Below are positions 1 through 64,000 of a DNA stretch of 64,000 bases, one piece after another. The notes beneath the pieces are model-generated. The model had not been told where the DNA came from, did not search any database, and saw nothing but the letters and a program-made list of their open reading frames with translations. Made by a program: the position numbers and the translations under genes. Position 1 is the stretch's first letter. Every line of letters begins with the position of its first letter. Origin of the DNA: Psammoneis japonica. Its lineage: Eukaryota. The DNA lies in assembly GCA_008632985.1 (NCBI GenBank), contig QPGO01000016.1, positions 530,840 through 594,839 on the forward strand. The letters run 5' to 3'.

Positions 1-792
1 CACTACGTCTTGGCGAGTCGATGGAAAGCTCTCTTTTTGCCTCCACAAAAGCACATTGAACCCGACTCCTTTCAACCCCTCAAGCACCCCAGTTTTGCAG
101 GTCGTATCCTTCCACGTCATCCTGATGGTCACATTGCTCTTTTCTTTTGGGATGATAATGGCAAGCCTAATCCTGACGGTATCGAAACCGTCAAGGATTT
201 GGAGGAAAGTTTCACAGCGGCGCTTCAGGGCAAACAACGAAATAATCTCTTTCGAAGGATGCTGGGGATGGGGATGTACGAAGACTTGAATGAAACCGAA
301 GTTAGCTACGACAAGGAGGCGCTGAAACAGTGTTTTGATGGACGCGCCGGCATTAGTCATTACCTCAAGCTGGACAAGTACAATGACGGAGTTGTTGCAC
401 TCTTGGGTGATTCGGCGCATGGCATGTACACCTTGCTCGGTCAAGGATGTGCCTGTGGGCTGGAAAATGCAGTGGTGCTTGGAAAGTGCTTGACAAGCAA
501 AAATAATCAGTACGAGACGATCGAGGATGCACTTCAAGCCTACTCGGATGCGGTTGTTCCAGAGAGTCATGCCATTACAGATTTGAACCTCATCACACAC
601 GTACTAAAGAGCAATGTTTTTGTCAAGGCGATCGCATTCCCACCAATTGTTTGGTCAGCAATTCGAGGCAAAATGCTAATGAAACGTGTAGTTGATACTC
701 CCTACACGCAGGTGCTCAAGGAGAATCGTTTCATCATTGCGCTGTCGAAGAGAATGTGGAAACGCCAAAGAAAACCAGCCACAAGGTCATGA
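1..792 (+). CDS. FAD-dependent monooxygenase (kynurenine 3-monooxygenase-like), C-terminal part; begins before window
   Basis: Open frame from base 1; motif VALLGDSAHGMYTLLGQGCACGLEN matches the class A flavin monooxygenase GD-x-AH...GQG fingerprint. Confidence 0.85.
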   Translation, partial: HYVLASRWKALFLPPQKHIEPDSFQPLKHPSFAGRILPRHPDGHIALFFWDDNGKPNPDGIETVKDLEESFTAALQGKQRNNLFRRMLGMGMYEDLNETEVSYDKEALKQCFDGRAGISHYLKLDKYNDGVVALLGDSAHGMYTLLGQGCACGLENAVVLGKCLTSKNNQYETIEDALQAYSDAVVPESHAITDLNLITHVLKSNVFVKAIAFPPIVWSAIRGKMLMKRVVDTPYTQVLKENRFIIALSKRMWKRQRKPATRS

Positions 793-1093
793 GTGTTTGG
801 TATAGGGTCCGGCTCAGACACTCCCAACTACCTCAAGATGTACATGTCTTGTGCCTTCTTACTATCTGCTCAATTTATACCGATATCTTTCATACCTACT
901 ACAAGCAGAAGGAAAAAGCTCATATTTCACTGTAGGGTACGTAGAAACTTTGTATCAAACTCTATTCTCTAAATCTCTACGTGTTGCGAAATTTTGGCGG
1001 GCCAATCAAAACCCTTCATTTTGCCTTTTCATTTCAGAACGCATACGGTACTGTTAGGACTATGGCAGTTTGTTCTCTTTTCACACGCTACCC

Positions 1094-3121
1094 ATGGGGA
1101 AGAAGTCGAAAAAGAACAGGAAGGCCGCGAAAAGTGTCCGTCCTCCGAGCATACAGGGTAGTGTAGAGAGCTTGGAATTCTGTGTTGGGGATAATGTCAT
1201 GCTCCAGAACCTCAAAAGTTTTGGATACAATGGAAAACGTGGTACTATCTCTTCTTTACCTAAGTCCGAAGATGGTCGCTATGGAGTGCTTGTTGAGGGC
1301 GCCGAGAATCCGGTAGCGGTTCGCCCCCAAAATATCTGTTTTGATGGGGCGACCCTAAGTGGAAAGAGTACACAGCAGATGCGCGAGGAACAAGAGCGGT
1401 TGAGAAAGTATACAGAACCTCCAAAATCGCAAAGCGCAGATGCTGACCAACTTGGTCTGATGCGAATGATGACGAATATGTTGCTGACAGATGAGGCGCA
1501 AATGAAAATCTACGGTCGGAAGATTGATCCAATTCCAAACTTCTTGAATGAAATGAGAGGGGAAAACAAAAGCTTCCCGGCTGGTGTTGATTCCTCCTGG
1601 GCAGAGCAATATCTTCGAATGTCGTTCGAGAATGCAAGCAGCAACCCACACAATTTCGAAGTGTATTTCAAGCGGAAAAACTACGATCCGGAGGCACACG
1701 ATTATCTCAAGAGGCTTGGATCCAACGAACCTGCGAAGCTTGACTGGTATTTTGGAGGAAATGAATTTGGAAGTATTTTTCCACAGCGTGTAGGACACTC
1801 TTATTCTGATACAGTACGTCATAGCTTCAGCAATCAAGCATACCGGCAGGAGAAGCTATGGCTTGGCACGACGCACGTTGCCGTTGGATTCGTGGACCTT
1901 GGGATGCTGTTCGCTGCTGAACTTCTGGACGCGCCAATGGGTCGTGGCGGACCATTGAATTTTGTCGGAATTGAGATGAGTGCTTACGCAGTAGCAAAAT
2001 CCCAGGTAATTTGGGAGATGATGAAGCAGACACCAGTGGCCACCACAAAGTATGCCGAGCACCTTCGATACATTGCACAGGCTTGGTTTAGTGCCGCATG
2101 GGAAAACGGTACCGAAAGGGCGGTGAAATCTGCTCTCTCCACTCTTTGCAGTTCGGGTCAGTCTCAACATCCCTCTGTTCGACTGATTCTCTATCACTGG
2201 TCTCAGGCTCCACCGTTTCCTTTGGTCAAGGCCAGGGCACAGCTGTCCGAGGTGACTACTGATAAACTATCATCTCTTGGGCACTTACTGAAGAAACGAG
2301 ACAGGATGGCAATGGCCAAGTACGAACTTGGTCGCGACTTTTGCATCAATGGGAAGCCAGCTTGCGGAAACACACTCATGTTTGACTGCCCAGATGGAAC
2401 CCCCCCACTCGATTTTGACGAGACCGTGTATTCCTCATTCGCATTCGACAAAATCATGAAAATTGTGCTCCAAAACGAGTCGTCTAGAATGACGATTGTT
2501 GATGCTACTGAAACACATGCTCTTGATGGGGTCGGCAAAGTTGCTTCATGGGCGGTTTCAGGAAAAGTTGTAGTGGAGCTGAAATGCGCCCCTGTTCAGA
2601 AACAGCTGGAAGACATTGCGTCACGCAAGCCCTGGACTATGAGCTGGTCAAATGTATGCGACTATGTTGACTACTCGGACTTCCATCGGATGGCGCGTCG
2701 TTGCTCGATTCACGGAGACACCATTCATTTCGGCTATTCGATGAATTGGGTTCGAGAGATTCTGGGAGCATTCATCATTGACTTCCCTGGGCCAGAGCAC
2801 GCCGAGTTGCGTGTCTCAATCATTGACAACTCTAACAAGTCAGTGGATGAGGTCTACAAACATTTGGGATGGGAAAGGCATCTTCGCTCGCCGCCTCCTG
2901 ACAATCCTATAAACACAACAACAGCATACGGTCTCAAGTTTTTACAAAGTGAGAAATGGTCTGACCACTTTTTCGGGCTTGCGCTGAAAGAAGGCTCGTG
3001 CCAGGTTGCACAAGTGGAGCATGCTTTAGTTCCTCCTCTCTCCCCGACGGGAGGGAACACTCTGGCATTCACGTGGACGTACGATCCCAAACTCAAGCTA
3101 CACGCAGAAAGCAGGGAATGA
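1094..3121 (+). CDS. Hypothetical protein with N-terminal SH3/KOW-like module
   Basis: Single long ORF (~675 aa from MGKKSKK); N-terminal GDNVMLQNLKSFGYNG...GRYGV...VAVRPQNI pattern; normal composition. Confidence 0.75.
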   Translation: MGKKSKKNRKAAKSVRPPSIQGSVESLEFCVGDNVMLQNLKSFGYNGKRGTISSLPKSEDGRYGVLVEGAENPVAVRPQNICFDGATLSGKSTQQMREEQERLRKYTEPPKSQSADADQLGLMRMMTNMLLTDEAQMKIYGRKIDPIPNFLNEMRGENKSFPAGVDSSWAEQYLRMSFENASSNPHNFEVYFKRKNYDPEAHDYLKRLGSNEPAKLDWYFGGNEFGSIFPQRVGHSYSDTVRHSFSNQAYRQEKLWLGTTHVAVGFVDLGMLFAAELLDAPMGRGGPLNFVGIEMSAYAVAKSQVIWEMMKQTPVATTKYAEHLRYIAQAWFSAAWENGTERAVKSALSTLCSSGQSQHPSVRLILYHWSQAPPFPLVKARAQLSEVTTDKLSSLGHLLKKRDRMAMAKYELGRDFCINGKPACGNTLMFDCPDGTPPLDFDETVYSSFAFDKIMKIVLQNESSRMTIVDATETHALDGVGKVASWAVSGKVVVELKCAPVQKQLEDIASRKPWTMSWSNVCDYVDYSDFHRMARRCSIHGDTIHFGYSMNWVREILGAFIIDFPGPEHAELRVSIIDNSNKSVDEVYKHLGWERHLRSPPPDNPINTTTAYGLKFLQSEKWSDHFFGLALKEGSCQVAQVEHALVPPLSPTGGNTLAFTWTYDPKLKLHAESRE

Positions 3122-3386
3122 GCGGTAATGGATAGTATCCGCTGCTAGAACAAGAAGCCCATAAAAAAAGAACACATGAGGGTCTAATCCCACTTTTTAG
3201 AGAGATTACTAGTCGTATATGAAACAATGTTTTAAACTATTCTACTACTAGCTAGTACCTGCATCCCATGCCAAAGTGTACCGAAGACAATATTTTTTTG
3301 AGTTTTGTACAGCTTCCATACTTTTTCTAGCCGAAACATCTTACCCACACGCACTAGATCCCAAGCACTCAATTTCCGTCAAATGA

Positions 3387-4511
3387 CTACACCATCAAAA
3401 GAAAGGCAACATAGAGCACGGTCATTAGGACGTGAATGCTCTTTGTCATTATGGCAGCAGGCGAATCATCGAATGGGCCGCCTCCGGGCGACTCAACACA
3501 GCACACATGATCGACCGTGTACTGGTCAGGAGCGGATGCAAACACTAGCTGCACAAAACGGCACCAATTGGTTCTCTTTGGAATGTACGATACAATCATC
3601 TCATCTGTAAGACAGTTCTCGTAATCGCTTCCCAAGTATCGTCGTACCAAACCATGCCGATCATTGCCTCGCTGGTTGGCTGTGGTGTTGAGAATCGTTG
3701 ACATTACGGCGGTAGGAGCATCTGTACGAGGACTGACGTTTGCACCAGGCGGTGTCGGCTGTAGAGTTGGAGATGCTGGCTCTTGTGTGGCTTTTGGGTC
3801 AATCATTTTGAGACCCTCATGACAGAGGGTGCATCGATTGCTGACGTCCAAGACATTCGCCGGCGGCGAGTCACAGCATCCCTCATCGTAAGCAAGCGCT
3901 TGTAGAACTTGACAATGCTCAGCATCAGCGGGAGTATTCCCGTAGAGGTACTGAAAGTAAAGACATGCTTCATCGTACTGATCAGTGGGTGTTCCATCCG
4001 CGCAAAGGCTGCATCGATTGTCTGGCGTTTCTGTGAAACACTCGCAATTGGGCACTTCTGTAAGGAGACGTGCGGCGGAACAAGCCATTTCATCAAACTC
4101 CACCTCTTCTCCATATAGAATGCCTCTTTCAGACCCGAGTTGATAATAGTATAGTAACAATTGAGCATCAGGACAATCACCGTCACTTCCTGGGATATCC
4201 GTGGTTCCTGGACACACGGTGCATATTGGACCGATAAAGTCGGTTGGAGGAGGACAACCACATTCGCGAACACCTCCAAAGATTTGTAGCGTCAAACAAT
4301 CGACATCATTCAAGGATTCTGTAGCCAGATTTTCCAGAGTTCCACAGTCCGTCATGCTGAGTCCCAGATCATCAAGCCAAGAGTTGGATGCTATACGAGC
4401 CGGATTCCAGATACTTGAACCGTCAGGGCACAACGACGTGCAGTCTGCATCAACAGTCGGAAATCGCCACGGCCGGAACAAAAGAAGAGAAAATAAAGCA
4501 AGTGTTTTCAT
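3387..4511 (-). CDS. Secreted Cys-rich surface protein, possibly GPI-anchored
   Basis: Signal peptide MKTLALFSLLLF; repeated CxxCxxG...C...CxC modules; Pro/Thr linker; hydrophobic C-terminus after small residues. Confidence 0.75.
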   Translation of the reverse strand: MKTLALFSLLLFRPWRFPTVDADCTSLCPDGSSIWNPARIASNSWLDDLGLSMTDCGTLENLATESLNDVDCLTLQIFGGVRECGCPPPTDFIGPICTVCPGTTDIPGSDGDCPDAQLLLYYYQLGSERGILYGEEVEFDEMACSAARLLTEVPNCECFTETPDNRCSLCADGTPTDQYDEACLYFQYLYGNTPADAEHCQVLQALAYDEGCCDSPPANVLDVSNRCTLCHEGLKMIDPKATQEPASPTLQPTPPGANVSPRTDAPTAVMSTILNTTANQRGNDRHGLVRRYLGSDYENCLTDEMIVSYIPKRTNWCRFVQLVFASAPDQYTVDHVCCVESPGGGPFDDSPAAIMTKSIHVLMTVLYVAFLLMV

Positions 4512-5144
4512 TGTGGACAATCTTTCAAAGCAATCTCTTTTTTTTTTTAATGAGACATGAGAACCATCATGAAGCAATCGTGCAACACGGCATGCGCATC
4601 ATCGATCGTGACACCGTATTCTCGCCAAAAAGATAAGTGGGTCCCGACAAAAAAAAATCGCTTCGTGCGTGCGAGCTCTCTCTGGAGATGGGACCATTCC
4701 GACACAGCATGCACAGGCTGCTTGATCAAACAACATGCCACACTCCTGCTGACACGGCGAGACAGAACACTCTGAACTCTCTCATCTAATGGTGTGGGGT
4801 GGCGGGTCAACTATTCACGGGCAAAGCAAAAAACAACTCAACACTCGCAACACTCGACATCAGCGATCAATTGACGAATGAATTTGAAATTATGGGCGCA
4901 TGTGCTTCTTTGAAGCCATGTCGTTTGTATTGTTATGTAATAACAAGATCCGTATACTTGTATAAGGAATGATTGTGACGTCATCCATTCGTGTTTTTGA
5001 ATTTCATTCGCGGACGCCATACCAAGCGGAGTCCACCCCAAGCCGGGAGTGTGCGGAGTCGAGTGTGAGTGAGTGAGGCCTTTTCAGTTCGATTCGACGG
5101 TATGTATTGAGTGTATGGCATGAATCGATCGCTCATTATAAATG

Positions 5145-5243
5145 GGTCCTGCTCTTTTCTCATTAGTGCTTCACTTACACTAGAGTATATCAGGTCCTGC
5201 TATCTTCTCATTAGTGCTTCCCTTACACTAGAGTATATCAGGT
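5145..5243. repeat. 48-bp tandem duplication upstream of Kir gene
   Basis: ggtcctgct.t.ttctcattagtgcttc.cttacactagagtatatca at 5145-5192 and 5193-5240. Confidence 0.95.
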
Positions 5244-5260
5244 AATAAGAATCACAAATT

Positions 5261-6640
5261 ATGGTGAATCGACCCCCTCCGAGTGGTGGAGGTTCATCCA
5301 GAGGCGACGAAAGCGATGGGTTGAATTTGTCTTCTCGAAGCACGTCGTCTGTTGCTTCTGGCGGCCCTCGTCGTGGTTTGGAGTGGAGCTTGCGTAGCAT
5401 GCATAAAATCGATACCAGCGCACAGCATTTCTTATCGAATTATTATGGAGAAGACGACGATTCGGATTCGGACAATCCTGCTATCGAGATGAACGGAGAA
5501 AAAGTCAATCAAGTAATGGAAGATCAAACCGCATATGAGATTTTCAAGACCAAGGACGATACGCTTAAAGCCGGACAAGCTGGTTCTGTATGGGAATCTC
5601 TTCATGATCCGCTAAGAGTTGGAATTGTAGATGGCAAGAAAGTGGTTTTTGAATTGAAAACAAATGTCACAGAGAGACCGGAAACACGCCGCAAGGATCG
5701 GCTCAAACGACGTCATGTTGTTGTCAATTCCAACCGATCGCCTCCAGAAGTCCGGTTCCGGTTTTATTTGATGCATTTTTCCTTGGCCTTGCTTTCGGTC
5801 GTCTTTCTTGCAGCCTTTATAGTCATGAATGTGATCTTTGCCGCACTCTTTTACGTTGCAGGCGAAGGACACTGCTGCGACGACCCAGACATGACGTTCG
5901 GAGACAACTTCGCCTTCAGCATACAAACGTCGACGACCATTGGATATGGGAGCTTTTCACCGGATGGTCGATTGCAGAACTTTTTAGTTGTCGTGTTGTC
6001 CTATCTTTCAACCTTGATGAACACTCTTTTTGCGGGATTGCTCTTTACAAGGTTTGTGACGCCCGTCATTAACATTCAATTTTCAGACGTCATGACTCTG
6101 TGCAACGTCAATGGCGTTCCCTGTTTGAGCTTTCGAGTGGGAAACGCCGATGGCAATGCCAATCCCTTGACCGACATTAATGTGCGCTTGACGTATTCGT
6201 ATGAAATTCCCTACACCGATCACAAGGGTGCCAAACGGTTCTTTCGACAAACAGAAGAACTCAAGCTGCTGAGTAATCGACAAAACGGGCTTAAAGAAGT
6301 GTGGACGCTTCGACACGTCCTGGATGAGTCAAGTCCCTGTTTGGTTTGAATTTTGAAGAGCATCCTGCAAACAAAATTACAGTCTTTACCTTGTCGATTG
6401 ATGCGGTCCAAGACTTGACCAAGTCTTCTGTGAATAGGCAAGAAGCATATGGAGTCGAAGATATAATGATTGGACACAACTTTACGACGTATTTTCAGTT
6501 GATGATAAGGATCCGCGTGTCGTGAGATGGGATTACTCAAACTGTCGGATACAGAGCCGTATCCCGTTTGGTATCCAGCCAAGGCTGGGGCATATGCCAC
6601 TCGCGAAAAGAGCATTCCAGTCAAGTCCTTCAAATTTTAA
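5261..6640 (+). CDS. Inward-rectifier potassium channel (Kir-like); three apparent 1-bp frameshifts in 3' part
   Basis: Two TM segments flanking pore FAFSIQTSTTIGYG; PCLSFRVGN; RHVLDESSP(LFG). Homology continues past 6349 in shifted frames to TAA at 6638-6640. Confidence 0.88.
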
Positions 6641-6804
6641 ACGGAGATGGAATCAACACAGGAACATAATCAACATTGCCGTAGGATTTGACGCCTAGTC
6701 ACAAGAGTCAAGTCCGAGAAGGGAAACTTAGGGTGATTCGGAACCCTTTGTAGTACATTGCCGATTCGTCTAGTGGTAGCAAGAAGTGGCGTGGAAGAAG
6801 AAAA

Positions 6805-7765
6805 TGACCGGTCGCCCAGTTGAAAGTGGAAAAAACGTGGGGGGGCATTGGAATTTGACTGACGAGCAAAACCCAAACTCGGGTGTCGCAACGTCGTGAA
6901 GCCATGGCCAGCCGACTAATGATTTTGTGGTAGGGGGTATAAACCGTAGAGAGTAGTAGCTTCAAGAGTGACATCGACTGAAATCAACGCATGCATAGTT
7001 TTCCCGTGGTATAGTTCCAGACCTAACGGAGAATCCGTTACGATCGAATTTTAAATGTTGCCAACTTCATGCCATTTATCACCGTACAACTCGTGGACTG
7101 CACATTATTCTGACTCTCCAACCGCTTGATTCGAATCACCAGATAGGTCACCGCGATCGTCCAAAACCAAAACTTCGTGGTTGGCTTGACTGTAAAGGTA
7201 TGCGTCGACAAGGCTCATTTCCTCAGGCACAATAACTCCTCATTCAGGACCATGGCGGCCCGACCGTCGCACCAAGTTGAAAATTAAAATACATAGGGGA
7301 CACATTGGAATTTCATTGAGGAGCAAAAACCCGAGTTTGCGTGTCGCAAAATCGGGAAAGAGAGTGCATGGACAAAGCACAAATGCAAGAAAAAGAAGAA
7401 ACAAACGCCACATCATGTTGAATAATCCGGTGTAAATCTAAAAGCTTATACACAGACTGAGCTGAACGCAGACATTTTCTCGTGGTCTACATCGTTCCAG
7501 ATCAGACGGAGAATCCGTTGCGATCGAAATACAATGTTGCCGACTTCACTCCCTTATTATTATCCCTATGCTATCGAATCTTTCTAAACAAAACTTCTCT
7601 CGTGGATTGCACCTTTTCGCCAACGGTTTGATTCGAATCACGAGATAGGTCACCGCGATCGTCCAAAACCAAAAACTTCATGGTTGGCTTGACAGTATAG
7701 GTCATGCCGCGACAGAGCTTCATTTTGCGTCGGACACCACTCCTCATTCAGGGCCATGGCGGCCC
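6805..7765. repeat. Diverged ~460-500 bp tandem duplication
   Basis: Shared blocks such as gataggtcaccgcgatcgtccaaaacc, acggagaatccgtt.cgatcgaa and ctcctcattcagg.ccatggcggccc in both units (~6805-7262 and ~7262-7765). Confidence 0.85.
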
Positions 7766-8457
7766 GTTCGGCCGATGCGTCGCATGGGGAAAACAAACGT
7801 GAGACATGCAAGAAATGTGCCGACTGGCAATCTGCGCCGCCTCTTGCAGCTCCAAGGCTCTCAACACATGGTCGCATTCGGGAGGAGGATCAAACGTGAT
7901 GGAGGTGCACGACGTTCCACAGAAATTTTCTCGCGGTGCCCCTCCACAAAGCGTCGGGTGGACAACAGCACCGGGTACAACCAAAGCCATAAAATGTGTA
8001 GGCTTGGATGGTTTCCATTTCGGTCTCTTGCTGACATTGCCACCCATTGTGGTTGCAGCACAGAGAAGGTCTTACGTTTGTTCCTTTCAACAGCGCATGC
8101 GGCTTCAGATGAGTGAGCTCGTCAAAGCAACGCGAACTCTTGGTGCAGTCGTTTGTCACTGGGGCATTCACCAATCACCACGATGACAGTCACTGAATAG
8201 TAGCAATCTTGCCTGTTACAACCCTGGCCTCTCGTTGTCTCTTGTCTCTCACTCTTGTTGCACGAGGGCGTTAGAGTTCTGACTTCTGACTGCGACGAAT
8301 GTTCATGGTCATGGTCCCAAGTCATCGGGTGTCCTTACGCGACAAATAATGGGCGAATGTGCTCTTCAACCCGGTTTCATTCGATCGTTGATGCGTATGA
8401 GTAACCTTACCGGCACCGGCACGCGCCACGTTTTCCCTTTCCACACGTCGCCTCAAA

Positions 8458-10009
8458 ATGACGATGGCGGCGGCGGGGATCTTTGCGGACAAGCTACAGG
8501 TTGATGATCGTGATCCAGTACTTTCCCTTGAGCTTCAAGGATATCTCGTGGAACTTTTGCCGCCAAAGTTAGCCTTTCAGTACAAATATGCATCGTAAGT
8601 ACAATTGAGCGAGCGCGACACGATTTTGAACTTTTGTGATCAGCTTTTCCATACCCCAGCTAACAAGTTATATTTCTCCTACTCAGATCATCATCTTAGA
8701 TATGATATATGTGCTGCTCTTGGAGTATTGATTTTTGAGCTCGTCGTTCAAGCAAAATCAAAGGCACAACGATACCTTGCGGGCTTTGGCGTCATGCTGC
8801 CGCTGGCACTGTTAATTCCCTTTTACATTATCAACTACGTTGACATTCGCAGTCGTACAATGCGCATGGGACTAGCATGTATTCCAATATGTACTGGCTT
8901 GCGCTGTCTTGAGGTGAGTTGGTCACAAGCACTGCAATGAGTGTGAGAACTACCTTGCTCTCACAATCCTCCTCAACTTGAAACTCTATGGATTTCCCTA
9001 CAGCCATCTTTGGTACTACCCCGTCCCAGGTTTTGTCCTTTAAAAAGTTTGTTGTCTAAAAGCTCCCCCCTTGAAGTCAAGGTAGACAAGGACAAGCTGG
9101 CAAAAGCAACGCTAAGTTCTTTTTGTCTGCCTTTCAGCATTACTTGTACCTATATGTCTGCTTTACGCTTATCATGTCGTTGCTTGTACCGGTAAACTTT
9201 GCCCCCTTTGGTGATGCGGGAGATGCCACAACTTTCACATTATCAGTGGAACTTGTACATTTGGGAAACAATTTCGTAGCGGCGTGTAAGTGGCTCCTAT
9301 ACCTGATGGCACGTTGCTGAATATTTGTCGACAAGTGTGTAACCTCACTTTTTCTTTTCTGCTACCAGTCTTACCAGCCTGTCCTTGTCATTTAGTATGG
9401 TTGGTGTTTCTTCCCTAATACAGCTGCTACTAAGAGTTCAAGTACATCAGTTGTGGCGAATCCAATGTTCTCGTCAAAGTCGCCATCTGATTTTGGGGAA
9501 ATAAGTGGAACCGCTTGGTGCACGCCGGTCTCAAGGTGAGAAGATGCAGTCGAGGTGCGTGTGTCCAATGTTGAGCGAAGTTGCTCATCGGATCTCTTCC
9601 ATGTCACTTGTTCTTTCTCTACTGTAGCGAGGGGCATACATGCCGGTCAGAAGCGTGGTGGATTCAAAGTTATTGCAGCAATGGCGACCTTTATTATTGC
9701 ATGAACATGTGGCATCTTGTTGTTCTTTTGCAATGCTCATGAAGATGAGGGTTGTCAATTTCCTCGTTTCGGAAAGCATTTACTGTTCTTTGGGTGGAAT
9801 GGGTGTCTGCTTGTGTTGGAATGTGCGGTTGGGGACGCGTTCGAGCAGTTCCCAAGTTTGTACCTGCGCCCCTTGTCAGCGTGTTGGTGGTGTTATTGGC
9901 GCTTCCCATTGGGCATTTCTTCACCAGTGATGTGATTGAATTTGGCTGCTTTTCGTCACTCTCGTTGGCTTTTCCACGCATTGTCGTGTCAAGAATGCCA
10001 GCTGGCTAA
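8458..10009 (+). CDS. MBOAT_2 wax-synthase-like O-acyltransferase, multi-exon, with frameshifts (gene or pseudogene)
   Basis: NPMFSSKSPSDF(W)GNKWNRLVHAGLK, RGAYMPVR and LLHEH motifs; GT-AG introns starting ~8594, 8914, 9286, 9536. Confidence 0.75.
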
Positions 10010-10571
10010 ACACAGGAAGCATGTGTGCGTTAAAATAAATCTAATCGAGTTGGATGTCGCAGTCACAAAACCGCAGCCATGTGGCAAATCCAGGATTGAT
10101 GTCACAGCTCTCATCTGCCAGAGTTGCTGACGTGGGCCTGCTCTCTTTCAATCCGACAGAGGAGGAAGTGGATGGAATTGAAGGAGAAATCACAATTGAA
10201 ATGGCAGTGGAGCCCAAACCGTGGATAACTGGGCGTAGTGGGATGAAAAAGGAGGGGTGTGGTGGCTTTGGGAGCCAGAAAGCCTGTGGAGGACTGACGC
10301 CAACAACTGACAAACTGGTGGCTGGCTCAGAGCATCCTGCTCATGGTTCTTCATGAGACAGCCTTTTGGCATCTGATTGGTCCTCCACATCTGCCAGCCA
10401 CTGCTCCATTTCAAACATTTCTCACAGTCCCTACACTGATGTGGCCAGATCATGGAGCCTTTCCACCAACACAGCCCACAGTTTTCCCAAAGCCAAACTG
10501 GTCTCCAGCTTTGACTCTTCAATGAAGCATGTGGAGGCTTTCCAGATCACCATCACTGACATCACACTCCA

Positions 10572-11030
10572 CCATCTGCAATCCGGCATCCATCATCCAT
10601 CATCCGGCACCCGGCATCCGGCATCCACCATCCGGGCATCCACCATCCGCCATCCGGCATCTGCCATCTGCCATCCACCATCCGCCATCCACCATCTGCC
10701 ACCCGCCTTCCACCATCCACCATCCGGCACCCAGCATCCAGCACCCGCCATCCACCATCGGGCACCCGGCATCTGGCACCCATCACCCACCATCCGCCAT
10801 CTGCCATCCGCCATTCACCATCTGCCATCCACCATCCATCATCCGGCATCTGCCATCCACCGTCCACCATCCACCATCCATGCGCCATCCACCATCTGCC
10901 ATCCACCATCCGCCATCCACCATCCACCATCCAGCATCCGCCATCTGCCATTTGCCATCCACCATCTGCCGTCCGCCATCCGCCATCCACCATCCACCAT
11001 CCGCCATCCACTGTCCACCATCTGCCATCT
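10572..11030 (+). repeat. Heptamer tandem array (C/G)CATC(CG/CA/TG)
   Basis: Runs of ccatccg/ccatcca/ccatctg/gcatccg; reverse-complement arrays at ~12090-12190 and ~12578-12760. Confidence 0.95.
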
Positions 11031-11433
11031 GATGTCTTGACAAAAATGAGCTGACGCCTCAAAGTGCAAGTGAATTCCTTGACAGCAGAATGTCAAAAGA
11101 GAGCAAGACACGTCACACTTTGAAGGTGAAGCAGAGTGCTCACCTGCTGCAACTTTCGTTTCACACACTCATCATCATCAAGCTGCGCCCCATTTCCTCT
11201 CAATGTGATGGCCAAGAACAGCCCAAAGAGTCATCATCACCAAGTGAGAGAGTGCCTGAAGCCATGGCAGTGCTGGTCAAGCCCCCCCCCTCCCTCCTTG
11301 GATCTCTGCAGGGAGTGGAGTCTTCAATGTTTTGAGAGTTTGCAAAATTTGTCATGACACATTCCCGGCATTTCCACTCAAACAGCAAAGAGAGTGGCCA
11401 CCATCGTTTCTCACAAAAGGAAATTGCCAGACA

Positions 11434-12088
11434 GGCATGGTGGGTGGGAGGTGGGTGCTTTGGTGGCCAAGGAAACTGGGGCAACAGCTCACTAAAACAT
11501 CCGGCATTGTCAAGGTGCGTGTGCCTTAAAAAATGCAAACAGCGGCTGCAAGGGTTTTGTGTCAATTGAGTTGATGATGTGCTGTGAGCTTTTGGTGGTG
11601 AACTTGTCACAGACACACTTGCAGAGTGGGCTTCAGAGTTGGTTGCCAAGGTGCTGGCAACTGCCACTGTGTGTTGCTCCAGTTGATTTTTGAGAATGGT
11701 GCAACATTGTCAGATGTGCTCCACGCATTGCTGCTGACAGAGTGTGTGCCTGAAAGAGTGCAAATCAGCTCACTCTCATGCTCCCCCCTGGATTGAAAAG
11801 CTGGGTGGAGATGCGGGCATGGTGGGTGGGAGGTGGGTGCTTTGGCAGCCAAGGAAACTGGGGCCATGACTTGTTGCAAAATCCTGCCTTGCCAAGGTGC
11901 AAGTGCCCAAAAGATGCAAACAGCAGCTGCAAGGGTTTTGTGTCAGTTGAGTTGACATGATGTTCTGTGAGCTTTTGGTGGTGGACTTCACAGACACACT
12001 TGCAAAGCAGGTTTCAGAGTTGGTTGCCAAGGTGCTGGCAACTGCAGCCATGTGTTGCTCCAGTTGATTTTTGAGAATGATGCAACAT
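11434..12088. repeat. Direct repeat, ~275 bp aligned, period ~380 bp
   Basis: ggcatggtgggtgggaggtgggtgctttgg...agttgatttttgagaatg.tgcaacat at 11434-11707 and 11816-12088. Confidence 0.9.
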
Positions 12089-12959
12089 GCTGGATGGTGG
12101 GTGGTGAATGCCAGATGGTGGACGGCGGATGCTGGTGCTGGATGCTTGATGGTGGATGCAGCATGGCAGATGCGGGATGGTGGATTGCGGGTTTGGAGAA
12201 GCTTTTCATGATTGGAGAATGGCTGTGCCTCATTGAGTCAACCAAAGGATTTTGGGTGGCCTTTTCTTGAAGAGTTTGCAACACAGTCATATGTGGCCCA
12301 TGGCTGGCACAGTGAATTCATTTAACATGTGCTCAAAATGGAGAACAATTTTTTGGTTTCATCACCTTTGAAGTTGCTGTTGCTGGCACAGGTCAGGTTG
12401 GGAGGATCTCAAGGAGAGGCGCCATTGGGGCCAACCTGTGGCAACAGAGAGGTTGTCATGGCAACAAAGCTGCAGCACAAACACACATGCAGAATTCCAC
12501 ACAGATCTCACCAATGTGAAGCTGTGCAGAAAAGTGGGCAGGGAAGGCAGAATGGCAGCAGATTGGGTGCTTGTTGCTGGATGGCAGATTGTGGAAAGTG
12601 GATCGCAGATGGTGAATGGTGGGTGCTGGTGGCGGGTGCTGATGGTGGGTTCAGGATGCTGGTGGATGGTGGACAGTGGATGGCGGATGGCAAACACCAG
12701 CTGGTGGATGACAGATGGGGGGTGCTGGATGGCAGACAATGTTGGATGGTGGATGATGCAACTTCCATCACTCACATGGTGGCTTTCCAAATCACCAGTC
12801 ATTGCACTCTGTCATTTGGTCTGGCACAAAATTGACTGTGGATGATTTCAGGCATGTGTGCCACATTTGCAGCAGCAACACTTGTGCACTGTTTCTCACA
12901 TGCCAGTGTCATGCCATCCTCTCAAAACTTGGTTCTCATGCAACACTGTTTGCTGACTG

Positions 12960-13700
12960 CCTTCCCCAGCTCTGCAATTGTGTTGTTGAGATCGTCTGCT
13001 GCTGAGAAAGCCCAAAACCTTCCCAGCTGTCCTTCACATGGGTTTGGGGCACTTTTGCACTTCAGCATGTGTGAAGCTGGTGGGTTTCAATGAACCACAG
13101 CTCTTGTGCTTCATTTGTCCACAGCATCCACCCCCCTCTGTCTTGTGCAGCACTTGGCAGTTGCGCTGGCACCCAGAGCTCTGCATCGCTTTTGAGTTTT
13201 CACCACCTTGAAACTTGAAAGTGCCTCATCCGTCCAAAGCACCCAACCCCTCTGTCTCATGCAAAACAACACTCTGGGTGCTGGGCAGCTTCCTTGGCAC
13301 TCCCAACTCTCCTGTCATGCACTTTGCCAGCTCTGCAAGCATTTCTTTCAAGTTTGCTGCTGAGAAAAAGCTCAAAACAAGTGCGCTCGGTTGGTGCACC
13401 CCCCCAACTTTCCTTCACATGGCTGGGGCCGTGTGCAAAGCAGGAGGGTTTCAATGAATCACACTTGCACTTTATTTGTCCAAAAGCACCCCCCCCCCCC
13501 CATCTCATTTGACTCTTGGCAGTTGCCTTCTCCCCCCACTCTCCCACACGACCACAAAGGCAGCTCTGCACATGCATCTGTCAAGCCCGCCAAAAGGTCA
13601 AAAGACGTGCACTCAATTGTTGCACAACCTCCAAACAATGGTCCTTCACATGGTTGGGCCACTTCCTTGCACTGTGAAGCAGGAGGGTCTCAATGAATCA
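12960..13700. repeat. Three degenerate direct repeat units
   Basis: cagctctgca...ccttcacatgg...aagc.gg.gggt.tcaatgaa recurs three times. Confidence 0.75.
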
Positions 13701-13901
13701 ATGGCCCTTGTCACTGTTTCGACTCTCTTGTGTGGCATTGTCGATCGAGCACCTCCTCATCGTTCGAAATGTCAATTTTAGTCCAAGATGTCGAATCAAG
13801 AGTCGCGATCTACTTGACGGAGATTTCGAGAAGACTGACCATGATGACTATCGCAGCCGTCGACAACGCATAGAATGTCGTGTAGATAGCCTCCCAATAT
13901 C

Positions 13902-15104
13902 ATGAAATCTTCTTCTTCACCCCCATCTCCATGGGTTGTCCACTCGGCTCTTGTGGTAGGACAAGTCTTTTTTGGACTCGGAAGTGTCATTGCGTCTCTT
14001 GGCCTTCCCGCTTGCAATCCCTTTGCCTTTTGTTTTTATCGAGAGGCCGCTGCAGGCATCTTGTTATTATCCGCCGCGAGTTTCGGGAATGCAAGAAAAC
14101 GACGAGCGCAAAGTAGCAGTAGTGGTGACGATGAAACAACAACACTTCATCCCGCCCCTCCTACAACACGACTATTACTGACAATGATACTATCCCACAA
14201 GCGACGGTTTCTTGTTCTGGGTTTGTTTATATTTGGCAATCAAGCGGCCTTTGTGGCGGGTCTTAAATTGGCTGGTGGTGTAGCCAGTGCCGTGTGGCAA
14301 CCCACACAACCCATAATGACGGCGTGTATTTGCATGGTGTGTGGATGGGAAACCTACAATATCCGCCGAGTATTGGGAGTCGGTGTGGCCTTTGTGGGAT
14401 GTGCGTGTATGGTACTGTGGAGTGTTGTGCAAGCCCAAAAGGAAGATGCTACTGCCACTGACAGTACTTTTACCAACACAAACCAACATCAACTTGCAGG
14501 ACACTTGTTGTTGTTTGTCAATTGCCTGTCGACGTCACTTTATGTGATTGCATCCAAACGATTGTTACGATTGGGACTTGCACCATTGGTGGTGACCGCC
14601 TGGTCCAACAGTGTTGCAGCCGTGTTTATGGCTCTCTGTACCTGGCTCGTGGCACAATCGGATACCCTCATGATGCTTGCATGTCCCGACTGTACTGGTT
14701 CCACATGGCACATTCCCCCGGGGGCATGGTTTGCTTTGTTTTATTTTATACTCTTCAACACGTGTGGGGCCCATGCAATCATGACATGGGCCAATCAATA
14801 TGCCACGGGAACACTTGTCATGGGATATACAGTCCTGCAGCCCGTCACGGCGGCACTCTTGACGGGATTGTTGCTGAGTATCAAGTTGGTTCCGAGTTGT
14901 ACAGACAGCAGTGCTGTCAATCATACTACTACTACTACTGCGAGTTGTTTGGATCCACCAGGATGGGGTACAGTCATTGGTATGGTGGGAGTCTTTGGTG
15001 GATTGTGTTTGGTGATTACGACGGAACCAAAACAACGTAGTGAGGCCACGACTGTGTATGAAAGGGTGGAACGAGGAGAACAACCACACAAACGGATAGC
15101 ATAG
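13902..15104 (+). CDS. EamA/DMT family transporter (WAT1-like)
   Basis: 400 aa, ~10 TM segments, two EamA-like halves (NPFAFCFYRE, WQPTQPIMTA, YTVLQPVTAA). Confidence 0.88.
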   Translation: MKSSSSPPSPWVVHSALVVGQVFFGLGSVIASLGLPACNPFAFCFYREAAAGILLLSAASFGNARKRRAQSSSSGDDETTTLHPAPPTTRLLLTMILSHKRRFLVLGLFIFGNQAAFVAGLKLAGGVASAVWQPTQPIMTACICMVCGWETYNIRRVLGVGVAFVGCACMVLWSVVQAQKEDATATDSTFTNTNQHQLAGHLLLFVNCLSTSLYVIASKRLLRLGLAPLVVTAWSNSVAAVFMALCTWLVAQSDTLMMLACPDCTGSTWHIPPGAWFALFYFILFNTCGAHAIMTWANQYATGTLVMGYTVLQPVTAALLTGLLLSIKLVPSCTDSSAVNHTTTTTASCLDPPGWGTVIGMVGVFGGLCLVITTEPKQRSEATTVYERVERGEQPHKRIA

Positions 15105-15187
15105 TAGTCGACAGAGCCACGGAATGGACGAGGACGTTGAAAGAGAAAAGAGTGCGGAAAGGACGTCTATTATAACGTGAGGGTGAC

Positions 15188-15495
15188 TGTGGAATGGGTG
15201 TCTGCTGGTGTTGGAATTTCTGTTGGGAACCCGTTTCGAGTAGTTCCCAAGTTTGTACCTGTAAGCATTGCGAGGCGTGTGGGTGGTTTTATTGTCGCTG
15301 TCCGTTGGGCATTCCTTTACCGCAGACTTGAATCAAATTTGGCTACTTTCCTTCACCTTCCTTGGCTTTTCATCCACGCATTGTCGTGTCAAGAATACCA
15401 GCTGGCTAAAATGAAATATGTGTACTATAAAATATATCTAAGGGAGTTGGAGACCGCAGTCACATACACCGCGATCAAGTGATAAATCCAGGATT
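15188..15495 (+). pseudogene. Orphan copy of MBOAT 3' end and downstream sequence
   Basis: Aligns with 9794-10097 (gtggaatgggtgtctgct...ccacgcattgtcgtgtcaagaat.ccagctggctaaa...aaatccaggatt). Confidence 0.85.
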
Positions 15496-15535
15496 CATCA
15501 ATGACTAGGAGCTTACCAAGCTACCTTGTCTCAAA

Positions 15536-17643
15536 TTATTCTTCGTCACAGCTCTCGTCTAGAGTTGCTGGTGTGGGTCCGCTCTCTGTCGCCTGCACGT
15601 CATTTGTACTGGGCTCGGCAAGTGAGCTCTCTTGATCTGCGTTGTTGTCTCCACTCTGTTCTTGATCAGCCGCCTCTTCCTGCTGCTCATTGACGGTCTC
15701 CTGGATCTCGTCTTCGGCGTCTCGAGTGGTCGTATCGGTATCTTCGTTGCCCTCTGCGTCGTCACTGGTCACGTCTCCTCCCTCTTCTTGATCAAGGGCT
15801 ACAGGAGTAGCGGCGTCTGTAGCATCTGCTTCGACAATAGGTTCTTCTGAAATAGTGCCGACTTCCGGTTCCGGCGACTCAGATTCAGCGGCCTCAGTTT
15901 CCTCGTTCTGGTTATCAGTTTCAGTCTCTGCAGCGCCTTCTTCACGTGTCGCTTCGTCAGAAGCTGGCTGCTCGTCTTGCGTCTCGGCGTCACCATCCGT
16001 ATTCTGTTGCTCAGTATTCTCAGATTCACGAAGACTCATTGCAATCGCCAAGGCCATTTGTTCATCTTCGGTAATACCTCTCGTTAAAAGGCCACCAAGC
16101 ATGGAACGACTACTGCTGCCTCCAAAACGCTGTGACTGATTCCTGCGTCCAAGCCTACGAGAAGAACCAAGAAAACCCCTTCCGGATGCGTTCTCTGAGC
16201 TCTCATCCGAACCCGAGCGCCGCGAGAGATAGTCTTGAACGACTGGAAAGCCGTCCCGTGCATGCTGAGCCGCATCGAATTCGCCACCTTCGCCAGCATT
16301 TTCCGTTTCTGAATTTTGCTGGTGCTCCATACTAAGGATGAGCGCCGCTTCCAGTACCACCAAATCATCCAATGTCTGAACTTCACCATTGCCGCCTCTC
16401 TCAAACGCTTCCACAATCTCATTCCAGTCACGACGAGATCCGTCTCTGTTCATCAAAGGATCATTAGAAAGACGACCTCTGCGACTGCTAGATCCAAAAC
16501 GACTGCTCAGTAGGCCTGCAGTCCGAAGGCGTCCACTGTTGTTGCTGTAATATTCCTGAACGTTGGCCAAGCGCCTTTGTTCCGCTTCTGACTCCATCTG
16601 CCGAGATAGAGGATGACTGAGCTGCGCTCTCATTTCGGTTTCGAGAGCGCGGCGGTCGTCCTGAGTAAGAGACAATTGACGAAGAAGAGCTTCTTCTCTA
16701 AAGTCCTTCGACGGCGGATCATCCGACGACATACTTTCCGAGCGAGCTCGCATCCTTTGGACCATTTCATCTCGTTCCAAAGACGACCCAAAGCCTTGGG
16801 TTGGCGATGCAGGAACTCCCACGGCAACGCTCGATCCCACTTCCTCCCCGCGAGCTCGAGCATTGAGAAGTGCTTGCATCGCTCGTTGCTCTTCTGCCTC
16901 GCGCTCTTCGATTTCGTCCGCCTTCAAATTCTTTGCGACAGCCACCGTCATCTTTTTATCGTTGCAGAAAGGACACGTGCTACTCTTTTCCTTTTGTGGT
17001 CGCACCTGAAGATAACATTCCGTGCAGATATTCGCCTGGCAACATTTTGTGACATTGATTTGCGAATAGTTTAAAAAGCAAATCGGGCATTCTCGATCAG
17101 AAGGTGTCCTTCTGTTTTCATGACCTTTCTTTCTTGCTGCGAGCCTTCCATCACCAATCAGTCGTCTGATTGCTTTGTCATCCCATTTGCAGTCTGGATA
17201 CAGTCTGAAACCCAAAAAAGTTGAACATCGTGAGAAGGCGAACGAAGAAGCAAGAGGTGCGAAGGGTCATTCAAGCAAAAAAGGGCAATAATGATTTCGT
17301 CAATGAGTTAAATCAAGCCGACGTCATGGTACGACAAAACAAGATATATCAAATGTTCATGGTTAAAGGTCTTTATGAACATTACGACCAGATCAAAGTA
17401 TTCCCACACATTCATTCATGAATGACGAATATTACGTGTATTTATGCCGTTCAGACATTCTCGGGAAATCAAAAAGGAACCGCGCGAGAAAACGAGACTT
17501 CGCCATGAAGGAACTCACCCGCTTGGCTGACACCGCTTATCGAGCTCAGCCTTGGATAAACCTAATGCGCCACGTCTTCCACCAAATCCAATGGGTCGGG
17601 GGCCGCCAGTTGAACCCCCTTCCCCGGAGGGATTGTTTCCCAT
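15536..17643 (-). CDS. RING E3 ubiquitin ligase, Sip5/GW2/DA2-like; exons 17643-17519 and 17204-15536
   Basis: MGN myristoylation-type start; splice gives PSG|LYP; CPICFLNY...CCQANICTECY...CPFC; UIM-like EDEQMALAIAMSL; acidic tail. Confidence 0.88.
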
Positions 17644-18248
17644 GGTGCACTTTTTTAACAACTCGGCCCCGCAACCCGCAGTTGTTGTGTCGTGCCTTGG
17701 CCGATTTCCGCGAACGAACCGCGGAATTCGTTCACGTACGTAGTTCTCAGTACGATTGTACGTAGGTGTCACGCGACGTACTGGGAAATCATGTGGATTT
17801 CTACATGCGACATCCGTACGTTCATTTTCGTACGTTTGAACAGTCCAAAAGCCGAATTTGAATCCCTCACTCCTCGCTCAAGGTATCATAGTTTAGTCGC
17901 CCCGCAAGAGAGTAACCTTACTGTTGCGGCAATCGCTAGCTAGTGGTAACCTCTGAAATCACTGGAACCACTCTGAACACAGGCAAAAGTGCTATCTAAC
18001 ATGATACTAGAGATATACACTAAAATACTTCTAATAGAGTAATTCTGGGATTGGAACTGAAGTCTAGCATGCAGTAATCCGTAGCAACTTCTGAAACGTG
18101 CACTCGAGTCCACCACCACCATCCGATCTAACAAGATTGTGACTGGTTGACGTGCTATGTAATCATACATTTCTAACCACCATGTATCACTTGCCACAAT
18201 ATCTAAAACGGACTTCCTTCCCGCCTTGCTGAAACGCCAAATGGAGAA

Positions 18249-19178
18249 TCATTTCTTGAGAAACGATTTAACAATCGCAAAACTACCAGCCATTGCACTC
18301 ATGCCAACTGCAGCAAGCACCACCAAGGCAGATCGCACAGCTCGCTTGTGCTCTTGAATCAGCGTCGGCGGAAAGTCACGGGTATCCGGCTTGACCTTGG
18401 CCAGCAAGGGCGCATAGGTTTCTTCTCCTTCACCGGGTGGCACATTCATGGCCGTAAGTGTGCATCGTGCCGCATTGGGATAATCAAGACAATCGACACA
18501 AAGTGTGGCAATATCGGATCGGGCCACTTTTGTAACTTGCAGATTTTGACCATTGTCTGCCAAGGCCAGGACTTTGTCACCCTCGACGCTTTCCACCAAC
18601 ATGCCGGGTCGAATAATTGTATAATCTACATCTGGATTGGATCGTAACAATTGCTCCCCCTCATAGTTCCACGCCTTGCCCATGGCGCCAAGCATATTGA
18701 TTATAATGCTGATGGGAGACCACGGGTCCTCTCCTTTTCCGGAAATCCGAACAATACGTTTGCACGTTTTACTCGCAATGGCAGCGTCCAAGACATTTTG
18801 GACCGCGACATAATTTATGGACTTGCCGTGGGTAGGATCGTTTTGTTCCGAATTGGTAAACAAATCCGTCATTTTGGCCATGCGCGTCGGTCCAAACAGA
18901 CAAAAGCATGCCGTGCATCCCTCGAGCAACGTCGTGAGAGCACTGCTAGCGTCCGTCACGACGTTTCCCTTGATGAGTTTGACATGATCCAACGATAAAA
19001 GGTATTGTGCCACTTCGTACGAGGAAGCGTCGGGACTCAATTCCTTGCTTGGCACGGATGGTGGATCGCCACGAACAAGACACTTGACGTGAATGCCACG
19101 AGAAGAAAGAATCTTGACAACTTCTCGACCAATTCGACCAGTGCCTCCAATGACAGCGACTGTTTCAGGCTTTGACAT
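18249..19178 (-). CDS. NAD(P)-binding Rossmann protein (NmrA/atypical SDR-like) with C-terminal TM
   Basis: VAVIGGTGRIGR, YTIIRPG, VARSDIA motifs. Confidence 0.88.
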   Translation of the reverse strand: MSKPETVAVIGGTGRIGREVVKILSSRGIHVKCLVRGDPPSVPSKELSPDASSYEVAQYLLSLDHVKLIKGNVVTDASSALTTLLEGCTACFCLFGPTRMAKMTDLFTNSEQNDPTHGKSINYVAVQNVLDAAIASKTCKRIVRISGKGEDPWSPISIIINMLGAMGKAWNYEGEQLLRSNPDVDYTIIRPGMLVESVEGDKVLALADNGQNLQVTKVARSDIATLCVDCLDYPNAARCTLTAMNVPPGEGEETYAPLLAKVKPDTRDFPPTLIQEHKRAVRSALVVLAAVGMSAMAGSFAIVKSFLKK

Positions 19179-19565
19179 GGTTTCAAACAAGGGTAGGATA
19201 GAGAGTAACGACAGTGTATTGAAAGGAAGCGATTTCTTGTGAACTCGCTTTCAACAATCAACACGTGACATGCTTCCAAATTCCGCGAAAAGATTTTTTT
19301 GATTTTTGATTCGTTCGACTTCAGTCGTGCATCGTCACCACTCATAGTGACGTCATCGTAGGACAATGGAATGTGTGGATTTCTACGTGATTTCTGATTC
19401 CACCTGTCACCGAATCTTTTGAAAATTTTGATAACGATCGCGCAAAACACACGTTTGTGCTCTCTTTTCACTCCATTCTTCCCAAACCTAAAACGGCATC
19501 ACACGAACGAGTTGTTGCCATTCTTATTGTATCCTCTCTATTGATTGTGTTGGATCACCATCATC

Positions 19566-20730
19566 ATGGATATGAGAATGGGCTTTGATAAAGAGGAGGT
19601 GTCGTCTCTGAATAGCAGAGACACCTTTTCGAGCAAGCATCAGTTGAGTATTGCGAGCGACAACAACAAGCTCAACAGCAAGGCCAACAATCTCCAACTC
19701 CACGGTGATTACATTCGTGTCGAAACGGGTGTAGGAGAGGACGATGATGATGATACCGCTTTGGATGAATTTGATCAAGACGACAATGATCTCCCGTGCT
19801 GTCGCTGGTGGAATCGTAACATCATGGAGGACAAGTCGTTGGGTTGGGGCGGTTCCGATGTTATTGAAGTTTCGGGTGTCAAGTTTTTCAAGCTGCTAAT
19901 TTGGACTTATATTGGAATTATACTCGTACACTTTCTTGTGCGATGGTTGGTGAGTGAAACATGATGGAAAGGCAGTATCGATTTGTGTCTTTCTCATCTC
20001 ACCATTGTTATTTCGTTTCTTTTGTGCAGGATTACGAACACGATGAAAACTATTCTCTCAAAGACATGATTCTGTTTGACTCCAATCTCATCATTCTGGA
20101 TGTCATGACCTTCTTTATGGTTGGCCGTTTATTCCATCAAAAAGGCATTGACCACGCGGCGTGGCTCGGCATTGCCCTTGTCGCTTCGGTTTACGCTTCG
20201 TGGTCAAAACGCTTTTCCTTTTTACGGCATTCCTTTAGTCTCTACTCGATCCATTGCGAGTGGCCCTGGCAGTTATGGATCTTTGTTGCAATCATTGTAC
20301 CCCTCTCTTTGGGTGTCATTGCTTGTCATTTGCGCTACGCGGCTCGTGAGAACCGTTTCAAACAAAAAGTATTCGAGTTTACCATGGGATGGGTGTTTTT
20401 TGTCTTTCCCTTTGTCAATTCTCCCAATTTTCATATCCATCATTGGTATGCCTGTTGGGCCTTGGGCATGCACGCCAATATCGACACGTGGTGGTCCCGG
20501 GCCACCATGGCGTGGTGTTGGGGCATGTACATTAACGGCATTGCCGTCTATGGACGAGACCCCGTTTTGACGTGTGCTACTGCCTTTTACTACAGTACCA
20601 ATCAAAATTGTTCCTTTATGGAATGTGCCTCCAACAATACGTTTGTGGACGAGTCGGCAGCGGCGGCGCAGACGAATTATGCTGAAATGGTTGTACCGAT
20701 TGGCGTCACTGTACGGGCTACTCGCCCTAG
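19566..20730 (+). CDS. Multi-pass membrane protein of unknown function (HIHHW motif); intron 19950-20029
   Basis: Splice keeps frame (WL|DYE); several TM segments; FHIHHWY; probable 1-bp deletion near the end (PDWRHC). Confidence 0.75.
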
Positions 20731-21285
20731 TAGAGAATGAGAAAAGCGCAATTTGTGGAAGACAAGCTTTCAGTTGCGCAATGATTTTGTGTGTTTTGAT
20801 GTATGAGTATACATGTTGGTTAAAGGATTTAGATACACAGTGTTAAAAAGAAACAAGGGGTTTTGTAAAGTATGTAGTCGGTATGCTCTAGCTCTGACAT
20901 CAAGAAGTAACGCACCGAATGAACAATTGAGCTACAAATGCGCTCTAGTAGTCGAAAGAGTTGGTCAAAGAGTTTCCATGTTGGCTTTAGAGCCATTGGC
21001 AGGTGCAGTTGGTGTCTCTGGGAGAGCAACAAAGGACGCCACGGATTCGGGTGGTCGTCTCGTCCCAGTTGACGGCATCTAAGCCGTTCTGGCTACTTGG
21101 CATGCGTTTTTTTCGTAACCTCTATATCTTTTATTTTAACATTGCCTTCTGTCTTTCTTTCGCACATTGTATAATAGAAATGGTGCTACCTCGCTGTCGT
21201 TGTGTGTGTGTGTCTTGTGTGTGGTGTGGTTCTGTCTTGTGTTTGTGATTGGGGATCACAGAAAATGATTTTGCATAGCTTGTTT

Positions 21286-21838
21286 TTAGTATTCATAATC
21301 ATTTTGTGGACGAAAGGGTGCTCCCTGAACATCTTGTCCGTCGGGTCCCGTGACACCCACAGCCCGGGTACGTCCGGTATCATCCGTCTCAACCTTGTAT
21401 TCGACCCGTTCCCCATCGGCCAAGGAACGGAATCCTTCGGTACGAATCGCAGTCTGATGAACAAAGACATCGGCCGATCCATCATCCGGAACAATGAAAC
21501 CAAAACCCTTCATGGTGTTGAACCTATAACAAAAGTTAAGAACAAGAGAAATGATATTTGAGAAACAAACATTGATATAGACAAAGCGAGAGCAACCTTG
21601 CATTTCTTTTTTCTCAGTCGCCACCATTCAAAACAAAAACAGCCTTCATAACCTGATATATCCAACAATCATTTTTCCTTCGCTTTTCTTACCACTTGAC
21701 AGTGCCTGCTTGCACGGCACCTTCCTCATCCGACATGAAAAGACGGGTTGCAACACGTTGATGTGTGGTTGGCACAAAGGCCGAGCTTGTGCCAACAATG
21801 GCAGCAGCAACGACGGAAAGGAAGGTAGAGATACGCAT
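21286..21838 (-). CDS. Plastid-targeted cold-shock domain protein; exons 21838-21693 and 21523-21286
   Basis: [15 protein letters not shown]...DVFVHQTAI (RNP1/RNP2); signal peptide ending SSA-F followed by a transit-like peptide. Confidence 0.93.
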
Positions 21839-22187
21839 CGTGATGGGGAAGAAAAAGAAGTGATGGAGAAGCAACGAGCGATGCGTTGTTGAGTGCGAGT
21901 GCGTGCGTGGTGTGAGATCCTTGGTGGGATGGACAGGCTGAAGAAGAGGAATCTGGAATCCATATCTTTGAAATTTGTTCATTTTTGGCGGGAAATGGAA
22001 CTTCAACAAACATAATCTTATTTATGAATGAATAGCGTTAATATCGCATTGGAGGCAAGCCGCGAAAGAAAAAATGAGGACGTGTTCGGGTTCACGGCGC
22101 AGCTAGAGTAGCACCACAACAAAGACTTATTGAGGCGTTGCTGTAGAGCATTGCTAAACTACAATCGTCGCCAACGAACGCACCATC

Positions 22188-23797
22188 ATGGACGCTCTTC
22201 TCGAAGAGCTCAAGACGCACGAGCCGTGGCATTTAGTCGTTGGAGGCTTGACGCTTGCCTTTGTCGTGAATTGCATTGTCGATTCCATTACCCGCAAAGT
22301 CCGTCATCAGCCTCCCTTTTATTACGAGTTTCCCTACATTCCATGGTTGGGAAGTTTGTTTCAATTCGCCACGGGTCCACGTGAATTCCTCCAGCGCGCA
22401 GCGCTGCACAACAAGGATGGGTGTTTTACAATCCAACTCTTTGGAAAGCCAATGACCTTTTTGACGGGAAGTGAGGGACACGGACACTTTTTTCGGACCC
22501 GCGAGTCGGTTTTTGATATTCGTGAGGCATACGCCATGACAACCATTACCTTTGGACCCGGCGTATGTTATGATTGTCCTCAAAAGATATTGGCACAACA
22601 AGTGGGATTTTTCAAAAATGGGTTGAGTGACAAGTGTTTTGTCGATTACATGCAACTCGTACAAGAAGAAGCGGCCATGTATTTTGAAAAGCAATGGGGA
22701 AACGAGGGTGAAGCGTGTTTGCTGCAGACCTTGTCGGATCTCTTTACGCTTACCAGTAGTCGGTGTTTGTTGGGGGATGAGATTCGTTCCAAATGGGATT
22801 CGTCCGGCATGGCGGAGCAGTACATTGCGTTGGATCATTCCTTTGTTCCTATTTTGTTTTTCTTTCCCGGTATTCCCAATCCGCACAAGTCGAAATGCGT
22901 CAAGGCGCGGGAGCTATTCAAGAAGATGTTTCAAGAAGTGATTGAAGAGCGTCAACAGAATCCTCCGAAAGAACGTCCCAATGACTTTTTGCAGGTGCTC
23001 ATGGAGGCCACCTACAAGGACGGCACCAAACTGTCCATGACGGAAATCACGGGCATCATGATTGCCGTTTTGTTGGGCGGACAGCACACGTCCAATGTCA
23101 CGGGAACGTGGACCATGTGTCACTTGCTTCATTCACCGGAATGGATTCGAGCCATTCTCAAGGAACAAGACGTATTGTTTCAGAAAAAGAGCGGTCTTCA
23201 TCCGGCGAGGCTGTCGTACGAACAAGTCCAAGAAATGCAAGTCTTTGACAAGGTCTTGTCGGAAGCTTTGCGGTTGCATCCACCCTTTTTCCAATTGTCT
23301 CGTGCCGTCAAGGAAGATTCGAAGTTCAAAGGTGAGACTGAAAAACGCTGAAATACAATTAATCCATACTATCGACTTGTGTGAGAGAGACATGTTGCCT
23401 CCTCGCACACGCTCACAATGTGTACATTTGCTTTTATATAGATTACACCATTCCCAAGGGCCACTACATCAACATTTCCCCTGGCGCCGCTCATCGTCTT
23501 CCAGAATTATGGGGAGACGACGCGGAACGGTTTGACCCAGAACGCTTTGCGCCCGAAAACAAGGCCAATCTCAAACCCTACTCGTGGATTCCCTTTGGAG
23601 GTGGAATGCATCAGTGCAGTGGACGCAAGTTTGCGTGGAATTCGCTCAAGGTGACCTTGTCGTGGTTGTTGCGGAATTACGAACTGGAATTGGTTGGAAA
23701 GGGTGCCGAGTCACTTCCCAAGGAGGATTACACAACCATGGTGGTGGCTCCAAGTACGGCTCACACGCGTGTGCGGTACAAGAGGCGTTTTGTCTAG
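22188..23797 (+). CDS. CYP51: Sterol 14-alpha-demethylase (cytochrome P450 51); intron 23332-23441
   Basis: EAY..T.ITFGPGVCYD, GGQHTS, EALRLHPP, FDPERF, FGGGMHQCSG heme motif. Confidence 0.93.
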
Positions 23798-23954
23798 TAG
23801 GCTAAGTCTCTAGACAACAGACGCAAATTCTTGAATTAGACTTGACGAGTTCACAAAGAGATTGGTAACAAGAAACAAGTTGACTAACAAAACGAATTAG
23901 TATGGGGCGAATCCGTTTAGTTTCGTTTCGTTTCGTCAGCAAGATAGTACTCTA

Positions 23955-24866
23955 TCATGAATCACTGCCTTTATCAAACATGGGAAGCGACCACTTGTTT
24001 AATCCGCCCTTGTACTCTCCAGGCATGTGTTGTGTATCACTGTACAATTCCATTTTCCAATCCTTGCTGTTGCTACTGTCTTGTCGTGAAAACATGGTCA
24101 ATCCGCCCATGGCCCACGGTTGCATTGAAGCATCGTCTCTGCCACTCAAGTGATATGCAATGGCTTGATCACACGGAGCATGACTCACAATCGCAATGTT
24201 CGTCTCGTCTTGATGTTGTTTTAGAATAGCTTGCATGGTTTTGGCACATCGTTTCAATAAATCTTGTTGGGATTCCTCCACGAAATCATGACCACCACAA
24301 AACGCATTGACACTTGGATACGACGTATCGACTGTATCGTACAGTTCCTTTAATTCTTGTGATGTTCGTGGTTTTGTCAAGATACCCTTTTCATCCATCA
24401 ACAAGGAGGGAGTTTGCCATTCCGACAAGCCTTCTTCGACTCGAACGACGACAGCGTTGTTGTTGCTGCATGCACTGGCAATCAAGTGCCCGGTGTGAGT
24501 GGTGCGTTGAAAGGGAGAGGCATACACAACCGCAGGTGCATCGGGGCTGTTTGCAATTCGTTGTGCAATGCATTTGGCATGTTCTAAACCTTCGGTTGGA
24601 TCAATGTCACCTGCACATATATAACAAGAAACAACAACAAACCATTATAGTCACACTGTTGATTCATTATTTGATTGGTGCAAATTTTCTCGGTGCACCA
24701 TACTCACTGTCATAGGGTCCTTGTTTTCCACAAGCGGAAATTCCGTTTTTCCATAGCGAACGATCCATACACATTGACGAGTCATATCTTTAGCAGTGGA
24801 ATAATGTACAAGAGAAGAGCACAAGCGAAACGACAACAACATGAAGAAAACAAGCAGTGGACGCAT
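23955..24866 (-). CDS. Histidine phosphatase/phosphoglycerate mutase-like protein; intron 24611-24707; one apparent frameshift
   Basis: WIVRYG (RHG position), VYASPFQRTTHT, VEEGLSEW, IVSHAP; N-terminal signal-like sequence. Confidence 0.8.
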
Positions 24867-24999
24867 TCGTTTTCGCCATTGTCTTGTGTGAAGAATCTCG
24901 CGAGATTCATAGATTCTTCAGAGTGTCAATGTGATTTTGGACTGTTATGTTAAATTTTGATTTGCCGAAATCTCCCTCCGACCGTGCGCCTTACAGACA

Positions 25000-26030
25000 T
25001 CCTTTGTTGGATGTTGATTTGATTGGATGATGATGGGTGGGGCATGATGTTCAATGTTGTCTTCGCATCCAGGCCCTTGCGGCTCCAGCCCACACACCAT
25101 CACATTTCACATTGACCTTTGTGGCTTTGAGCTGAATGTGTTTTGCATTTGAACTGTGGAAAGCAGGGGGGGTGTGCCAGCCGGCACTGGCACAGAAAAA
25201 TTGTGTGTTGTCATTGCAGACTCACTCTTGGGATCTTTGAAGTTTGTTCAGAGTTTGAGGTTGTGGAACAGAGCAGATGCCAGCAGCCAGCTGCAGCTTG
25301 GTTTGTTCTTGTGGGAGTGGCAGAGTTAAAAATGATCGAAGAAAGAGCTTGCAAGAGCCCAAAGATTGTTTGCATTGCCAGGAATGTCTCAGCTTCTAAC
25401 AAGCTCCCTCAACAACAAGGCAGTGGTGACTGTGACAACGACAGTGGGTGCTCTGAAGCCCATTTTCCCAACCCGAGAGGCAACGTGGTTGTTAAACCAA
25501 GTGCAGATTCAAAGAGCCCATTGAGAATGAAGGGGAAGAGCTGAAGGAGGCATCACAGAAGCAGCTGCAGCAGTGGAGGAGCAGAAGGGTGGTGAATGCA
25601 GGTGATGCAGGGCGTTTGGCGAAGAGGGGGGATGAGCAGTGCAAAGAGAGAAAGCCAAATGAAGGGCATGCATGGAGAGATGATGAACAGTTTGGGCCAA
25701 GTGTTTGAATGGCCCATCTGGAGGGAAGGTGGTGTGATGCGTGCTGCTGGGGTGGTCACTGGAGAGACTGTTCCAGGCGAAATCAGCAGAAAGAGGATCG
25801 AGAGGGCAGACGGAGATGCCAAGGTGCAGAGCAGCACCAGAGGCAGGCAGTGCAGGAGGCAGCAGAGTACCAGGTCAGAAGAAGAGGACCAGGGAGGCTT
25901 GGGCTGTGAGCAGGCGGAGGAGAGCGAAGAGCCAAAGAGAAAGCAGTGGCCAAAGAAGCCGTCCCGTTCTGTCACTCCCGCCGTCAGTCGAGCTCTCCTG
26001 CGCCAACTTCAATTTCAGAGCTCGCATCGT
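25000..26030. other. TpA/CpG-depleted degenerate insert of unknown origin
   Basis: Nearly no TA across ~1 kb between two normal genes. Confidence 0.75.
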
Positions 26031-26166
26031 GGAGCCATACAGTGTACAGTAGAGAAAAATCCAAAATCTCGAAAAATCGCAACACCCACAACCAACACGT
26101 TGGGAGCTGTTGTTCTTGCAATCAACATACATTCAGTACACTCCACAACAAGCCTCTTTCTCAATC

Positions 26167-27641
26167 ATGCCGTTGCAAAAATTCAATGCGGTCCACATGA
26201 TACTGACAAAGCGTGAGAATGCTCGTCCTCACACTCTCGAAGAAATTCAATGGTGGATCGAAGCGTATACATCGCACGCCATACCCGAATACCAAATGTC
26301 GGCGTGGCTCATGGCTGTGTGTTGGCGTGGCATGACCTCGGAAGAAACCTCGTTACTGACTCGTTTTATGGTACAATCAGGAACCGTTTTAGAATGGCCC
26401 ATAATGTCCACAACAACAACATTTCGTTGGTGGACAAACACAGCACGGGTGGAGTGGGTGACAAGATTTCGATTGTGTTGGCTCCGCTCGTGGCTGCCTG
26501 TGGCGGCGGAGTGCGTGTCCCCATGATGGCGGGACGTGGATTGGATCATACGGGTGGGACACTCGATAAGTTGGAATCCATTCCAGGATATCAAGTCAAT
26601 CTAGACATACCACAGTTTCAAGCGATTGTTCAACAAGTCGGATGTTCGATTGTATCCACCACGAACAATGTTGTTCCTGCGGATAAGCAATTGTATGCAC
26701 TGAGAGACGTGACGGGGACTGTATCTTCGATTCCTTTGCAAACCGCCAGTATTATATCCAAAAAGATTGCGGAAGGACCCCACTCGTTGGTGTTGGATAC
26801 AAATACGGCAAGGCTGCGTTTCAATCGACGCGAGAAGAAGCTTTGGAATTGGCACAATCCATGATTAGCACTGCGGAATCCAATGGCGTCAAACCAACCA
26901 CGGCGTTTTGACTCGCATGGACCATCCTATTGGGTATAGTGTTGGCAATTGGTTGGAAATTCGAGAATGCTTGAGCATTTTACGAACGGGTCGGGGTGCA
27001 CCCGAATTGATTCAATTGATTGTTGTGCAAGCGGCACAAATGCTCATGCAAACGAACAAGTATGCCAGTTTTGATGCAGCCGTCGACAAGGTCTTGGCGA
27101 CACTCAAGAGTGGAATGGGCTTTGTCAAGTTTCGCAGCATGGTGGAAGCTCACGGTGGCGATGTGTCTGTTTTGGATCATCCAGAGTCGTACCCAAAGGC
27201 GAAGCATCAAGTGAGTGTTGCGATATTTTGTTTGTTGATTTTTGCATTGACTGTAGTTTGTGTAGCTCACTTGCAACATCTCTTTTTTTGTTGGTCCAGC
27301 TCGATGTACTGGCCAGTCAAGATGGATACATTGCCGACATTGATGCATTGGTGATTGGCCGGGTGGCGGTAGACCTGGGTGCAGGACGGCACGTGGCACA
27401 CGAAGCGGTCGAACCTCGTGCTGGCATTTGGTTCTCCAAGCGTGTGGCGGACGCAGTCAAGAAGGGCCAAGTCGTGGCGACACTGTACACGAGTATTCAA
27501 GAGGGACTCGAGGATGCGAGTAAAACAGTGGAGGATGCCATTGTCTACTCGGCAGATCCTGTTCAGCCACCGAGTATTATTTCACACAAGGTTACGAGCG
27601 AGGGTGTTTTTGAATTCGAAATGCCGACGCAGTTGTTGTAA
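26167..27641 (+). CDS. pdp: Pyrimidine-nucleoside/thymidine phosphorylase; intron 27211-27299; apparent frameshifts near 26400 and 26800
   Basis: [73 protein letters not shown]. Confidence 0.92.
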
Positions 27642-28237
27642 CATTATAGAATTTTGAAGGAGAAAGTTGACAACGACCGGAGTTGTTAGAGGCGAGTTTT
27701 GCTGTTTTTCTCGAACCGGCGGAAGCTACCTTAGAGAGACTATCACAGACCTATTTTCTAAATGATATGACTCTAGAATCCTCTTTACTTCATCATCCCT
27801 GCTTTCTATACTGTAGGGTTATTGAATGATCGAATTCAAAAGCAATCATGTCGAGCGCTGTTCGCGCTTTTGAGAGAAATGCTTCATGTAGCCGTCCGAT
27901 TCTTGGCTCTCTTGTCTATACGATATTTTTCGCTGCCCCCGCAATAGCAAAGAATATCTCGGGGGTGAGCACAAAGGAAGAGAACACATTTTTTTGTTCA
28001 AAGAGCAGTGTGCGTCTCTTTTGATTCCTAAGCTTTCCTATCAAGATTTGAACAAATAAGCAGACCAAAATGCAATCAGGTAGCCATGGTCCATGAAAGT
28101 CGTATCTCTAGACTATTTATAAAGCGGTATAAGCATGATTATATCGAAACAAGCTCTTCTGACAAAATCATTAAACGTACTTCATTGAATCATTCATTAT
28201 TCATCTTGTGTGCTCAAGCGCGGGGTACTTGCTTGAA

Positions 28238-28519
28238 TCATGATGCGTTCCACAAGTCCTTGTTTGGAGCATCTCGGTTTCTTGGATGTTCTGGAGTTGG
28301 AGCGGATGGTCGTTCACGATGCATCTTGATGTCGTCGTCTGGAGAAGGGGTTGTGGATTGAAAGAAGATTGCCATCAATTCCTCATCCCGGTCGTCGTCC
28401 AAATCATTGCCATTTTGCTTTTGTTGAGCACTTTTGCTGGACGGGGACTTGGTAGCTTGAGGAGTATGCTGTGTGGTTGACTTGTCATTTCTATTCTTCT
28501 CGGACGATGAGCCCTTCAT
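28238..28519 (-). CDS. Possible small hydrophilic protein
   Basis: ORF MKGSSSEK... with protein-like low-complexity composition; no motif recognised. Confidence 0.3.
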   Translation of the reverse strand: MKGSSSEKNRNDKSTTQHTPQATKSPSSKSAQQKQNGNDLDDDRDEELMAIFFQSTTPSPDDDIKMHRERPSAPTPEHPRNRDAPNKDLWNAS

Positions 28520-29087
28520 GGTGAAAACAAGAAGAATCAAGAGGTCTTGGACTGAAAGTGTTGTTGCCAAGTCGTGGCGGTGGTGATCTTGCGAAATCCA
28601 ACAGCAACATCATTGATTTGTACTACATGCGCAGGTTGTGTGTTGCGAGTAGTGACGCCTTGCTCTTGTAGCTGATTCGACGAATGGGATTCGCATCGTA
28701 TCATACGTACTAACTACATCTTGGCTTGCGTGTTTTGCATATCATGAATAAACGCCTTTTGCATCCACGATAACAACATGACGTGACGGTGTTCGGTGTT
28801 GTTTTTGCATTTTGTGAGGGCTCGATCGCCAATCGAAATGAAAAAATGCATACCTACACGTCTGTAAATAGCTATACCAGTACAAATCTTGCGTTCAAAC
28901 CAACGTAGGAAGCAAAGATTTCGCGCCATTTTTCCTCGTACAAATCATACGATATGTCTGCGTATGTACAATATGTATTGACTTCTACTGAACCACACAT
29001 CACGCGATTCGCGCGGGATGCTTCGTGCGGCGAGCGTCGTCGAAGCGCGCACTCCAAAAATTTGTTTTCATCGCCGTCGCTGCCACC

Positions 29088-30485
29088 ATGGGAATCAAAG
29101 GCCTTGCCAAGTTGCTTTCGGATGAAGCTCCCAACGTAAGTGTTATAAGTCAAAAGTTGATTGTTTGTCGAATTGTAAGGCGAAATCGAAAGCATAACTC
29201 ACTCAAACACACTTTCCTGACGAACTCTTTTATTCGATTTTTGCCTGTTGTTCAGTGCATCCGCGAAGTCCCTCTAAGTTCCTTACACGGCCGCAAGGTT
29301 GCGATTGATGCATCCATGGCGATTTATCAATTTCTGATTGCCGTTCGAAGCAACGGTGGTGGCAACAATCCCGCCATGATGTTGACCAACGCCGAGGGCG
29401 AAACCACAAGTCATATACAGGGATTGTTTAATCGAACCATTCGATTTCTCACCGAAGGCATCAAGCCCGTCTATGTCTTTGACGGCAAGCCTCCCCAATT
29501 CAAGTCGGGTGAATTGCGCAAGCGGCGTGAAAAACGAGAAAAGGCAGAAGCGGCTTTGAAAGCGGCGAAAGAAGAGGGCAATACAGAAGAGGAAGAACGA
29601 CAGTCGAAACGATTGGTTCGTGCCGGTCAAAAGGAAAACGAGGATTGCATGAAACTGTTGCAATTAATGGGCATTCCCATTGTCAAGGCCCCGTGTGAAG
29701 CCGAAGCACAAGCGTCCGCCATGTGCAAGGCGGGATTGGTCTATGCCACGGGAACCGAAGACATGGACGCTCTCACCTTTGCGACTCCCATTTTGCTTCG
29801 CAAAATGACCTTTGCCAATGCCTCCAAGAGCATGATTCAAACCATGAATTATGAAAAGGCCATGGAAGAGTTGGAACTGACGCATGCGCAATTTGTCGAT
29901 TTGTGTATTCTGTTGGGTTGTGATTACTGTGATACCATTCGTGGTGTTGGTCCCAAGACAGCCCTCAAGTTGATTCGGCAGCATTCCGACATTGAAACTA
30001 TTCTGAAACACTTGGATCGCAACAAGTATGGTATTCCGGAGAATTGGATTCCAGGAGAAACTGCCAAGAAGGAGGAGGAAGAGTATGATACAGACGAGGA
30101 AGAAAACAAGAACGAAAATGACGCTGCAACCAAACCCGAAGAGGACGACGATACACCCATTCCGGCCTATGTCCAAGCCCGCCGTCTCTTTTTGCAACAC
30201 GACGTGATTACGGACGATTTGAATCTCAAGTGGGAACCCTGTCAGGCGGAGGCGCTCACCAAGTATCTCGTGGACGATATGGGATTCAACGCGGACCGAG
30301 TCAAGAGCAACATCGAAAAGCTAAACAAGGCTCACAAGGCCATTTCCAAGCCTCAAGCTCGCATGGACAGTTTCTTTGCGGTCAAGAAGCCAGCGGCGTC
30401 GACCAAGCGGCCTGGTGCCAAGTCTGCAAAAGCGGACAATAAGAAGAAAAAGACGACGGGGTATTTTGGAAAAAAGAAGCGCTAA
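29088..30485 (+). CDS. FEN1: Flap endonuclease 1; intron 29136-29255
   Basis: MGIKGLAKLL, AIDASMAIYQF, VFDGKPP, EAEAQ, TEDMD, LGCDY, GVGPKTA, PIP box QARMDSFF. Confidence 0.97.
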   Translation: MGIKGLAKLLSDEAPNVSVISQKLIVCRIVRRNRKHNSLKHTFLTNSFIRFLPVVQCIREVPLSSLHGRKVAIDASMAIYQFLIAVRSNGGGNNPAMMLTNAEGETTSHIQGLFNRTIRFLTEGIKPVYVFDGKPPQFKSGELRKRREKREKAEAALKAAKEEGNTEEEERQSKRLVRAGQKENEDCMKLLQLMGIPIVKAPCEAEAQASAMCKAGLVYATGTEDMDALTFATPILLRKMTFANASKSMIQTMNYEKAMEELELTHAQFVDLCILLGCDYCDTIRGVGPKTALKLIRQHSDIETILKHLDRNKYGIPENWIPGETAKKEEEEYDTDEEENKNENDAATKPEEDDDTPIPAYVQARRLFLQHDVITDDLNLKWEPCQAEALTKYLVDDMGFNADRVKSNIEKLNKAHKAISKPQARMDSFFAVKKPAASTKRPGAKSAKADNKKKKTTGYFGKKKR

Positions 30486-30984
30486 GAAAGATACCTAGTA
30501 GACATATATGTGGGGCAGTGGTATGTAATGGTGTAGTTTTGTCTATTTGCAGCATATGTTTCATATTACGAAGGGACGCTCATGATTTCCTGGTAATAAA
30601 CTGATGCCTATAAGGTTTGCGTCGATAAGCTTCTGCGGTTTGTTCTCGGTGCGCGATGCGGATGGCGAACTCGATTGGCTATTCAAAGGCTCGTTTACAT
30701 CATAATACTTCTACCTGTATCTATCTGTTCTAGCGGCAGGATCGCAAGGTGAAGGTTTCAAAATATGGGATTGCTCCCTTTGTAGAATACTATTTCGTGT
30801 TTGCATGATAAGGTCTTTCTCCTTTGCAGTTCATGTTTGTCGTCTCGCGCAAGATCTTTCGGTAGAATAAGTATGTTGTTGAGTTTGGGGTAATGCAATG
30901 AGATTACCTGTCTCTATTCAAAGGCTATCTTAGCACACCATCTAACGTAGAGGCAGTTTGAAAGACAAGGATTTCAAACCAGCA

Positions 30985-33900
30985 GGTAACATGCTCAAGC
31001 AGCACAACAAAAAGTGTTTAGAGCAGCTGCCCTGCTTGCACCGGCAACATTGCCAACAATCATCCACGTGAGATTTGCCAGTCCACAAAATGGTGCCCCA
31101 CTCAGTGGAATGACAAGGCACTGGCTTGCTTCAACAATTTCAAGCATGAAGTCATGCCAAGTTGTTTCTGTGAGGCTGGCTGAGCACTTCAAAACATCAC
31201 GTTTCTGGCAAAACAAAGTGGTGTTGCCATCTTGAAAGAGGGATCAACCACGAGCAAACAACTTGCTTGTCCCAGCTTGCAGAGACAAGTGTTGCTTGCT
31301 TTCCCACACTGTGACATGTTTGCTGGGTTTGACACAAGCAACCCTCAGTGCCACCTTCTGCTGCTGTCACAAGCTTCAGCTTCACATTCACCTGCTCATG
31401 AGCTGCCATCTGGGTTCCCTTGGTGCCACCTTCAGCTGCTGTCATCAGCTTCAGCTTCACGTTCACCTCACAATGAGCTGCCATCTGGGTTGTTGAGATT
31501 TGTGCAGAGCTGCTTCTGGGAGTTGGCGGAGCCAACACAACACTTTCTCTGCGCATGTGGGTGCAGGTGTGTCTGTTTGTTGCTTGGTTGCTGCAAACCA
31601 ACTTGCTCCATTTTTGCTCCAAAAATGCACAAGACTGTGCCATGTTTGCCAGACCATCAATTTTTTCTAGAGATTGTTCACAATGTTGCCCCTCACCATG
31701 TCTGTTGTTGCTCCCTGCTTGACATCAGCATTGAAAGCACATGAGCTGTCATGAAAAATGTCAGGCTCTTTAAACAGCTGGCGCTTCTCACTCATGAGGT
31801 TTTCCAGGTCTTGTTTTTGTGTGCCTGTGCAATGAGCTCACCCACCCAAGTCCTGATCTGCAAGACAAACAGCTTTCCCTTTTCCTGCAAAGAAAAACAC
31901 CTTGGTTTTCACTGCAGAAAAATGAGCTTGTGTCCCCCACATTTTGCAGGAGTGCTTTTTTTTGCTCCTTTGCCCTTCAAGACCTTGTTGCGTGCACTGC
32001 ATGAATCCTTTGTGCTCCCCTGATTGTCAGCATTCAATGTTGAAAGAGTTGGGCTGCTCATCAGCAGCATTGGACCAAACATGGCAAATGCCATGAAGCC
32101 TTTGAAGATGAACAGTCATCTTTTTCAACCGGGTTGCTCTGCTTGTTTCTAGAGTTGACCATGCTGACAATTCCTTTGAGCTTGTGTGTTTGTGCATGTT
32201 TTTTTTTAACATGCAATCTGTCACATCATCATTTTTCTGCTCAGATCCTGAACTCTCAGGACTTTGGGGAAATGGAGCTGTGTCTTCCCAAATGGCCAGC
32301 TTGATTGTGGCAATTGCCTCCAGGCATTGTTCACAGGAGTCTGACCTGCAAAATGGCAGCAAGATCAACAATGCAGTGCATTTTTGAGAATCAACTTTTT
32401 GCCAGCCAGATTTGTTTGACTCATTCCCACATTGGTCATTTTCAAGTGGTTCTCTGTCAAAGAACTGACCACACACGGAGGCTGTGGCATTCCACAAACA
32501 AAGACACTTGTTGCTTGCAATGCCACACTCCTTTCTGGATTGCTGCTGCAAAGGTCTCTCAGGTGGCATCCTTGTTGTTTTCACAATTGCAGCAGCCACC
32601 CTGAAAAACATTTTCTTTGTGCAAAACACTGCCGCCAAGCAACAAATCTCTGGCACAGTGCTTTGGTGGTTGGCAGAAGACACGCTGTTTGTTGTTGTTG
32701 CCATCAAATCAGTGCTGCCAACATGTTTTGACTTGCAGCACACAGCCGCACACTGCACAAGAACACTGAAAGCCAGTTGTCATTTTGGTGCTGTTGTGTC
32801 AGAAAGAGACCCCCAAGTTTGTGCTCATCAGTGCACCCACCAACAAATTCTTTTTGGCAACTTGCAAATTCTGTGATCTGCTTGAGTGACACTGCCAGTT
32901 TTGCATTTTGGCAATGGCCATGTCTTGCAGACAAAAAAGAAGCCCAGCTCATGATGCACTGTTGTTGATTTTGCAGTGTGGCAAATGGCTGACATCAGCC
33001 TGGCATGGGGAAGAAAGTGGTGCCTGCAATGGCTTGGGGAGAACAACTCGGTTTTGGCTTTTGCAGGTGTGCTTTGAGGACTCAGCGCATTGTGCAGCTG
33101 TCTGCTCTGTTTGACTGTGGCACCTCTCTCATGTGGACATTGTGCGCAGCTTTGTTGAGTGGTTAAATTCAAAATAAGAACACGCCAACAAGGTTGCCAA
33201 TCAGAGACAAATGAGCACAAAAAGGAAGAAAGGGCAGACAGAGACATGCACAACAACTCCGCAGGTTGTGGAAAAAACTCTCTTTTGAAAGTGAAAATGA
33301 CAGCACCTGCACGACAGTGCCAAAAAGCATTTGGATTTTTCAAATGGTCAACTTCTAAATGGCCAAAACTCTGCAGTCCCCACTTCCCTCTCCAGCCTTG
33401 CCCCCAACTGGCTCACTCTGCAGCAGAGAGCTCCACACAACAATGAATGTGGTGTTTTGCAGATTTGACAAATCCATGTTCAAAGCAGGTTAAAAGCAAA
33501 TGCCAAATGTGAAACTTTGTTCAGCAAGCCCTTGGAAATTCTTTACAACAGTTTAAAAAATCATGTGGCAGGCTGTCTGTGCCTTGTGGACAAGCCAGCT
33601 CAACTCTAATCTGAGTCACCTGCACTGCAAGGGCACCAAAAAAATCTCTTGGTTGAGCCCCCTGGCTTGAACTCAACCATTTTCACACAGATTGTGACCT
33701 TCAGTTTGAGCTCACCTCACCTTTTGCAAGCAGTGTGTGTTGCACGTGCCACAGCAAAAGAAACAAGCAATTGATTGTCTGTCATTTTCATGCAATGTCT
33801 CATGTGCTGATCTCATGATGCATTTTGCAGCAACAGCACCACTCCTTGTCCTCCTTGTGTCTGCCTTGTCAGCAGCTCAACATGAAGTTGACCCAGCTTG

Positions 33901-34700
33901 AAGGGGGCTCATCAATGAGATGATCAATTTTCTGCACTTTGGTCTGTCCTGCTCTTTGGTTCTGGGCTTGCTTCATGTTGACAGCATGCAATCTTGATCA
34001 AGACAACATTGCCTTGTGTTTGATCCCAACGTGGCAGCTGGCATGTGCAACAAGGCTGCTGACACTGCTTTGAGCAAATGATCAGCAAGCTTTCTGATCC
34101 TCCCCAAGATCTTCCCTGAGTTGGAGTTGACAACACACCCGCTGTTGCCAGCATGTGAGAGCTCAAAGAATGTGGGGATGAAGAGCCTCCAGATGTGACC
34201 CAAGCATGTTCGCTGCTTCCCCTCTCTCAGGTGGTCACTCAAATGCTCATCCTGACTGCAGCCATTGTTGGCGGGTCCATGTGATGTGACACTCACATGT
34301 GTGCAACTGGAGAATGATGTCACTCAAATCGCGGCATTTGTGGCTGCCACAAACAACGTGGAAGGTGGAGCCAAGCATTGTCAGTGCGGTGTGACTGGTT
34401 GCCAAGTGGCTGTCAACATGAGTCCAGTCTCAACCATGCAGTTCTCTTCTTTCCCATGTGCAGAACCAAGTGATGCTGAGTGGGGCGTTCTTTGCTGATC
34501 TCCAATCCATGTCAGCAGGGTGCCTTTTGATGTCACGGGCTTGAGCCAAAGAAGTTGCCAAAGGCTGGCTGGTGCGATGGGCTGAAACAAGATCCAATCA
34601 GTTGACGGGCAGCTTCTTGCTTTGCCTCAATGCAGGGGGGGAATCACCGAATCAAGGACTTGCCCTCGAACTTGGCGCCAAGAATGATTCAGTTAAAGCA
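30985..34700. other. TpA/CpG-depleted degenerate block (probable decayed TE or gene remnants)
   Basis: Very few TA or CG; ~70-bp internal direct repeat at ~31348-31490; ORFs are Tyr-free and Cys/His-rich. Confidence 0.75.
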
Positions 34701-34959
34701 CCCAATTGAAAAACGGATCACCCCAGAGCAAAGATGAGGACACACAAACAATTCTCGCAAGCATCATTGTGCCCGCGCGGCGAAAAGCAAAAAGCTTCCA
34801 CAAGCGCGGGAATGAACTAACAGGAGAGATGAGAGTGACACCCCATCAATTCCCGGACTGTTCACGATTCGCCATTTCGAGTTGGTCAAGGATATCATCT
34901 CTTTTGCTACTCTCTTTGCTTTCTGTCCGTCTGCAGCAGTGTGAGAACAACCAGTGCTC

Positions 34960-35331
34960 ATGTCGAAAGAAGTTTTTGTTCGCACCAAACCTCACGTGAA
35001 CGTTAGAGGAGGACCAGACATTCTTAATGGCGCAAGTTTTCGTCTGTCCAAAAAGCTAGATGTCAAAACTTCGCTGACCGCACACCGCCCCTTTCAGGGC
35101 AGTCACACATGGACCGATTATAACCTTCACGATCCGGGACGCAGGTCGCTTGCAGAGGAAAATGGTGGCGTGTCTCTCCTTGCTCGCCTCTCTGACAATA
35201 GCGGCAAGGAAACTTTGCTACGGTTTGATCTCACCGGATGCATAGCGATAGAATACGAGCTTACCGTCAATCAAATGGGTGATGCGATTGAAAATCTTCA
35301 CTTTCATTGTGATCCTCTTCCTTTAAACTGA
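34960..35331 (+). CDS. 123-aa protein: EF-Tu-like N-terminal peptide plus putative tail-tube/Hcp-like domain
   Basis: MSKEVFVRTKPHVNV matches EF-Tu MSKEKFERTKPHVNV at 13 of 15 positions; C-terminal LSDNSGKETLLRFDLTGC..EY...AIENLHF pattern. Confidence 0.6.
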   Translation: MSKEVFVRTKPHVNVRGGPDILNGASFRLSKKLDVKTSLTAHRPFQGSHTWTDYNLHDPGRRSLAEENGGVSLLARLSDNSGKETLLRFDLTGCIAIEYELTVNQMGDAIENLHFHCDPLPLN

Positions 35332-35582
35332 GAATCAAGGGGCAAATGGTTGATACCATGAAATGCATTGCGGTGTTAGGGTCGTCTACCTTTTCTACAA
35401 TCCATAATTGAATTTTACGAGTTTCGGCAGTCATCTGTTGCACGATCTAATGTGATCGACTCGAGACAAATATACCGGTAGTATAGCTCTACTTTTACTA
35501 AGCGATTCGTTTTCCGTATACCGGTATGATCTCGCAGGTTTGCTTGCAACGATATCTTACCTTCTTATTATACTGCCCCGAC

Positions 35583-36893
35583 TCACACATCCGTACCGTT
35601 GCCCCGAACAAACTCTTCTTCGTCCGCAAAGGATGCGGCTGGAAGAACATCAAAGAGACTACGCTCCGTGGTTGCCTTTCCAAGGCACGGACACAACCGA
35701 TTATCGCTCCTCCATCTTGAAGCCTCCTTTCCTTCTGTGATGATTTCCTTAAAGTTACGCATCGCATTGTCGGCGGCAACTCGAGGCTTTGGGAGATGAA
35801 ACGGCCAAAGCCAATGATGAATGATTTCAGAAGTCAATTCATCGTAAGCAGTAGCGTGGAATCGCATAAAATCCTTTTTAAAGAACTGCTTCCTTGGCTG
35901 TCCAGTAGGAGGACGAAGGATCAACACCATGCGATCCTGCACTGTTGAGAATGCAGAATCGATACGAAGGGGGACGGTTGATGTGCATCCGTCAAGTGCT
36001 TGGCCAAACTTCTCGCTAATGGTAGTCACATAATCTGTTGGTACGTCTTCTGTAGACGACATGGTCAACAGAATATCTTCTGCAAGTCGTTTCAATGCTA
36101 TCGATGTAGCTTCATGAAGAGCAGACCGACTGCCCATATCGAGCTGTTTGGCTAGCGCTTGCCAAAAGACAGCCACAAGAGCCACGACGCCGACTGTTAT
36201 GGAAAAGTACACTCTCGTGTCATCGCTAAGATCCAGTCCAGACTCGGCCACCAGCGCAAGAACTCCAGCTGCAAGGGTTAATGCAATCGCTGGGAAAAAA
36301 AGGATCCAGTTGTTCACAGCTCGTAGGTTCTGACTCGCCAGCTTGTGCATTTGTCGCTCCTGTTCAATACTTATGAAAAGGTTCTCGAGGACACTTGTAG
36401 GGTCTCGAGTGCAGGGCATGGTGTGCACTGCGAATCGCTGCTGTCGAGTTGGCCTGCGTGAAGTAGTAGAGACGCTGTGAACAGATCGCCTTGCAGCTGA
36501 AAAGGTATCCGTCACATTACTCTGAAGCTCGCTTTGAATGGTCGAACCATCTTCGTCAACCGGAACGGATTTCGCTTTGTCTTCCGTGTTGGCATTGTCG
36601 GTACTCGCCTGTGCCTTCTCGTTCTTTCCTTTTTCGCTCTCTTCCCCACTACTGAATGATTGACTGTATAATTTATCCTTGTATGAGCTCATTTTCGCGG
36701 AGGGTTGACTCGTGCTTGCCACACGCGACGACGTTTCGGGCATTTTCATTTCATTTGCATTCCTCTTGTTGCGACTGTCGTCAGAACTGCTAAAGGATAA
36801 CGAGGCTTCAGCTGTAGTCTCTTCCTGGATATCTTCCTCGATACCAAAAGCTCCAACGCGAAAGGAAGGAAAGGCACCAGTCTCTTGAGACAT
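35583..36893 (-). CDS. SLATT-like 2TM domain protein with long disordered N-terminus
   Basis: H..AS......WILFFPAIALT...TM2...QLDMGSRSALHEATS pattern typical of SLATT. Confidence 0.65.
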   Translation of the reverse strand: MSQETGAFPSFRVGAFGIEEDIQEETTAEASLSFSSSDDSRNKRNANEMKMPETSSRVASTSQPSAKMSSYKDKLYSQSFSSGEESEKGKNEKAQASTDNANTEDKAKSVPVDEDGSTIQSELQSNVTDTFSAARRSVHSVSTTSRRPTRQQRFAVHTMPCTRDPTSVLENLFISIEQERQMHKLASQNLRAVNNWILFFPAIALTLAAGVLALVAESGLDLSDDTRVYFSITVGVVALVAVFWQALAKQLDMGSRSALHEATSIALKRLAEDILLTMSSTEDVPTDYVTTISEKFGQALDGCTSTVPLRIDSAFSTVQDRMVLILRPPTGQPRKQFFKKDFMRFHATAYDELTSEIIHHWLWPFHLPKPRVAADNAMRNFKEIITEGKEASRWRSDNRLCPCLGKATTERSLFDVLPAASFADEEEFVRGNGTDV

Positions 36894-37345
36894 GTTCCTT
36901 GACAAGTGAGAGTCAATGTCAAGAAGTGAGAGTGAGGCAGGCGAAAAGGTGAGAGTCAAAAGTGGATTGCTGTTTTTGACGGATCTTCGTCCCTGTAAAA
37001 ATAATCTTTGATGGAGGGATATTGAGTCCCGCTAGATATGATACGCGACCTATAACCTTACGAACATTAATTTTTATCAAATTTCTAGAGTATTAATATA
37101 TTTTAGTATCAGATTTGGTCTACAAATATTTCCGTTGAACTCCAATTTTTGCGCGGGAAAAACACACTTTGACCCGACACCGGACAAGCAACGGTCGGTC
37201 GATTGAAACTAACCGACCTTCTTGACCTCCTACAACTCCCTACCATCCTATACATTATCTCAAACGCCGTCCCTACAAGAAGTCAGCTGGCGCTACAAGG
37301 TCTTGTCGACACGAAGGGAAAAGGGATGATTCTTTCGTTTTTAAA

Positions 37346-38395
37346 ATGCAACGCGATGACGCTCACATGAGATTTCGATCCAGACGTCGCAACAGCATTT
37401 TGGCATGGCTCATTGGAGTGGTGGGTTTGGTCAAGATCTATCACGATTTGTCAATGCTGAGCATCCTTTCGCAAGAACCCCACAGTGGCAGACAATCTAC
37501 GGTTCTTTCGTCCCTTGGCCTCTTTATCAAGAAACAGCGTATTCGAATGGCTTTTCTTCACGTGGGCAAAACCGGAGGCGCCACTGTTCGTCAGGTCTTG
37601 CGACACGGGTGTTTTCACCGAGCCTGTCGAGAGGAACGTGCGTTGCAACTGGCGACAAACGAAACCATGATTTCCAAATTGACTCGAGGATACTATCACG
37701 GTTCCAAAACTCTTCCGGAATATCACCTTTACAATGCGTTTGTCATTTCCATTCGAAATCCAGTTGATCGACTGGCGTCGTGGTTTATGTATCAGCATCC
37801 GTTGAACCGAAAGTTTGCAAAATCGCGACGGGACAGTGGAAGCATGGTTGATATTGCGAGATGTTGGAAAGAACTGGATGACTTTTGTCGATCGGGACTC
37901 GGCAACAAGAGAGTTGTGGGACGATGCAGCAATGTACATGCATTGGCAAGGGATTGTGTGCTAGGACGAGACGAGAGCTGTGGTCACATGTATTACAACT
38001 ATGAATTCTACACACGCACATTTCTAAGCAAGAAGCGATGGTACTGGAGAAGGCCCGTTTTGTTTGTAATTCGCACCGAGCACATGTGGGATGACTGGGT
38101 AGTAATCAACAAAATGCTGGGCGAGCCTTCATTCATAAACAAACATCATCTTCCACAAGTGCAAGACCATCGAGATGGACATGAACTGTCTGAATACCCA
38201 ATATCAAATCGGACAATTGGCAAGGATGGACTTGCAAATGTCTGTCGACTGCTGTGCCGTGAAATACAAATATACAAGAGGTTGCTACAAGAAGCAGCCA
38301 ATCTAGACGAGGCCATGAAAAGAGAGTCCCTTCAAGACATGCAGCGATTCTGTCGAAACGAAACTTTGAATTCATCATGTCCTCCAATGCGATGA
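37346..38395 (+). CDS. Type II membrane sulfotransferase-like protein
   Basis: N-terminal TM; FLHVGKTGG (5'PSB); IRNPVDRLASWF (3'PB). Confidence 0.85.
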   Translation: MQRDDAHMRFRSRRRNSILAWLIGVVGLVKIYHDLSMLSILSQEPHSGRQSTVLSSLGLFIKKQRIRMAFLHVGKTGGATVRQVLRHGCFHRACREERALQLATNETMISKLTRGYYHGSKTLPEYHLYNAFVISIRNPVDRLASWFMYQHPLNRKFAKSRRDSGSMVDIARCWKELDDFCRSGLGNKRVVGRCSNVHALARDCVLGRDESCGHMYYNYEFYTRTFLSKKRWYWRRPVLFVIRTEHMWDDWVVINKMLGEPSFINKHHLPQVQDHRDGHELSEYPISNRTIGKDGLANVCRLLCREIQIYKRLLQEAANLDEAMKRESLQDMQRFCRNETLNSSCPPMR

Positions 38396-38513
38396 CAGCA
38401 CCAAGTCGCAGTCTGATTAATTTTAAGCTATATTTCTTACGATCGACCAACTAAGGCTTGCAATAATTGTGCCCCTATATTGCGACATGGCTCATCCTGA
38501 ACAAAATCTCAGT

Positions 38514-38957
38514 TTAGTCCTTCTTGATTAACAGAAACAATCTCATATCAGGCAGAACATTACTCAAATGTCTCGCATCCCCCGTAAGACGCATCAAGAG
38601 TCCACCGTACGAAATACTAATCACAACCATCCCGTCCTTTTGGTGCACCACATCAAAAACCCGGCCGTGCATGACGTACTCATAATTGTCTGCCAGTGTC
38701 GGTTCGTTGCTGGGCGCGTACGAAAAATGATCTTGGGGCGACGCGTCCAAATGAAGGGTGGAGGCTAAGACCAAGGTAATCTTTTCGGATTCCTGTACCT
38801 TGTAAATATCAGAATTCATATCCAAGAGCAACTCGCATTCAAAGGTAGTTCCCGTTGCTGCGATCCGATTGACTCGGTCAAAGCGTTTGCCTTCAGGATT
38901 GAGTGCCGTGACTTCGAAAATATCTTCAAACAGGGTGACCCGTGCTGAGGATTCCAT
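38514..38957 (-). CDS. RPB8: RNA polymerase I/II/III shared subunit RPABC3
   Basis: LFEDIF, KRFDRVNRI, YEYVMHGRV, SYGGLLMRL. Confidence 0.97.
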   Translation of the reverse strand: MESSARVTLFEDIFEVTALNPEGKRFDRVNRIAATGTTFECELLLDMNSDIYKVQESEKITLVLASTLHLDASPQDHFSYAPSNEPTLADNYEYVMHGRVFDVVHQKDGMVVISISYGGLLMRLTGDARHLSNVLPDMRLFLLIKKD

Positions 38958-39678
38958 ATTGTGTGTGTCTGTGCGTTTGATTGCTCAATTGGTGCCAATG
39001 TTGCAGGCGCGGGCGGGTGGATCGTACAGTATTATGCAACGCCGCAACGCAGTTGGCCGTCTTCTTTCCTTCGTTGCCGTTTTCTAATAAAACAAATGCA
39101 CGGGAATATCCGTAAGGAAATTACCTCACGAAGATAAGAGAGCTATCCGCTAGCTATGTACAAGATCGGGTTGGGTGGTAAGATAAGGATGGTTCTCCGA
39201 TCTCCTAGTAATGTCACACCTCTCGTTTTTGTCGCTCGTCGCTCTCTAGAGTAGAGAGTACCGGTAGTCGCTCGTCGCGTTCGTTGCAGAGGCTAACGTG
39301 TTAGCTTGTCTGAAGTACTTCTACTCGAAAGCATGCTTATTTGCCCGGGCGGCGAGCGCGTGCACCGCGAGAGGTGAACAGTCTGAGGGTTTTTGTCCTT
39401 TGTGGAAGTAAGGTCATATCACTTTTTAACTGAAAAATATCAAGTCATAGAAAGACATTCTTATTTTAAATATGCCTGAGACATCTCGGAACGATAAAAC
39501 GTTCCAGTTTGTCAATCACCTTCTTCGCTTCACAAAGTTCCCATTTTCGCCATAATATTGAGTAAAAAAATGGTGCTCCGTGGTCAAGTCTCCGGCACGA
39601 TGAAAATCATTTCGAAGTGGCTGTCGCCAATTTGGTCTCTACCTTTAAGCATTCAACGCACGCCAACATGTTTTAAAG

Positions 39679-41499
39679 ATGAACCTCGCAAGCTTGGGAA
39701 TCTTTTTTCTCGTTATTACTTCTACGATTGCGACACCGTCACCAACTCCATCTCCTACTCCGAGCCCAACGCCGTCGCCAACTCCATCTCCTACACCAGC
39801 TCCCACCCCGAGTCCGACGCCGTCACCCACTCTCACGGATGTAGGTGCTTGTTGTAACTTCATAGAGCATACGTGCAACATGGCTAGTAAAGATGATTGT
39901 CAGAACGATGGCGATCAATGGAAAGGCCCAACCTCTACATGCGAAAGGGACTGCAGAGGCGCTTGCTGTCCACAACCAGGATCCAGGAGGCATTGCTTCA
40001 AGGGAACAAAGAGGGAGTGTAAGGCAAATGAGGGAATCTTCCAGGGCTATGGCAAACAGTGCAGCGACGTCATGTGCCCTACCTTGCGTCCAATAACCCT
40101 TTCTCCATCGAGGACTCCAACGACGGCTCCAACGATCCTACCAACGACCGCCGCACCCACGATGAGTCCAACACAAACTCCAACCGTCCCTGCAACCCCA
40201 CAACCAACCACCATGGATATGGTTCCTGGCGCATGTTGCACCTTGTTTGACGGATGCAAGTTTTATTTTCAAGATATGTGCGTGCTAAACGGAGGCACAT
40301 TTTTGGGTCCCAACGTCAAGTGTGAGGATGCCAAGTGCCCAATAAAGGGAGCTTGCTGCTTGGAAGACGGCTGTGAGATTTTGTTCAAGAAAAGGTGCAC
40401 CAACCAAAAAGGCAGGTTCAAGGGATTTGGTGTAGAGTGTGAACTCGGATTGTGTCCTACTAAACCACCAACTCCATCCCCCACCACCGTGGCACCTACA
40501 CAGAAACCTACTGTTACGCCACTTCCGACCGGAGCTTGCTGTGATGTCGAGGCGAGTTTCTGTACAGATGCCATTGAGAAAGATTGTGATACAGGAGTTT
40601 TTCTTGGCCCCGGTTCCAAGTGCAAGCAGGGTATTTGTCCTACAAGGACAGCTCCCGGTGCTTGTTGCCTTCCCAATGGCGACTGCCGATTGTTGTCGCA
40701 AAAGACATGCTCTATGAACGGGTTATTCTTTCTGGGTCAGGGTACAAACTGTAGGAACGTTGTTTGCCCCGTGTTCAATACTCCACGTCCTATCCCAGTT
40801 CCGCAGACAACGAAACCGACTGGTGCGTGCTGCTTTGGAAATGGACTTTGTCGCGACCTAAGATCAGCTGTGTGTAGGAAAAAGAACGGCAAGTTCTTGG
40901 GTGTCGGCTCCGAATGTAACTACGACAACACCTGTCCCTTCTTGAGAAAGCCCGGGGCGTGCTGTTTTCCTGAAAAGGGGCTATGCAAAACTCTCAGAGA
41001 AAAAGCTTGCAAAGGAAGGGGGGGAGAATTTGCAGGCGAAGGTGTCAAGTGCAGTAAAACCTCGTGCCCGGCCGCTTATGGTGCGTGTTGTTTCTCCAAC
41101 GGAACTTGTATCGTGTCGAGAAGGATGTTCTGTGCTAGCAAGGGCGGAGAGTTTGCTGGCTTGGGTACCGAGTGCAACGAGGGTGGTTGTTCTACTGAGC
41201 AAGCCGGAGCTTGTTGCTGGAGAAATGGCGAGTGCAGCATGCTAAAGGCTTCGAGGTGTTGGAAAAGGGGAGGTAGCTTCAAGGGAGCTGGAGTCAAATG
41301 CAGAAGAAACACGTGCCTTGCACCCGCCGGCTTAGGTGCCGATTGCAACAAAGGCGACTGTTCCTTTGAGCAGCCCGGAGCTTGTTGCTGGAGAAATGGC
41401 GAGTGCAACATGCTTAAGAAATCGAGGTGTTGGAAAAGAGGAGGTAGTTTCAAGGGAGCTGGCATCAAGTGCAGAAGAAACACGTGCGTTGCACCCTGA
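39679..41499 (+). CDS. Secreted Cys-rich GACC-repeat protein 1 (11 modules plus one partial, Pro/Thr linkers)
   Basis: Signal peptide; (TPSP)n; repeated GACC-C-C-G.F.G.G..C-C six-Cys module. Confidence 0.9.
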   Translation: MNLASLGIFFLVITSTIATPSPTPSPTPSPTPSPTPSPTPAPTPSPTPSPTLTDVGACCNFIEHTCNMASKDDCQNDGDQWKGPTSTCERDCRGACCPQPGSRRHCFKGTKRECKANEGIFQGYGKQCSDVMCPTLRPITLSPSRTPTTAPTILPTTAAPTMSPTQTPTVPATPQPTTMDMVPGACCTLFDGCKFYFQDMCVLNGGTFLGPNVKCEDAKCPIKGACCLEDGCEILFKKRCTNQKGRFKGFGVECELGLCPTKPPTPSPTTVAPTQKPTVTPLPTGACCDVEASFCTDAIEKDCDTGVFLGPGSKCKQGICPTRTAPGACCLPNGDCRLLSQKTCSMNGLFFLGQGTNCRNVVCPVFNTPRPIPVPQTTKPTGACCFGNGLCRDLRSAVCRKKNGKFLGVGSECNYDNTCPFLRKPGACCFPEKGLCKTLREKACKGRGGEFAGEGVKCSKTSCPAAYGACCFSNGTCIVSRRMFCASKGGEFAGLGTECNEGGCSTEQAGACCWRNGECSMLKASRCWKRGGSFKGAGVKCRRNTCLAPAGLGADCNKGDCSFEQPGACCWRNGECNMLKKSRCWKRGGSFKGAGIKCRRNTCVAP

Positions 41500-43091
41500 C
41501 TACACCTTGTGAGTGTGCAAGCGGCGGTAGAGCCCATCTCTACTTGTTAAAACGAGGGCACAATATTTGCAATTCACATTAAGAAGAAGTTCCATCCAGG
41601 TCAACACCGAGCGGTCACTAGTGTTTCGAAATACGATTGGAAAGATAATGGCGTGCAGCATCTATCTTCAGGGACTAGGGCCATCTAGTCTAGCGGGGCG
41701 CAAGACCGCTACTTTACTGAACATTAAGTCAACGAATGGTCATGGAGGGCAAAGCGAAAGAATTAAGCGTTGAAACTGTCTATAGGTGGCGCCTGGAATG
41801 ATTCAAATTTGCAGATGTGTACAAATTGCGTCATCGAGCGGGTTTACGACCTTGTGATGATTTATGAAAATTCAAAGGCATACCGGTAGAGAAAAAAGAA
41901 CATCGATAAATACGTATCGATCAAAATATAGGCTTTTGTAGTTCTGGAGGGTGTGTCAGTTCTACAAGCGAAATTTTAAGATCGTGTAAAACAAAGTTTG
42001 GTATATGCGCTTTCCCGCCCATGTTTAGTGCCAATAAAGTGAGAACAGTTTGTACCAAAACTTAGATGAGTTGGACTGATTCAAACTAATATGATTTGTT
42101 GTTTTCCAATTGTGCCGTCGGTTCATGGATCTGTACAGGCTCAATCAACGTAGCACCATAGATAGAATACATCATGGCTTTATATATAATATGAAATGAT
42201 TTTAACTCTAGAGCGTCTTCCGTATTACCGTATTATGAACTATGTCGGAAGCATATCCATGAGGTTGCTTTGACAAACGATGCAAAGATTGCTACATTAG
42301 CAACCGTCACGCATATTAGCTCGGCATGAACTGCGGAACTGCTTACCGGTAGCCGGAAGATTGAAGATACACTGCGCTGTTGTCGGGACAGATCTGGGAT
42401 CTACCGTATGATCTATGATCTACAGTATGGCGCGTGCAATATCTTCTCTGCAGTTTGATTTGAGTGTCTCTGAAGTGTCTGTCCTCCGCGACGGACAGCG
42501 GGGTTACTTCCTTGTTGACACTTTTGTCCAGTACCTCACTGACGGTATTTACGTGTCGCGGATGTCTTCCACGTCGGCGAACGTTTAAGAGAAAAAACTA
42601 CATACATATCCCCACGTAGAAATACGGGATAGAACTTTTTGTCATGATCGTGAATTTTGTCCGAGGGTCATCACGATCGCCGCACGCTTATCATGAGCGA
42701 GGAGAAACCAATTTCAGTGATGACTTCGCAATTCCAATGATCCTTGTTCTGAAACGGACAACACACTCACCTTTCACTCGCGTGATGTCTTGCACAGCAT
42801 ACCTTAAGTAATGTTAAGCACACAGGCAGTGCTGGCGCCATGCTTCTCTTCTCAAATGCTCTTCCATAACAACGTTAATACTTATTCAATGAAATGCGCA
42901 GGCACACCAAACTTTGATTGATTGCATATGCGTCAAAATACTTATATCGACTCCTCTTATCATACTGCAGCGCAACTGTCGCAGGTCCACGCGAGGATTT
43001 GGTTTTTCCATCCGGGGTCCTCAAACCTTCTCTCACAAAAAGTAGCTCACAACTTTTCGAGCACAAGAATTCAGTGAACTACTCGGCCAAG

Positions 43092-45299
43092 ATGAAGTTC
43101 GCGCTCACAGCTGTCGTGAGCATTGGGGCGTTGGTCACACCGTGGCTTGCCCAAGCAGGCTCGGAAGAAGTCGCCTTTGATTTGCCTGTCGAGAGGGACT
43201 TGTACGCACCTCCTGGTGTCTGTTGCAGTCCTCACGGCAAAGACAGCTGTATTCCAGCCGATTCGGGAATTTCGGAGGTCGCTTGTGATGCCGTCAAGGG
43301 TGAATGGTTTGAGGGAGGAAATTGTACGACGGATTGTCTCGGTGCTTGCTGCAAGGATTTCACGTGCTACACTCTGTCCTACCACTCGTGTACGCACCCG
43401 AACTTCAATGGTATGTGGAACGGCTTCGGTGTCGACTGTGACACATTCGTTTGCCCAACTCCAGCACCTACCGTTGCGCCTACGACCATGGCACCAACGA
43501 CCGCGGAGCCCACCAAGTCTCCTACGAAGGAGCCGACTATGGCTCCTACCACCGGTGCTCCTACCGCCAAGCCTACCCCAAGTCCGACCAGATTCGAGGA
43601 TGGTCCCGGTGCGTGCTGCACGCCTTGGGATGGATGCCTTGAGAACACCTCCCAGCAATCTTGCGGTCTCCTCGGTGGCAGCTTTGTTGGCGCCGGTGTG
43701 AACTGTACGAGAGGCCTTTGTCCCGATAGGGGCGCGTGCTGCCTTGACGGGGGTTGCACCTACGAATTCAAGAGCAAGTGTAACATCGCTGGAGGCGACT
43801 TCAAGGGTCGCGGAGTCATGTGCGGAAAACCCGAAGACGGTGTGTGTCCCACCAAACAGCCGACCTTCGCCCCCACTCCGGCTCCCACTCCAGCCCCTAC
43901 TGCTGCTCCCACCAAGGTTCCCACCACCCCATCTCCTACTACCATTGAGCATGTGCCTGGCGCATGCTGCCTTGATAGCGTCAACGGCGGTGAGATTTGT
44001 GCCGAGTTGACAAGGCTCGACTGTAAGAGAGCTGTTGGACGATTCCGTGGATTCGGTACCGTTTGTGACGAGAAGAACGAAATTTGTTTGATTACCGACC
44101 CGCCAACCCCTTCTCCTACCGTGGAACCTGGTGCTGGAGGTTGCTGCGTCCCAGGGTTCGACCGGTGCTTCACGACATCCTTCGACACTTGTACCAAAGT
44201 CAACATGGGTCAGTGGCTTGGAGAAGGACCCACCTGTACGAAAGACATTGTCTGCCCAATCACCGAGCCGCCTTCGCCATCCCCGTCTGGTGCTTGCTGC
44301 ATTACTCTTCGTAACGGTCTTCCATACTGCCTTCCCGACTCCTCCGAGCAAACTTGCGCTAGCCAGCCTGGTGGACAATTCGTGAATGGAGGCAACTGCG
44401 ACGATATCCACTGCCCTATTACCCCGAGCCCAACTCCTTCTCCTCCGAATCCCGACGACCCCGAAGGTCCTTGCTGCTTCCCCGGAGATCCCATGTGTTA
44501 CATTTCCTCCTTTACTTCCTGCGTTCTTTTGAGCCAAGGAAAGTTCTTTGGATTTGGAAACACGTGTGACAACATCCAGTGCCCCGGGCCTACTCCCACG
44601 GATCCTCCGACCACTCCTGTCAACAACAAGGGAGCATGCTGCCTCAAGGACAAGCGTTGCCTTGTTCTCAGACAAGGAAACTGCTTGAAGAGAGATGGTG
44701 ATTTCAAGGGAGTTGGCAAACCGTGCGGTCCCAACAACTCCTGCCCCGTCCCAGTTCGTCCTACAAAACCCCCGACTTTCGGAAAGACTGGTGCTTGCTG
44801 CCTCAAGACGGGCCGTTGTCTCAAACTCAAGCCTGGAAACTGCAAGCGGCGTTACGGTCATTACTTTGGTGATGGCACACACTGCGGTCCCAACAATACC
44901 TGTCCACCTGATAACTCGAACAAGCCCGGCGCCTGCTGCTTCCCCGAAAAGGGAATTTGCCGCAACCTCAAGGGGTCCATCTGCAAGAAGCAGGGTGGCG
45001 ACTTTACGCCTGGAAAGAAGTGCAACAAGAAGACCTGTCCCGCTGCGTACGGTGCCTGCTGCTTATCGGATGATTCGTGCATTGTCGTCAAGCCCAAGTT
45101 CTGTGCCAACAAGAAGGGTCACTTTGTTGGATTGGGTAGTGTGTGCAAACCCGGTACCTGTCCAGTCAGCGACAAGCCCGGTGCCTGCTGTCTGGGAAGC
45201 AAGGGCAAGTGCAAGATCTTCAAGAAGAGCACTTGCTGGAGGAAGGGAGGCAAGTTCGTGGGAGGCTACTGCAAACCGGATACTTGCCCCGTTTACTGA
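43092..45299 (+). CDS. Secreted Cys-rich GACC-repeat protein 2 (13 modules)
   Basis: Signal peptide MKFALTAVV; same module and linkers; shared KPGACCFPEKG and CPAAYGACC with protein 1. Confidence 0.92.
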   Translation: MKFALTAVVSIGALVTPWLAQAGSEEVAFDLPVERDLYAPPGVCCSPHGKDSCIPADSGISEVACDAVKGEWFEGGNCTTDCLGACCKDFTCYTLSYHSCTHPNFNGMWNGFGVDCDTFVCPTPAPTVAPTTMAPTTAEPTKSPTKEPTMAPTTGAPTAKPTPSPTRFEDGPGACCTPWDGCLENTSQQSCGLLGGSFVGAGVNCTRGLCPDRGACCLDGGCTYEFKSKCNIAGGDFKGRGVMCGKPEDGVCPTKQPTFAPTPAPTPAPTAAPTKVPTTPSPTTIEHVPGACCLDSVNGGEICAELTRLDCKRAVGRFRGFGTVCDEKNEICLITDPPTPSPTVEPGAGGCCVPGFDRCFTTSFDTCTKVNMGQWLGEGPTCTKDIVCPITEPPSPSPSGACCITLRNGLPYCLPDSSEQTCASQPGGQFVNGGNCDDIHCPITPSPTPSPPNPDDPEGPCCFPGDPMCYISSFTSCVLLSQGKFFGFGNTCDNIQCPGPTPTDPPTTPVNNKGACCLKDKRCLVLRQGNCLKRDGDFKGVGKPCGPNNSCPVPVRPTKPPTFGKTGACCLKTGRCLKLKPGNCKRRYGHYFGDGTHCGPNNTCPPDNSNKPGACCFPEKGICRNLKGSICKKQGGDFTPGKKCNKKTCPAAYGACCLSDDSCIVVKPKFCANKKGHFVGLGSVCKPGTCPVSDKPGACCLGSKGKCKIFKKSTCWRKGGKFVGGYCKPDTCPVY

Positions 45300-46466
45300 A
45301 TTTGAAGAAGACGCTTCGAAATTTGTGAAGATTCATTGGTCTTAGTTGACGTCTTGGATCTGTTAGTGTATTTGTTTGTATCATGTTTTGTCCCCAATCG
45401 ATTATCGGTTTAAGGTCAAGTGCAGGCTCTAATGCAAGGAGTAGCAGTGATAAAATCGATAGCTTTGCATCGATTGATAGAAATCATTTTAGTTAAATCA
45501 ATGGGATATTTGTAAACTGTACAGTAGTATATGTTCATATTACCCAGGGTATAATTGTTGCAATTCCTTGTTGATATGCATCGCAATTCCCGCAGTTCTT
45601 GCTACAAGAGCCACCGTCACTACCACATTGGTTTTAGACTTGCCCCGTTCCAGCATGACCATGACTTTAAAATACCAATGGGTCGATATGCCACGAGCGC
45701 ATCACCACCCAAAACTGCCACCAAATATCCAGCCGTATAGCTGCTTCCCCGAAAAGGGGATTTGCTGCAACCTCGAGGCATCCATCTGCAAAAGAAGCAG
45801 GGTGGCGACTGGCAAAAAGTGCAACAAGAAGACTTCTCCCGCCGCGTACGCGGTGCTTGTCGGATGATGATTCGTGCCTTTGTTGGATTGGGTAGGGTGT
45901 TCAAACCCGCGGTACCTGTCCAGTCAGCCCCGGTGTCTGCTGTTTGGGAAGCAAGTGCAAGATCTTCAAGAAGGGTACTTGCTGGAGGAAGGGAGGCAAG
46001 GTCGTGGGGGGGCTACTGCAAACCGGATACTTGCCCCGTTTAATGAGAATTTGAAGAAGACGCTTTCGAAATTTGTAAAGATTCATCATTGGTCTTAGTT
46101 TTGGCCGTTTTGGATCTGTTAGTGTATTTGTTTGTATTATGTTTTGTCCCCAATCGTTTACCGGTTAAAAGTCAAGTGCAGACTCTAAGCAAGGAGTAGC
46201 AGTGATAAAATCGATAGCTTTGCATCGATTGAAAGAAATTTCACATGACCTTCCTCATGGCATACGTGTTACTATTCCTTGTTGATATGCATCGCAAACG
46301 CCGCAAAGATTGCTACAAGAGCCACCGTCACAACCGCGAGCGCACTGTGCACATTGGGTTCAAACTTGCCCCGTTCCAGCATGACCATGATTTTAAAATA
46401 CCGATGGGTCGAGGACACGAGCGCCACACCACCCAACATTGCCACCAAATATCCAGCCGTATTGCT
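44935..46466. repeat. Tandem segmental duplication (44935-45739 / 45740-46466)
   Basis: 45740-46236 is a decayed copy of the GACC-2 3' end and UTR; 45558-45738 is a truncated copy of the DUF202 3' end. Confidence 0.92.
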
Positions 46467-46690
46467 GACGGCGTCCCATTTCACAAGGCCAAACTGGCAC
46501 CCATCAAGGCGAGAGCGGTTCTCATCCATGCCAGATACGTCCGTTCGTTGGCCAAGTGATCGCGTGCTGTGGATTGTGTGTTGTTCAAGACAACACCGTG
46601 TCGTAACAAATGAGACAATGATGGAATCGTGGCCTCATTGTTACTACTATCACTGTCCTTATCGACGAGCAATGGCGTTGTCTCTTTCAT
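46272..46690 (-). CDS. DUF202/YidH-like small membrane protein; 1-bp frameshift near 46490
   Basis: ARDHLANERTYLAWMRT signature; restoring one G gives ASLGLVKWD and three TM segments. Confidence 0.88.
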
Positions 46691-48811
46691 TTCTTGTAGG
46701 TTTTTGCCTGTTGCTGGAGCGGTGGGGTTTTCCTAGCTAGCTCTACTACAGTACTGATAGAGTTAGAGCAGGAGCAGCTATGAGACCCAGGCCTTAAGTA
46801 ACTTCAAACTGGCATGGCAGGCGCGCTCCGGATGATCGTACAGACCACCACCGCGGTGACAACACGGAGAACTTGTCAAAAAACCGCCGGAGCCGACGAT
46901 GACATTGACGCGGTAGATAAGGTGTCTAAACAATCGTCGTTTTTAGTCCCATTACTACAGCAGGTTTATTACACTATCTTTCGTTTGGGGTTGTAAAGGG
47001 ACCATCAGAGAACGGCAGAGAGTCGAGTTTTATGCAAACATGCCGTTGCACCCGTTCGTGACGCCATGTTGCATGCAGACGACGCATCAACTCACCATTT
47101 GCCGGATATTCGGCACCCACTGAGTTAAAGTCCGAGTTTTTAAAAAGGCAAGTAAATTGAAAATCAAAATGGTGCTATCAATGTATCCAAGGCTCACCAC
47201 TTGTTGTCTCACTCAACTTTCTTGCGGATGCAGCCAATTCTTGTTGTCTTTCCTAGCATGAGCACATCGACGAATATAACGTCGTCGTCACATCGTCAAA
47301 CCCATTTGACTAATGGTATTGACTAGACGATTATTTTTGAAGACTTTGATAAAGCAACTGTAATGCATTCAGCCAAGTATTCTTGAATGGGAGAGAGTCG
47401 GGCGGATGAGAGTGAAAATGAAGAATGAAGTTGGCGTACGGTTCAAGAAAAAAAGCAGTCAAACATGGTTGACAAAATATTCTGATGCTGTTCTTCTATA
47501 GAATGATAAATAATAGTGAATAGAGCTCCTTCCTGGCTTGTATGTACTCTAGATTGATCGCAAAGACACAAATGTCAAATCTGAAAATAGAAAAGTGTGG
47601 CTTGTGAATGAGTATTTGTGGATTGCTTCACCCATTTATAGCATGAAAGAGGTCAGATATAGTTGTCACGAGGTCAAAGACAAATTAGAAAGTAGAACAT
47701 TGCCATAAAATCGGTTTGTGATGATGTTATCATCTAATCTCGGTGTCGAGAACGGGTCAATTTCACTTCATCGTACAGCGAGTCACGTGTCTTGAATCCC
47801 GTATGACCCACTCGACTCGAATTTTTTGGAAGTTTTAGCTAGACTTTGACCCCTGCTAGAGCAACAAAATACACAAGATATGAGCATTATCGGTCTCATC
47901 CTCATTAAACCGATGTCTTGCGAGAATGTAATAGGTATGTATTGTTCATGGTATCTGGTATTTCAAAATAGAACCAACTTTTCGTGGAGCACCTTTATTA
48001 CACGGGCAAGTACGAGGGACGATTTTCAGTGATTGGTTAGTAACTAACGTTCACCCCCATTCTAGGCCACCAAAAGGGTCATGAACTTCGTATCTGTATA
48101 TTGTTAGTCGATCGAGGTGGGTATTTGGTTAAGAACGGGGGGTTAATTTTTACACGTGGCATCATGGAGCTGGGACGGAAAGCAGCACATCAACACAAAG
48201 CAAACATCACACAACATGGCACATGAAACATGAAGCATGCATCCACATGCACGGAGCATGCGCATGCCGCGCGGCATGGCGAAATAGCGGTTCCGTCTTG
48301 CTGTCGTCGGGACCTTTGGAAACCACTTCGGCACTTCGTGAGCCGCAAAACATCGCAAAAATCCTCACCCGGCACGACGACAGTGCCGCCGACGCGCCTT
48401 CTTTCAGCTCTGCAATCGCAGCACTAACGGTTCTAAACTTCAACGGTTTCAACACAATTTTGGGCTTGTGTGAAGTGGAGCAGACGTTTTGCTGAACACT
48501 CTTGCTTGTGTGTGTGCAGTCGAATGATTGGGGCGGCGCATGTGCAAGCAGCACGCCAAACATGGTCCCAACGTGCAACACAACTGACTCTGGTCAGACA
48601 AATGATGCCAATTGACCCCAAGGCTGGCAATTTCAAATGTGGCAAAGGCCCCCCTTGCTGTGTCACACCACTGCCGCTGTCGGCTGCAACCCACGAGCTG
48701 GCGTGCACAATGTTGGGTGTTTTTGGAAGACACGCGCCATTTTGGTGTCAGAGCAGAGTGAGTGCTGATGAGAAAAAGCTTGAGAAAAAATGTTGGAGAA
48801 AGTTCCAGCAG

Positions 48812-49071
48812 GCCTGTTCCAGCTCCAGGTGATCCGCTTTTCATCACGCGAGAGGCCGATTTTTTCTGCGCAGTTTGGCACAATTAACTCCTTCAATTTT
48901 GATCGTTTCGAAAATCGAAAGGTGAGTGTACACCCAAAAACACATGTAAAGTGCACACTTGCCCTTCGATTTGGCAAAAAACGGATTTGGAAAAAGTCAA
49001 TTGCGCCAAATGCACAAATTGCCAAATGATGGGAATCGAACCCTCGCGGAGCACCTGGAGCTGGAACAGGC
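48812..49071. mobile_element. ~260-bp foldback MITE
   Basis: TIR gcctgttccagctccaggtg(a/c)tccgc at both ends; internal inverted arms; CAG flanks both sides. Confidence 0.88.
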
Positions 49072-50156
49072 CAGCAGCAATGAGAGAAGGACACATGTGA
49101 GCAACAAGAAATCATCATGTTGTTGAGTCAGAAGCAAGCTGTCCATGTGACACAAGCAGCGCCCCTGGGTTTCCTCTGTGCCAAAGCCGAGAAGCTTTTT
49201 TCACCACAACGTTGTTTTGCCATGCCCCAGTGCTGCTGCCGAACAACCAAACACTGCTTCTGGCAACAAAGCATTCCAAGAGAGCACACCCAACAACTGT
49301 GCTGGCAGCACTCAAGATGTGTCTGCACTCACTGGATCAAGCCGCAGCTTGCGCCAAGCAGCTCTTGCTGCAGCAGAGTGGGCAACATTTCAGTGCTGCC
49401 AGTTTGTTCAAAATCTCTCAGCAGCTTTTCCAGCATTTTTGCAGCCCTGCAGGAGTTGTGGACCAAATGAGACACAGCCCTTGATGCCCTGGTTGCAGTG
49501 AGTTGCTGCCACTTCATTTCAGCCTGCAGCTTGGCACACTTTGCACTTCGGTGTCTCCCATTGTGGAGAGCATGAGTTCAGAGAAGCCTTTCAGGGTGCA
49601 TGTGGTCCTGCCAAGTGTCTTGCAGACAAGGTCAAGTCACACACCAGAAGAGTTGACAAGGGTGGGGTGAAGGTCAACATGGGCTGAAGACATCTGTGCT
49701 GTGCTCTTCCTTTGGTCAAAACTGGCACAATGTTCACATCAGCACACCAGCGGTTTGAGGCAATGCAATCTTTCATTGACAAGCAGAGTTGTTGGAAAAT
49801 GCAGCAGATGGGAAATGCAGGTGACCTGGGTGCATTGAAGAGAAGATGTTGTTGCTGGGGTTTTCCATCACAAGGAAGTGGTCAGCCCCAGATGAGGAAG
49901 AAGACGAGGAAAAACTTTTGTGCTGAGATCCTGTGCAGATCCCATGCAGATTGTGACATCAGCTGTTGCTGTGCACACTGCTTTTTGGTGCAAGACTGTG
50001 CAATGATGGACAATGCAGGCAGCCAGAGAAACCTCAAGGAGCATTGACAAGTGCATCTGTTGAATAACTTTCTCCCAACTTGAGCTTGTTGTGGACTTGG
50101 TGAGACAGAACATGTTGGAAGAGACCACCATGGAAGCTCATCCATTTGTGCTCAAG

Positions 50157-50498
50157 AACATGGTCCCCAATGGTGTCCACCTTGCTTGTTGAATGCAACT
50201 GCAATGCAGCATTTGACAATGTGGTGATCAAAGTGTTTTGGCAGCTGTGGGCTTGGCTGCCTGCAACCAGACAAGTCAACCACTGGGTGAAAGTGCCATG
50301 TTGGTTGCAACTTGCAGCACATCACGACAATTGATTTTTCCTCATCTGGCAACATGGTTCCCAGTGGTGTTCACCTTGCTCATCCAATGCAGTGTTTGAA
50401 GTGTTTTGGCAGCTGTGGGCTCTGGATGAGTCTGCTGCCAGATGAAAGGACAATGTCAAAACAAACGGCAAAGTGAATCATGACAATTGATTTTTCCT
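50157..50498. repeat. Diverged direct repeat upstream of copia element
   Basis: aacatggt.ccca.tggtgt.caccttgct...aagtgttttggcagctgtgggct...gacaattgatttttcct occurs twice. Confidence 0.8.
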
Positions 50499-50570
50499 GG
50501 CTGGTTTCCTTGTCTTTCTCATCTGAGGAATTCAGGGTCAAACAAGGTGTTCCCTGTGACAGAAAATCCC

Positions 50571-53500
50571 AGTTGTTGCTCCTGATGTTGAAAATTTGGC
50601 AACTCTTTGCCATTGAGATTTGTCACCAATCTCTCTCTCTTTTGCTTGTGAACTCTCATCTCACTTTTTGGAGTGAGTCATTTGGTTCACACAATTTCAT
50701 CCCTGGTGTCAGCAGGTGCCTGTTTGAGTTGTGAGTTTGAAATTTGTTTCAGAACTTCTGGGCAATCCACAGTCACTGCAGCAACCAAGACAGTTGCAGC
50801 AAGCAGAGCAGAAGACCTCACCTGATTCCCTTTCAGCAACATTGACTTGCTGGTTCAACACTCACTCCATGGAGTTGCTGGCGCTGCATTTGGTGCTTGA
50901 AAATGCTGTCACACTTGCAGTCAATTGAACCCTGAAGACCTGCACAAATGAGTGGCAGAGGGGAAGTGGCAGATTGAACAACCAAGGCCAAGGATGTGGT
51001 CACAGTGGAAGAAATGACAAGAGCCACAGGTCATCAAACCCAAAAAAGACCAATGACAAGAAGCACTTTCAGCCTGAGATGAAGTTTTGTCCATCACAGA
51101 ACAGCAACACTCTCAATGCTGCACACAAAGATTTTAAGGAGAAGATCACCTGTCACATGCAAAAGGAGTGCACTTGAGGTGCGCATCTGGCAAGATCCAC
51201 AGAGGATGAGAAATGCAAGGACTTTGGCTCCAAGAGACCCACTTTGGGTGCAGCTGCAATGACTGTTCTGGGCAAGGACAGTGCAGATTGTCAGGCCAAC
51301 CTGGAGAAGAGATGTCAAGAAAAGAGGCAACTGGAGTGCCAGTGCAAAGCAGAGCTGTGTGAACATGACAAAAAAGTGAGAGAGTTTGAAGAAAACAAGA
51401 CAACCCATGTGCCAAGATCATGGACAATTGCTGCACAAAGGATGAAACAGAGAGTGCAGGGGACCCCAACTGTGCAAATGTGGGAATGACCCAATCAAGC
51501 TGCTGAAGCTGACACAAGCACTTGCACTTGACTCAATGAGAAGCTGATGCCCATTCCACACACTTGCCACGTTGCTGCAGAATGTGCTGGATGTGAGACA
51601 ACAAGACAGTGAGCTGCTGAATGGCTGCCTGTCAAGATTCAAAATCAGCAAGACACTGCTGTCAAAGGACTGGGAGACAGAATGGCTTGATGGCTTCATC
51701 GCCAATGCTAAAAAACACAAGGATGCCAGTCCAGTGGACAAAGACATTCTGTGAGACAGTGTGAGAGAGAAATGGACAACCTTTGTGTGTTGGCAGAGAA
51801 CAGCAATGACTGCTGCTGCAAGAGCTTGGAGAAGAGCTTTGTCAGACACTGCAGCCTGGGCAAGGACATGCATGCAAAGACCCTCAACATGGCAATGGAT
51901 GTGCTGCTCAACCATCCAAAAGATGACACTCCTTACAAACAACACAGCCAGAGGAGTGACAACCATGCGAACAACAAGAGTGACAGCAAGAATGAGATGA
52001 CAATCCCAATGCTTCAAAAGACCAGAGTCATGCCCAGAAGGGCAGTCAGGGTGAGATTGTGACATGCCGCTGTTGTGGTGAGCTGAATCACAAGTCCCCA
52101 GATTGCAAGCACAAAGATAAAATGGCATTTAAAGATTGGTTCAGGAGTGCCAGAAAGAAGCCAGATGCCAAGGGACAGAGCCACACACAAAGACAAGATG
52201 ACTCATTGATGTGGACAGTGACACAGAAGCACTGACACCACCAGATTCAACTGATCAACCCATTCTGGCCAAAGAAGAAGCACTGGCATGGCATGGATTG
52301 CAGCTGGCAAATGAAGGACCAGAGACAAGCATGAGCCAAGTCAATGTGAAGACATTGATGCGGATGATGTCATCCTTGACAATGGCTTCACCCTCAATGC
52401 TTTGGCAAGCCAGAGACTTGTGCACAATGCACAGCTGGAAAAGACCAAGATTGACCTGTCTGCAAGTGCAAGAGTGGACATTTTAGATGAAAACTGCAAC
52501 ATGCCCAGTGGGGGGATGTGAAGCTGGGATTGCAAAGTGTGATGGTGAACATCCACAGTTTGAAGAGTGCCAATGGCAAATGCTGCACAACTTGTGACAG
52601 CTGAGTGGTGGATGAGTTCTGTCTGCTGAAAAGAAGACTGGCAAACAGGTCACAGTGTCAAAAGTGAATGATGTTGGACTGCATGCCTTCATGCCCAGCC
52701 AGAAGTTCTTAAATCATGCAACAGTCCTCAAGAGAGAGAGAGAGAGCTGCATGTGAGCATGCTGTCAAAGATGACCAAGATGGAGAAGAACAATGGCAAG
52801 AATGCAGGAGTGGATCTGGGAGCTGTGGCTCCAGTGGTGGAGCAGAACTTCATGGGCTGCACCAAGAGGGACACACCGAGCACCAAGAAAGCACTCAGAC
52901 TGTGCCACGAGGCTGGAACACCCAATGTCAGGGATTTCAAGCCATTTTTACATTTGAATCAGGTGAAGAACTTGTCCATCATTCCTGAAGCCATTGACAG
53001 GATGGAGTTCATCTGGGGCCCACCAACAGATGCACCAAAGGGCAAGACCAAGCATGCGCGCCATTCTCATGAGAGGAGCAACATTGTTGCCACGCCACCT
53101 GAGACACATGAGAAGCAGAGAGAAGATGTGATCCTCTGCATTGATGCCATGGAAGCATGTGGTGTTGAGCTGCTGCATTTGCTGACAAGATGGTCAAGTG
53201 CCAATTGAGTGTGAGACTGAGGTCCAAGAAGCACGCCAATTGTTTGCAATGCTCTGGACATGTTTCTGTGATGGCACAACATGGCTCTGTTCAAGATTGA
53301 CTTTGTTGAGTGAGATCCCAAGTTCAAGGCAAATGCCAGCAGATGTGGCAGATGGCATGAATCTGGAGCCCATCAAAGAGTGAACTCAAGCCACTGTGCA
53401 CCACATGCTGTGCACAATGATGCCCAAGTTCATGTGCAAGCAAGCCATCATCAAGAACACTGTCAGGTTGAGCATGCACCCACAAAGGAAGGAATTTCTG

Positions 53501-56190
53501 AAACTTGCAGTCTGCACACTGCTGTGCAACAAAGAAACCCACACTGCGACAAACACTTCAAATTCATGTTTGGGGGATTTGCACTTTCCCACATTGAGAA
53601 CAAGCTGATGAACATGATGGAGACATGTGGCATTGACAGCATCTGCTTGTGACCACATTTTGATTCATCCAAGGGCAGACACTGTGCCACGAACCTGCAC
53701 AAAAGGAAACTTTTGAACCCCTGCCACTGCAACGCTGCACCCTTGGCCAAAATGCATTCATTCTAGCTGTTGAGAAAATGGCTGTGTCACAAGGCATCAA
53801 GGAACTCAATTTCACAGGCAAATGTGGAAACAATCTCCAGCACAATGCTGATTGGACTGCAGGAGTGGGCAACAACAAAAATGAAAGCAACAGCAACAAA
53901 AGTGACAGCAAAGATGATTGCAATGACCAAGTCAGAAAACAAAGACTGTGAAGACAACCCTGACACAGATGATGAGTGTGACAAGCCAAATAAGATCCCA
54001 GCCAATGAGATGCCCAGTCCCAATCACCATCATGAGAACCAAGAAGTTGAAGATGAAGACTGTGAACATCAGGATGAAGAGGAAATGCCCAAAGATGAGG
54101 ACAAAAATGATCCACTGGAAGATGGCATGGACTCCCAACCAGATGACAGGTTGGAAGGGGAAAGATTGGTGGAAGAGGCAAGCACCTCTGCTGGAAGAAA
54201 AACCAGAGGTGGGGCATGACATCCTTTGACATTGCAACATGCAAGCACAGAGAAAAGAAAGTTTGATTTGTGGGAGTGGCAGACACTGACAAAACAGAAT
54301 GAGAATGAGTCAAACTCAAGTGCTTCCATCATTTAAGAACAAACATGAGCCCCAATCCAGGGGATGATGCTGCGCATGAAATGGAGACAGCTGTGGCACT
54401 GGCACAGTTCATGTGCAAGATTGGCAACAAACTCTGATCAGGAAAGGACACCTGCTTTGCCCAACAGCATTTGCTGCATGAAGCCTCAAAGTGTTTGGCC
54501 AGAGAAGGCATGATGCCTCAGAGAAGGAGATTGGGCAACAACTCCATGACAGAGTCTTCTTTGCACCAACATGACAGAATGTTTTTTTTTCACTAACATC
54601 AGCCAAAGATGCAACTCTGGCTGAGCAGACCAAGGCTTTGATTGCCTTGGTGTTCCCAATTGAGAAGCAAGATGGATGCATGAAGTGACGAATGGATTGC
54701 AGTGAGAAACCCACCAGAAAATGGCTGGACAAAGATGAGTCAGCCAGCCCAACAGTGTCACTGGAAGGTGCGCCAATGATGGCTGTTGTTGATGCCATGG
54801 AAGGGTGTGACACATTGAGTGTCAATGCACCGAATGCACCATTTTCAGTGACTTTGACTCTGGAGCCCAAGGGAGGTGAAGACCAGATCATGATGAAGAT
54901 TGCAGGAGTGTTGGTCAACATGCCAGTGAGCATCAATCCCAACCTGCAAAGACCACACATGGTCATGGAAAAGGGAAGAGAGTCCTCTGAGTCCAAGTCA
55001 TCACAGAGCCATCTGCAACAAGTTGGTCATGGGTTTGAGCTCACCCATGCAATCTGTGCATTGCCACTTGGATGATCAATGGCAAGCAGCCCACAATGTG
55101 CTTTCATGTGGATGATCTGTTGTTGAGCCACAAGAGCCCAAAAGCAAAATGACAAATTCCAAACCTGGCTGAACAACAAGATGCATGGAAGCCATGGTGA
55201 AGTCATCACAATGCAAGGGAAGAGATGTGACTGTCTCAGCATGACTCTGGACTTTAGCGTCAAAGACAAGGTGAAGTTCGACATGACCAACTGTGTTCAC
55301 AAGATGGTCAGTCAGTTTCTGGAAAAGATCAAGAGTGTGGATGCTGCCATGATGCCAGCAGGAGAGAATGTGTTCAACCACCAGCAGCACTGGATTGCCA
55401 GTCAAGAAAGCAAAAACATCCCACACACAGGTTGCCAAGGAGCTGTTTCCATCCAAGAGAAGCTGCTCAGATGTTCACCCAACTTTCACAGTGCTGTGTG
55501 CACAAGTCAGGGAGCCTGCCAACAAGGGCTGGGGGAAGCTGGTCCATTGCATTGTTTGAACCAGACACAAACTGAAGTCACCACACTGAGTGCAAAAAGA
55601 CCTCCAAGTTGTTGAGTGGTGTGTGGATGCATTGTTTGCAGTGCATCCAGATTTCAAGAGCCACACAGGAGGAGTTGTGACCATGGGTGACAGAGCAGTG
55701 CAGACCATGTCAAAATGCCAGGAGCTCAACACCTGAAGCAGTGCAGAAGCCAAGCTGGCAGGAGTCAACACTGCAATGACTGTGACAATGTGGACTGAGT
55801 TGTTCATGGAACACCAAGGTCATCCAATTGAAAATGCTGTTGGGAAAGTGCAACGCTGTTGGGAACCAATGGGTGCTGGAGTGCTGGCAAGCAATCCAGA
55901 GCACTCAACATTTGGCGCTTCTTTGTTGCTAACCAGGTTGAGAAGGGCAATCTCAAGATGCAGCATTGTCTGACTGATGACATGTTTGGGGATGCCATGA
56001 CAAAGCCATTGCAGGGTGAGAAGTTTTGAAAGTTCAAATGAGCCATTGTGGGCTGATTGCTTCAAGCATGGCAGGTGTGATGCCCTGCAACCTGGAAAAA
56101 GTGGCAGGCTGTTCAGTTCAACCAACCACAATCTGTTTTGTTGACAGCAGCCATGATGTTGATGTTGGTGGTCATGGACCATGTGGGGTG
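50571..56190 (+). mobile_element. Degenerate Ty1/copia (CoDi-like) LTR retrotransposon, near full length
   Basis: gag (NDPIKLL, SLGKDMHAKTL), CCHC knuckle CRCCGELNHKSPDC ~52065, protease ILDNG ~52370, integrase, RT (EKEIGQLHDR, EKQDG), RNaseH VDALFAVHPDFKSHTGG and TKPLQG, in copia order. Confidence 0.9.
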
Positions 56191-56841
56191 ATGAAACCCT
56201 TGTGCTGTGTGATGCAATGACATGGCAGTGGCCAGAACAACGCTGGGACAAGCTCAAGTGGTTGGCTGCATCATCAGAGCCAAGAAAAGAATTGGCCAAA
56301 AAAAGAGGAGAATTCCAAGTGCAAGACTGTTGCTGTGCACTGGAAGAACATGAAGAGCAGAGGAAGAGTGGGTGTGGCTCACTGCCACAGGACCCACTCA
56401 ACCATTGAGAAGTGATTGATGTGGGTCCATTGATGATTGAGTTTTTTGAGGATGAGACAAGCCCATCTGGACCATCCTTCATGGATTGTTGGAGAAGAAC
56501 AAAAAGGAATTTGAGGAAACATTGCACAAGCTGTGGAAGGCAAGGTTCCACACCATGTGACATGTGCACGCCACAAAGCAAGAGTGGGCCAATGAAGCAC
56601 ACCAGCACATGTCCACGACTGCACTGATGATCTCCCTGTTTGATGACAAAGGTGAGACAAGGCTCACATTGAGGCAGCTGATGCACTGGGCAGTTGTGTT
56701 GTTGAAATGCCACAAGGAGATGTGGAGTCCATGCACTGTGATGAAGTTGGGCTGAGAAACCAATGTGAAGATTGGGAGTGTGTTGGAACACACAGCAGAT
56801 GGGAGGTGCAAGGAACCCAGATGCATTGAAGAGGAGATGAT

Positions 56842-58850
56842 GTTGTTCCTGATGTGGAAGATTTGGTGGCTCATTTTGTTCAAGATCTCATTGTCGCTGA
56901 TCTCCCCTGCTTGTGAATTGTTCATCTCACTCTTTGGAGTGTGTCTTTTGGTTGACACCATTTTGTTGTTTGTGTCAGATGGTGTGTCCATTGCATCACA
57001 ATTGAGAGAAGTTTGATTGAGAACTTCCAGGCAAACTGCAGCTGGGTGCTGCAGCAGCCAAGGCAAGTGCAACGAGTGGCACAGGAGACCTTGTGGGATT
57101 CCCTTTTTGTGACATTGACTTGCTGGTTGAACAATTGACACATGTGGCATTGACAGCATTTGCCTGTGACCCCCCATTTTGATTCACCCAAGGGCAGGCA
57201 CTGCATCACAAACCTGCACACAGGAAAACTTTTGAGCCCCTGCCACTGTGCCACTGCACCCTGCTTGAAAGACACACACATCTGAGCTGTCAAGAAGAAG
57301 ACCACATCACAAGGCATCAAGGAACCCAAGGTCATGGGCAAAACATGGAGACAATCTCCAAGATGCTGATTAGACTGCAGGAGTGGACACCAATGAAAAC
57401 AAAGACAGCACCAACAACAAAAGCCACAGCAAAAATGAAGACTGTGAAGACAAACCTGACTCAGATGATGAGTGGGAAGAGGCAACTGAGATCCCAGCCA
57501 ACAAAAAAAAACAGCCCCAATCAACAACACTGGAGCCAAGAATTCAGAGAAGAAAACTGCATGCATCATGAACAAGATGAAGTGCCTGAATGTGGGGATG
57601 ACAGTGATGCACCTGAAAAGATGACAAGGACTCCCCAGCCAGACAACGGGTTTTGAAAAGAGAAACTGGTGGACAAGGCAAATGCCCCAGCTGGCAGAAG
57701 GACCAGAAGCAGCACAAACTTTGGTGCATCCTTTGACATTGCCACACACAAACACAGAGAAAAAATCACAATTTGCAGGAGTGGCGGACGCCAATGAAGA
57801 GGGATGAGAACAGATCAAACTCAAGTGCTGCCACCATTTAAGAACAAACATGAGTCCCAACCCAGGGGACGACATTGAATGCAATGCAGAAACAGCTGTG
57901 GCAATGGCACAATTCATGTGCAAGATCAGCAACCAACTCTGATCAGGAAATGGCACCTGTTTTGCCAAGCAGCATTTGCTGCATGAAGGCCCCAATGTGT
58001 TTCACCAGAAGTGGCTTGATGCCTCTGAAAAGGAGATTGGACAACTCCAAAACAGAGTGTGCTTTGCACCAATGCAAGTTGAAGATGTGACTCCAACTGA
58101 GAGGATCAAGGCTGTGGTTGCCTTGATGTTCCCAATGGAGAAGCAAGATGGTCACATGAAGGGGCAAGTGGATTGCAATGGAAAACCAACTGGAGAAATG
58201 GCTGGACAAGGATGAATCAGCCCAGCCCTTCAGCGTCACAAGAAGGAACACCAAAGACAGCTGTCATCAATGCAATGGATTGGTGCAATGCAATGAGTGC
58301 CAGATGCACCAAGCACATTCATGCAGACATTGACTCTGGAGCCTGAGAGGAAGGTGAAGACCAGATCATGCGCAGTGACTGTGATGCTCCTGTGGACCAA
58401 GCTGTTCATGGAACACCAAGGCCATCTGATTGACAAGAACACCCCACATCCGCGCAACAGGAGCACCACACTGTTGGAGAAGCTGTGATGGATGCAGGAG
58501 TGCAGACAAGCAATCCCTGAGCACTCAACACTTGGCACTTCTTTTTGTTGCTGACCAGGTCAAGAAGGGCAATCTCAAAGTGCAGCATTGTCTGACCAAT
58601 GGCATGTTTGGGGACTTTGTGTCCAAGCTGTTGCAGGGCAAGAACTTTCAAAAAATCAAACAAGCCATTGTGGGCTGTCAGTTTCAAGCATGGCAGGCAT
58701 GGCACCTGTTTGTGATGTCATGTGAGAGTGTTCTGATGTGTGTGGGTAAAGGAACCCTGCAACCCTGAAGACATGATGACATGGGCTGCATGGCTCAACC
58801 AACCACAATCTGTTCTTTTGACAGCAACCATGGTGCCAGTGACAGCAAAT
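56842..58850 (+). mobile_element. Internally deleted second copia copy
   Basis: 56842-57133 resembles 50571-50860; 57138-58360 resembles 53622-54900; 58365-58850 resembles 55777-56190. Confidence 0.85.
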
Positions 58851-59900
58851 GGCTGGCTGGGCAGAGCCAGAGCAAGGGCACACCAATGAAAGCCTTGAGC
58901 CACGTCAACCCATGCAGGAGTGAGTTCTCAAGCACTTGGAGCATGACAAGCTGCAAATGTCATGAGACCATTTTGCATGGAACACACATGGCCATGACAG
59001 TTGGACATGCAGAGCTTGAGTTTTTTCACAACATTGTGGCCACACTTGGCATTGTGCAGATCCTGTGCAGACCCTTCACACAAAGTGAGTCGCTTGCGCG
59101 ATGATGGCCAGTTGTGCAGCTCGGTCATGTCAAGCTCCCACAGCCTGTTGCAAGTCTCGCACTGGGAGCGGCTTTTTCCAACATGTGCTTCTACATGATC
59201 AGCTGTCGCGGAGGTGGGCACCAGCCTGCAGATGCGCGCTGCACTCGCACTCCCATGACAAGGTCAGTGGAGTGACAAGAGGAACCCAGCGTGCTTCTTC
59301 TCCGACACGACAAACTCCATTGTCACCAAACTTGAAGTGCTGTGTCTGGCACATCTGGAATTCATCCGGAGTCCCCAGATGTTGTTTCAGGTCCTGATGA
59401 AGAACTCCTGTCATCACATGTGTCTTTGTTTCACCAGAGTTTGTCTTCTCATGTGACGCTCTTCTTGTCAGAGTTTTTGATTTCTTCATTCTTTGTTCAA
59501 GCTTTTTGAGTTTGTCTGCTGCCTGCAGCCAGCTGGCGCTGTTGCTGCAGAGTTTTCTGGTTCTGCTTTCTGTTGCTTCAATGCTGCCCCTTTCTTTGGC
59601 AGGCAACAGACAAATTTCTGCTCTCACAGCCGGCCTCTCTAGCCTGTCTCTTTAAAAGGGCCTGCATCAAATAAAAAATTGACGCCATTGATGTCATTTT
59701 TGTTCTTCGGTGTTCCGAGTGAAGATCTGCGCTGCACCTTGCTGTTCGGGGGTGACAACACCTTGTGACAACATTTCATCGATGAATCATTGATGAACGA
59801 TTTGAGATTGCAGTCAAGGAACAGTCTTTGCAGGAACCGAGTCACATGCAAACTTTGACGCTGCGTGTGAATGATCAGCTCTCCATTTGCTCATGTGTGA

Positions 59901-62900
59901 ATGCTCTGCTCAAAGATCCAGAACTCAAAGATGCAAAACGATGTGAGGAAACTGGACTTCCACGTGCCTCTCTTTGGGCAAGACTCGGAACTCGCCCTCC
60001 TCAGAAATGCCTTGGAGGATGCCGCTTCCGGCGTCACACTGGTGAGGATCCATGGTGATTCAGGAACAGGCAAGTTGAAGTTGATTGAAACATTTCAGAA
60101 TCTTGCAAAGGAAACATGTGTGTTTGGGATTGGCAAGTTTGAGGAACAGGTCGATGAGCCGTTTTCAGCCATGGCGGATGCGCTCAATGATGTTTGCAGT
60201 CAGGTCCAAGATTTAGGCACGTTCCCACCCCGATAATTTCGGCCGTAAAATAAACACAATTTCGTTCTACACAAAATTCCTGTAGAAACTCTCGTACAAG
60301 AAAAATCGCACGTCTGTTTTCCATCCTTCAATTTACAGCCGTAATTATCAGCAATTTACGACGACAGGTGTCGGTCGTCGTAAATTCTCTCCCGTAAATA
60401 TATATAATTTTCACGGTAAATTCGGCGTTTTGGGAGCTCGAACGTGCCACGTCACAACCTCTCCCATTTTATTTCTCTGCTCCGATCGATCCGCACAACA
60501 ACCATGATGGCTGCTGCCATGAACGGACCCGTTCATACACGAACGACCGTCCAGTCTACGAAGGTAACAATATAGAGACAGGTTAATAAGACTACGCTTG
60601 ATACGATCAACTTGTCAGAATCTTGAGTTTTCGTTGTTGTTGTGGCTTATGACGTCCGTGTCGACTCATGGTAGTTTTGATGTCTTCGTTTCTCTTTTTC
60701 AGATTTCGCGTTGGTATTCTTCACAAACCATGCGTCTACAGACTTGACGCTGAATCTTCGCAGCAATATATGATCTGATGTTACATTGAGGTGGTTCTTG
60801 GGTGTATACTCAAGGTTGTTATACTTGATTGACGGTCAAGAGTCAAGAACACAAGAATTTTGGTCACGTCGACAACAGCAAGGCTTTTGCTCCGTTGTGA
60901 TAGAATGTGACTATGAAGAAGACTGTGTGCACTTATTTCATTAACCTTATCGTAAGTTGGGACAATTATGTTGGTGGGGGTCAATATTTTGCACAACATC
61001 GTCTGCAATGTGCCTCACAGTGCCTTGCTCTATTTTCTGCTCTCTTCTCTGCGACTTGCTCTGTGTTTTTTTGCTCTTTGAAATGGATTTAAGCCATTGG
61101 TAAACTGCAAGAGATAAGAATAGTGCCTTTTAGCACCTTATACGCTGTAGAAATTTCATTTAGTAGTTTACATGCTGTAGTCTTACTGCATGCCATTGTT
61201 TCGTGGGTCTTTCTGCTCTCTCTGCAACTCTTGCTAGTGGATTGGATATTGGATGTATTTCTTCCGACCTTCACTGGTATTATCATGAGTCTTACTCTAC
61301 TAGAGTAGAGAGGGTAGCAGTGCACGGTCAACAGTGCTCTAGCTGTAGCGCGTGTAGCGTCTCCTCACCGAGCTCGACATGAGATTTTGATGTTTTTTAC
61401 CGATCGAATTCGTTCCCAGCCTGACGCCCGTAAATACGTAAATTTGGCCAAATTATATTTATTTTACGGCCGAAATTATCAGGGTGGGAACGTGCCTTAG
61501 AAAAGACACAAAATGAGTTGCCAGCCAGAGTGTTGGGGAGCATTGTTCCCATGCTGCGGAACAACTGAGACTCCAGCAGCACTCATCTCTTGAGGAGGAA
61601 GGCAACAAACTTTGATCGATTAAAACTGGCGGCTCGTGATCTGATCAGAATTCTTTGTGAGGAACAGCGGGTCATTCTGTTTCTGGATGATTTGCAGTGG
61701 GCGAGACCTGACTCCTTGGAGCTCACAAAGACACTTGTGTCAGACAAGGTGGCCAATCAGCTCCTCTTTGTTGGTTCGCACCGTGAAGTTTCAGTCGAGC
61801 ACAATCTCAACACTCTTTTTGAGAGCAACAAGGATGTTGTCGAAATCCAATTGGCAAGTCTTGACGTTGTGACTGTTAAAAAATTGGTTGCTGCATTGCT
61901 GAAAAAGGAGCCTGATGAAGTTCATGCGCTTGCCACCGTGGTTCATTGCAAGACAGGAGGAAATGCAATCTTTGTGATCCAGTTTCTTCGTTGTCTTGAG
62001 CAGAAAAGATTTCTCGCATGCTCCCTGAAAACGTGTGGGTGGGAATGGGATTTGGATGGGATGCAGTCCCATGCAAACATCACTTCAGACAAAGTTGTTG
62101 ACATGATCATCGACAAGATTCAAACCACCTCTGCAAGTGCTCAACTTGTGTTGACCATTGCTGCGTGCTCTGGCCTGGCAAGGTTTGACATTGACACGTT
62201 GTTTTCAATGACACAAGCAATCGCCGACGTCCACAAGGAGGAAGCCATTGAAAGCATGGGGAGACTCCATTCTGTTTTGGAGACTGCCGCTCAAGATGGA
62301 CTTCTTGAGGAACTCACACCTGGTGAGTTTAAGTTCGCCCACGACCGGGTGCCAGAAAGTGCAACTTCTCTTCTTCCCAGCGGCCAAAAGAAAGTTTTGC
62401 TTCACTGCAAGATTGGGCAACGGCTGCAAAACATGAGTTTGATGGCCAATGACAACAGCCATGTTGGCAAGACCCGGCTCCTCCTGCTTGGTGTTTGCCA
62501 GCTGAATCTTGCCAAAGACCTTGCAGTGGATGTAGAGGAAAGAGAAGAGGTTGCACGCCTCAATCTTCAAGCTGCTGAAGTTGCCATTCACAAATCCGCC
62601 TTTTTCCCAGCAGTTGAATTTTTGGAAGCAGCTGCAGCTCAGCCAGGAGGGCAAAATGACAGGGATCCTTGGGAGCTGCACTGCAATTTAATGATCAAGC
62701 TGTGTGCTTCTCTTGCCAAGATGAAGCTGTGCTGTGGGAAACTGGACGAATCTCGTCCCATTGCCGACACCGTCTTGCAACGGGCACAAAGTTTGAAGGA
62801 CAAAGTGGGCGCTTGCAGTGTGTCAATTAATGGCCTTGTCCAGCAAGAGAGAATCGAGGATGCCACAGACCTTGACTTGTTGGCAATGGACCAGCTTGGC

Positions 62901-64000
62901 CTCCATCTTCCTCAACGAAACTTGCATTTTCATGTTGCTGTCAACCTGATGAAAACAAGAAGGCTTGCAAAGGGCAAGTCAGATGCGGAATTGCTTGTGG
63001 ATGATGAGAGGTTGCAAACAGCGGCGCCTTTCCATTCAGAGGTGGGGGGGATGTGCTTTCCATCTGGCAACAGCCAGTTGTTGGCAACTGCATTCTTGCC
63101 GGGGCACAACAGACATTGTTGCATGGGCCAAATGATGGCTCATGTGTTGCATGTGCCGTGTGTGGGTTCATCCTGGGAAAGACTGGTGACATAAAAGGGG
63201 CCTTTCGGTTCAGCCAATTGTCGCTGCATCTTGCTGAGAGTGCAGAGCTAGTTCCGCAAAAGCCTCGCGCTGTTGCTTTAGCTCACTGTGCATCTCAGCA
63301 CTGGTTTCGGCCGCACCATGAGAGCCTCAACCCCTTTTTCATGCACGTGAACTGACTTTGGAAATCGGAGACATCCATCATTTGTGGTTTTGCATTTTTC
63401 CTTGCTGCATCGCCATGTCTGTTGTGGTCTCCATCTGTCTCTGCTGCAGAGTGACATGAAGAAATTGCAGGAGTCCTTGACGACTGTTCCCCAAGCTTTC
63501 ATGTTGCATTGGCGCAGCCCCTCTGGCAAATGGCATTGAATCTAATGGGAAAATCCCGCAATCCATTGGTTCTCAGTGGAGAAGCTGTGGAAGAAGGTCC
63601 ATGCATTGAGGAGTGGACCAAGTGCAAGAACGAGTGGCCTTTGAACTCACTGTGGCTGTCTGAGATGTTCCTTGCTTGTTGTTTCAATGATTTGACCCTC
63701 GCCAACAAAATGGCTTCAAATCCAGTCCTCCATCTGAGGAAGTCCCCTCTGCCATTCTCCCTGTCAGAGTGTCATTTGAAGGACTCATTTCCCTTGGTCT
63801 GGCCAAGTCAACTGGCAAAAGATTGCACAGGAAAAAAGGGAAACGGAGAACAAAGCAAATGACGAATTGGGTGAAGAGCGGGGCCGTAAATTGTCGCCAC
63901 ATGCCACTCTTTCTGAGAGCTGAATGGAAGGTGCTCGATACAAGGAGATCCAAAAGAAGTGCAGGATTGTGTGACAACGCCATTGTGACAGCTGCAAAAC
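59901..64000 (+). pseudogene. STAND/AAA_16 ATPase (multi-sensor kinase/MalT-like), interrupted by a MITE; runs off window
   Basis: Walker A GDSGTGK, GKFE, Walker B LFLDDLQW, KTGGN, FKFAHDRV; in-frame stop ~61567; frameshifts after ~63000. Confidence 0.9.
60216..61496. mobile_element. 1281-bp non-autonomous PIF/Harbinger-like element
   Basis: 39-bp TIR ggcacgttcccacc(c/t)gataatttcggccgtaaaataaa with one mismatch; TTA target duplication at 60213-60215 and 61497-61499; removing it restores QVQDL|EKTQNEL. Confidence 0.93.

What the first reader, a model, noticed from the sequence alone, without database searches (positions are those of the whole stretch)
34960..35331. EF-Tu N-terminal mimic fused to a possible phage-tail-tube/Hcp-like domain
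Seen: an intronless 123-aa ORF begins MSKEVFVRTKPHVNV and then lacks GTIGHVDHGKT and any G domain. Established: bacterial EF-Tu begins MSKEKFERTKPHVNVGTIG, the elf18 epitope. Inference from pattern memory only: W.......GRRS...L.D.SG.E.LLRFDLTGC...Y......AIE.L.F resembles the C-terminal strands of gp19/Afp1-type tail tube or Hcp proteins. It may be a horizontally acquired tube-forming protein with a mimic peptide in an alga.
Basis: partly seen in the sequence, partly recalled or inferred. Interest (0 to 1): 0.72.

Follow-up and report, generated by a model that had tools for sequence, protein, structure and literature searches.

The report
Algal tail-tube protein with EF-Tu head
A nuclear gene of a eukaryote, probably a diatom, encodes a shortened bacterial injection-tube protein that begins with a conserved copy of the first 15 amino acids of the bacterial translation factor EF-Tu; it probably forms single rings that display this peptide, but no function has been tested.

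Summary
The ORF is real (123 aa, single copy, among eukaryotic genes). It has host-like codons and escapes the TpA/CpG erosion next to it. Nine unnamed metagenomic relatives exist (33-45% identity). With their alignment it folds as a tail-tube/Hcp protein: all 9 matches at Z>=8 come from tube, injection-system or Hcp structures, the best a PVC tube (Z 10.0, rmsd 4.6, 116 aligned). It is not a PF06841 member by profile. The beta2-beta3 hairpin that stacks tube rings is about 15 residues shorter, and no sheath, baseplate-J or PAAR gene was found in the genome, so it is not an injection machine. A 4-copy model packs head to tail (0.49 against 0.00 for controls). The EF-Tu-like head is the most conserved part (69% against 40%), matches real EF-Tu at 12-15 of 15 in 7 of 8 members, and is not a copy of the host's mitochondrial EF-Tu gene. 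A second slot resembles an injection-system baseplate motif here and an RRM motif in other members (tested post hoc). Best reading: a domesticated tube ring displaying bacterial peptides as bait. Function, expression and the relatives' hosts are unproven.

The parts
34960..35331 (+). Single-exon gene, 123 aa (P0001): tail-tube/Hcp-fold protein with an EF-Tu-like head
   Evidence: TpA o/e 0.47 and CpG o/e 1.10 as in neighbouring genes; synonymous codon use fits 13 host ORFs, 5 of 2000 uniform-codon nulls as high
34960..35004 (+). Residues 1-15: copy of the bacterial EF-Tu N-terminal arm and first strand; in the model 1-9 are low-confidence and 12-15 form the first strand
   Evidence: 13/15 aa to EF-Tu heads; mean pairwise identity 0.69 against 0.40 for residues 16-117 over 28 pairs; DSSP; residues 8-11 in the predicted subunit interface
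35032..35091 (+). Residues 25-44: strands beta2-beta3 joined by a short turn, where tube proteins carry a long ring-stacking hairpin
   Evidence: E25-30 and E37-44; G-to-L spacing 15 here and 15-21 in 9 of 10 family rows, against 31-33 in 7 of 9 bacterial tubes (register set by my motif regex, not by a superposition)
35104..35139 (+). Residues 49-60: second peptide slot around invariant W51; here like the N-terminal WTD-N--DPG motif of injection-system baseplate proteins
   Evidence: 9/10 to SalCis12 (E 0.36); 8/12 to a motif from bacterial baseplate-like proteins, 0 of 1000 shuffles (one carrier confirmed as Baseplate_J); motif set chosen post hoc
35170..35310 (+). Residues 71-117: three C-terminal strands of the tube fold, with invariant C94, E100, E111, L113, F115, C117
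   Evidence: hhalign places 74/75-114/115 in register with gp19/Afp1-type tubes; 95-109 packs on 25-33 of the next copy
31000..34600 (.). Upstream TpA/CpG-depleted block (context; not part of the gene)
   Evidence: TpA o/e 0.05, CpG o/e 0.16
35583..36893 (-). Convergent neighbouring gene with a weak SLATT-like two-TM match (context; it complicates the RNA evidence)
   Evidence: (PF18160 E 0.0038, below cut-off)

Best explanation
A domesticated, bacterial- or phage-derived tube protein of the gp19/Afp1 type that has lost most of its ring-stacking hairpin and now works as a free, probably cytosolic, single ring. Each subunit starts with a peptide copied from bacterial EF-Tu: residues 10-15 serve as the first strand and the basic arm (1-9) hangs free. 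A ring would therefore show several copies of the EF-Tu head, plus a second bacterial-looking peptide at the helix, as bait or decoy for something that reads that peptide. Shown: a real gene, a family, the predicted fold and the peptide's conservation. Inferred: ring formation (about 0.65), single rings rather than tubes (about 0.6), cytosolic location, horizontal origin (about 0.85) and a peptide-reading partner (about 0.5).
For: Family of 10 sequences. Model pLDDT 71, pTM 0.63. VIA-align over 48,161 chains: 9 at Z>=8, all from tube, CIS, T4 tail or Hcp structures; best 6j0b_a Z 10.0, rmsd 4.6, 116 aligned; best unrelated-looking rows about Z 7. Foldseek pdb best E 4.2e-4 (phage 812 neck/tail chain) and viral best E 7.1e-4. 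Atlas features 0.93-0.94 to tube clusters. Four-copy model 0.49, best of 3 controls 0.00; runs agree in at least 55% of contacts, partner pLDDT at least 56; the mark was reached by 21 of 30 solved microbial homo-pairs and 0 of 23 single chains, and by 17 of 29 and 0 of 30 in eukaryotes. Short hairpin; in phage YSD1, removing this loop gives hexameric rings (PMC8718954, passages). Head 0.69 against body 0.40 identity. The head varies mainly at positions 2, 5, 7 and 15, the positions that vary among the 5 distinct EF-Tu heads fetched; P0003 extends the match to 18 of 19. No hydrophobic 19-mer above 1.03 Kyte-Doolittle in 8 members. No sheath, baseplate-J or PAAR in G000, with controls ringing in 3 of 14 genomes each.
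Against: No partner or phenotype is known. P0006 has a decayed head (6/15), and P0002 and P0011 deviate at 3 positions, so the peptide is not indispensable. Residues 8-11 sit in the predicted interface, so structure alone could hold part of the head. The complex job used 4 copies without the alignment, unlike the calibration, and may pass by likeness to solved tubes. Loop removal abolishes assembly in P74-26 (PMC10034513, passages) and leaves SPP1 gp17.1 monomeric. Sequence support for tube ancestry is weak: hhalign probability 1.8%, E 0.027, 2 of 200 column shuffles as high, and a tube HMM scored members no better than shuffles. Atlas shared-feature counts for P0001 (151-164) are under the 170 typical of same-family hits. 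The relatives' hosts are unknown. The RNA hint cannot be separated from the convergent gene.
Confidence: 0.42

Rival explanations
1. Structural stand-in. An old fusion put the 5' end of a bacterial tuf gene on a truncated tube gene. The EF-Tu arm and first strand simply replaced the tube's own N-terminal arm and beta1 and are kept because ring assembly needs them. The ring has some other job (small-protein carrier or chaperone, as for Hcp), and nothing reads the peptide as EF-Tu.
For: Residues 12-15 form a strand and 8-11 contact the next subunit. N-terminal residues control assembly in tubes (PMC10034513, passages). The lowest-rmsd matches are compact Bacteroidota Hcp chains (6bdc Z 9.4, rmsd 2.7, 103 aligned). 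P0006 tolerates decay of the head.
Against: Residues 1-9 are low-confidence in the model yet stay nearly invariant, while the fold's own core has drifted to about 40%. Substitutions mostly stay within letters seen in EF-Tu. A second slot also resembles unrelated bacterial peptides.
Confidence: 0.28
2. Passenger from an unsampled virus, mobile element or endosymbiont. The family does its work elsewhere (for example as a counter-defence decoy) and the algal copy is a recent insertion of little use.
For: Patchy distribution: 9 relatives, all on unnamed short contigs (longest 779-9,821 nt). It lies at the edge of a mutated repeat-like block. The same genome holds a separate Hcp match with an internal stop.
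Against: Intact frame, host-like codons and spared from TpA/CpG loss. Flanks are eukaryotic (FEN1-like; RPB8). No relative in the viral contig scans, the GTDB pattern scan, phage records or plasmid records; these scans are of limited sensitivity.
Confidence: 0.17
3. A polymerising tube or part of an algal injection-like device.
For: The best fold matches are eCIS tubes, and the predicted packing is head to tail.
Against: The stacking hairpin is about 15 residues short. No sheath, baseplate-J, PAAR or second gp19 gene was found in G000 (the gp19 control rang nowhere, but the same family search rang in 13 of 81 genomes).
Confidence: 0.08
4. Artefact: chance ORF, organellar tufA scrap, contamination, or only the antisense 3' UTR of the neighbouring gene.
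For: No Pfam or NCBIfam match. The one RNA-like contig also spans the convergent gene. The plastid tufA was not compared.
Against: Full-length relatives, best E 3.6e-18. Host mitochondrial EF-Tu matches only 7/15 aa and 27/45 nt, less than bacterial heads at 31-37/45 nt. A 10,306-nt contig of X1 joins it to eukaryotic genes at even depth, though X1 may be the assembly's source.
Confidence: 0.05

Closest known systems
gp19/Afp1-type inner tube proteins (Pfam PF06841; PVC 6J0B, Afp 6RAP/6RAO, Algoriphagus CIS 7AEB, Streptomyces CIS 8BL4)
   Same: Predicted fold over nearly the whole chain (Z 8.5-10.0); C-terminal register with F/W-x-L/F ... P-[VI]-K-W ... A-x-E-x-L; head-to-tail strand packing.
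   Different: 123 aa against 139-155; beta2-beta3 hairpin about 15 residues shorter; N-terminal arm replaced by an EF-Tu copy; two invariant cysteines; a lone nuclear gene without sheath or baseplate; below the Pfam profile at E 10.
T6SS Hcp/TssD, above all compact Bacteroidota Hcp (6BDC, 7YW0, 8GRA) and Pseudomonas Hcp3 (9QPE)
   Same: Lowest rmsd (2.7-3.2 over 100-103 residues) and similar resolved length; free rings are normal for Hcp (PMC8718954, passages).
   Different: 3-9% identity; no PF05638 match; the genome's true Hcp match is a separate broken locus; no T6SS context found.
Bacterial EF-Tu N-terminus (the elf18 region; TIGR00485, PRK12735)
   Same: 12-15 of 15 identical residues in 7 of 8 members; 18 of 19 in P0003; family profile hits EF-Tu chains at E 2.6e-5.
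   Different: Stops before the P-loop; no G domain; P0001 diverges after residue 15.
Peptide-cassette proteins noted elsewhere in this scan (e1-5663392, e1-5257557, e1-5555472, e1-5643361, e1-5380644; unchecked AI notes)
   Same: A short conserved copy of the EF-Tu head, sometimes with further bacterial peptides, on an unrelated carrier.
   Different: Those carriers are archaeal membrane or surface proteins and phage proteins; this one is a tube-fold protein in a eukaryotic nuclear genome.

Membership tests
gp19/Afp1 tube (PF06841) | Match to the family profile above its cut-off | tested here: not met
   0 Pfam families at E<=10 for 10 of 10 members; G000 search with PF06841 found nothing; an HMM of 9 fetched tubes scored members no better than shuffles
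gp19/Afp1 tube (PF06841) | Tail-tube beta-sandwich plus helix fold | tested here: met
   Predicted model, Z 10.0, rmsd 4.6, 116 aligned to 6j0b_a
gp19/Afp1 tube (PF06841) | Long beta2-beta3 hairpin for ring stacking | tested here: not met
   Spacing 15-21 in 9 of 10 family rows against 31-33 in 7 of 9 tubes; short turn in the model
gp19/Afp1 tube (PF06841) | Hexameric ring | tested here: inconclusive
   Four copies only; head-to-tail packing 0.49 against best control 0.00; stoichiometry not tested
Contractile injection system (eCIS/T6SS/myophage tail) | Sheath, baseplate and spike genes with the tube | tested here: not met
   PF04984, PF04865 and PF05488 not found in G000, controls rang in 3 of 14 each; six-frame search, assembly may be incomplete; neighbours are eukaryotic genes
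T6SS Hcp (PF05638) | Match to the family profile | tested here: not met
   the G000 search with PF05638 hit another contig only
T6SS Hcp (PF05638) | Carries cargo in the ring lumen and is secreted | not testable with these tools
   needs biochemistry
EF-Tu | N-terminal arm and first strand | tested here: met
   13/15; 0 of 1000 shuffles
EF-Tu | P-loop G domain and domains 2-3 | tested here: not met
elf18-type elicitor | Activates an EF-Tu receptor such as Arabidopsis EFR | not testable with these tools
   needs a peptide assay; residues 16-18 differ from EF-Tu
Organellar tufA insertion (NUMT/NUPT) | High DNA identity to the host's organellar-type tuf | tested here: inconclusive
   Not met for the nuclear-encoded mitochondrial EF-Tu (27/45 nt, 7/15 aa); plastid tufA was not available to compare

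The most novel reading that the evidence does not exclude
The family is a eukaryotic epitope-display ring: a domesticated injection-tube protein stripped of its stacking hairpin, with two slots that hold short peptides copied from conserved bacterial proteins (the EF-Tu head in slot 1; a baseplate motif or an RRM start in slot 2, differing between members). It would act as a multivalent decoy or sensor bait in alga-bacterium conflict and would be the algal branch of a wider, undescribed class of peptide-cassette proteins that implies an unknown reader of the EF-Tu N-terminus.
Probability: 0.2. Interest if true: 0.92.

Novelty: new variant of a known kind. Interest (0 to 1): 0.72.

Why it matters
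Tail-tube/Hcp folds belong to phages and bacterial injection machines. An intact, host-adapted copy in an algal nucleus would be a rare case of such a part being kept alone; my paper searches found no report of one. It is a natural version of the hairpin-deletion experiment, so it tests directly what tube proteins do when they cannot stack. The conserved EF-Tu head points to something outside flowering plants that reads this peptide. A 123-aa soluble protein makes both questions easy to test.

Tried and rejected
Family libraries: Pfam and NCBIfam gave nothing for P0001; PHROGs gave only residues 1-15 at E 0.3. Word-index homologue searches with P0001 found none (0 of 7 and 0 of 190 candidates); only the full HMMER scan found relatives (P0005, a 1,259-aa repeat protein with no passing stretch, was dropped as spurious). 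The single-sequence model (pLDDT 40.5) gave no match at Z>=5. Pattern scans: 2 GTDB and 12 viral hits, none homologous. Profile A3 over 201 genomes of one bacterial phylum: 2 weak matches, both noise. Plasmid hit H3 (E 2) was not pursued beyond its annotation. No RNA holder listed. X2 has no cover over 30903-34514, which is not counted as evidence. PDB searches did not recover an RRM for the P0003 stretch, nor a baseplate or RRM for P0002 and P0010. An untargeted 10-mer test against six-frame translations did not single out the baseplate or RRM likeness; only the targeted test did. Global hhalign failed (probability 0.1%). Paper searches for prior description listed nothing on this family; I saw listings and abstract starts only, and the library lacks most subscription papers. 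The contigs of the relatives could not be obtained, so their hosts and dN/dS remain open.

Full report
Observation. window 34960-35331 (+) encodes 123 aa beginning MSKEVFVRTKPHVNV and lacking the P-loop and G domain, with an in-frame stop six codons upstream. It is single copy in G000, a 91.4-Mb assembly. Neighbours are eukaryotic: a FEN1/XPG-like gene and RPB8. 'Diatom' rests on earlier unchecked notes; I did not test it. A 10,306-nt contig of run X1 joins the ORF to these neighbours at even depth, but X1 may be the assembly's source.

It looks like a living host gene. The block upstream has TpA o/e 0.05 and CpG o/e 0.16, while the ORF has 0.47 and 1.10, like the three neighbouring regions measured. 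Synonymous codon use scores 0.032 per codon on a table from 13 window ORFs (their own range -0.007 to 0.094); 5 of 2000 uniform-codon nulls reach that. Run X2 is labelled 'DNA?', but one of its contigs skips a 94-nt GT..AG stretch that X1 keeps, as cDNA would. Another X2 contig covers 34853-36915 without a gap. It spans both this ORF and the convergent gene, so it may be two overlapping transcripts or one long antisense UTR. X1 and X2 are one sample. This is a weak hint only.

Family. HMMER over 1.84 billion representatives gave 5 hits at E<=0.001. Four are full-length relatives (best E 3.6e-18, 46%); the fifth, a repeat protein, was dropped. A cluster look-up added P0007 and a profile search (7 hits among 2,524 candidates) added P0008-P0011. 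The 10-row alignment has 33-45% identity to P0001 and 14 invariant columns. P0003, P0007 and P0008 are near-identical, so I counted 8 independent members. All relatives come from JGI, ENA or Logan contigs without organism names. Scans of GTDB genomes, viral contigs, phage and plasmid records found no relative, at limited sensitivity.

Fold. With the alignment, AlphaFold2 gives pLDDT 71 and pTM 0.63; the five models range from 51.6 to 71.0. Strands lie at 12-15, 25-30, 37-44, 71-78, 85-103 and 109-117, helices at 50-54 and 59-67. VIA-align over 48,161 chains found 9 at Z>=8, all from tube, contractile-injection, T4 tail or Hcp structures: 6j0b_a Z 10.0, rmsd 4.6, 116 aligned; 7aeb_Y 8.8; Bacteroides Hcp5 8.6, rmsd 2.9, 100 aligned. 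PilZ-type rows reach 7.1. Foldseek agrees (pdb best E 4.2e-4; viral best E 7.1e-4), and re-alignment adds Flavobacterium Hcp1 at Z 9.4, rmsd 2.7. Atlas features score 0.93 for P0001 (151-164 of 256 shared, under the usual 170) and 0.94 for P0002 (174; PF06841 on 29% of that cluster). Sequence support is weak. I gave 19 bacterial tube loci to a motif filter and 9 ORFs passed. Their HMM scored family members no better than shuffles. hhalign gave probability 1.8% and E 0.027 over 40 columns, with 2 of 200 column shuffles as high, but in a sensible register that pairs the family's P-[VI]-K-W and A-x-E-x-L with the tubes'. So it works like a gp19/Afp1 tube in fold but fails profile membership.

What is missing. 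Between the glycine before beta2 and the L-x-x-x-[KR] strand the family has 15-21 residues (9 of 10 rows measurable), against 31-33 in tubes (7 of 9 measurable). This register is mine, from motifs. The lost stretch is the beta2-beta3 hairpin, which links rings in pyocin and T4 tubes (PMC6088184, passages; PMC12803255, passages). Deleting it gives hexameric rings in YSD1, blocks polymerisation in SPP1 and T5 (PMC8718954, passages) and abolishes assembly in P74-26 (PMC10034513, passages). Four copies of P0001 pack head to tail, strand 95-109 on strand 25-33 and residues 8-11 of the next copy: score 0.49, best of 3 controls 0.00, contacts agreeing at least 55%, partner pLDDT at least 56. The mark was reached by 21 of 30 solved microbial homo-pairs and 0 of 23 single chains (eukaryotes 17 of 29 and 0 of 30). 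The job differs from the calibration, did not use the alignment, and may pass by likeness to solved tubes. No sheath, baseplate-J or PAAR family was found in G000 while controls rang. A separate Hcp match with one internal stop lies on contig C34.

The EF-Tu head. Against 5 distinct heads from 10 fetched EF-Tu loci, 7 of 8 members match at 12-15 of 15 with 0 of 1000 shuffles as high; P0006 is decayed (6/15, 7 of 1000). P0003 matches 18 of 19, into the GTIG. These loci were found with patterns from the family itself, which favours close heads; the family profile also hits E. coli-type EF-Tu chains in the PDB at E 2.6e-5. Mean pairwise identity is 0.69 for residues 1-15 and 0.40 for 16-117 over 28 pairs. 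Family variation falls mostly at positions 2, 5, 7 and 15, where EF-Tu itself varies; P0002 and P0011 break this at two other positions each. The host's mitochondrial EF-Tu matches at only 7/15 aa and 27/45 nt. Plastid tufA was not compared.

A second slot. Residues 51-60 match SalCis12 at 9 of 10; 3 of the 4 PDB hits at E<=10 were baseplate proteins of injection systems (E 0.36-0.96) and the fourth was EF-Tu. The same motif occurs in 4 of 8 fetched bacterial injection-system stretches, one carrier confirmed as Baseplate_J. P0001 matches it at 8/12 and P0002 at 9/12, 0 of 1000 shuffles each; the other 6 members do not clearly match. At the same tryptophan, P0003, P0010 and P0006 instead resemble the start of bacterial RRM proteins (7/10, 6/10, 4/10; 0, 1 and 4 of 1000). 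These motif sets were picked after seeing the sequences, using partly recalled motifs; an untargeted test did not single them out, and PDB searches did not recover the RRM likeness. The K-R...W spacing also fits the tube's own motif. I treat slot 2 as suggestive.

Mechanism. Most likely a tube gene of bacterial or phage origin acquired an EF-Tu head, lost its stacking hairpin and was kept in the host as a free ring. There is no hydrophobic leader or membrane segment, so I infer a cytosolic location. The head's last residues build the first strand and touch the next subunit; its basic arm would be shown once per subunit. Conservation of that arm beyond the fold's core suggests a reader, hence bait or decoy (0.42). 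The rivals are a purely structural stand-in (0.28), a passenger from an unsampled element (0.17), a true tube (0.08) and an artefact (0.05). No partner, phenotype or donor is shown.

Novelty. Seven paper searches (listings and abstract starts) found no description of this family; most subscription papers and all supplements were unseen. Earlier notes of this scan report EF-Tu heads on unrelated archaeal and phage proteins; they are unchecked leads, not support. The fold is known, while the architecture and the host are new: a new variant of a known kind, interest 0.72.

Noticed in passing
L002 (G000:C34:219354-219731, -): A bacterial T6SS Hcp match (PF05638, E 1.6e-16) with one internal TGA in the same genome: a second tube-fold gene, not found by searches with P0001 or its relatives.
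   Followed up: partly
window 35583-36893 (-): The convergent gene has a weak match to SLATT_5, a two-TM effector domain of bacterial defence contexts (E 0.0038, below cut-off).
   Followed up: no
window 31000-34600: A sharply bounded block almost free of TpA and CpG ends about 250-350 nt upstream of the ATG; the ORF is spared.
   Followed up: partly
window 30520-30613: A 94-nt GT..AG stretch just behind the FEN1-like stop is skipped in an X2 contig and kept in X1: probably a 3' UTR intron, and a sign that X2 is cDNA.
   Followed up: no
window 34895-34954: A pyrimidine tract with several AG sites lies just upstream of the ATG and looks like a splice acceptor, but the X2 contig reads through it unspliced.
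   Followed up: partly
window 34700-34733: A 34-nt piece is shared at about 90% with another contig in both X1 and X2; a search of G000 with 34600-34960 found only this locus.
   Followed up: partly
window 35239-35241 and 35308-35310 (C94, C117): Two cysteines are invariant in 10 of 10 rows, on neighbouring strands; the 9 bacterial tubes aligned lack them. A disulfide or metal site is possible, which would sit oddly with a cytosolic location.
   Followed up: no
P0003/P0007/P0008: These members carry a Gly/Asp-rich insertion of about 50 residues after the invariant tryptophan, so that site tolerates large inserts.
   Followed up: no
window 39679-41499 and 42918-45299 (+): Two neighbouring secreted-looking proteins with repeated GACC cysteine modules and PTP-rich linkers.
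   Followed up: no

Follow-up and report, generated by a model that had tools for sequence, protein, structure and literature searches.

The window analysed here, a 64-kb stretch of nuclear DNA from the diatom Psammoneis japonica, contains five domains that are depleted of the dinucleotides TpA and CpG and that together occupy 22.7 of its 64 kb (35% of the window; Table 1). The core of the main domain is the relic of a Ty1/copia retrotransposon, in agreement with the association with transposon DNA proposed in a preliminary description of this sequence. It is adjoined by a pseudogene of the AAA_16 family, itself split by a mobile element of normal TA content, and three further depleted domains are intergenic.

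Table 1. Features of the 64-kb window (positions counted from its first nucleotide).
Feature	Position	Strand	Basis or remark
TpA/CpG-poor intergenic domain	10042..13779	.	9 TA vs 150 expected; tandem and inverted repeats
TpA/CpG-poor intergenic domain	24992..26038	.	5 TA vs 42 expected
TpA/CpG-poor intergenic domain	31019..34694	.	12 TA vs 147 expected
Main TpA-poor domain	48152..60214 (left edge approximate)	.	TA-free gaps, obs/exp
Putative 5' LTR of Ty1/copia relic	50574..50860	+	TG...CA termini; similarity to 3' LTR
Ty1/copia polyprotein relic, integrase to RT to RNase H region, frameshifted, without Tyr codons	52837..56053	+	tblastn
Putative 3' LTR	56841..57133	+	purine-rich tract just before
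Second copy of the same copia sequence, truncated and internally deleted	57128..58848	+	homologous to 53609-54905, 55772-56085, 56104-56171
AAA_16 (STAND-type ATPase) pseudogene, N-terminal part	59901..60233	+	Pfam profile positions 1-83; TpA-poor
TA-normal non-autonomous high-copy element (MITE), 1,283 bp	60215..61497	.	48-bp TIRs, splits AAA_16 pseudogene
TpA-poor domain, AAA_16 pseudogene side	61498-64000 (window end)	.	TA-free gaps
AAA_16 pseudogene, remainder	61569..63999	+	profile positions 114-166 and downstream; tblastn matches reach window end

To find protein-coding remains in the depleted domains, we compared sets of 18, 131 and 106 of their stop-to-stop ORFs with Pfam. AAA_16 alone passed, the rest being weak (E 0.002-0.1), and no recognisable protein domain was found in the stop-to-stop ORFs of the three intergenic domains, for which we assume a mobile or foreign origin. 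A zf-CCHC match at 51996-52232 was weak (E 0.085) and disregarded; no match to tRNAs or to Rfam was obtained in the window, and the idea of a tRNA-derived SINE near 49.03 kb was abandoned. For the copia relic, the ORFs of the window had no Pfam match and a word-based homolog search with the ORF at 52672-53205 gave none either. In all, 138 homologs of the relic were found (best E 1e-19), with RVT_2 in 11 of the 12 scanned, and residues 124-1168 of one intact homolog, P0296, map by tblastn to 52837-56038. The true protein homology of depleted tracts is hidden from profile searches; moreover, as these tracts lose TAA and TAG stops, long spurious ORFs arise in annotation.

The two putative LTRs, each about 290 bp long with TG...CA ends, are 69% identical, or 87% in purine/pyrimidine space, and over 285 bp they show 52 transitions, 36 transversions and 10 CA<->TG doublets. 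The 5-mers flanking the pair differ, giving no target duplication; considering this and the 36 transversions, the two LTRs may come from separate insertions. The element inside the AAA_16 pseudogene has TIRs identical at 45 of 48 positions, with all three mismatches being transitions, and a target duplication TTA at 60212-60214 and 61498-61500, and 19 stop codons appear in a single frame translated across it. Its TIRs, TTA duplication and lack of a transposase are those of a PIF/Harbinger-type MITE, the 3-bp TWA duplication being what we take as the sign of that superfamily.

We computed observed/expected ratios (o/e) of TA and CG per kb along the 64-kb window and delimited the domains by TA-free gaps of 150-1441 bp. 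Results showed TA o/e of 0.00-0.15 and CG o/e of 0.06-0.53 at 10-14, 25-26, 31-35, 49-60 and 62-64 kb, against 0.3-0.8 and about 0.7-1.2 outside the depleted domains, and TG and CA o/e up to 1.5-2.4. The low-TA domains previously noticed by eye were therefore recovered within the window, with neighbouring DNA normal. Pooling the domains (22,740 bp, the main one taken from 48434, versus the other 41,250 bp of the window), we counted 65 TA instead of about 912 expected (2.9/kb vs 40.1/kb elsewhere, binomial P 5e-302) and 306 CG (13.5/kb vs 54.8/kb elsewhere, P 5e-233), the latter a four-fold drop, which confirms the near-absence of TpA first described. Between 49.1 and 59.6 kb, where roughly 20 TA had been counted by eye, the exact number is 19, and the left edge placed at 48143 was correct, the final dense TAs lying at 48144 and 48151. 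All borders are sharp, with 12-36 TA per 500 bp outside and 0-3 inside.

G+C is unaltered (0.48-0.53 in domains vs about 0.47). In the pooled domains, TA falls by 37.2/kb and CG by 41.4/kb, while TG rises by 36.2/kb and CA by 37.2/kb; the combined loss of TA and CG (78.6/kb) is thus close to the gain of TpG and CpA (73.4/kb), and the remaining dinucleotides shift by at most 19/kb each. This mass balance, together with TG<->CA doublets and with the replacement of Tyr by His or Cys, demonstrates that the direction of change was TA to TG or CA, as had been proposed. The doublets come from two comparisons, the LTR pair and the two copia copies. Over about 1,219 aligned bp, 200 transitions and 85 transversions separate the copies, and among adjacent double transitions CA<->TG occurs 44 times, the next commonest type 9 times. 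Such doublets between copies and between LTRs mean that TA and CG were still there after duplication; mutation therefore dates after insertion or duplication.

The coding remains tell which dinucleotide was hit. At the 45 Tyr positions of P0296, the relic has 0 Tyr, 10 His and 6 Cys, Tyr->His (T->C) being about as frequent as Tyr->Cys (A->G), while it keeps Phe at 16 of 29 and Trp at 6 of 8 positions. On the contrary, 40 intact control loci kept 39-68% of Tyr (median 55%), with His plus Cys at most 15%. Retention in the relic relative to the control is 0.0 for Tyr, 0.40 for Arg, 0.43 for Ile, 0.97 for Phe, 0.97 for Trp and 1.02 for Lys, and Arg has become Gln, Cys, His or stop, in broken frames. 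Lys, Phe and Trp being untouched while Tyr is lost, the change is specific to TpA. The AAA_16 pseudogene behaves alike: its 541-aa open frame has 0 Tyr, versus 2.7% in homologs, and its 8 Tyr-majority columns hold His (2), Cys (2), Phe (2), Thr (1) and Leu (1).

We also looked at related copia loci, gathered with alignment A3, alignment A2 being too divergent. TA o/e was below 0.3 in 0 of 80 loci (range 0.45-1.09) and below 0.2 in 0 of 980 1-kb windows of these loci; the concern raised beforehand, that intact copies might be equally TpA-poor, finds no support among these relatives. Tyr-free copia relics were also seen in unrelated metagenome contigs from ENA, Logan and JGI.

One could argue that the composition is native, the elements having evolved to avoid TA and CG (for example evading a nuclease or an RNA sensor), with no hypermutation at the locus. 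The domains are indeed sharply bounded inserts, three of them without identifiable ancestry. We nonetheless consider this extremely unlikely, given the TG<->CA doublets seen in both the copy and the LTR comparison, the conserved Tyr turned into His or Cys and Arg into Gln, Cys or His in broken frames, the depletion of a cellular-type AAA_16 gene relic as well, and the lack of any TpA-poor locus among the 80 relatives.

The change is also strand-symmetric, as first suggested, with 775 TG and 765 CA in the copia element, and same-strand (kataegis-like) runs of TG or CA are absent from the main domain (z = +0.75, 2,705 sites). Equal and unclustered TG and CA outcomes place the change at the DNA level. 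The core element being a retrotransposon, and ADAR-type enzymes favouring a 5' U according to the available text of bioRxiv 10.64898/2026.01.13.699255, one might think of ADAR-like A-to-I editing that acts on retrotransposon RNA, with reverse transcription fixing the edits whenever a new copy inserts. However, RNA editing predicts TA->TG on the sense strand only, contrary to the balance of TG and CA and of Tyr->His and Tyr->Cys; moreover, the changes in the AAA_16 pseudogene and the differences from LTR to LTR are post-integration, and this pseudogene is not a retroelement. Such an origin has almost no chance of being the right one.

Error-prone repair of pol-eta type had been listed among the possible causes. 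In such a mechanism, T:G mismatches left by 5mC deamination in methylated DNA would set off patch repair at WA motifs. The WA motif of pol eta means that AA is targeted besides TA. Although the domain cores have lost TpA and CpG together, as this mechanism would have it, AA is not depleted (83.6/kb in domains vs 78.1/kb elsewhere), Lys is retained at the control level and TpA is fully lost in places where CpG is only partly so. The sparing of AA in particular disfavours pol eta, which we regard as very unlikely.

The losses of TpA and CpG appear separable. In the core of the main domain (49351-59089), TA o/e is 0.03 and CG o/e 0.08, while at its edges (48434-49350 and 59090-60214) TA o/e is 0.06-0.07 and CG o/e is retained at 0.57-0.58; the AAA_16 remainder (61569-63999) has 0.08 and 0.44, so that edges and pseudogene join a TA o/e of 0.06-0.08 to a CG o/e of 0.44-0.58. 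A single system of dual specificity, such as a deaminase that attacks the A of TpA as well as the C of CpG, would make the CpG loss something other than ordinary 5mC decay. It would agree with TA and CG losses of similar size and borders common within about 1 kb, and ADAT2 enzymes acting on A and C in DNA are cited in the available text of bioRxiv 10.64898/2026.01.13.699255. We find it unlikely, considering that the TpA-poor domain extends beyond the CpG-poor core, that CpG-poor, TA-normal relatives exist (metagenome loci L040 and L068, with CG o/e 0.21 and 0.12 and TA o/e 0.59 and 0.76) and that, in the same text, 230 of 231 de novo changes in Bigelowiella natans are at A:T. The joint loss of TA and CG might yet signal a system different from, or additional to, the B. 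natans one.

The preliminary description had framed the phenomenon as repeat-associated, a "reverse RIP", and this part is not supported. By contig k-mer depth, which is a rough measure of copy number, the AAA_16 relic (63-90, against 50-58 in single-copy flanks) is single- or low-copy and has a TA o/e of 0.06-0.08, whereas the MITE (1,000-1,600) and 46.7-48.0 kb (4,200-5,300) are both TA-normal. Repeat and ORF inspection of 46.4-48.5 kb revealed no TIR, LTR or protein domain. The TA-normal island at 60.2-61.5 kb coincides exactly with the MITE plus its TTA duplication. As the relic is depleted and the high-copy MITE inside it untouched, the target is the domain and not copy number.

We asked whether the bases are real using k-mer contigs from a read run (X1) of one sample, perhaps the assembly's own source, with the library type not on record; the independence of this check is that of an independent k-mer assembly only. 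A second run (X2), covering 10 of 30 bins, was given no weight. The X1 contigs match 56024-58147 (2,124 bp) with 0 differences at depth 37, and are exact also over 58392-58810 and 59428-59933; for the latter interval, a second allele-like contig, about 10% diverged, was found at depth 28.5 vs 30.7. Exact k-mer assembly at depth 37 argues against a base-calling artefact. Long-read basecallers err at modified sites, and this, together with the single sample and its unrecorded library type, is what could be said for modified bases in repeat chromatin being misread, with TA and CG written as TG and CA. On the contrary, noisy reads would not yield such an exact match, the allele-like contig has similar depth, strand-mixed miscalls should leave TA and CG in the consensus, from which both are almost gone, the TA-normal MITE inside the tract has base-exact boundaries, and the Tyr-free relics recur in unrelated ENA, Logan and JGI contigs. 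An artefact is therefore highly improbable.

Taken together, these results make it probable that a targeted TpA mutator of the B. natans kind acted in situ on dead, silenced nuclear DNA of the diatom. The silenced tracts would comprise at least one Ty1/copia relic with its truncated second copy, the adjoining AAA_16 pseudogene and the three intergenic inserts. After their arrival at the locus, nearly every TpA would have undergone an A:T->G:C transition, each site resolving at random to TpG or CpA, and most CpG would also have been lost via C->T or G->A. The agent would be a locally targeted mutator working on DNA, most plausibly by deaminating adenine after T (A->I, read as G), and we infer that what directs it is a mark of chromatin or of "foreign DNA", not sequence homology. 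The CpG loss would be a second, separable process, the ordinary decay that methylated cytosine undergoes in these silenced domains.

The TA sites that escaped carry a bias of their own. TTAA makes up 21 of the 65 residual TA sites in domains, versus 73 of 1,653 in normal DNA, and the context of residual TA departs from that of back-mutation from TG or CA (chi-square 90.6, P 8e-13). We infer that TA in TTAA, TAA or TAG contexts survives preferentially, and the flanks of surviving TA hint that the mutator may prefer a pyrimidine 3' of the adenine. The choice between TG and CA by flank, under a 3'-neighbour model, gave r = 0.32 (P = 0.22). As a tentative and rather doubtful extension, diatoms and chlorarachniophytes could share one old, SAR-wide, chromatin-aimed adenine-editing defence, working alongside CpG methylation and erasing both self-complementary pyrimidine-purine steps until Tyr becomes unencodable, TA followed by a pyrimidine going first and TTAA last. 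In that case, the metagenome relics without Tyr would suggest that the mutator is common in nature.

The closest known system is that of B. natans, where the available text of Mettrop et al. (bioRxiv 10.64898/2026.01.13.699255) describes integrated viral DNA that is hypermutated from TpA to TpG or CpA. Two viral regions gave 231 mutations in mutation-accumulation lines, of which 230 were A->G or T->C, all placed on TpA by that text; the de novo rate was about 1000-fold over background and the process active in some lines only, with a host-encoded ADAT2-like protein as candidate DNA-editing deaminase. This 2026 preprint shows experimentally the same TpA-only hypermutation, and the novelty is accordingly lower than initially assumed. 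It was the sole relevant report on TpA depletion or hypermutation that our literature searches found; they found none for diatoms, and the accessible text of PMC2806351, on diatom copia elements, mentions neither dinucleotide bias nor hypermutation.

As far as the available text of the preprint goes, both systems show A:T->G:C transitions confined to TpA with TpG and CpA outcomes (deduced here from the footprint in the sequence), affect non-host or silent DNA in domains of kilobase size with neighbouring genes spared, and do not depend on copy number, the NCLDV region of B. natans being single-copy. B. natans also has a long-term footprint, namely TpA-poor, CpA- and TpG-rich clusters enriched for RT and DDE domains. 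They differ in host, a diatom (Stramenopila) here and a chlorarachniophyte (Rhizaria) there; in extent, the depletion being near-saturated here (TA o/e 0.03) versus a Rho of 0.45 in the NCLDV region, in the text available; and in the targets identified, here a copia retrotransposon and a cellular-type pseudogene, with no viral hallmark found. In addition, CpG is co-depleted here, while the preprint's main text as available has 0 occurrences of "CpG", and the TA that survives here shows a flank bias.

To date, one preprint on one species has documented hypermutation of unwanted DNA that is specific to TpA; the saturated footprint in a diatom takes this process over a supergroup boundary inside SAR and extends its targets beyond viral inserts to retrotransposons and even an adjoining gene relic. 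Diatoms are a lineage with tractable genetic models, which would allow knock-outs of candidate deaminases common to diatoms and B. natans, and TA o/e, Tyr-free reading frames and TG<->CA doublets offer read-outs for mining genomes and metagenomes.

Fungal RIP also inactivates mobile DNA by dense in-place transitions and leaves a dinucleotide footprint; however, it changes C->T mainly at CpA, creates TpA, lowers G+C and needs duplication, while here TpA is destroyed, G+C is unchanged, high-copy elements escape and a single- or low-copy pseudogene is depleted. The decay of 5mC in silenced transposons resembles the CpG side of our data, with a core CpG o/e of 0.08, a gain of TpG and CpA, and Arg (CGN) turned into Gln, Cys, His or stop, but TpA loss is not explained by 5mC deamination. 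Finally, animal ADAR and APOBEC enzymes share with the present case a deaminase-type hypermutation against mobile or viral nucleic acids and, for ADAR, the 5'-U preference; they act on RNA or single-stranded cDNA with a strand bias, whereas the changes described here are strand-symmetric, post-integration and include a relic that is not a retroelement.

The TpA step is nearly absent from five parts of the window, as the preliminary description had claimed. Counted per kilobase, its observed/expected ratio (o/e) was 0.00-0.15 at 10-14, 25-26, 31-35, 49-60 and 62-64 kb compared to 0.3-0.8 elsewhere; in the depleted kilobases CpG o/e fell to 0.06-0.53, and TpG and CpA o/e rose to 1.5-2.4. Domains were delimited by the gaps between successive TA, the largest measuring 1,441 bp (see table). 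Pooled, with the main domain set to start at 48434, they contain 65 TA in 22,740 bp (2.9/kb) against 40.1/kb in the other 41,250 bp (binomial P 5e-302), and 306 CG (13.5/kb against 54.8/kb outside), with the same G+C as outside. An earlier by-eye estimate of about 20 TA in 49.1-59.6 kb agrees with the exact count, 19. The domain borders are sharp, with 0-3 TA per 500 bp inside and 12-36 outside, except for 8 at the right edge of the 31-34.7 kb domain.

Coordinates of the features discussed (window positions)
Feature	Position	Basis	Remarks
TpA-poor domain 1	10042-13779	TA gaps	
TpA-poor domain 2	24992-26038	TA gaps	
TpA-poor domain 3	31019-34694	TA gaps	
Main TpA-poor domain	about 48152-60214	TA gaps	
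TpA-poor domain 5	61498-64000	TA gaps	
Putative LTR	50574-50860	TG...CA ends	~290-bp repeat
Putative LTR	56841-57133	TG...CA ends, purine tract before	~290-bp repeat
AAA_16 (STAND-type ATPase) pseudogene	59.9 kb to window end	Pfam + tblastn	matches up to 63999
AAA_16 profile positions 1-83	59901-60233	Pfam	
AAA_16 profile positions 114-166	61569-63191	Pfam	

The reads for this stretch come from one study (three runs, one sample); as this sample is possibly the assembly's own source, with a library type that is without record, they provide an independent assembly and not an independent sample. Contigs built from k-mers of one run (X1) matched 56024-58147 with 0 differences at depth 37. They also gave exact matches, at a depth of about 30, to 58392-58810 and to 59428-59933; k-mer depth over single-copy flanks was 50-58. 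That the depletion is a base-calling artefact is therefore very improbable, because noisy long reads would not be expected to yield exact 2-kb unitigs at depth 37. At 59428-59933 a second X1 contig carried 49 differences and 46 gap positions, at a depth of 28.5 compared to 30.7 for the exact one, and the two look like diverged haplotypes, about 10% apart within the hypermutated tract. The flanks of this tract, unlike that interval, are represented by a single collapsed contig.

Comparing the domains with the rest of the window, the losses of CG (-41.4/kb) and TA (-37.2/kb) are matched by gains of TG (+36.2/kb) and CA (+37.2/kb), and every other dinucleotide shifts by at most 19/kb. Two copia paralogs, 53609-54905 and 57128-58384, are 73-77% identical (about 89-90% in purine/pyrimidine space), with 200 transitions and 85 transversions separating them. 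Among their adjacent double transitions, 44 are CA<->TG and the next commonest type accounts for 9. Such a doublet implies that the ancestor had a self-complementary step there (TA or CG), which was resolved separately in each copy; the 44 doublets therefore represent roughly 88 sites converted after the paralogs separated, near the about 116 TA+CG expected for their length at flank frequencies.

The proposed strand symmetry of the change was also recovered: both strands are equally hit, since the copia element contains 775 TG and 765 CA, and Tyr->His is as frequent as Tyr->Cys. Editing of the sense RNA ahead of reverse transcription, which was considered as the source of the changes, is excluded by this equality. 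Moreover, TG and CA follow each other at random across the main domain in a runs test (z = +0.75), so that sites were converted singly and not in long single-strand sweeps. A WA-motif polymerase, the pol-eta-type option raised previously, is disfavoured as the mutator, considering that there is no depletion of AA and no effect on Lys.

The main domain has as its core a Ty1/copia relic (about 50.6-57.1 kb) and, after it, a second, truncated copy (57.1-58.8 kb), consistent with the transposon association suggested from inspection. With ORF 55127-55612 as query, exhaustive HMMER searching retrieved 138 homologs (best E 1e-19), with RVT_2 in 11 of the 12 scanned, and tblastn aligned residues 124-1168 of the intact homolog P0296 to 52837-56038 (+ strand, several frames). 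The two putative LTRs are 69% identical with 10 CA<->TG doublets; their partnership is probable but not proven, because 36 transversions separate them as well and no matching target duplication was found flanking them.

At 45 aligned Tyr positions of P0296 the window has Tyr at none, His at 10 and Cys at 6, and retains Phe at 16/29 and Trp at 6/8, while 40 intact control loci retained Tyr at 39-68% with His+Cys at most 15%. Retention relative to controls, calculated from eight overlapping queries and hence from redundant counts, was 0.0 for Tyr; Arg (0.40), Ile (0.43), Val (0.61) and Leu (0.64) came next, then Phe and Trp (0.97 each) and Lys (1.02). This is the pattern predicted for transitions limited to TA and CG. 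We also looked at intact relatives, keeping the best 80 of 444 loci confirmed in a metagenome scan with alignment of intact homologs. TpA poverty was not a property of these 80 (TA o/e 0.45-1.09, median 0.63; 0/80 below 0.3), nor of any of their 980 1-kb windows at a TA o/e below 0.2. As top matches to intact proteins they under-sample mutated copies, and the best 80 of 444 show only that the normal state of the family is TA-normal. The preliminary description had named equally TpA-poor intact copies as a finding that would refute it, and it passes this check.

The AAA_16 pseudogene carries the same signature, its frame at 61569-63191 having 0 Tyr in 541 residues compared to an average of 2.7% in 20 homologs. 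At the 8 columns with Tyr in at least half of the homologs, its residues are His, Cys and Phe, twice each, and Thr and Leu, once each. The pseudogene is interrupted by a 1,283-bp non-autonomous element (MITE) with 48-bp TIRs and TTA on either side. The TA-normal island coincides exactly with this element, the bordering TAs at 60214 and 61498 being the duplicated target; most simply, the MITE inserted after the tract was mutated, into one of the few remaining TTA. By contig-derived k-mer depth, a rough measure, the pseudogene stood at 63-90, the MITE at 1,000-1,600 and the TA-normal stretch at 46.7-48.0 kb at 4,200-5,300. This runs counter to a copy-number trigger, and to the repeat-associated framing of the preliminary description: the target is the domain, because the low-depth pseudogene is depleted whereas the high-depth MITE and 46.7-48.0 kb are spared.

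The interval 46669-48002, of far higher depth than single-copy DNA, is AT-rich (G+C about 0.40). No ORF, TIR or LTR was found there, and it is probably an abundant unclassified repeat. Depth peaks within the read-covered stretch at 48670-49336 (about 15,000), which is TpA-poor, retains CpG (o/e 0.57) and has an imperfect palindrome at 48873-49011. No recognisable content was found in the first three domains. The first domain and a TA-normal EamA-type transporter gene (13890-15104) lie between the two copies of a direct repeat some 310 bp long (9794-10100/15189-15498; 79% identical, 88% in purine/pyrimidine space). Within the first domain are tandem repeats (10568-11037, 12087-12192, 12578-12758) with inverted copies 1.5-2 kb downstream, and the long open frames over them are repeat artefacts. 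Since TAA and TAG are lost from 48152-64000 and the other depleted domains, stop-to-stop ORFs run long in each of the six reading frames (two on the minus strand, at 55.8-58.0 kb, measure 355 and 359 aa), and gene callers would call spurious ORFs there. Elsewhere, two adjacent genes (39649-41499 and 42918-45299) encode Cys-rich proteins that have Pro/Thr/Ser linkers and recurring 'GACC' modules, and the genes carry internal tandem duplications (41155-41325/41326-41496 and 44935-45743/45740-46467).

The two losses do not run in parallel. TpA has been completely lost in places that have lost only part of their CpG, with TA and CG o/e of 0.07 and 0.57 at 48434-49350, 0.06 and 0.58 at 59090-60214, and 0.08 and 0.44 at 61498-64000, compared to 0.03 and 0.08 in the core of the main domain. 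CpG decay also occurs without TpA loss in two copia-related metagenome loci, L040 and L068 (CpG o/e 0.21 and 0.12, TpA o/e 0.59 and 0.76). We read the CpG loss as probable ordinary decay of putatively methylated cytosine within the same silent domains. The 65 surviving TA are a non-random sample: TTAA accounts for 21/65 compared to 73/1,653 in normal DNA, TAT/ATA contexts are nearly gone, and the distribution departs from that of back-mutation of TG/CA (chi-square 90.6, P 8e-13). Survival by symmetric class fits a product of one factor per strand, set by the nucleotide on the 3' side of the adenine (0.54 for A, 0.24 for G, 0.065 for either C or T). When this model was examined a second time, through the TG-versus-CA outcome by flank, the correlation was r = 0.32 (P = 0.22). 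A mutator preference of TAY > TAG > TAA is thus a lead and not a result.

Among the 138 homolog representatives, 12 lack any Tyr over 84-376 aa (metagenome gene calls P0259, P0261, P0262, P0265, P0271, P0275, P0282, P0289, P0301, P0312, P0349 and P0373). Their Cys+His content is 8.9%, compared to 5.0% in the 111 homologs with at least 2% Tyr, and the 10 looked up, which come from ENA, Logan and JGI metagenome contigs, are singletons apart from one pair. These protein sequences hint at the same footprint elsewhere in nature.

In conclusion, the window records a real in-situ hypermutation, limited to TpA and CpG, of silent diatom DNA. The host is a diatom, the top named matches of its CYP51 frame being Trieres (74%), Seminavis and Nitzschia (62%), and no report of such hypermutation in diatoms was found in the literature searched. 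Fungal RIP runs in another direction, affects G+C differently and has a different trigger. The closest precedent is a 2026 bioRxiv preprint on mutation-accumulation lines of Bigelowiella natans (10.64898/2026.01.13.699255), which places 231/302 nuclear mutations within two integrated viral regions, 230/231 of them A->G or T->C and all, as worded there, on TpA. It also describes 124 TpA-poor, CpA+TpG-rich clusters in that genome, enriched for RT and DDE domains, and proposes A-deamination with ADAT2 as candidate; a term search of its main text gave 0 occurrences each for CpG and diatoms. The process in this chlorarachniophyte is of the same kind as that in the window, which differs in being from a diatom, at saturation, and with a retrotransposon and a pseudogene as targets.

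What the first reader, a model, noticed from the sequence alone, without database searches (positions are those of the whole stretch)
61590..63400. A host STAND-ATPase gene with every tyrosine erased
Seen: the 534-aa ORF contains no Tyr. Positions I expect to be Tyr in this family read His or Cys: GSHR (GSYR), FLACSLKTCGW, LHCKIG, WELHC, VGAC, and ACAVCG further on. TAY->CAY/TGY predicts exactly this. Many CpGs persist, so TpA loss here is uncoupled from CpG decay. The process affects a non-TE multicopy gene and degrades it by missense change without making stop codons.
Basis: partly seen in the sequence, partly recalled or inferred. Interest (0 to 1): 0.8.

Follow-up and report, generated by a model that had tools for sequence, protein, structure and literature searches.

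The report
Dead STAND gene stripped of TpA
A broken copy of a diatom-type STAND ATPase gene has lost every tyrosine codon because a mutation process that turns the dinucleotide TA into TG or CA swept the region, a process so far reported only once, in an unrelated alga.

Summary
The 534-aa ORF has 0 Tyr, and so does the whole 931-codon conceptual reading of the gene. By contrast, 148 of 148 homologues have 1.4-4.7% Tyr.

The ORF is the longest open piece of a dead AAA_16/STAND gene running from 59901 past 64000. That gene is split by a 1281-bp TIR element and carries three in-frame TGA stops and two frameshifts.

It lies in a tract (48152-64000+) where TpA is at 4-7% of expectation and CpA/TpG are raised. 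The TA deficit plus the CG deficit roughly equals the CA+TG excess. At 12 Tyr-consensus columns the copy reads C6, H1, F3, T1, A1. Other consensus columns are kept in 226 of 305 cases (p = 1.8e-7).

- GSHR and LHCKIG are not diagnostic of lost Tyr.
- CpG is also halved, and its loss co-localises with TpA loss.
- Stop codons are present.

The same TpA to TpG/CpA signature was described in a 2026 preprint on Bigelowiella natans. I found no diatom report. Verdict: a real feature, and a new member of a very recently described kind.

The parts
48152..60215 (.). Left part of the TpA-erased tract. It has a sharp left edge at 48151/48285. The stretch 48152-58750 has TA 24 against 429 expected and CG 100 against 579 expected, and is made of degenerate direct repeats of a unit of about 3.5 kb.
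   Evidence: no Pfam family in the ORFs of 90 aa or more overlapping this stretch (part of the 96 ORFs, all without a family)
58751..59900 (.). Upstream flank of the gene. It is TpA-erased (4 against 47 expected) while CpG is about half kept (29 against 63 expected). The step in CpG depletion lies near 58750.
59901..60215 (+). 5' piece of the STAND pseudogene: AAA_16 profile positions 1-83, including Walker A. The Ser/Thr after the Walker A Lys reads Leu (TTG at 60075).
   Evidence: E 9.9e-10, 39.6 bits; homologues have S 25 and T 12, i.e. 37 of 37
60213..60215 (.). Left copy of the 3-bp target-site duplication TTA.
60216..61496 (.). 1281-bp non-autonomous DNA transposon. Its terminal inverted repeats match at 38 of the first 39 positions. 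Composition is normal (TA 82 against 52 expected; CG 67 against 70 expected). Many contigs of run X1 lie on it. It is absent from a second copy of the locus.
   Evidence: (joint 60212>61497 skipping 1284)
61497..61499 (.). Right copy of the target-site duplication TTA.
61500..63090 (+). Middle of the pseudogene, in frame with the 5' piece once the element and one TTA are removed.
   Evidence: e.g. P0306 residues 1-675 align to 59931-63071 in one frame
61566..61568 (+). First in-frame TGA. The second copy in run X1 reads TGC here.
63089..63104 (+). Approximate place of frameshift 1.
   Evidence: ends and starts of the aligned pieces
63092..63721 (+). Next piece of the pseudogene in a second frame, with in-frame TGA at 63353 and 63452.
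63715..63760 (+). Approximate place of frameshift 2.
63724..63999 (+). Last visible piece of the pseudogene in a third frame. It runs off the window at about residue 970 of homologues of about 1070 aa.

Best explanation
The ORF is the longest open fragment of a dead copy of an AAA_16/STAND ATPase gene with a TPR-like tail. The gene runs from 59901 past 64000, and the organism is diatom-like by its FEN1 gene. The copy lies inside a tract of at least 14.5 kb that underwent DNA-level, dinucleotide-specific transition hypermutation. TpA became TpG or CpA on both strands, and TTAA was largely spared. A co-localised but less complete CpG to TpG/CpA decay acted on the same tract.

Every TAY (Tyr) codon was hit, mostly giving TGY (Cys) and sometimes CAY (His). 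CpG decay added Arg to Gln/Trp changes and destroyed the Walker A Ser/Thr. Because TAA and TAG cannot persist in such DNA, only TGA can close frames. This is why a 534-codon frame stays open in a gene that is otherwise broken.

Later, a Harbinger-like miniature transposon with normal composition inserted at a TTA inside the P-loop domain.

Shown: the composition, the mass balance, the loss of Tyr, the breaks, the insertion, and the direction of CpG decay at two conserved Arg codons.

Inferred: the direction TA to TG/CA at individual sites, from family conservation; the chemistry, most simply adenine deamination to inosine at 5'-TA-3' in DNA, as proposed for B. natans; and why this tract was targeted. 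For the last point the options are a silenced domain next to a repeat array, a duplicated sequence, or a foreign element.
For: Composition: TA observed/expected is 0.03-0.10 in every 500-bp window of 61501-64000, against 0.5-0.98 in the inserted element.

Mass balance: TA deficit plus CG deficit against CA+TG excess is 885 vs 869 (48152-58750), 76 vs 79 (upstream flank), 279 vs 281 and 313 vs 294 (two other blocks), and 178 vs 122 in the gene.

Tyr: 0 of 931 codons. 0 of 12 Tyr-consensus columns are kept (C6, H1, F3, T1, A1), against 226 of 305 other consensus columns kept, Fisher p 1.8e-7. Homologues carry Cys at 0-12% of those columns.

Codon phases: TA is lost in all three.

Context: TTAA makes up 22 of 69 residual TA against 73 of 1653 baseline TA, p 1.4e-12.

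Repeats inside the tract: 43 CA/TG discordant dinucleotides, against 1-8 for control double changes and 0-1 in repeats of normal composition.

Independent reads: contigs of run X1 match TA-free stretches exactly (382 and 506 nt with 0 differences). A second copy lacks the insertion and differs mainly at CG/CA/TG sites. It reads CGA where the window has CAA at a 95%-Arg column, and CGG where the window has TGG.

Literature: the same TpA to TpG/CpA signature was measured de novo in B. natans (bioRxiv 10.64898/2026.01.13.699255; Results and Discussion read).
Against: - No close unmutated paralogue or orthologue was available. The best homologues are 35-40% identical, so TA to TG/CA is inferred per column and not seen per site.
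- 5 of 12 Tyr-consensus columns read F, T or A. The TpA route does not explain these. F is a common natural alternative in those columns.
- CA/TG discordance cannot tell an ancestral TA from an ancestral CG.
- None of the 28 gene-region rows among the 40 differences listed between the two copies (415 more were not shown) has TA in one copy. So no TpA event is caught in the act, and the process may be extinct.
- The inserted element attracts many contigs of run X1, so it is probably highly repeated, yet it is not TA-depleted. This speaks against a simple 'any repeat is hit' rule.
- The enzyme and the trigger are unknown.
Confidence: 0.8

Rival explanations
1. The tract is foreign or mobile DNA (an integrated virus or a large transposon that carries a STAND gene). 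It was hypermutated as such, either in place or before integration, as with the viral inserts of B. natans. On this reading the gene is not a host gene.
For: Block edges are sharp. In B. natans the targets are viral inserts and TE-like coding sequences. The neighbouring 10.6 kb has no recognisable host gene: 0 of 96 ORFs matched a Pfam family, and the Atlas recognition score was low.
Against: No viral or transposon domain was found either. The nearest protein clusters to the best homologue list Bacillariophyta as the commonest known phylum among members with a record. A second copy with the same upstream flank exists, which fits a host duplicate or an allele equally well.
Confidence: 0.15
2. 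RNA-level A-to-I editing (ADAR-like) of a transcript, followed by reverse transcription and insertion: an edited retrocopy.
For: A to G on the sense strand dominates at Tyr columns. In columns with 30% Tyr or more, Cys outnumbers His 8 to 3. The TG excess is 83 against a CA excess of 39 in the gene. The preprint notes that ADAR favours U before the edited A.
Against: CpA is also in excess, and His appears at Tyr columns, so both strands were hit. TA loss continues through the 1.15-kb upstream flank and the adjoining 10.6-kb repeat tract. There is no poly(A) and no sign of a retrocopy edge at the gene's ends.
Confidence: 0.04
3. Sequencing or assembly artefact: base modifications in silenced DNA are miscalled, so that TA and CG are read as TG or CA.
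For: Only 74% of the stretch's sampled words occur in the one run that holds it. The indels and stops could in principle be read errors.
Against: Contigs of run X1 reproduce TA-free stretches without any difference (382 nt and 506 nt). The second, diverged copy is also free of TA at all the listed differing sites in the gene region. The library type of X1 is not on record, so this is not fully independent proof.
Confidence: 0.03
4. Natural composition or selection: a gene lineage that avoids TpA and Tyr for functional reasons.
For: TpA is mildly under-represented across the window's normal parts (observed/expected 0.5-0.7).
Against: 0 of 148 homologues lack Tyr. The loss affects all codon phases and non-coding flanks. 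The gene is broken. The Walker A Ser/Thr is lost.
Confidence: 0.01

Closest known systems
TpA-specific hypermutation of integrated viral regions in Bigelowiella natans (Mettrop et al., bioRxiv 10.64898/2026.01.13.699255; abstract, Results and Discussion read)
   Same: Mutations fall only on TpA and give TpG or CpA, depending on the strand. They are confined to discrete regions. The long-term footprint is TpA depletion with CpA+TpG enrichment. TpA-poor coding sequences there include reverse-transcriptase and DDE genes as well as host-like domains.
   Different: That organism is a chlorarachniophyte (Rhizaria), whereas this window is diatom-like. There the process was measured de novo in mutation-accumulation lines; here only the footprint is seen. 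Depletion here is far deeper (TA observed/expected 0.04-0.07, against 0.45 in their NCLDV region). Here it co-localises with CpG decay and spares TTAA. The preprint's main text does not mention CpG, TTAA or diatoms.
Repeat-induced point mutation (RIP) of ascomycete fungi (recalled; also summarised in the preprint's Discussion)
   Same: Dinucleotide-specific transitions, applied densely to delimited tracts, inactivate genes. Copies of a repeat are hit independently after duplication.
   Different: The direction is opposite. RIP turns CpA/TpG into TpA and so creates stop codons. Here TpA is destroyed and TAA/TAG stops are removed. The lineage differs. A homology trigger is not shown here, and a probably highly repeated element in the same locus is unaffected.
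5-methylcytosine-driven CpG decay of silenced repeats
   Same: CpG to TpG/CpA loss is confined to the same blocks. The direction is shown at two conserved Arg codons by comparison with the second copy.
   Different: It cannot explain TpA loss. In the gene CpG is only halved, while TpA is about 90% gone.
PIF/Harbinger-type miniature inverted-repeat elements (properties recalled)
   Same: 3-bp TTA target duplication, inverted termini matching at 38 of the first 39 positions, 1281 bp without a long ORF, and a precise empty site in another copy.
   Different: No transposase is present to confirm the superfamily. Only one copy lies in the window.
AAA_16 STAND NTPases with TPR-like C-terminal region (PF13191)
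   Same: Collinear alignment over about 930 codons with homologues of 940-1200 aa. Walker B hhhhDD is present.
   Different: This copy is a pseudogene. It lacks the N-terminal kinase and the GAF/His-kinase modules of the bacterial relatives.

Membership tests
AAA_16 / STAND NTPase (PF13191) | Match to the Pfam profile above the curated cut-off | tested here: met
   The 5' piece 59901-60236 scores 39.6 bits (cut-off 32.6), E 9.9e-10, on profile positions 1-83. The ORF's first 60 residues match profile 114-166 at 25.9 bits, below the cut-off on their own. The two halves become contiguous when the insertion is removed.
AAA_16 / STAND NTPase (PF13191) | Intact Walker A GxxxxGK[S/T] | tested here: not met
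   It reads GK-L (TTG at 60075), where 37 of 37 aligned homologues have S or T. This fits a dead copy, with TCG to TTG inferred.
AAA_16 / STAND NTPase (PF13191) | Uninterrupted reading frame | tested here: not met
   1281-bp insertion, three in-frame TGA codons, two frameshifts.
TpA hypermutation as in B. natans | Changes restricted to TpA, giving TpG/CpA on either strand | tested here: inconclusive
   The footprint fits: the mass balance, Tyr to Cys/His, and loss in all codon phases. No ancestral sequence was available, so single events are not observed. CpG decay yields the same products.
TpA hypermutation as in B. natans | Confined to discrete regions with normal neighbours | tested here: met
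   Six TpA-depleted stretches with sharp edges (the tract holding the gene counts as two, split by the element). For example, TA sites stop at 48151 and resume only inside the later insertion.
TpA hypermutation as in B. natans | Elevated de novo rate in present-day lines | not testable with these tools
   This needs mutation-accumulation or population data. None of the 28 listed gene-region differences between the two copies involves TA.
TpA hypermutation as in B. natans | Targets are foreign (viral or TE) sequences | tested here: inconclusive
   The only recognisable target here is a STAND gene of a family common in diatoms. The other blocks have no recognisable domain: 0 of 96 ORFs.
Fungal RIP | C to T at CpA, raising TpA and lowering CpA/TpG | tested here: not met
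   The opposite is seen: TpA observed/expected 0.04-0.07 and CpA/TpG 1.5-2.0.
Fungal RIP | Triggered by sequence duplication | tested here: inconclusive
   Repeats in the tract were hit independently after duplication, and a second copy of the gene exists. However, a probably highly repeated element is untouched.
PIF/Harbinger MITE | Terminal inverted repeats plus a 3-bp TWA target duplication (criterion recalled) | tested here: met
   38 of the first 39 terminal positions are complementary. TTA is present on both sides. A precise empty site exists in run X1.
PIF/Harbinger MITE | Related autonomous element with a DDE transposase | not tested
   No genome was available. No other copy lies in the window.

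The most novel reading that the evidence does not exclude
Diatoms possess an active, targeted genome-defence process that edits DNA at 5'-TA-3' (sparing TTAA). It is aimed at the same silenced domains as cytosine methylation, and it is homologous to the process just found in the rhizarian B. natans, which would make it ancient within the SAR supergroup. It works like RIP run backwards: it riddles genes with missense changes while removing stop codons. Besides repeats, it disables surplus copies of STAND (NLR-like) genes, and so shapes the immune-type gene repertoire.
Probability: 0.3. Interest if true: 0.85.

Novelty: new member of a known kind. Interest (0 to 1): 0.66.

Why it matters
TpA-specific DNA hypermutation has been described only once, in a 2026 preprint on a chlorarachniophyte. 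A much deeper footprint in a diatom-like genome would show that the process is not a curiosity of one lineage.

This gene is the one place in the window where protein homology gives the direction of change (Tyr to Cys/His). It also shows what the process does to a coding sequence: it kills the gene by missense changes while keeping frames open. Gene predictors may therefore call such corpses as genes with odd composition.

Three further results give handles on the enzyme and on its targeting: the co-localisation with CpG decay, the sparing of TTAA, and the untouched later transposon insertion.

Tried and rejected
- Own genome: none held, so paralogues could not be counted or aligned.
- The listing of cluster members: not available, so the taxa of the best homologues are known only indirectly, from the Atlas.
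- Word-indexed protein searches: gave only relatives of about 30% identity, mostly bacterial. The exhaustive search reached 35-40%.
- The search for related loci in metagenomes: 41 pattern matches, 0 confirmed.
- Expression: no RNA holder listed, so it could not be addressed.
- Pfam on 96 ORFs of 90 aa or more overlapping the other TpA-depleted blocks: 0 families. Atlas on ORF 56925-58001(-): nothing credible.
- Boundary repeats of the 1-kb block 24800-26250: none.
- The window being B. natans itself: rejected, because the best named FEN1 hits are all diatoms at 60-74% identity.
- Leu to Ser/Pro and Ile to Met/Thr signals at consensus columns: too few cases to read.
- Literature: five searches found no report of TpA-specific hypermutation in diatoms. 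The library lacks most subscription journals.
Full report
**What is at the coordinates.** The ORF 61590-63194 (+, 534 aa, TTG start) exists. It contains no Tyr, 20 His and 17 Cys. Its first 60 residues match the end of the Pfam AAA_16 profile (positions 114-166). A separate ORF at 59901-60236, in the same frame, matches the beginning of the profile (positions 1-83, 39.6 bits), including the P-loop.

Between the two pieces lies a 1281-bp element (60216-61496). Its termini are inverted repeats matching at 38 of the first 39 positions, and it is flanked by a duplicated TTA. Removing the element and one TTA in silico puts the two pieces in one frame. Homologues then align collinearly from about 59931 to about 63070, for example residues 1-675 of P0306.

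The alignment continues in a second frame (about 63092-63721) and then a third (about 63724-63999), and runs off the window near residue 970 of proteins of about 1070 aa. The conceptual reading has 931 codons, 0 Tyr, and three in-frame stops, all TGA (61566, 63353, 63452).

So the '534-aa ORF' is an internal fragment of a pseudogene. It begins just after the first TGA, not at a real start codon.

**Is the lack of Tyr more than chance?** The exhaustive protein search gave 14,246 relatives. The best are 35-40% identical and 940-1200 aa long. Among the 148 newly returned proteins of the 150 best listed, Tyr averages 2.9% (range 1.4-4.7%) and none lacks Tyr. P(0 Tyr) is 1.5e-7 for 534 residues and 1.2e-12 for 931.

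In an alignment with the 40 homologues of 850-1250 aa taken from the 60 best, 12 columns have Tyr as the majority residue. The copy keeps none of them and reads Cys 6, His 1, Phe 3, Thr 1 and Ala 1. It keeps 226 of 305 other majority residues (Fisher p 1.8e-7). A first alignment restricted to the ORF gave the same picture: 6 Tyr columns reading C3, F2, T1. Homologues have Cys at 0-12% of these columns.

- Sound: FLAC, WELHC and VGAC.
- Ambiguous: GSHR, KTCGW and ACAVCG.
- Wrong: LHCKIG. Its His is 97% conserved in the family, and the Cys column is only 7% Tyr.

**The cause is a regional mutational footprint.** The window's normal parts have TpA observed/expected of 0.5-0.7 and CpG of 0.8-1.1. 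Six stretches have TpA at 0.04-0.07 and CpA/TpG at 1.5-2.0: 10101-13800, 25001-26000, 31001-33500, 33501-35000, 48201-60200 and 61501-64000. Their edges are sharp. TA sites are dense up to 48151 and then sparse until the inserted element.

In each of the four stretches tested outside the gene (two of them parts of the tract that holds it), the TA deficit plus the CG deficit matches the CA+TG excess: 885 vs 869, 76 vs 79, 279 vs 281 and 313 vs 294. In the gene the figures are 178 vs 122.

In the gene's own frame, TA is missing from all three codon phases: 0, 9 and 5 observed against 20, 20 and 40 expected from the window's normal ORFs. TA is also missing from the 1.15-kb upstream flank. This excludes selection on protein or codon usage.

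Cys outnumbers His at Tyr columns (8 to 3 in columns with 30% Tyr or more). The TpG excess (83) is larger than the CpA excess (39) in the gene. So A to G on the sense strand was about twice as frequent as T to C, but both occurred.

**Context.** The 69 surviving TpA in the depleted blocks are not random. TTAA accounts for 22 of them, against 73 of 1653 TpA in the normal parts (p 1.4e-12). CTAA/TTAG and CTAG are partly spared. TpA followed by a pyrimidine on either strand is almost gone.

**CpG.** In extent that is right: in the gene CpG is 77 of 154 expected while TpA is 13 of 114, and in 48152-58750 the figures are 100 of 579 and 24 of 429. In place it is not right. 41 of 44 low-TpA 500-bp windows are also low in CpG, against 3 of 84 other windows.

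CpG decay also did damage to the gene:
- The Walker A Ser/Thr (37 of 37 homologues) reads Leu, TTG.
- A 95%-conserved Arg reads Gln, CAA.

**A second copy.** One public run (coded X1) holds 74% of the sampled words of 58700-64000. Laid at 80% likeness, it gives contigs identical to TA-free parts of the window (382 and 506 nt, 0 differences). It also gives diverged contigs over the same places, about 10% different upstream.

One contig joins 60212 to 61497, which is a precise empty site. It differs from the window at about 4% of positions.

Forty differences were listed, the best supported, with 415 more not shown. Of the 28 that fall in the gene region:
- 12 are CG facing CA or TG.
- 8 form four CA/TG pairs.
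- None has TA in either copy.

The second copy reads CGA where the window has the Gln codon CAA, CGG where the window has TGG, and TGC where the window has its first TGA. CpG decay therefore continued after the copies split, in a direction that can be read directly. TpA loss was already essentially complete in both copies.

I cannot tell whether the second copy is an allele or a paralogue. Depth in this tool is not copy number. The exact contigs argue against a base-calling artefact, although the library type of X1 is not on record.

**Timing and targeting.** The inserted element has normal composition (TA 82 against 52 expected, CG 67 against 70). Many contigs of X1 lie on it, and it is absent from the second copy. 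It therefore arrived after the hypermutation, or it is immune to it.

Inside the neighbouring tract, which consists of degenerate direct repeats of a unit of about 3.5 kb, one pair of copies shows 43 CA/TG discordant dinucleotides. Control double changes give 1-8, and repeats of normal composition give 0-1. So those copies were mutated independently after duplication.

None of the 96 ORFs of 90 aa or more in the other depleted blocks matches a Pfam family. Their nature, whether transposon, virus or satellite, is unknown. This STAND gene is the only target whose former state can be inferred.

**Organism and family.** A FEN1 ORF in the window has its best named hits in diatoms at 60-74% identity and no identical entry. 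The best STAND homologues have AAA_16 at the N-terminus and a long TPR-like tail, without the kinase, GAF or His-kinase modules of the bacterial relatives. The nearest Atlas clusters list Bacillariophyta as the commonest known phylum. 'Host gene' is thus plausible but not proven.

**Comparison with what is known.** A 2026 preprint on Bigelowiella natans measured, in mutation-accumulation lines, a roughly 1000-fold raised rate in two integrated viral regions. Of those changes, 230 of 231 were A to G or T to C, and all of these fell on TpA. The authors also found TpA-poor, CpA/TpG-rich coding sequences and clusters elsewhere in that genome, and proposed DNA adenine deamination by an ADAT2-like enzyme.

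The footprint here is the same kind but differs in several ways:
- It is deeper.
- It is in a different supergroup lineage.
- It is joined in place with CpG decay.
- It spares TTAA.
- It is visible on a STAND gene.

Fungal RIP is the functional analogue, but it runs in the opposite direction and creates stops instead of removing them (recalled). Five literature searches found no diatom report.

**Verdict.** It is wrong or overstated on four details: stop codons, independence from CpG, two of the motif calls, and an unproven 'multicopy host gene'. The phenomenon is a new member of a kind described only very recently. The mechanism, most likely adenine deamination at TpA in DNA within a silenced domain, is inferred and not shown.

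Noticed in passing
window 60216-61496: 1281-bp non-autonomous DNA transposon. Its inverted termini match at 38 of the first 39 positions and it has a TTA target duplication. Many contigs of run X1 lie on it, and a precise empty site exists in another copy of the locus, so the family looks recently active.
   Followed up: partly
window, all TpA-depleted blocks (10101-13800, 25001-26000, 31001-35000, 48152-60212, 61500-64000): Surviving TpA are strongly enriched in TTAA (22 of 69 against 73 of 1653 in normal DNA). Surviving CpG are enriched in GCGC, CCGC and CCGG. This suggests flank preferences for both processes.
   Followed up: partly
window 24993-26037: A 1-kb TpA-depleted block with sharp edges sits between two genes of normal composition: a histidine-phosphatase ORF (23958-24644, minus strand) and a Glycos_transf_3 ORF (from 26217). 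It has no terminal repeats.
   Followed up: partly
window 50600-58840: Degenerate direct repeats with spacings of about 3.5 kb and 6.3 kb fill the tract next to the gene. One pair of copies shows 43 CA/TG discordant dinucleotides, meaning independent hits after duplication. No protein family was recognised.
   Followed up: partly
window 9794-10100 and 15189-15498: A direct repeat pair, 79% identical and of normal composition, brackets the TpA-depleted block 10101-13800 and an EamA-transporter ORF (13890-15101). The depleted block starts exactly where the left repeat ends.
   Followed up: no
window 50001-58000: Marked strand asymmetry inside the depleted tract: AT skew +0.13 to +0.22, and TpG observed/expected of 2.0-2.2 against CpA of about 1.75.
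   Followed up: no
window 59054-59230: The summed depth of X1 contigs jumps to 412 here (neighbouring bins 60-110), and there is a loose end at 59103. This suggests a small repeated element in the gene's upstream flank.
   Followed up: no
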